A stretch of 21,854 bases of DNA from an uncultured Halobacteria archaeon (lineage in GTDB: Archaea > Halobacteriota > Syntropharchaeia > Alkanophagales > Methanospirareceae). The stretch is taken from assembly GCA_964443855.1 (NCBI GenBank), contig CAYUEX010000015.1, forward strand, positions 1 through 21,854, given 5' to 3'. The translations under genes and the position numbers were made by a program. The notes under the pieces are model-generated. The model searched no databases. It was not told the DNA's origin and saw only the letters and a program-made list of their open reading frames with translations. Below, piece after piece: positions 1 through 21,854 of this stretch (the first letter of the stretch is position 1; each line of letters begins with the position of its first letter).

Positions 1-46
1 AAATTGTAGAGAGCGATACTTGTCTTAAAGGTCTTTCAGCCAGGTT

Positions 47-78
47 CTATAAAAACAAAAGGAGAGGGTTAATCCCTC

Positions 79-80
<2 letters not shown>
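47..80 (-). terminator. Hairpin followed by T-tract directly downstream of glnK
   Basis: Perfect 7-bp inverted repeat gagaggg (62-68) / ccctctc (74-80) with a 5-nt loop, overlapping the glnK TGA stop (79-81). On the minus strand it is followed by CTTTTGTTTTTAT (plus strand 49-61). Archaeal termination is oligo-T dependent. Confidence 0.4.
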
Positions 81-1838
<1,758 letters not shown>

Positions 1839-2000
1839 CTTGCCTTTTTATCTATTATTCTTACCTCCTACTCAGAAATTTACCAAATAACCGTTTATTA
1901 GACTATTTGAGACTTTAGCCTAAAAGTTAGGAAATACTCTGTAAACCTTTTTAAAAAGTTGCCTCTTTTATTAGTAATTATAGCTATATTTTATTAGATT
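1839..2000 (-). promoter_or_regulatory. AT-rich upstream region of amtB-glnK; promoter presumed, exact BRE/TATA not assignable
   Basis: About 380 bp AT-rich non-coding stretch between the amtB start and the upstream gene. Several TATA-like runs are present (rc of about 1950-1990: CTATAATTACTAATAAAAG). No Methanococcus-type NrpR operator (GGAA-N6-TTCC) found by eye. Confidence 0.2.
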
Positions 2001-2219
2001 ATTTGCGAATTAACCAGAAAAATTATGAAAAATTAAGAATTGGAATTTACGCATTTATTTAAAATACGAGCTCTCTGTTAGAGCGAACGTAGGTGTCTAA
2101 CTAAAAAATGATGGCAAAATAATATCTACTTACGATGCAAATGCTCCGTCGCACTCAGCAAACATTGCAATTATTTCCTGCATCCTTCTTGTGTTTCGCC
2201 AGCGAGCCATAAAAGGTAT

Positions 2220-3470
2220 CTAGAAATTAAATTTATTTTTCATTCGAAGATACAAGAAGCCAAATTGTTCAGCCATATCTGCGAAGGGCTGCCGGATTTT
2301 ACTATGATTCCACTCGTCAACAATCTTTTTTATTGAGGTTTCATTCTCACGTTCTAATTGCTCGAGCTGTTTCATAGGAATGATATTGGCGAATAGAAGG
2401 AGACGGAGTAAATGCTCCTTTGTAGCTGAGGACGTCCCTTGCTCATATAACAAGGGTATAAGCTGATCAGAGTCTAAAAAGAACGTTCCTAATTTATCCC
2501 GGACACGGTTTGGATACGTATTCAGCGAGCTTTTACCATGGATGAAATCAGAAGCGGTTTTCCCTGCCAGATCACCGCAAATTATTGTGGGTATGATACC
2601 CTCGACAAAGGGCTTAAAGTTCTGATTTGCGACATCTCCAACCAGCAATACATTCCCATAGACCCATTCATCCGTGAGATAACGTATTGGTGCCCAGCCA
2701 CTCTTATCTGCTATCACCGTTCCGTCAGTCAGTTGTGATTTCACCAAAGGGAGTTCCAAGAACTCTTCATAACAGCTCTTTACCCTCTTCTGTGGAACGA
2801 TCGTCCCAGTACCGACATTAGCCGTCGTTCTGGATTTCGGGAGAATATATGCGTAGACTCCCGGTGCGAAATCGCCTAGAAAAACTTGGAAACTATGAGG
2901 GTCACGCAAGCGCAGATTCGTCATCTCAAAGCTCAAGACCTTACCGCAGGTTGTTTTCTTATCGATTTTAAACCCTAACAGCTTTAACACAGTGGAATCC
3001 ACGCCATCTGCAGCAATTACCACGCGTGGTTTTATTTGCGTTTCGCCCTCAGGCGTTTTTACCGTTGCTCTGGTCACGGTGTAATCGTCTTTGACCTCTA
3101 AAGTAATGAGTTCTGTGTTTGTGAGCAATTGTGCACCTTTAATTTCAGCACTCTTTACTAACCACGTATCAAAATCGTTTCGGTTTATCATGTACGTGGT
3201 CCAGAGACTTCCGGTTCTCGCTACAGTGACTCCATTAGCCCACAAGGAAATTTCGTTGAGTTTCCAGATCAACTGTTCTTCAGGGATCTTGAAGGGTAGA
3301 AACGGAAAGAGATACGCACCAATGCCCTCACCGCATTGCACCGGTACACCGATCTCTCCCTTTTTGTCGATGAGTATCGTATGGGCGCCGGCCATAGCTG
3401 CTGCCCGTGCTGCAGTACTTCCTGCCGGTCCTGCCCCAATTACCAAGACATCACACGTAAGTGTCACCAT
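2220..3470 (-). CDS. Geranylgeranyl reductase family FAD-dependent oxidoreductase (digeranylgeranylglycerophospholipid reductase-like), 416 aa
   Basis: N-terminal Rossmann FAD motif DVLVIGAGPAGSTAARAAAMAGAHTILIDKKGEIGVPVQCGEGI, typical of archaeal GGR. Length and the downstream GD..N motif (LLVGDVANQ) are consistent. Confidence 0.78.
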   Translation of the reverse strand: MVTLTCDVLVIGAGPAGSTAARAAAMAGAHTILIDKKGEIGVPVQCGEGIGAYLFPFLPFKIPEEQLIWKLNEISLWANGVTVARTGSLWTTYMINRNDFDTWLVKSAEIKGAQLLTNTELITLEVKDDYTVTRATVKTPEGETQIKPRVVIAADGVDSTVLKLLGFKIDKKTTCGKVLSFEMTNLRLRDPHSFQVFLGDFAPGVYAYILPKSRTTANVGTGTIVPQKRVKSCYEEFLELPLVKSQLTDGTVIADKSGWAPIRYLTDEWVYGNVLLVGDVANQNFKPFVEGIIPTIICGDLAGKTASDFIHGKSSLNTYPNRVRDKLGTFFLDSDQLIPLLYEQGTSSATKEHLLRLLLFANIIPMKQLEQLERENETSIKKIVDEWNHSKIRQPFADMAEQFGFLYLRMKNKFNF

Positions 3471-3707
3471 ACTTCTTTATCGATCCGTTTAGGCGTGCGA
3501 TTGAAAACCGCAATAAATTTATTAAATATGCACCGTCATTTAACTAAATTCGTTGCATCTATTCCTTTTTTATTTGTTTTGTCTTCTGTATCTTCTTTGG
3601 GAGTATTTTCAGCAGAGTATTTTAAATTTTTTACCAACTATCGATTCTTAAATGAAAACAACCGAATATTATTTATATATATGCAACTTTAAGATTTGCA
3701 GTGAAAA
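3471..3707. promoter_or_regulatory. Divergent AT-rich promoter region (GGR leftward, kaiC-like rightward)
   Basis: 237 bp AT-rich. TATA-like TTTATATATAT at about 3671-3682 sits about 26-37 nt upstream of the ATG at 3708, consistent with an archaeal short-leader or leaderless transcript. Confidence 0.3.
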
Positions 3708-4415
3708 ATGGAAAGAATAAAAACTCATGTTAAAAAGCTAGATGAACAGTTAGAAGGCGGCATACCAAAAGGCACTGTTTCGTTAATCGGTGGAACTCCT
3801 GGTTGTATGAAAAGTACTCTTGCGTATAGTATCCTGTATAATAACGCAGTGAAGGCTAACTTGAAGGGGCTGTATATAACGTTTGAGCAAGAGAAAGATA
3901 GTCTGAAGGAGCAGATGCAGACGCTGGGAATGACAGAAGAAAGTGACAACTTAGGTATTGTGGATCATAGCATGATTGATAAGGAAGTTGAGGTGGATAT
4001 GAGATTTGAAATTAATTCGATACGGAAGGCCAAAAGTTATTTAGATGATATTGTGAAGGAAGAGGATCTTGATTTATTGGTAATAGATCCTCTTAATGCA
4101 TTGTACACCTTAACGACCATTAAAAACCCACGGCGAGAAATATATCGCTTCTTTACAGAGCTACGACAAATGGGATTAACGAGTTTTATTATTTCTGAAA
4201 TCCATCAAGGCGATAACAGGTTTAGTAAATACGGGGTTGAAGACTTTCTTGCAGATGCGATCATACATTTAGACTGCAGGAGAGAGAAAGATATGCTAGA
4301 ACGGTACATTGGGGTTATAAAAATGCGATATACCAATCATAACCTCCAATATTTCCCGCTATTTTATAATAACAATGGCTTTAACATCTTCACCAAAGAG
4401 GAAATGGAATTGTAA
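3708..4415 (+). CDS. Single-domain KaiC-like RecA-superfamily ATPase (KaiC/RadA-like), 235 aa, with degenerate P-loop
   Basis: LDEQLEGGIPKGTVSLIGGTPGCMKSTLA resembles the KaiC N-terminus. Catalytic-Glu region YITFEQEKDSL matches the KaiC FEE motif. Walker B LDLLVIDPLNAL. The Walker A is G-T-P-G-C-M-K-S, so the conserved Gly preceding Lys is replaced by Met. Confidence 0.7.
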   Translation: MERIKTHVKKLDEQLEGGIPKGTVSLIGGTPGCMKSTLAYSILYNNAVKANLKGLYITFEQEKDSLKEQMQTLGMTEESDNLGIVDHSMIDKEVEVDMRFEINSIRKAKSYLDDIVKEEDLDLLVIDPLNALYTLTTIKNPRREIYRFFTELRQMGLTSFIISEIHQGDNRFSKYGVEDFLADAIIHLDCRREKDMLERYIGVIKMRYTNHNLQYFPLFYNNNGFNIFTKEEMEL

Positions 4416-4497
4416 GATGAGGGAGTAGCCTCTGAATCAGTATTGTTGGACTGAAAGAGCATTCTTTAAGTAAGATTCTAACGAATGCAGAACCGAA

Positions 4498-5223
4498 ATG
4501 TGGGACGTTTGCTTTTACCTCTTGATCGGTTTACTTGTCTTTTTTGGGTTTACGGTGCGGGTTATTACGGGCTTCGGTTCTACAATGATTTTGGCACCCA
4601 TAATTGCTCTCTTTTTAGAGCCAAAATATACGGTTGTTTTTGTTATACTCTTAGAAAGCGCCATGGGCGTGCTTTTTATCGTTAAAGAGAAGCTTCGTTT
4701 TGACGTTAAGCCGATTTTTGTTGGAGGATTTTTTGGAATAATTGCAGGAATAGTTCTGTTCGGGTTATTATCGCAACGACTGGTGGGGTTAATCATCGGG
4801 GTAAGTGTACTGACGTTTTCCGTTCTCTTTCTCTTGAATATAACCTTCAGAACCGAAAAGGAGGGGCTCTTTTTCACGACGCTTGGTTTTTTAAGCGGTT
4901 CGATGGGTGTTTTGACCGGAATAAATGGGCCGCAAATCGTTTTAGGCTTGGTAAATCAGGGTTGCGACAGCAATTTCATAAGACAGAGCATGATCACCTA
5001 TTTAATTTTGATAGATTTCGTGACGTTGGCCTCTTTTTCCATTTTGGGGTATGTAACCGCGAATGTATTAAGACTCCTCGTGTATTCTATTCCGTTCCTC
5101 ATTTGCTCGTATGTTGTTGGCACGCATGTGTTGAGGTTCATAAATCCTGAGAAATTAAAACGGCTGATGCTCATTACAACGCTCTTCGCGGGACTCCTTG
5201 CGATTTGGAATTTTATCCCGTGA
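4498..5223 (+). CDS. TSUP (TauE/SafE, DUF81) family membrane permease, 241 aa
   Basis: Highly hydrophobic, about 8 TM helices. Two internal repeats each carry the TSUP glycine motif followed by Pro (ITGFGSTMILAPII and FLSGSMGVLTGINGPQIVLGL). Confidence 0.55.
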   Translation: MWDVCFYLLIGLLVFFGFTVRVITGFGSTMILAPIIALFLEPKYTVVFVILLESAMGVLFIVKEKLRFDVKPIFVGGFFGIIAGIVLFGLLSQRLVGLIIGVSVLTFSVLFLLNITFRTEKEGLFFTTLGFLSGSMGVLTGINGPQIVLGLVNQGCDSNFIRQSMITYLILIDFVTLASFSILGYVTANVLRLLVYSIPFLICSYVVGTHVLRFINPEKLKRLMLITTLFAGLLAIWNFIP

Positions 5224-5436
5224 TGGCATGAGGATTCTTGATAGAGCACCACTGGGAACAGGAGCGTCTAATTATAACGAGCGGAGAATACGAAAGATGA
5301 CGGCGATGAGATTGCATCCCCTATCTGAATGAATAGTTACCGTTTTTATTTTAGGAGATCGGAAGAGAATTCTTGATTATTCTGCAGTTGACTTGCACTA
5401 AAGATATAACTTCTTATGGAGTTTCAAAAGATGTAG

Positions 5437-5793
5437 ATGACAAGAAAAGGACTCGTGGCAGTCGTTAGCACTATTTTGATTGCAGGAATTTTATGGAATT
5501 TTGGTTTTCGTTATATTCTACCCTACCCTCTACCACTCTACCTAGGCTGGTTGATTGCCAATGGGATTTTCTCTTTCGTAGTTTATGGCTACGACAAATT
5601 CAAGGCCATACGGGGTGGTTATCGAGTACCCGAGAACCTATTGCATTTGCTGGCACTTTCTGGAGGTTTCTTAGGCTGCGCTCTGGGCATGGCATTGTTC
5701 CGCCATAAGATAAGGAAGACACCGTTCAAGGTTATAATTTTTTTAGCATTTTCGATACATGGCCTCATTTTCCTTTCTCTTCTACCGCTTTAG
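5437..5793 (+). CDS. DUF1294 family small membrane protein, 118 aa
   Basis: Strong match to the DUF1294 core: YGYDKFKAIRGGYRVPENLLHLLALSGGFLGCALGMALFRHKIRKTPFK. Confidence 0.7.
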   Translation: MTRKGLVAVVSTILIAGILWNFGFRYILPYPLPLYLGWLIANGIFSFVVYGYDKFKAIRGGYRVPENLLHLLALSGGFLGCALGMALFRHKIRKTPFKVIIFLAFSIHGLIFLSLLPL

Positions 5794-6025
5794 ACGTGGC
5801 ACCTAAGAAGAGCGTTTTAACTGCGTGTGTGCCTGATACTCCTTTTCGAAAAGCCGATCTCTAAACCAGACACTCAGCGATTTAGAGAAGCGAACGTGAG
5901 CACAGGTTGTTACTGATTTTCTGTAACGGTGTTGATTTTGACTCCTGTAATCTGTAAAAGCTCTTATAAGGATTGATTAGCTAAAATAAACCCATAGCAA
6001 AGCGTAAGGGGGTGCTTACCGAACT

Positions 6026-6319
6026 ATGAAAAAAGTGAAAGAAAAAGTCATCCTTTGGCACGATGCTCATGTAACGAAAAAACGACTCATTTCAGAACAC
6101 GAGAAAAGTGAACCGCTTTCATGGGCTTTTAAAAAGTCATATACGCGGTTAAAGGAACTCGTTGGCTTCACCGGTAAGAAGATACTGTATGATGCAGTCG
6201 ACCTCATCAAGGATAGTTCCAATGCACTCTTTCTGCTCAATCCTACATCCTTCTGCTATTTGGCCGTGCTCTGTGCCAATTGGATTGTCTTCTTTGTCAT
6301 GTATGAAAACCACAAATAG
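6026..6319 (+). CDS. Hypothetical protein, 97 aa; N-terminal paralog of the 6541 gene with a divergent hydrophobic C-terminus
   Basis: Shares M-K-KEK---D--V-K-RL-S------LS---KKSYT-LKE------K----D-V--IKD--NAL with the 6541..7038 product. The C-terminal 20 aa are hydrophobic and unrelated. RBS-like TAAGGGGGTG lies 12 nt upstream. Confidence 0.4.
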   Translation: MKKVKEKVILWHDAHVTKKRLISEHEKSEPLSWAFKKSYTRLKELVGFTGKKILYDAVDLIKDSSNALFLLNPTSFCYLAVLCANWIVFFVMYENHK

Positions 6320-6540
6320 CTGTAAGGGATGATAATTGCCCGAAATCCGTTTTTTGCAGCACGCTGTTGAGATTGCTTTTCCGGATGAATTAAAGCTGTT
6401 TCTCAATGCTTACTTTTGATGAAAGGTACAGTTTTTTTGTAATAGTTTAAATGTACGCCCCAAATTTTTGTAATAACTGTTAAAAGGATTGTGACCTTAA
6501 CCTATCCTTAGCAGAAAGGCGAAAGAGGTGAAACAAGAAT

Positions 6541-7038
6541 ATGGAAAAATTGAAGGAGAAAATACTTCCTGGTTACGACTATCGAGTGAAGAAGAACAGA
6601 CTAAATTCAGACCGTGCGGTACGAGATAAACTTTCACGTGAGTTGAAGAAGTCGTATACGACGTTGAAAGAGGTCAGTGACTTAGCCTATAAAGATGACA
6701 GGCGTGATGTGGTAGAGCATATCAAGGACCTTCTCAATGCACTCGATCTGTTCAGAGCTGAGATCGAGAATGCCTCTTATGGCTTATCGCCATTATTCAA
6801 GCAGGAAAAGGTCTCGGATGAGGCAGTGGATCGGATGGTGGCATTCGATAGCGCGCTTGTGGACGAATTAGAAGTAATAACGAAGGCAACGGACCTCGTG
6901 TATGACCATGTGCTCAAGGGCGAGACAGCGGACATTATTTTACAGGTACGAACAGTGAAGCGAAGCGTTGATAACTTAAAGAACGTCTTCTCGGACCGAG
7001 CGGACTTCTTGCAAAAGGATCCGACGGAGGGGGTGTAG
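6541..7038 (+). CDS. Hypothetical protein, 165 aa (paralog of the 6026 gene); first gene of a two-gene operon
   Basis: AGAGGTG RBS 10 nt upstream. The stop is 5 nt before the next ATG (7044), where GGAGGGGG acts as an internal RBS. No recognisable domain. Confidence 0.5.
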   Translation: MEKLKEKILPGYDYRVKKNRLNSDRAVRDKLSRELKKSYTTLKEVSDLAYKDDRRDVVEHIKDLLNALDLFRAEIENASYGLSPLFKQEKVSDEAVDRMVAFDSALVDELEVITKATDLVYDHVLKGETADIILQVRTVKRSVDNLKNVFSDRADFLQKDPTEGV

Positions 7039-7043
7039 CTCAA

Positions 7044-8261
7044 ATGAATAAAGAACCCACGTTTTTCAAGGATAGCGGTGCGATGGGCGATGTGCTGGGC
7101 GAAGCGCAGAAACTGATAGACGAAGCTAAAAAAGAGGCACAAGCGCTTGAAGAGGAGCTAAAAGCGCAGCAAGAGTCAGTTGACGAATACCGTGAGCAGG
7201 TTGAAAAGACACGATACCAACAGGTGATCAGGGAATTGATCGGTGAGGGTGTTGAAGATGTTAAAGGTGTTGTTGCAGGCATGGTGACTGAATGGAAGGA
7301 GAAAAAATTGCAGATGAAGCAGCGTGAAGACGAACTGACCATGCAGCAGCAAGCGCTTCTGGAACGGGAACAGAAACTCGAGGGCAGGATACAGGAATTT
7401 GAAACTGAGCAACAGGAACGTATGCGAGCCGAAATGCAGAACATCGCGCAACTATCAGCGAATGTGAAAGTGCAGATGGACGAGTTAGCGAAAACGAAGA
7501 ATACGATTGACCGCATTTTGACGGAAGACGAAGCGACGATACGAGATAAGGTGCTCACCGAAGAGGATGTCAAGTTCTTACGATTGAATTATTACTCCTT
7601 GCTGCAGTCACGGCTTGCGAATCAGGGTGTAATCAATCCATTAACGGGAGAGAGATACAGTACCGATGCCTGGAAGATAAGGACAACGAACGAGGAACTC
7701 ACCGCGAAAGTGACCAAAGGGGTACTCCCGAAACATACCGCTGTGGGATTCGAGGTTAAATTCATCGTGCCTGACGCTGAGGAAGGTTACATTTACCAGA
7801 AATTAGGAAAAGAGGTCGCTGACGTAATTACCGAGTTTATACAAACAGAAACGAAGGATACGAAAGCATTTGAAGCATTGGTGCTCGTGTCGCCCACCGG
7901 CTGGACTGACTGGGCTATTGAGAAGGTGGAAACAATCCTGAACATGACGAAGAGCGTGTATCTCGTTGATTTGAGCGAGCGAACGATATTCTCCAATGAA
8001 GGCGATAAGAAGACGAAACAGATTGCCGAGTGGTTCGTTCCCGTGCCAATAGAGGAGGAAATTGCTGCGATGGTTACCACGCTTACCAAAGAGATTGAGG
8101 AATCGGGCGCGCCGCAGTTCCGTGCTGATAAAGTGTGTGAGAAATATCAGGTCCCGCGCAGAATAGTGATGGGTGCCTTCAAGGACATGGTAGAAGAAGG
8201 GAAAGGAGAGCTTATCGCGCCGGAAGAAGGTGCGAAGGATAGTATATTGTTGGTGAGATGA
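7044..8261 (+). CDS. Coiled-coil protein with uncharacterised C-terminal globular domain, 405 aa
   Basis: Residues about 15-160 are heptad-like and E/K/Q-rich (EAKKEAQALEEELKAQQESVDEYREQVEK...EREQKLEGRIQEFETEQQERMRAEMQ). The C-terminal 240 aa are non-repetitive. Good RBS. Many long antisense ORFs in this region are low-complexity and rejected. Confidence 0.6.
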   Translation: MNKEPTFFKDSGAMGDVLGEAQKLIDEAKKEAQALEEELKAQQESVDEYREQVEKTRYQQVIRELIGEGVEDVKGVVAGMVTEWKEKKLQMKQREDELTMQQQALLEREQKLEGRIQEFETEQQERMRAEMQNIAQLSANVKVQMDELAKTKNTIDRILTEDEATIRDKVLTEEDVKFLRLNYYSLLQSRLANQGVINPLTGERYSTDAWKIRTTNEELTAKVTKGVLPKHTAVGFEVKFIVPDAEEGYIYQKLGKEVADVITEFIQTETKDTKAFEALVLVSPTGWTDWAIEKVETILNMTKSVYLVDLSERTIFSNEGDKKTKQIAEWFVPVPIEEEIAAMVTTLTKEIEESGAPQFRADKVCEKYQVPRRIVMGAFKDMVEEGKGELIAPEEGAKDSILLVR

Positions 8262-8456
8262 GCAGAAGGTTACCGTGATTAGGATCTTTAATCTGGCGTT
8301 GGAGAGGTAATGGGGCTCAAAGTAAAATACTGAATGCATCGTGAAGATCGTAAACTATATGGGGAATAATTGTCCCCATATTTATTCTCTTAAGGAAAAA
8401 AAAGAGCGGTAAAATGTTTGAAGCTACGTCGAATTTGAAAAGGGGAGGCGATATCG

Positions 8457-9992
8457 ATGGCTAAAACGAGTTTTGCCCTTGTAATTGTGGTAATACTCTT
8501 GGCAGTGATACCTATAGGTTTAGTTTATGTCACATCTCCAACGCCATCAGCACCAGCTCAAATAGCTCTACGAGCCCACAACTGGCAATATCTCTGCGCA
8601 GAGGGGGGAGGTGGTTGGGCAGTTACTGCCACCACAACTGCTGATGGCTATCTGTATACCCTTTCTGGTGGTCCTTCTCCAGAAACACCGCTCGTTGTTG
8701 ATGACGATTTAGAAGTATTAGTAAATGGAAAGACTGTTTTCCTCGATAATGATAATGTCTCTACGAGAGATGGTCGAACAATCTGGAATGGTGCTCCCAT
8801 AACCTTCGTTGCATCCTCTGGTGATGCACTCAGAATAAGAGCGACTAATCCCGGAGGAGTGGATAGTGAATTGTCACCATTGTATCTTCATGTGAATGCG
8901 CAGTTCGTAAAATTGAGTGACGGTGTGCCAAAGACACCCAGTGACGTTTTTGTATTCTTTGATGAAACTTTCAACATTTCAATACCTTCGGAGATAGCCA
9001 TTACCGCGCCGAAAGAAGGCCAGGAGATTACATGGTCTTCGGAGGGTTTTTTGGCTAAAGGGACTTGTTCCGGGTTGGGAGGAGGATTAAACATATATTT
9101 GATCGTTCATCCTCTGACAACTGACCAATGGCGGGTCCAGAATGCTCCTCATATAACCGAAGAAGGAACGTGGGAGGCGACCGTTTATTTTGGAACAAAA
9201 GATCTTGGAGCTGGCGAGGATTACGAGCTTTATGCCATAATAACCGAGAAAACCTTTGAAAAAGGATTAATCGAGAGTTTTCCACCTTATGTTGCGAAGT
9301 CTGCAGTACGAGTAAGGCGAATTGCTGTTTCGCCTCTTCTTCAACAAAAATGGTGCTATATTTTTATCACTGCTCTAATCATTCTACTGGTGGTACTTTT
9401 CGCTCATAGATCCAGAAAAAAGAGAGCAAAGTTATCGGAGAACGTTACGGGAACAACGGAGATGAAAAGCCCAAAATTTGAGATCAATATCACCACAGAT
9501 ACCGGATTTAAGGTTGGTATGTGGGAACAACTACATGTAACCGCTAAGAACGTCGGTAAAGGCAGTGCAAGGAATGTTTTGTTAACGCTTTCGGGCCCTT
9601 TAGAGATTGGCGGTGTGAAAACGATACCAACGCTTGACCCCAAAGCAAAAGCAGAGGTGACTGTGGGAATCAAACCCAAAGAACAGGGTAAACTACCTCT
9701 TGAGATTTGCGTAGCCTATACTGATGAAACGGGTAGAGCATCTAAAATCAAAGAAGTTAAATATATAAACGTCGCAAAGGATGATGAAAAGGTCTCAGAG
9801 CAACCAGTGACTATTCATATAGACAATATTGGCGAGATTATAGGTTCGGGAGCAACCAAGACCGGTGATATTGGGATATTGAAAGGCAGCATCGGTGCAA
9901 CCAATAAGCCTTCTAAAAAATGCCCGAATTGCGGAAAAGACGTATCTGGAGATGAAAAGTTCTGTCCGGAGTGTGGAGAGCAACTGAAATAA
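8457..9992 (+). CDS. Membrane protein: N-terminal signal-anchor, about 270-aa ectodomain, second TM, cytoplasmic CARDB-like beta-sandwich, C-terminal zinc ribbon; 511 aa (paralog family member 1, most divergent)
   Basis: GGGGAGG RBS 7 nt upstream. TM1 FALVIVVILLAVIPIGLVYV. TM2 WCYIFITALIILLVVLFAHRSRKKRAK (positive-inside). CARDB-like pattern LHVTAKNVGKGSARNVLLTLSGPLEIGG...LDPKAKAEVTVGIKP..GKLPLEICVAYTDETG. Ends KKCPNCGKDVSGDEKFCPECGEQLK. Confidence 0.7.
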   Translation: MAKTSFALVIVVILLAVIPIGLVYVTSPTPSAPAQIALRAHNWQYLCAEGGGGWAVTATTTADGYLYTLSGGPSPETPLVVDDDLEVLVNGKTVFLDNDNVSTRDGRTIWNGAPITFVASSGDALRIRATNPGGVDSELSPLYLHVNAQFVKLSDGVPKTPSDVFVFFDETFNISIPSEIAITAPKEGQEITWSSEGFLAKGTCSGLGGGLNIYLIVHPLTTDQWRVQNAPHITEEGTWEATVYFGTKDLGAGEDYELYAIITEKTFEKGLIESFPPYVAKSAVRVRRIAVSPLLQQKWCYIFITALIILLVVLFAHRSRKKRAKLSENVTGTTEMKSPKFEINITTDTGFKVGMWEQLHVTAKNVGKGSARNVLLTLSGPLEIGGVKTIPTLDPKAKAEVTVGIKPKEQGKLPLEICVAYTDETGRASKIKEVKYINVAKDDEKVSEQPVTIHIDNIGEIIGSGATKTGDIGILKGSIGATNKPSKKCPNCGKDVSGDEKFCPECGEQLK

Positions 9993-10160
9993 TTGCTCAG
10001 TTCATTTCAAACGAGTTGTTTTCGAAAAAGAAAGCATCACGTGTCAATTATTTTAAAATTTTCAAATGTATCGTCAACAAACTGCAATTATTTGTCAAAA
10101 AAGTTCGAATTCACAAAAACATTTTATCTGTGTTTGTATGTCAGATTAGCAGAAGTTACA

Positions 10161-10185
10161 CAATAGAACGGCTACAATTCTATTG
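10161..10185 (+). other. 8-bp perfect inverted repeat (caatagaa-N9-ttctattg) 34 nt upstream of the 10219 start
   Basis: Read directly: 10161-10168 caatagaa; 10178-10185 ttctattg. Could be an operator or a 5' leader hairpin. Confidence 0.3.
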
Positions 10186-10218
10186 TTTGCAAGCGGCCGA
10201 ACATAAGAGAGAAGGGAA

Positions 10219-12342
10219 ATGGTTGACAAAACGTTGGATTCAAAAGGCACAGGAGTAAGGGCAATAGGCAAAACGCTGGCGGTGATTGTTTGTCTACTTC
10301 TTTTGTTCGGTATTGTGACCATGCCAGCCGCTGCGAAACTGGACGGCTGGCAATATCAGCGAAAGATTGGCATTACTGAGAATTCCGGGACAACCTTGGT
10401 GGATTATGAAGTGATGCTCGATTTATCAGGCAGTGACTTCCCCGTACATGCACAATCGGATGGTTCTGACCTGAAATTCGTGCTTGATGGCAAAGAGCTG
10501 AGTTACTGGCTTGAAGCGTTTAATCCAAAGACAAAGACGTGCAAGATTTGGATAAAAGTGCCGAAGCTACCGGCAAAGGATTCTGTTACCGTGATGATGT
10601 ATTCCGGGAATCCCGGTGCTTCTTCGCGAAGTAGTGGGGCTGCGACCTTTGAGTTCTTTGACGATTTTGAGGGCAAAGACCTTAATCCAAACATTTGGGC
10701 GCACGATGCGTCTGCAGGCGGATCGTATTTCGTTAGTGACAGTCATCTAGCACTCTATTGCGGTGGGAGTGACTGCAATTCCATTGTAAAGACAAAAACG
10801 GCAAAAGTTTTTGAGAAGGATAACGTGGCTATCGAGATGTACGGCTACGAAACGGATTATGGTTACGATAGCGATCACTGTACCAGATTCTCGTGTTCCG
10901 CACGAACGGCTAATTATGCACAAATGCCTTCAGGGTCGCCCTGCTATAGCTACATAACTACCTCGTTCCAACAAGACAAAGCTCCGTTACCGTTCAATGT
11001 GCGTCAAAAGCGGGGAATAATGCATCTCGGTACAGAGGGAACCCAGTTTTATACCGAGTTAGAAAACGGCATCAAGTATACCGATCGGACTCAATATTAC
11101 AATTCCGGAACTGAATGGGGCATTGAGTTTTATTGTTACCATGCTAAATTCTGGATAGACTGGGTACGAATCCGCAAATATACCGCTTCCGAACCCACCG
11201 TTGTCCAATCTCCTGATGTGTCCCTCATACCAACGACACCTGCGCCTTCTAATTCTACCCCACCACAGTATTTCATAGGCGGTGCCGCTGTTATTGTACT
11301 CCTACTCATCGCGGGTATCAGCATATCACGGAAGGGTAAGAGTAACGACTACTCAAAACCACAACCACCTCGTGAGCCAAGGCCAACAATGGAGCCCGTC
11401 ACACCAGAACCATCACGTGAATCTGCACCCATTGAACCAGTACCTCAAAGTGCTGTTTCAGTAGAAGAACGAACGGTTGCTACATCAAGTGCCGTGAACT
11501 ACCAGCGCACACTGATTCTGTACAAAGTCAAGGTAGAAAATAAGCTTTCAAAACCGATCAGCGATATCAAGGTAAAAGCATTTGTCCCCGACGTGTTCTT
11601 GACAAAAGAGGACGAGAAGACGATTGGGATGCTTGAGCCGGACAATGCACGTACCGTCACGTTTGAGATCAGACCAACAGGCGAATGTGGCGAGTGCAAC
11701 CTCTCCGGTAGAGTCACGTACTACAATCATCTCATTGACAAACGCGAGGAGATCGAAATTCCCGTGAAAGCCGTGAGCATAATCTGCCCGTTGTTAAAAG
11801 CGCGAGAGATAAGCGAAGACGCGTGGAGAACGTTAAACAGCAGTTTAATCGAGGCGAGTGAGAACACAAAGGAAGAGATTCCGATCGCAGCTAAGAGTTT
11901 GTTTAACATGGTCACGGACATCGTGAAGGACTTGAATCTTTACCTGGTGAGTGAGAGTGTTACGGAAGATGACAGTTTCTTCAGAGGCGTTGCACGGTTC
12001 TACGGCGAGGGTGTTAAAGAGTTGAAGTATGCGGCACAGATCGAGGCGATTGGGGGACCGAAGAAGTCGCAACTGATCCTGAATTCGTGGGCCGAGCGTG
12101 AGGATGCACTCACGGGATTTTACTACAAGATACTTGATGAGATTGAGAAGCGAATACGTATTAAGGACCACATAAATGACAGCATTGTTCAACAGTTCTA
12201 TCACATAGGAACGGTCGTCAAGGATAGTGTGGTGCAGCGTTCGACGATTGGTGTCGGTACCGATACGAAGTGCCCAAAATGTATGCATGAGATATCGGAA
12301 GAAGAGAAATTCTGTCCAAATTGCGGAGAGCAATTGAAATAG
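10219..12342 (+). CDS. Receptor-like membrane protein: signal peptide, DUF2341 + concanavalin/LamG-like ectodomain, TM, Pro-rich linker, conserved cytoplasmic module, C-terminal zinc ribbon; 707 aa (family member 2)
   Basis: Ectodomain LDGWQYQRKIGITENSG...CKIWIKVPKLPAKDSVTVMMYSGNP is DUF2341-like, followed by FEFFDDFEGKDLNPNIWAHD (concanavalin-like). TM YFIGGAAVIVLLLIAGISI, then RKGKSNDYSKPQPPREPRP. Conserved module with ICPLLKAREI and KDSVVQRSTIG. Ends KCPKCMHEISEEEKFCPNCGEQLK. Confidence 0.8.
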   Translation: MVDKTLDSKGTGVRAIGKTLAVIVCLLLLFGIVTMPAAAKLDGWQYQRKIGITENSGTTLVDYEVMLDLSGSDFPVHAQSDGSDLKFVLDGKELSYWLEAFNPKTKTCKIWIKVPKLPAKDSVTVMMYSGNPGASSRSSGAATFEFFDDFEGKDLNPNIWAHDASAGGSYFVSDSHLALYCGGSDCNSIVKTKTAKVFEKDNVAIEMYGYETDYGYDSDHCTRFSCSARTANYAQMPSGSPCYSYITTSFQQDKAPLPFNVRQKRGIMHLGTEGTQFYTELENGIKYTDRTQYYNSGTEWGIEFYCYHAKFWIDWVRIRKYTASEPTVVQSPDVSLIPTTPAPSNSTPPQYFIGGAAVIVLLLIAGISISRKGKSNDYSKPQPPREPRPTMEPVTPEPSRESAPIEPVPQSAVSVEERTVATSSAVNYQRTLILYKVKVENKLSKPISDIKVKAFVPDVFLTKEDEKTIGMLEPDNARTVTFEIRPTGECGECNLSGRVTYYNHLIDKREEIEIPVKAVSIICPLLKAREISEDAWRTLNSSLIEASENTKEEIPIAAKSLFNMVTDIVKDLNLYLVSESVTEDDSFFRGVARFYGEGVKELKYAAQIEAIGGPKKSQLILNSWAEREDALTGFYYKILDEIEKRIRIKDHINDSIVQQFYHIGTVVKDSVVQRSTIGVGTDTKCPKCMHEISEEEKFCPNCGEQLK

Positions 12343-12348
12343 CTATTA

Positions 12349-12384
12349 CATTACAGTTATTCCGTAACAAGCATTATTATAGAG
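12349..12384 (+). repeat. Conserved 36-nt 3' element, copy A (CATTACAGTTATTCCGTAACAAGCATTATTATAGAG), 7 nt after the 10219-gene stop
   Basis: Aligns with copies at 15441-15476 and 16896-16931. Shared core CATTAC-N8/9-CGTAACAA(G/C)C-ATAA-ACAGA. Confidence 0.45.
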
Positions 12385-12521
12385 CCCGCTCTTGTTAATT
12401 CTAGTGGCTGCGATGGAAAGTGCCAAATACTATGATATACGAAAGATCGATAGTTAATGGTGACGCAGTACATGAGACGTGAAGCAATAAATTTAAAGGA
12501 GAGGTGCTGAAAGTGCTGAAA

Positions 12522-13712
12522 ATGCGTAAAATAATGTTTGTGGCTGTGCTTGTTTTAGCCTGTTTACTAATGCTACCTGCCTCTGCCGTAGGGTACATCA
12601 TCGGCGCTGCTGTACTAGCACTTATCCTAGTCGCTGGTATTGGCATAACACGGAAGGGAAAGAGTGGTGCTCAAACAAAACCACAACCACCTGCTCCGCC
12701 ACAATCCAAGCCAGATCAAAAATCAATCTCTCCTTCGCCACCTGCATCTGCCGCCAAACCTACCCAACTACCACCAGCAATCGAAATAAAACGAGGCTAC
12801 GAAGTATTGCCAAACAATGACCTCAGATTTGGCATCCGCATCAAAAATGACACTGAATTCTTGATTGCTGATGTGGAAACCAAACTCGACCTTCCAAAAA
12901 CACTATTTACGCTAAAAGGGGATTCAGTGCAATCACTTGCCAATATTCACCCGAACGGCGAACGAACTGCAACGTACGTACTGACACCACGTGGCTGTAT
13001 CCACAACGAAGATATAGAAGCGACTGCCTTCTACCGAGATCACACCGGCAAAAAACAAACCATACAGATGCGCCCCAAAGAAGTGCATTGCGTTTGCCCA
13101 TTCCTCAAGGGAAAAGCGATGCGTGAAGGTGAATTCGCTGAACTCGCAGATAGAGGTGAATATATTCAGGAAGGGCTCTCCTTTAGCGGCATCAGCGTCA
13201 ATAAGATTGCTGAGTTCATCAAAGAGTCCTGTGCACACCGGCTTTATGTTATTAGCGAGCATGACATTGGTACCGCGAGAATCGTTAATCTTGCGGGCGA
13301 ATCACTAGGAGAGAAAGCATATTATCTCCTCACTGCGGTCATTCAGCCACATAACAACGTTACTCATGTTGCACTTCGTGCCTATTCGGACAAGCCTTAC
13401 GGGCTGCACGGTTTTTTGAACGAGATTGCTAACAGCATACGGCATCTCGTGAGTTCTGTCCAATCGGCGAAAGAAATCGGCATCATCGAGAGTAAGCAGG
13501 TAATCACTATCATTGACTCGGTTGTGCAGAGAACGAGTTTCGGCGGGACTGGTGAAGGACCAGGTGCACCAGGTATCACTATTGAAGGTAGTGTGGTGCA
13601 ACGTTCTGCGATTGGTGACAGTGCAGATAATGGCAAAAAATGTTCTCATTGTGGAAAAGGTATGTCTGAAGATGAACGGTTTTGCCCAAATTGCGGAACG
13701 CAAATGAAATAA
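12522..13712 (+). CDS. Membrane zinc-ribbon protein, family member 3 (signal peptide + TM with essentially no ectodomain, conserved cytoplasmic module, zinc ribbon); about 396 aa
   Basis: I chose ATG 12522 (MRKIMFVAVLVLACLLMLPASA is an ideal signal peptide). In-frame GTG codons at 12504/12513 are alternative starts (the ORF track used 12504), and AAGGAGAGG at 12495-12503 fits GTG 12513 best. TM YIIGAAVLALILVAGIGI, then TRKGKSGAQTKPQPPAPPQ. Beta-sandwich region, CPFLKGKAM, duplicated DSVVQRTSFG / GSVVQRSAIG. Ends KKCSHCGKGMSEDERFCPNCGTQMK. Confidence 0.65.
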   Translation: MRKIMFVAVLVLACLLMLPASAVGYIIGAAVLALILVAGIGITRKGKSGAQTKPQPPAPPQSKPDQKSISPSPPASAAKPTQLPPAIEIKRGYEVLPNNDLRFGIRIKNDTEFLIADVETKLDLPKTLFTLKGDSVQSLANIHPNGERTATYVLTPRGCIHNEDIEATAFYRDHTGKKQTIQMRPKEVHCVCPFLKGKAMREGEFAELADRGEYIQEGLSFSGISVNKIAEFIKESCAHRLYVISEHDIGTARIVNLAGESLGEKAYYLLTAVIQPHNNVTHVALRAYSDKPYGLHGFLNEIANSIRHLVSSVQSAKEIGIIESKQVITIIDSVVQRTSFGGTGEGPGAPGITIEGSVVQRSAIGDSADNGKKCSHCGKGMSEDERFCPNCGTQMK

Positions 13713-13746
13713 AAGATAAGAAATGAAGTAGTACTGGCATAAAAAA

Positions 13747-15435
13747 ATGAAACTAAAAAAATTCGGGACGGCCATCCTGATAGGGTTGCTTCTTTTTGGC
13801 GCACTGGGATTTGGGGTAGGGCAGGTCACGGCAACCGAAGCCGTAGATTATGATGCGTTAATTTGGTATTTGCCTGATGCTCCCGACGGGTGGGTAGAAG
13901 AGGAACCTGATGGGATGACGTTTAACATCGACGACGGTACGTGGAGCGTGGCAACGTTAGGTTATTCAAACTATGATGATGATCTCGTGTTCGTGACCGT
14001 TGGGATTATGGACTCGGCATACTATACGGTCGGCTGGTGGGAAATGTGGGATGAACTGTACGCGTATGATGATGTGGGTGGCTATGCAGAACCTGTAACC
14101 GTCAACGGCTATCCAGCATGGGAGGTGTATTCAGCGGACTGGAATGAGTATAGCCTTTTTATTAGCATCGATGGAAGGTTCATGGTTAATATTCACACCG
14201 ACAGCGATTGGTACACACTCGACGAATTTGCCAACGCGATCGATTATGAGGGTATCGCGGAATTAGGTGAAGAAGTCCCGACGTACATATCCCCCGACCT
14301 CACTGAAGAGCCATTTGAACCTTACTACCCCCTAGAACCAACACCGACGCCCCCCGATCCTGGACCGTTCCTTTCCTTTATCCCCGTTATTGCACTCATC
14401 ATTATTTTTATCGTTGCCCGATCGTGGAGGAAGGGAGGTAGATCTGCAAAACCACAACCACCTACACAACCGCAGCCACCTACTGAACCGCCAAAACCAA
14501 TGCCCGAACCGCTGCCCAAACCGGAACCTGTCATTGAACCTGTATCCACCCCACAAGAACCTAATATAACCATTACCTCTGCGTTTGGCTACAAAGGTGC
14601 AACGATCATTCATAAAATTAAAGTTGAGAACCATGCATCGGAGACGGTGGGCGATATTAAAATCCGCCTATTCGTGCCTGAGGTGTTCCTGCTCAAGGAT
14701 CAGGAGAAACAGATTGGACTGCTCAAATCAGGGGAATCTAAGACCGTTACGTTTGATATCAGACCAACGGGCGAATGCGGCGATTGTGAAGTTTCTGGCA
14801 GAGCGACCTATTATGACTATGCAAGTAGGAAGACAAGGGAAGTAGATATACCTGCCAAATCGCTCAGTATCGTCTGCCCTATGCTAAAAGCTCAGAAGAT
14901 TGACAAACAGGCATGGAAAGATACCGTGATGCGCCTCATCCAGGCAGAGGAGAGCACAAAGGAGATTGAAATCCCGGCCGAGACGCTGTTTACCATGGCG
15001 TCGCGAGTGATCGAAGATCTGAACATGTTTCTGTTAGAACCTGAAGTTACGTCCACAGCGCAGTTGTTTAATGGCGTCGCGCGATTTTTTGCGAAAGGTG
15101 TGAGAGAACTCACGTATGCGGCCCAGATCGAGGTCGTGGGTGGCACAAAGAAATCAAAACTCATACTGCGCGTATGGGCGGAGAAGGAAGAGGCTTTAAC
15201 CGGGTTTTATCATGGGATCCTCGACGAGATCGAGAAACGCGTGCAGGTCAAGGGGTACATTGATGACAGTCTTGTGCAGCAATATTATCAGGTCGGAACG
15301 CTGGTCAAGGACAGTGTCGTGCAGCGGTCTAAAATTGGTGCCGAAGGCGAAGCGGGTAAAAAGTGTCCTCGGTGCGGTAACGCGGTATCTAAAGATGAAC
15401 GATTCTGTCCGAAATGCGGTGAGAAGTTACAATGA
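13747..15435 (+). CDS. Receptor-like membrane protein, family member 4: signal peptide, acidic Trp/Tyr-rich ectodomain, TM, Pro-rich linker, conserved cytoplasmic module, zinc ribbon; 562 aa
   Basis: Signal MKLKKFGTAILIGLLLFGALGFGVGQVTATEA. Ectodomain rich in D/E/W/Y. TM FLSFIPVIALIIIFIVA, then RSWRKGGRSAKPQPPTQPQPP. Conserved module from ITITSAFGYKG with CPMLKAQKIDK and KDSVVQRSKIG. Ends KKCPRCGNAVSKDERFCPKCGEKLQ. Only 34 bp downstream of member 3, so probably co-transcribed. Confidence 0.8.
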   Translation: MKLKKFGTAILIGLLLFGALGFGVGQVTATEAVDYDALIWYLPDAPDGWVEEEPDGMTFNIDDGTWSVATLGYSNYDDDLVFVTVGIMDSAYYTVGWWEMWDELYAYDDVGGYAEPVTVNGYPAWEVYSADWNEYSLFISIDGRFMVNIHTDSDWYTLDEFANAIDYEGIAELGEEVPTYISPDLTEEPFEPYYPLEPTPTPPDPGPFLSFIPVIALIIIFIVARSWRKGGRSAKPQPPTQPQPPTEPPKPMPEPLPKPEPVIEPVSTPQEPNITITSAFGYKGATIIHKIKVENHASETVGDIKIRLFVPEVFLLKDQEKQIGLLKSGESKTVTFDIRPTGECGDCEVSGRATYYDYASRKTREVDIPAKSLSIVCPMLKAQKIDKQAWKDTVMRLIQAEESTKEIEIPAETLFTMASRVIEDLNMFLLEPEVTSTAQLFNGVARFFAKGVRELTYAAQIEVVGGTKKSKLILRVWAEKEEALTGFYHGILDEIEKRVQVKGYIDDSLVQQYYQVGTLVKDSVVQRSKIGAEGEAGKKCPRCGNAVSKDERFCPKCGEKLQ

Positions 15436-15440
15436 CTCTT

Positions 15441-15476
15441 CATTACACGTTTAGCGTAACAAGCATAATAACAGAC
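15441..15476 (+). repeat. Conserved 36-nt 3' element, copy B (CATTACACGTTTAGCGTAACAAGCATAATAACAGAC), 5 nt after the 13747-gene stop
   Basis: Aligned with copies A and C; see copy A. Confidence 0.45.
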
Positions 15477-15552
15477 AATTTTGTCATTACTAACGGAACG
15501 GGGTGTGAGAGAGGAGGAACCCAAAACGGAATAGGGAAGAGGAGTGGTAACA

Positions 15553-16890
15553 ATGCCGAAGTCGCAGCGTATTAGGACGTTTGTTTCTGAACAAATTAGG
15601 GTACTGAGATTCATATTTACTGAGGGTAAAGTCCCCAAATGGCTACGAGTTTACGCAGTTTTTTGGAGCTTTTGGGCATTTTTGTGTATTCCGGCTTGTT
15701 TAGAGTTAATGGTAGAGAATTTTATAGAGGGTATTTTGGTCTTCCATATTCTTGTTGGGATGCCGTACATTCCCATTTACTACTGGGCGAATAGGCACTC
15801 GGTTCTGGAGAAACTCTCTGAACAGGAAGCAGAAACGACCATCACACGGTTAGATCAACTCAATGATCGGGGCAGTGAACTCAAAAAAGCACGAACGTCT
15901 GCTGAACCTCAAGGCTCTGCACACCCACAACCTCATGTGGAACTTCCAAAGCCTACGATAAAACCGCCTACCGCGCCCGAACCGAGCCGTGAACCTGCAC
16001 CGGTTGTCCAAGAATCGGGTATTCAGATTACGTCTGCTTTTGGCTACAAAGGGGCAAGTATTATCCATAAAGTGAGCGTGGCAAATCCGACGGAAGAGAC
16101 CGTGGGCGATATTAACCTCCACCTGTTCGTGCCAGAGGTGTTCCTGCTCAAGGACACGGAGAAACACATTGGATTGCTGAAGCCCGGTGAATCGAAGACG
16201 GTTACCTTTGATATCAGACCGACGGGCGAATGCGGCGATTGTGAGGTTTCTGGCAGAGCGACTTATTATGACTATGCGAGCAAGAAGACGAAAGAGGTAG
16301 ATATTCCCACCAAATCGCTCAGCATCGTCTGCCCTATGCTTAAAGCTCAGAAGATCGACAAGTCCGTGTGGAAGGATTCGGTTACTCAACTCATCCAGGC
16401 GGAGGAGAGCACAACGGAGATTGAGATCCCGGCTGAGACCCTGTTTACCATGATCTCTCGCGTGATCGAAGATATGAATATGTTTATGCTTGAACCTGAG
16501 GTTACGTCCACGCCGCAGTTGTTTAATGGCGTCGCGCGATTCTCTGCGACAGGCGTCAAAGCGCTTACCTATGCTGCTCAGATAGAGGTCGTCGGCGGTG
16601 CGAAGAAATCGAAACTCATACTCAAGGCATGGGCCGAGAAAGAAGAGGCGCTCACCGGATTTTATCATGGAATCCTTGACGAACTCGATAAACGGGTTCA
16701 TGTTAAGGGCTATATTGACGATAGCATAGTGCACCAGTTTTACCAGGTCGGGACGCTGGTCAAGGACAGTGTGTTACAGCGTTCAACTATTGGTGCTGAA
16801 GATAAAGCGGGTAAAAAATGCCCTCGTTGTGGACGAGCAGTTTCAGAGGATGAACGGTATTGTCCGGAATGTGGTGAGCGACTACAATAA
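15553..16890 (+). CDS. Membrane zinc-ribbon protein, family member 5: no signal peptide or ectodomain, N-terminal 2-TM hairpin, Pro-rich linker, conserved cytoplasmic module, zinc ribbon; about 445 aa
   Basis: I prefer ATG 15553 (GAGGAG 10 nt upstream); the ORF track starts at in-frame GTG 15544. The 3' half (16030-16887) is about 80-85% identical at nucleotide level to 14575-15432 of member 4 (for example the shared run agaccgacgggcgaatgcggcgattgtga). Ends KKCPRCGRAVSEDERYCPECGERLQ. Confidence 0.75.
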   Translation: MPKSQRIRTFVSEQIRVLRFIFTEGKVPKWLRVYAVFWSFWAFLCIPACLELMVENFIEGILVFHILVGMPYIPIYYWANRHSVLEKLSEQEAETTITRLDQLNDRGSELKKARTSAEPQGSAHPQPHVELPKPTIKPPTAPEPSREPAPVVQESGIQITSAFGYKGASIIHKVSVANPTEETVGDINLHLFVPEVFLLKDTEKHIGLLKPGESKTVTFDIRPTGECGDCEVSGRATYYDYASKKTKEVDIPTKSLSIVCPMLKAQKIDKSVWKDSVTQLIQAEESTTEIEIPAETLFTMISRVIEDMNMFMLEPEVTSTPQLFNGVARFSATGVKALTYAAQIEVVGGAKKSKLILKAWAEKEEALTGFYHGILDELDKRVHVKGYIDDSIVHQFYQVGTLVKDSVLQRSTIGAEDKAGKKCPRCGRAVSEDERYCPECGERLQ

Positions 16891-16895
16891 CAATT

Positions 16896-16931
16896 CATTA
16901 CAGTTTTACCGTAACAACCGTTATAAACAGA
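16896..16931 (+). repeat. Conserved 36-nt 3' element, copy C (CATTACAGTTTTACCGTAACAACCGTTATAAACAGA), 5 nt after the 15544-gene stop
   Basis: Aligned with copies A and B. Contains the near-palindrome TTACCGTAA. Confidence 0.45.
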
Positions 16932-17004
16932 CGGACTTTAGATAAACACAGAAATGGCATCTGTACATGCTTTTAAAGAAGGTAAAAAAGAGAGGTAAAA
17001 AAAA

Positions 17005-18903
17005 ATGTTTGGCAAAATAAAGTGCAGTAATTGTGGAGCAGTGAACGATAAAAAGAGTACGTTCTGCTTACAGTGTGGAAGCCCTTTGTCTGGGACAACA
17101 TGTAGTAGCTGCGGCAAGCCATTGGGTCAGAATGTTGACTTCTGCCCGCACTGCGGTGCACGTATCAGTGACGTTGCAGAACGCCGGGGTGACGTGACAC
17201 CGGTTGTGGAAGAGAAGGGTAAAGTAAGGGTGTGGCAACGGAACCCGAACGACTTTGCACGGCGATTCGAGGTCAGTGACATCAAAGGATTGTTCAGCAA
17301 GAAGATAACCGTTATGTCCGGCACAAAAGCACTCTTTTTACAAGGCGGGCGATTTTCCGGGGACTTACCTCCCGGGACGTACACCGTTGGCGGCCTTACC
17401 CAGGCGATAAAAACTCTGAATCTCGCAGAAAAGGCGACCGTAATCCTGGTTGATGACGCGGATGTTGGGCTTGACTTCAGCATCGGCGGCTTGCGAACAA
17501 AGGAGAACTTTGATGCTGGTGTGAAAGGGCGGATCGTGGTGAATACCGAGGAGCCGATACTCCTTTTCAACAATCTCATGAAAGGTCGGGAACACGTAGA
17601 GGCAACCGAGCTTGAAGCTCTGCTGCGGAACGAGATGCTGAATGTACTGCAATCGAAGCTCCAGCAGTATTCGTTCGAGGAGTTGTACGGCAATCTCGAC
17701 TTGAAGAAAGAGCTCGAACAGGACTTTGAACACCAGTTGAGCACAACCTTGAGTCGCGTTGGTCTAAAACTCGTCCACATGCCCTATTTTGATTATGATG
17801 AAAGCTACTGGAAGGATTTGATTGAAAAAGGAGCTAGGATTGACAAAGAAGGAGCGAAGCTCGGGTTAGAGGAGCAAGAGGAAGGTCTTGAGGATAAGCG
17901 ACTCGGACTCACGAAGCGGATGCGAGCACGGCTCACGGATGATACGATGAATGAATTCCGGAATGCCGAGGATTTGGAGAAGTTTGTGTACGAGCTCGAT
18001 AAGGATAAAGTCATCCGCGATAACGAGATGATCGAGCTCAAACAGATATTTGATGAGAATCACGAGGATCGAGCGTTTGCACGCGATATGATGCTCAAAC
18101 GAGTGGAACAGCGGCATGAGCTGGATATGGACGCCGAACGTGCCGAACACGAACGAGAGAAGAAGATAAAGGACGCTGAAGCAAGAATCAGTATAGAAGA
18201 AAAGGAAGATGAAGCAGATGCACGAGCCGCACGCGAGGGAATCGATATACTCAACAAAATGCGAGCGGCAAAGCGTGAGGATGCCGCGGGTATTCAAGCG
18301 CTTGAGCTGGAGAAGCTGCAGAAAGAGGCAGAGCTTGAAGTGGAACGGTTAAAAGCGCGATCTGCGGCAACGGACGAAGCGCTCATTTCTATGGCTGAAG
18401 GCAGACAGGCAGAGCAGCTCGGTGAACTAGCACGAATGAAGGCGGCAACGGGTCTTACCGAGGAGCAGATACTCGCACTTGGCGCAAAGGATAGCGCAGC
18501 AGTTGCGGATGCGTTCAAAGAGAAATACAAATCGATGAGCACCGAGCAAATAATGAAAATGTACGAAGATCGACTGGGGGATAAGGATAACCTCGCACAG
18601 GTGATCCAGGAGATATCGGACAAAGGTGGCGATCGTATGGAGCGTATGGCTGCCAAAGCGCTTGAGCAGATGGGTATCACGGCCTCCACGCGAGCGCAAG
18701 GTGCAGCACCCGGAGGCACCACCGTTGTTACTGGCGGTGGCGGAGGTATGCAGCCCGTCGTGATCGGTGGCGCTCCCCAAGCAGCATCAGCACCTCCTCC
18801 AGACGTGAAGAAGGTCGTTATCTGTCCCGAATGCAATGCTGAACTGCCCGTCGGCACGAAGTTCTGCACCAATTGCGGTGTACAAATAGGCAGGAAGGAG
18901 TGA
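17005..18903 (+). CDS. SPFH (band-7, PF13421/COG4260-like) domain protein with N-terminal double zinc ribbon, long central coiled-coil, Gly-rich segment and C-terminal zinc ribbon; 632 aa
   Basis: N-terminus KCSNCGAVNDKKSTFCLQCGSPL..CSSCGKPLGQNVDFCPHCGARI. SPFH-like core VRVWQRNPNDFARRFEVSDIKGLFSKKITVMSGTKALFLQGGRFSGDLPPGTYTVGG. Residues about 280-480 are E/K/R-rich coiled-coil. C-terminus VICPECNAELPVGTKFCTNCGVQIG. AGAGGT RBS 8 nt upstream. Confidence 0.72.
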   Translation: MFGKIKCSNCGAVNDKKSTFCLQCGSPLSGTTCSSCGKPLGQNVDFCPHCGARISDVAERRGDVTPVVEEKGKVRVWQRNPNDFARRFEVSDIKGLFSKKITVMSGTKALFLQGGRFSGDLPPGTYTVGGLTQAIKTLNLAEKATVILVDDADVGLDFSIGGLRTKENFDAGVKGRIVVNTEEPILLFNNLMKGREHVEATELEALLRNEMLNVLQSKLQQYSFEELYGNLDLKKELEQDFEHQLSTTLSRVGLKLVHMPYFDYDESYWKDLIEKGARIDKEGAKLGLEEQEEGLEDKRLGLTKRMRARLTDDTMNEFRNAEDLEKFVYELDKDKVIRDNEMIELKQIFDENHEDRAFARDMMLKRVEQRHELDMDAERAEHEREKKIKDAEARISIEEKEDEADARAAREGIDILNKMRAAKREDAAGIQALELEKLQKEAELEVERLKARSAATDEALISMAEGRQAEQLGELARMKAATGLTEEQILALGAKDSAAVADAFKEKYKSMSTEQIMKMYEDRLGDKDNLAQVIQEISDKGGDRMERMAAKALEQMGITASTRAQGAAPGGTTVVTGGGGGMQPVVIGGAPQAASAPPPDVKKVVICPECNAELPVGTKFCTNCGVQIGRKE

Positions 18904-18921
18904 GCTTTTGGTTGCCAGAGA

Positions 18922-18997
18922 GGGTACGGAGCAGATAACGTAACCTATCGTACTGTTTTGCCGTACCTACCCTAAAAGTGGAGACGATCGAAAATCG
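18922..18997 (+). terminator. Possible terminator region downstream of the SPFH gene (inverted repeats plus oligo-T)
   Basis: ggtacgg (18922-18928) / ccgtacc (18960-18966) enclose an oligo-T (ctgttttg, about 18951-18958). A second small hairpin ACGATCGAAAATCGT is at about 18983-18997. Confidence 0.25.
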
Positions 18998-19109
18998 TAA
19001 ATCATATAAAAAAGATCGGCCTTTGCAATTTTGCGTATAGTAACGCAGGGGAGGGGAAGGAAAATGGTTGGAAATAAATTAAAATTAGCGGGAGAAAGGG
19101 GTGGTAGCG

Positions 19110-20849
19110 ATGCGTAAAAGTTTGATCGTTAGAATAGCAATCGTAATCGTGTTTTTAGGGTTAGGATTAGCTACGACTGCACAGGCGCAGAGCGATGCAG
19201 GACTTGTCGCTGAATGGCACTTTGATGAAGGTTCTGGAAACATATTAAAGGATAGCTCAGGAAACGGGAATGATGGAACCATTTACGGTGCCACGTGGAC
19301 AACGGGCATTTCGGGGAAGGCGTTGAGTTTTGACGGAGTGGATGATTATGTTGACTTAGGGAATGCATTAAACTTTGGAACTAGTGATTTTAGCGTAGAA
19401 GCTTGGATTAAAGTAGAAGGTGATAGTATTAAATCGTATCAGACCATTATCTCTGATGACTATGGCCCGTGGACTTTGTATTCTTTCGAGGTCAGAGAAT
19501 CAGATGGTCATCCTTTTATAGTGCTACGCGATAATGAAAAAGACGGTTTAGTTTCAGAAGGTTCTGTTTCTCTAAGAGATAACAAATTACACCATATTGT
19601 CGCTGTAAGAGATGGAACTAGGGCCTATTTATATGTAGATGGTAGTTTCGTTGACTCGGACGAAAATGAAAATCTTGGAGCAATTGATAGTGGACATAAT
19701 GATTGGATAGGTTATAAACCCGATAATAACGGCGCTTTCAACGGCATCATTGACGAAATCCGCATTTACAACCGCGCTTTGAGTGCTGAGGAAATAAAAG
19801 CGCATTACGATGCTTTAACAGGATCTGCACCAGCAGCGCCTCCAATGCAAAAACCAACCGTTTCGACAGTGAGCGATGAAGGACTCTTGGCTGAATGGCA
19901 TTTCGACGAAGGTTCTGCTACTGTTCTGAGGGACAGCTCAGGCTATGGAAATGATGGTACCATTCACGGCGCAACGTGGACAACGGGTATTTCGGGGACG
20001 GCGTTGCAGTTTGATGGGGTGAATGACCATGTAGTAGTACCAGAGAGTCCTCTTTGGGATTTTAGAACTGGTGATTTCACAGTAAGTTTTTGGTTTATGA
20101 AGTTAAATACTGCTAGAGGATGGGCTTTTTCTTTTGGTTCAGGGCTTCAAAATAATCTATGCTTTGATTTTGACGACCCGGATGCAGGGGGTTGGGGTGC
20201 ATGGGTCTATTGGATGAGTGGTGGCGCACCCCATGTGCGGACAAAAAACACCTATTACGATGGTAATTGGCATTATCTTTCATTTACCAGAACAGGAAAT
20301 ATTTTTGAGTTGTATATTGACGGTAATCCTATTGCTCAAACCGCAGATTCCAGCGATATCGAAATAATCGGAGACGTATATATTGGAGCATTTCCCGGAG
20401 GGAGCGGATATTTGGGAGCCAGCTATGTGGGGGGTTATTTCAAAGGCCTCATCGACGAAGTCCGCATCTACAACCGTGCTCTCTCTGCCAGTGAAATAAA
20501 AGCGCAGTACGAAACTCCTGGAGCATCCGCTCCCGCGTCAACGGTAACGCCAACACCCACTTCTGCCATATCTTATCCGTCTACCGTCGAAGCACCCACG
20601 GCAACCCCAAGCGCTGAAGCGCAAGCACGAAATAGCCGGTTAATGCTTTATGGCCTCATCGGCGCTATCGGCGTCGTCGGTATCGTAATCGCCGTGAAGG
20701 TCGGTGGTAACGTAGCCTCGAAAGCACGGGTGAAAAAGGATGAGAAAATGCGGGAGCAACAAGAACGGGAGGAATACGAGCGGAAAATCAAGGAGTGGGA
20801 GGATCAAGGTTATGTCGTTTCTGAAATGAAGGAGGAGCTGAAGAAATGA
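19110..20849 (+). CDS. Surface-anchored protein with two LamG_3 (concanavalin A-like lectin) domains, Thr/Pro/Ser linker, C-terminal TM and charged cytoplasmic tail; about 579 aa
   Basis: I chose ATG 19110 (MRKSLIVRIAIVIVFLGLGLATTAQAQS signal; GGAGAAAGGGGTGG RBS). The ORF track uses GTG 19101. Each LamG_3 domain starts LVAEWHFDEGSG..L(K/R)DSSG(N/Y)GNDGTI(Y/H)GATWTTGISG and ends IDE(I/V)RIYNRALSA(E/S)EIKA(H/Q)Y. TM LMLYGLIGAIGVVGIVIAVKV. The stop overlaps the next ATG (ATGA at 20846-20849). Confidence 0.8.
   Translation: MRKSLIVRIAIVIVFLGLGLATTAQAQSDAGLVAEWHFDEGSGNILKDSSGNGNDGTIYGATWTTGISGKALSFDGVDDYVDLGNALNFGTSDFSVEAWIKVEGDSIKSYQTIISDDYGPWTLYSFEVRESDGHPFIVLRDNEKDGLVSEGSVSLRDNKLHHIVAVRDGTRAYLYVDGSFVDSDENENLGAIDSGHNDWIGYKPDNNGAFNGIIDEIRIYNRALSAEEIKAHYDALTGSAPAAPPMQKPTVSTVSDEGLLAEWHFDEGSATVLRDSSGYGNDGTIHGATWTTGISGTALQFDGVNDHVVVPESPLWDFRTGDFTVSFWFMKLNTARGWAFSFGSGLQNNLCFDFDDPDAGGWGAWVYWMSGGAPHVRTKNTYYDGNWHYLSFTRTGNIFELYIDGNPIAQTADSSDIEIIGDVYIGAFPGGSGYLGASYVGGYFKGLIDEVRIYNRALSASEIKAQYETPGASAPASTVTPTPTSAISYPSTVEAPTATPSAEAQARNSRLMLYGLIGAIGVVGIVIAVKVGGNVASKARVKKDEKMREQQEREEYERKIKEWEDQGYVVSEMKEELKK
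19173..19355 (+). repeat. 183-bp nucleotide repeat (signal-peptide end + LamG_3 domain start), copy 1; copy 2 at 20942-21124
   Basis: acgactgcacaggcgcagagcgatgc(a/c)ggacttgt(c/g)gctgaatggcac...gttgagttttga(c/t)gg is shared at about 85% identity and in identical register in the two adjacent genes. Confidence 0.6.
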
Positions 20850-21854
20850 AGCTGCATATTGTAGTTCCGCATTGGGGGGATAAAGTCAAAGCAGTCTTAG
20901 GAATAATACTTGTCATTTCGTTTTTGGGGCGCGGGTTTGTTACGACTGCACAGGCGCAGAGCGATGCCGGACTTGTGGCTGAATGGCACTTCGACGAGGG
21001 TTCTGGAACTATTTTGAGGGATAGTTCGGGCAATGGCAATGATGGAATGATTCGTGGTGCGACATGGACAACCGGGATTTCGGGAAAGGCGTTGAGTTTT
21101 GATGGGAAGGATGATTGTGTTGAAGCGCCCCTCACCGAATCTTTAACGGATGATCTGTCAGTCGAATTCTGGATGAGGAATAGTGTCATACTCTCAGATC
21201 AGACGCGGATTGTCGATTTAGGAAGATCTTCAAGCACGGGGTTTCAGCTCTGCGAGTGGAAAGACGGCTCAATAATCGTTGATAATACCGGTGGTCCCGC
21301 TGCAAATGTCAAAACGCAGGAGCCATACAATGATGGATACTGGCATCATGTGGTTGGAGTGAGGAAAGGAAATGAGTACCGGCTGTATGTTGATGGCATC
21401 TATGTCAATTCGATAACCGGAACGATTCCTTTGTATGATTATGTTTTCATTGGTAAGCGGGCTCCCATCGGGGATTTGTGTTTCTTTGATGGATTTATTG
21501 ATGAAATTCGCATCTACAACCGTGCTTTGAGTTCTGGCGAAATAAAAGCGCATTACGATGCTTTTACTGCACCCTCCGTTCCGTCAACGGTAACGTCAAC
21601 GTCCACACCAACTCCTGTACCTTCAGTGAGTGACGCTAACCTTGTTGCCGAATGGCACTTTGACGAAGGTTCAGGAACTATTCTGAGAGATAGCTCAGGC
21701 AATGGCAACGACGGAACGATTCATGGCGCAACGTGGACAACCGGTATTTCAGGGAAGGCGTTGAGCTTTGACGGAAAGGATGATTATATAGACTGCGGTA
21801 ATGATGCGAGTTTGGATATTACTGACGAGATTACGATTGAGGCGTGGGTGAAAA
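20846..21854 (+). CDS. Second LamG_3-repeat surface protein (paralog of 19110..20849); 3' end truncated by the window
   Basis: Not in the ORF track because there is no stop before the window end. My translation from ATG 20846 is open to 21854: MKLHIVVPHWGDKVKAVLGIILVISFLGRGFVTTAQAQSDAGLVAEWHFDEGSGTILRDSSGNGNDG...IDEIRIYNRALSSGEIKAHYDAF...LVAEWHFDEGSGTILRDSSGNGNDGTIHGATWTTGISGKALSFDG. It includes two LamG_3 starts. Confidence 0.7.
   Translation, partial: MKLHIVVPHWGDKVKAVLGIILVISFLGRGFVTTAQAQSDAGLVAEWHFDEGSGTILRDSSGNGNDGMIRGATWTTGISGKALSFDGKDDCVEAPLTESLTDDLSVEFWMRNSVILSDQTRIVDLGRSSSTGFQLCEWKDGSIIVDNTGGPAANVKTQEPYNDGYWHHVVGVRKGNEYRLYVDGIYVNSITGTIPLYDYVFIGKRAPIGDLCFFDGFIDEIRIYNRALSSGEIKAHYDAFTAPSVPSTVTSTSTPTPVPSVSDANLVAEWHFDEGSGTILRDSSGNGNDGTIHGATWTTGISGKALSFDGKDDYIDCGNDASLDITDEITIEAWVK

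Follow-up and report, generated by a model that had tools for sequence, protein, structure and literature searches.

Archaeal activators usually bind just upstream of the BRE, where they recruit TBP/TFB to suboptimal promoters (PMC5512572, PMC4158304). The EarA site at the fla promoter of Methanococcus maripaludis, the Ptr2 UAS of Methanocaldococcus jannaschii, and the Sulfolobus ara-box each place a short motif directly upstream of BRE/TATA and repeat it at the promoters of functionally linked genes. The TrmB-family operator of Thermococcales, the TGM (TATCAC-N5-GTGATA), is palindromic and serves a regulon that extends across several operons; its position relative to BRE/TATA sets the outcome, with upstream sites leading to activation and downstream sites to repression (PMC4158304). 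Here, we describe a 36-nt element in a 21,854-nt stretch of DNA from an uncultured Halobacteria archaeon (the window). Its sequence and distribution suggest that it is probably a DNA-level transcription signal of the gene downstream, made up of a core promoter and a putative transcription factor operator.

The element shares with the EarA, Ptr2, and ara-box sites both its placement directly upstream of BRE/TATA and its recurrence at promoters of functionally linked genes. Its TATA-like sequence and the stretch at the BRE position depart from consensus, as is typical where a promoter depends on an activator (PMC5512572). Whereas EarA sites consist of four 6-bp boxes, the site here is a 19-bp dyad, RTTAC-N9-GTAAY, and, unlike in EarA-type sites, the dyad's right arm and the box that adjoins the TATA-like sequence are fused. 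Compared to the TGM, which has 6-bp arms and a 5-nt spacer, the dyad has 5-bp arms and a T-rich spacer of 9 nt, all of the sites observed here lie upstream of or abut the BRE, and it accompanies an adaptin/SPFH/Vps4-type locus rather than genes of sugar metabolism. A literature search found no motif of the TTAC-N9-GTAA type. The motif is new but the kind of element is known; a promoter with an operator is ordinary, and the value of this one lies in the genes that it would control.

The original prediction described three copies of a conserved sequence behind members of a paralogous gene array and read them as a functional 3' element. We found that CATTAC-N8-CGTAACAA has three exact matches in the window, at 12349, 15441, and 16896, all on the + strand, confirming the copies themselves. 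The three exact matches to CATTACN8CGTAACAA compare with 0.15 expected from 100 dinucleotide-preserving shuffles; with up to two mismatches, the window contains four matches, a number that 0 of the 100 shuffles reached. The reported proximity to the stop codons of members 2, 4, and 5 (12340-12342, 15433-15435, and 16888-16890) also held, with gaps of 6, 5, and 5 nt, respectively, and the sequence behind members 1 and 3 indeed lacks the element. The element adjoins an upstream stop codon because the intergenic spacers are short.

Each copy also precedes a gene on the same strand. Copy A (12349-12384, +; 24.2 bits with a position weight matrix [PWM] built from nonwindow sites alone) lies downstream of member 2 (10219-12342, +), which encodes a 707-aa protein with a DUF2341 domain, an adaptin-appendage-like region, and a Zn ribbon. 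It comprises the dyad ATTAC-AGTTATTCC-GTAAC (12350-12368, +), AAGC, and the TATA-like ATTATTATAG (12373-12382, +), and its orthologous position is kept in L002/L076 and L059. Members 3 (12504-13712, +) and 4 (13747-15435, +) follow with 34 nt between them and are predicted to form a single transcription unit driven from copy A, which would be the promoter/operator of this operon. Copy B (15441-15476, +; 17.4 bits) is the weakest; its dyad, ATTAC-ACGTTTAGC-GTAAC (15442-15460, +), carries a double change (G>C and C>G at dyad positions 7 and 13) and is followed by AAGC and a degenerate TATA-like ATAATAACA (15465-15473, +). This copy is the predicted promoter of member 5 (15553-16890, +; 445 aa from the ATG at 15553). 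Copy C (16896-16931, +; 24.1 bits) contains the dyad ATTAC-AGTTTTACC-GTAAC (16897-16915, +), AACC, and the TATA-like GTTATAAAC (16920-16928, +) and would be the promoter of a gene for an SPFH/Band-7 protein that carries zinc ribbons at both termini (17005-18903, +). SPFH orthologues in L002/L070/L076 and L067 are likewise preceded by an element of the copy C type, with +108 to +115 nt to the start codon.

The element consists of two parts, an imperfect dyad with a T-rich center (RTTAC-N9-GTAAY) and a box with a TATA-like octamer (GTAACAA-SC-RWTATAA), such that the left part pairs with the GTAAC of the box to form the dyad. The dyad consensus is RTTAC-wGnWTTyCY-GTAAY with invariant TTAC/GTAA cores. 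Complementarity between these cores was present at four positions in 21 to 23 of 23 sites and the spacer was constant at 9 nt; most sites came from pattern searches, which partly fix the arm positions (an ascertainment effect) and leave only the spacer, the box, and their spacing unbiased. The right part, GTAACAA-[G/C]C followed by an A/T-rich R-W-TATAA octamer, would be the core promoter, with the octamer taken as the TATA box and the preceding A-rich stretch as the BRE region. The octamers of copies A to C are ATTATTAT, ATAATAAC, and GTTATAAA, of which ATAATAAC (copy B) is a poor TATA match, and RTTATAA(A/G) is found in relatives and at the p165 promoter described below. A BRE would be a purine- or A-rich sequence of 6-7 nt directly before the TATA box; the sequence found there reads (A)ACAA[C/G]C, is A-rich with C or G at its last two positions, and fits published BRE consensus sequences only in part; for methanogens, no BRE consensus has been reported (PMC5512572).

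The dyad itself may be the operator of a putative sequence-specific, probably dimeric, transcription factor. Its half-sites are 14 bp apart from center to center, a distance seldom expected of a simple homodimer. In addition, the spacer has a direction: in 5 of 5 window dyads, its T-rich strand coincides with the sense strand of a + gene downstream, and this is not required by a symmetric dimer. These five dyads scored 17 to 26 bits with the PWM, whereas the maxima of shuffles had a median of 9.5 and reached 14.5 at the 95th percentile. A possible sixth window dyad at 18949, upstream of a LamG gene, scored at background level (10.0 bits) and was left uncounted. The stricter pattern RTTAC-N9-GTAAC has five matches in the window versus 0.06 expected; these matches fall at four loci, because a palindromic site at 5909 matches on both strands. 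For RTTAC-N9-GTAAY, nonredundant contigs from the motif-bearing clade (113 kb) contain 19 matches, with 0.28 expected, and other Methanosarcinales loci (670 kb) contain only two.

Two further dyads in the window, at 5909-5927 and 6425-6443, lie away from the array members. The first, GTTAC-TGATTTTCT-GTAAC (+), is the window's best at 26.1 bits and is situated 24 nt upstream of the proximal box and TATA-like sequence CTGTAAAAGC-TCTTATAAGG (5952-5971, +), the predicted core promoter of a 97-aa p165 paralogue (6026-6319). The orthologous dyad in L085 is at 847, and L085 has CTGTAACAGCTCTTATAAGG at the position that corresponds to the box and TATA-like sequence. The second dyad, GGTAC-AGTTTTTTT-GTAAT (+; 20.6 bits), precedes by 26 nt the proximal box and TATA-like sequence of the 165-aa gene, GTAATAAC-T-GTTAAAAG (6470-6487, +), which has orthologues in relatives. 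The degenerate left arm of this dyad is also GGTAC in L085 (GGTAC-GATTTTTCC-GTAAT), and the 6425/6470 architecture is kept in L059, L073, L074, L076, and L078. We infer that 6470-6487 is the core promoter of the p165-p405 operon (6541-8261, +; p165 at 6541-7038 and p405 at 7044-8261), which is conserved and opens the cluster. Thus, at these first promoters (5909/5952 and 6425/6470) the full dyad stands 24-26 nt upstream of a lone GTAAC-AAC box and TATA, placing two GTAAC half-sites about three helical turns apart. At the internal promoters (copies A, B, and C), the dyad abuts the BRE/TATA and would span about -55 to -37 if the octamer is the TATA box.

The same parts recur in related genomes. 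At least seven related contig lineages have the box and TATA without the left arm about 55-70 nt ahead of p165, with the first base of the box 60-74 nt from the start codon (the set comprises the window, L002/L064/L076, L059, L073, L074/75/82/83, L078/79, L085, and the ANME-2c locus L045), with the orthologous pattern CGTAACAACyGTTATAAAG in relatives. In every lineage examined for it (those listed from the window to L085), a separate dyad lies 25-26 nt further upstream, and six lineages place the start codon of p165 at +116 to +118 relative to this dyad. In L073, the region is divergent, with the upstream gene on the opposite strand; therefore, the site there cannot lie in a 3' UTR. The separated architecture also precedes an operon of a 202-aa gene and a Vps4-like AAA gene in L078, and L067, L073, and L084 have the fused form between a PIN-like or PemK gene and a small "MDSE.." ORF that follows it. 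The right half with a TATA-like box occurs at promoter positions that have no upstream array member, namely, at the 165-aa gene, the 202-aa and Vps4-like operon, and a 77-aa ORF. All 19 of the exact dyad matches are intergenic or overlap spurious ORFs only, and each of the 23 tabulated sites with an assigned gene start has a gene downstream on the same strand. The upstream neighbors vary and include several zinc-ribbon subfamilies, DUF1294, OMPdecase-like, PIN, and PemK genes, and a divergent gene. An unbiased metagenome scan with a 30-nt pattern returned 21 matches, 5 of which are in related archaeal contigs and precede a same-strand gene (5/5); the other 16, in unrelated low-GC or gut contigs, were set aside as chance matches.

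One check proposed with the original prediction was whether the motif always follows this gene family in relatives, and the answer was divided: the full 36-nt form follows zinc-ribbon genes, but the halves do not. In relatives, the element is also found behind zinc-ribbon genes of other subfamilies or non-zinc-ribbon genes. The exact pattern proposed had no match in 49 related genome loci and a relaxed version matched L002 only; therefore, the full element is limited to a narrow clade. An nhmmer search of all loci with an eight-copy profile recovered, besides the known copies, only half-elements, which are the p165 promoters.

The element is conserved above neutral expectation. Mean identity across eight copies from the window and relatives is 0.76 over 37 nt, compared to 0.33 (saturated) at 4-fold synonymous sites within the final 240 codons of the genes that precede the copies; over the 37 nt that follow the element, identity across the copies is 0.37. 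L002-8261 and L067-1897 are each followed by the SPFH orthologue; identity between them is 25% for the proteins encoded upstream, 97% for the element, and 92% for the next 37 nt, and the element therefore travels with the downstream gene. This covariation and the recurrence without an upstream array member speak against a functional 3' element of the upstream paralogue. Among the three roles originally proposed (terminator or processing signal, protein-binding site, and recombination site), the evidence favors a candidate protein-binding site.

Archaeal terminators are U-tracts and do not need a hairpin. With its U-rich stretch, the element could accordingly terminate transcripts of the zinc-ribbon genes upstream or govern the processing or stability of their RNA, possibly besides a promoter role; like U-tract terminators, it is T-rich and lies a few nucleotides behind stop codons. 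The 3 window copies and 5 related metagenome copies begin 5-10 nt behind a stop codon, the window's fused-type copies are all just behind one, and the spacer reads TTT or TTTT in most copies, which might also end the upstream transcript. However, no copy contains a T5 run (the longest is 4 T, and copy A has only TT-A-TT), the T-rich spacer is also present in dyads that are behind no gene end, such as that of the L073 divergent region, and the element tracks the downstream gene where the upstream gene differs. Also, 4 terminator-like sites were found in 12000-17300, none of them at a copy, and folding gave energies like those of shuffles (z of -0.18 to -0.85, with one copy at +0.36, among five copies). 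We therefore consider a terminator or processing signal quite unlikely. Term-seq work in Methanosarcina mazei is mentioned in PMC7237163. A scan of 12000-17300 for bacterial-type promoters and terminators gave nothing meaningful at the copies; one sigma-70-like hit overlaps copy B but is irrelevant in an archaeon. A stop-codon recoding (Pyl) idea was rejected because TAG, TGA, and TAA all occur among the stops that precede the element. The dyad could also pair in RNA as 4-6 bp (UUACAG...CYGUAA), as a hairpin in a 3' UTR or 5' leader or as a small RNA, and the double changes at pair 7/13 (GC 8, GU 3, AU 2, CG 1, and UA 1, including copy B) would fit such pairing. Position 7/13 is complementary in 14 of 23 sites; pair 6/14, however, is unpaired in 16 of 21, and the four core pairs never vary and therefore carry no covariation information. 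In the RNA fold comparison that had been suggested, minimum-energy structures were inconsistent among the five copies, and no Rfam family matched the window at gathering score, nor does it contain a tRNA or tmRNA. Since the separated dyad lies upstream of the TATA box, that promoter would not transcribe it. A structured RNA is thus very unlikely.

That the element marks a boundary of the array duplications, either as a neutral remnant or as a recombination site of the duplicated unit, draws on members 4 and 5, which arose by a recent duplication (82-85% aa identity across the part of the C-terminal region that was compared), both carry the element, and lose flank similarity after ~37 nt. Their synonymous identity is only 0.47, however, and this loss of similarity is therefore uninformative on a boundary. 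Between nonorthologous copies, the element is 0.65-0.89 identical despite saturated or nearly saturated synonymous sites (0.33-0.47 among paralogues), which argues that it is under selection. The element occurs at orthologous, single-copy positions in several other species and at promoters of genes that were never in the array, and the window contains no integrase, recombinase, or flanking repeat structure; a boundary role is extremely unlikely. The remaining alternative accepts the promoter and dispenses with a dedicated regulator: GTAACAAC and TATA would form an unusual extended BRE/TATA that the basal factors, for example, one TFB paralogue, read directly, and the upstream dyad would serve as a weaker second copy or structurally, through bending. 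Consistent with this, every site has an invariant box at a fixed position from the TATA-like octamer, and a related CGTAAA with TATA is found at other window promoters (8350-8370 and about 18995-19015). However, the dyad is conserved as strongly as the box, keeps a fixed distance of 24-26 nt, and has invariant TTAC/GTAA symmetry, features that are not known to be required by basal factors. The motif is also limited to one gene cluster in the available sequence. We consider basal factors alone an unlikely explanation.

The anatomy of the element, its recurrence, its above-neutral conservation, its link to the downstream gene, and the lack of RNA structure are observed; for a core promoter with an operator, we infer promoter activity, the positions of transcription starts, the existence of the regulator and its sign, and coregulation of the units. 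Because the dyad is located just upstream of the BRE, the usual position of an activator, activation by the putative factor is weakly favored. If transcription starts ~19-22 nt after the promoter, the predicted 5' UTRs are ~100 nt for copy A, 58 nt for copy B, 56 nt for copy C, and 35 nt for the two type I promoters. A near-leaderless transcript is predicted for L067b and a leader of <20 nt for L057, for an overall range of ~5 to ~100 nt. These predictions fall inside the range of Methanolobus psychrophilus, in which 5' UTRs have a median of 55 nt and 16% are leaderless (PMC5378194).

Further promoters in this archaeal cluster of adaptin/SPFH membrane-protein genes most likely carry the signal as well. 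The locus fits the "Meth_adaptin" ESCRT-type loci, which have been described by comparative genomics only (PMC10936438). The p165 protein is predicted to form a helical bundle (pLDDT of 89); a search of the PDB with this structure yielded no match at an E value of ≤0.001, and p165 was not recognizable as ESCRT-III-like. We tentatively propose, at somewhat less than even confidence, that the dyad and GTAACAAC box are the cis-regulatory code of a dedicated putative regulator that coordinates this euryarchaeal ESCRT-associated system. Its regulon would span the p165-p405(-SPFH) operon, the adaptin-appendage/zinc-ribbon cargo-adaptor paralogues, the 202-aa and Vps4-like ATPase operon, and a small membrane protein. 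No regulator gene was consistently present in the neighborhoods of the loci. Membrane-tethered autoregulation, in which the zinc-ribbon tails of the membrane proteins would bind the dyad, is highly improbable.

A conserved sequence that adjoins stop codons in a compact archaeal array should be tested first as the promoter of the next gene. A clade-conserved motif common to transcription units predicts operon structure, could serve as bait for isolation of the regulator, and makes the regulon computable from a complete genome of the clade. If a dedicated regulator does read this motif, the element would provide a handle on that regulator and on the conditions that switch on an archaeal membrane-remodeling system.

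The stretch comes from an uncultured archaeon that is a relative of the Methanosarcinales; the nearest homologues of its array proteins belong to Methanosarcinaceae, Methanoperedens, and "Halobacteria archaeon" MAGs, at no more than 65 to 67% identity. The array consists of five plus-strand genes in tandem, m1 (8457-9992), m2 (10219-12342), m3 (12504-13712), m4 (13747-15435), and m5 (15553-16890), and each product has a zinc ribbon at its end. The original prediction of a 36-nt element close behind three of these genes was borne out. Copies A (12349-12384), B (15441-15476), and C (16896-16931) follow the stops of m2, m4, and m5 after gaps of 6, 5, and 5 nt, while the 3' flanks of both m1 and m3 lack the element, as had been claimed. 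The pattern CATTACN8CGTAACAA has three perfect matches, compared to 0.15 expected.

An alignment of eight copies yielded the consensus [C/G]ATTACAG-kTTT-nnn-[C/T]GTAACAA-[C/G]C-RWTATAA-(a/g)CAGAC. The left half and the GTAAC of the right half form an imperfect dyad, RTTAC-N9-GTAAC, which has five matches at four loci in the window (0.06 expected). The dyad at 5909-5927 is perfectly palindromic and matches on both strands; a degenerate dyad at 6425-6443 (GGTAC...GTAAT), without an exact-pattern match, was recovered with a position weight matrix (PWM). A profile search of all fetched loci also found half-copies, CGTAACAACyGTTATAAAG alone. These sit upstream of the start (window 6541) of p165, the 165-aa gene that opens the cluster together with the 405-aa gene p405 and is not preceded by a zinc-ribbon gene. 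The box (the GTAAC-containing motif beside a TATA-like octamer) begins 60 to 74 nt before that start. Half-copies are carried by the window (6470-6487, GTAATAACTGTTAAAAGG), by the related contigs L002/L064 and L059, and by the ANME-2c "Methanogaster" contig L045. A separate dyad lies 25 to 26 nt before the GTAACAAC box of p165 in L059, L064/L076, L073, L074/75/82/83, L078/79, and L085, that is, in all relatives examined for one (a set to which L045 does not belong), and the distance from the dyad to the p165 start codon is +116 to +118 nt in six lineages. Together, these arrangements suggest two promoter layouts: a separated layout at the first genes of the cluster, in which the dyad is followed after 24 to 26 nt by box and TATA, and a fused layout at the internal positions originally predicted, in which the right arm of the dyad doubles as the box.

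The 97-aa open reading frame (ORF) at 6026-6319 is a truncated p165 paralogue (44% identity) with a duplicated dyad and box as its own predicted promoter (5909-5927 and 5952-5971), and L085 carries the same gene pair with the same promoters. In L070, a perfectly palindromic dyad (997-1015, GTTACATTATTCACGTAAC), then ATTTTTTATAAC, adjoins an m4-like gene fragment on the opposite strand relative to the cluster.

The nonredundant contigs of the clade that bears the motif (113 kb) contain RTTAC-N9-GTAAY 19 times, compared to 0.28 in shuffles; other Methanosarcinales loci have only 2 occurrences in 670 kb. A PWM trained on nonwindow sites only gave the five window sites scores of 17.4 to 26.1 bits (best scores in shuffles: median, 9.5; 95th percentile, 14.5; single highest, 21.1). 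All five score higher on the plus strand than on the other strand, since the sense strand is in each case the one with the T-rich spacer. The spacer, which the search pattern left free, is strongly patterned: dyad positions 10 and 11 are T at 20 of 23 sites, position 13 is C at 15, and position 7 is G at 14. Scanning metagenomes with a 30-nt degenerate pattern returned 21 matches, 16 of them chance matches in unrelated contigs, which is about the number expected. The other five are in related archaeal contigs, all directly behind a zinc-ribbon stop and ahead of a same-strand gene. The idea that the motif always follows the zinc-ribbon family holds for these five full copies but not for the half-copies upstream of p165.

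Upstream of a LamG-domain gene (19101), the sequence CGTAC-TGTTTTGCC-GTACC (18949-18967) resembles the dyad and is followed after 29 nt by CGTAAATCATATAAAAAA (about 18995-19015). Its PWM score of 10.0 is at background level, and it was not counted as a further dyad; it may represent the same architecture in decayed or variant form. A second tandem family occupies 19101-21854, with a 582-aa gene containing two LamG/concanavalin-like repeats, each starting AEWHFDEGSG, and an open frame behind it (from about 20960) in which the same module recurs at least two more times. The likely promoter of m1 (8345-8370, ATCGTAAACTATATGG) has a related arrangement of CGTAAA and TATA without the dyad, which suggests that promoters of the source organism may more generally have CGTAA(A/C) beside the TATA box.

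Across eight copies (three from the window and five from relatives, obtained by genome and metagenome scans), mean identity is 0.76 in the 37-nt element, compared to 0.37 in the 37 nt that follow it and 0.33 at the four-fold synonymous sites of the last 240 codons of the upstream genes, which are saturated. Rather than diverging at a neutral rate, the element is under purifying selection and is not a passive leftover of duplication.

The element was first taken for a 3' signal of the upstream paralogue; four results point instead to the downstream gene as its probable owner. Ahead of the element of the SPFH gene, L002 has a 769-aa CARDB-type zinc-ribbon protein and L067 a 547-aa m4-like protein. 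Over their last 240 residues these two upstream proteins share 25% identity, while identity is 97% between the elements and 92% between the 37-nt stretches that follow. The p165 dyad and box of L073 sit in a divergent intergenic region and are therefore in no gene's 3' untranslated region (UTR). Other downstream genes also carry the motif: the separated layout precedes an operon of a 202-aa gene and a Vps4-like AAA gene in L078, and a small "MDSE.." ORF in L067, L073, and L084 has the fused layout ahead of it, with a PIN-like or PemK gene as the upstream neighbor. Finally, the geometry is that of a promoter. The small ORF of L067 has its ATG 36 nt past GTAAC, so this transcript would apparently be near-leaderless, and in L057 a Shine-Dalgarno sequence and ATG come ~30 to 45 nt past the octamer. 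The small ORF (L067 2266-2499, minus strand; L073 ~9168 and L084 ~8709, plus strand), each time with a predicted fused dyad and TATA promoter, encodes 77 aa in L067, beginning MDSE; the C-terminal half is hydrophobic and rich in Gly and Ala. The window showed no copy of this ORF, which may belong to the same regulon.

Other roles were considered for the element. A terminator of the upstream gene, as originally proposed, is contradicted by the lack of a T5 run and of any terminator-like site at the copies; the T-rich spacer is also present where no gene ends, although its TTT(T) may add in a minor way to ending the upstream transcript. For a structured RNA, pair 7/13 alone among the dyad pairs has some double changes. 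However, the four core "pairs" are invariant, pair 6/14 is mostly unpaired, no Rfam match was obtained, and the folds of five copies are not better than those of shuffles (z, +0.36 to -0.85) and differ in structure. Moreover, the dyad of the separated layout is upstream of the TATA-like box and so outside that promoter's transcript. Both the selection test and the single-copy orthologous positions contradict the proposed recombination site or duplicated-unit boundary; the loss of similarity after the element is uninformative about a boundary because m4 and m5 have a synonymous identity of only 0.47. Stop-codon recoding was rejected, as the preceding stops are a mixture of TAG, TGA, and TAA. 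Tests for the defining features of a terminator, an Rfam RNA, and a recombination site were all negative, so the element is none of these. A rival reading that dispenses with a dedicated factor and takes the box for a specialized BRE is retained.

The element has both the TATA-like sequence and the context of an archaeal core promoter, and its sequence suggests that it acts as an archaeal BRE/TATA promoter whose operator lies upstream. The octamer would be the TATA box, the A-rich stretch ahead of it a candidate BRE region, and the dyad the site of a putative sequence-specific factor. In the fused layout, the dyad would cover positions of about -55 to -37, immediately ahead of the BRE. Archaeal activators that recruit TBP/TFB to suboptimal promoters typically bind there, and repressor sites usually overlap or follow BRE/TATA (PMC5512572, PMC4158304); the sites of EarA, Ptr2, and TrmBL1 (at activated promoters) and the ara-box are placed similarly. 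Because of this position we favor activation as the factor's effect, with low confidence. A literature search found no paper describing a TTAC-N9-GTAA motif.

In Methanolobus psychrophilus, transcription starts ~19 to 22 nt after the promoter, 5' UTRs have a median length of 55 nt, and 16% of transcripts lack a leader (PMC5378194). With starts placed at that distance, the predicted 5' UTRs are about 100 nt for the m3-m4 unit (copy A), 58 nt for m5 (copy B), 56 nt for SPFH (copy C), and 35 nt each for the 97-aa gene and p165. Copy B, the predicted m5 promoter, is the weakest of the copies. Homology between m4 and m5 is limited to the C-terminal ~290 aa (82% identity), and the N-terminal ~150 aa of m5 (15553-16010, compared with 13747-14560 in m4) are unrelated and lack the signal-peptide-like start of the other members. 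m5 may be a decaying or neofunctionalized duplicate.

The cluster includes an SPFH protein with zinc ribbons, and in relatives a Vps4-like AAA ATPase adjoins p165 or the 202-aa gene (in L080/L081, p165 is directly behind it); these match the "Meth_adaptin" ESCRT-type neighborhoods of Makarova et al. 2024 (PMC10936438). The p165/p405 pair (6541-7038 and 7044-8261) is very widely conserved, with 114 p165 homologues in Methanosarcinales, Methanoperedens, and Methanoregula, and has no Pfam family. The predicted structure of p165 is a confident helical bundle (pLDDT 89); comparison of the model with the PDB gave no significant match, and likeness to ESCRT-III was not demonstrated. In several relatives (L073, L078, and L084), p165-p405-SPFH is one tight operon; in the window's lineage, the adaptin-like genes separate p405 from SPFH, which has a predicted fused-type promoter of its own. 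The mechanism itself, an archaeal promoter with an operator, would be ordinary. The motif nevertheless ties together the transcription units, which may be coregulated, of an archaeal adaptin/SPFH/Vps4-type system and offers a concrete handle for experiments on it.
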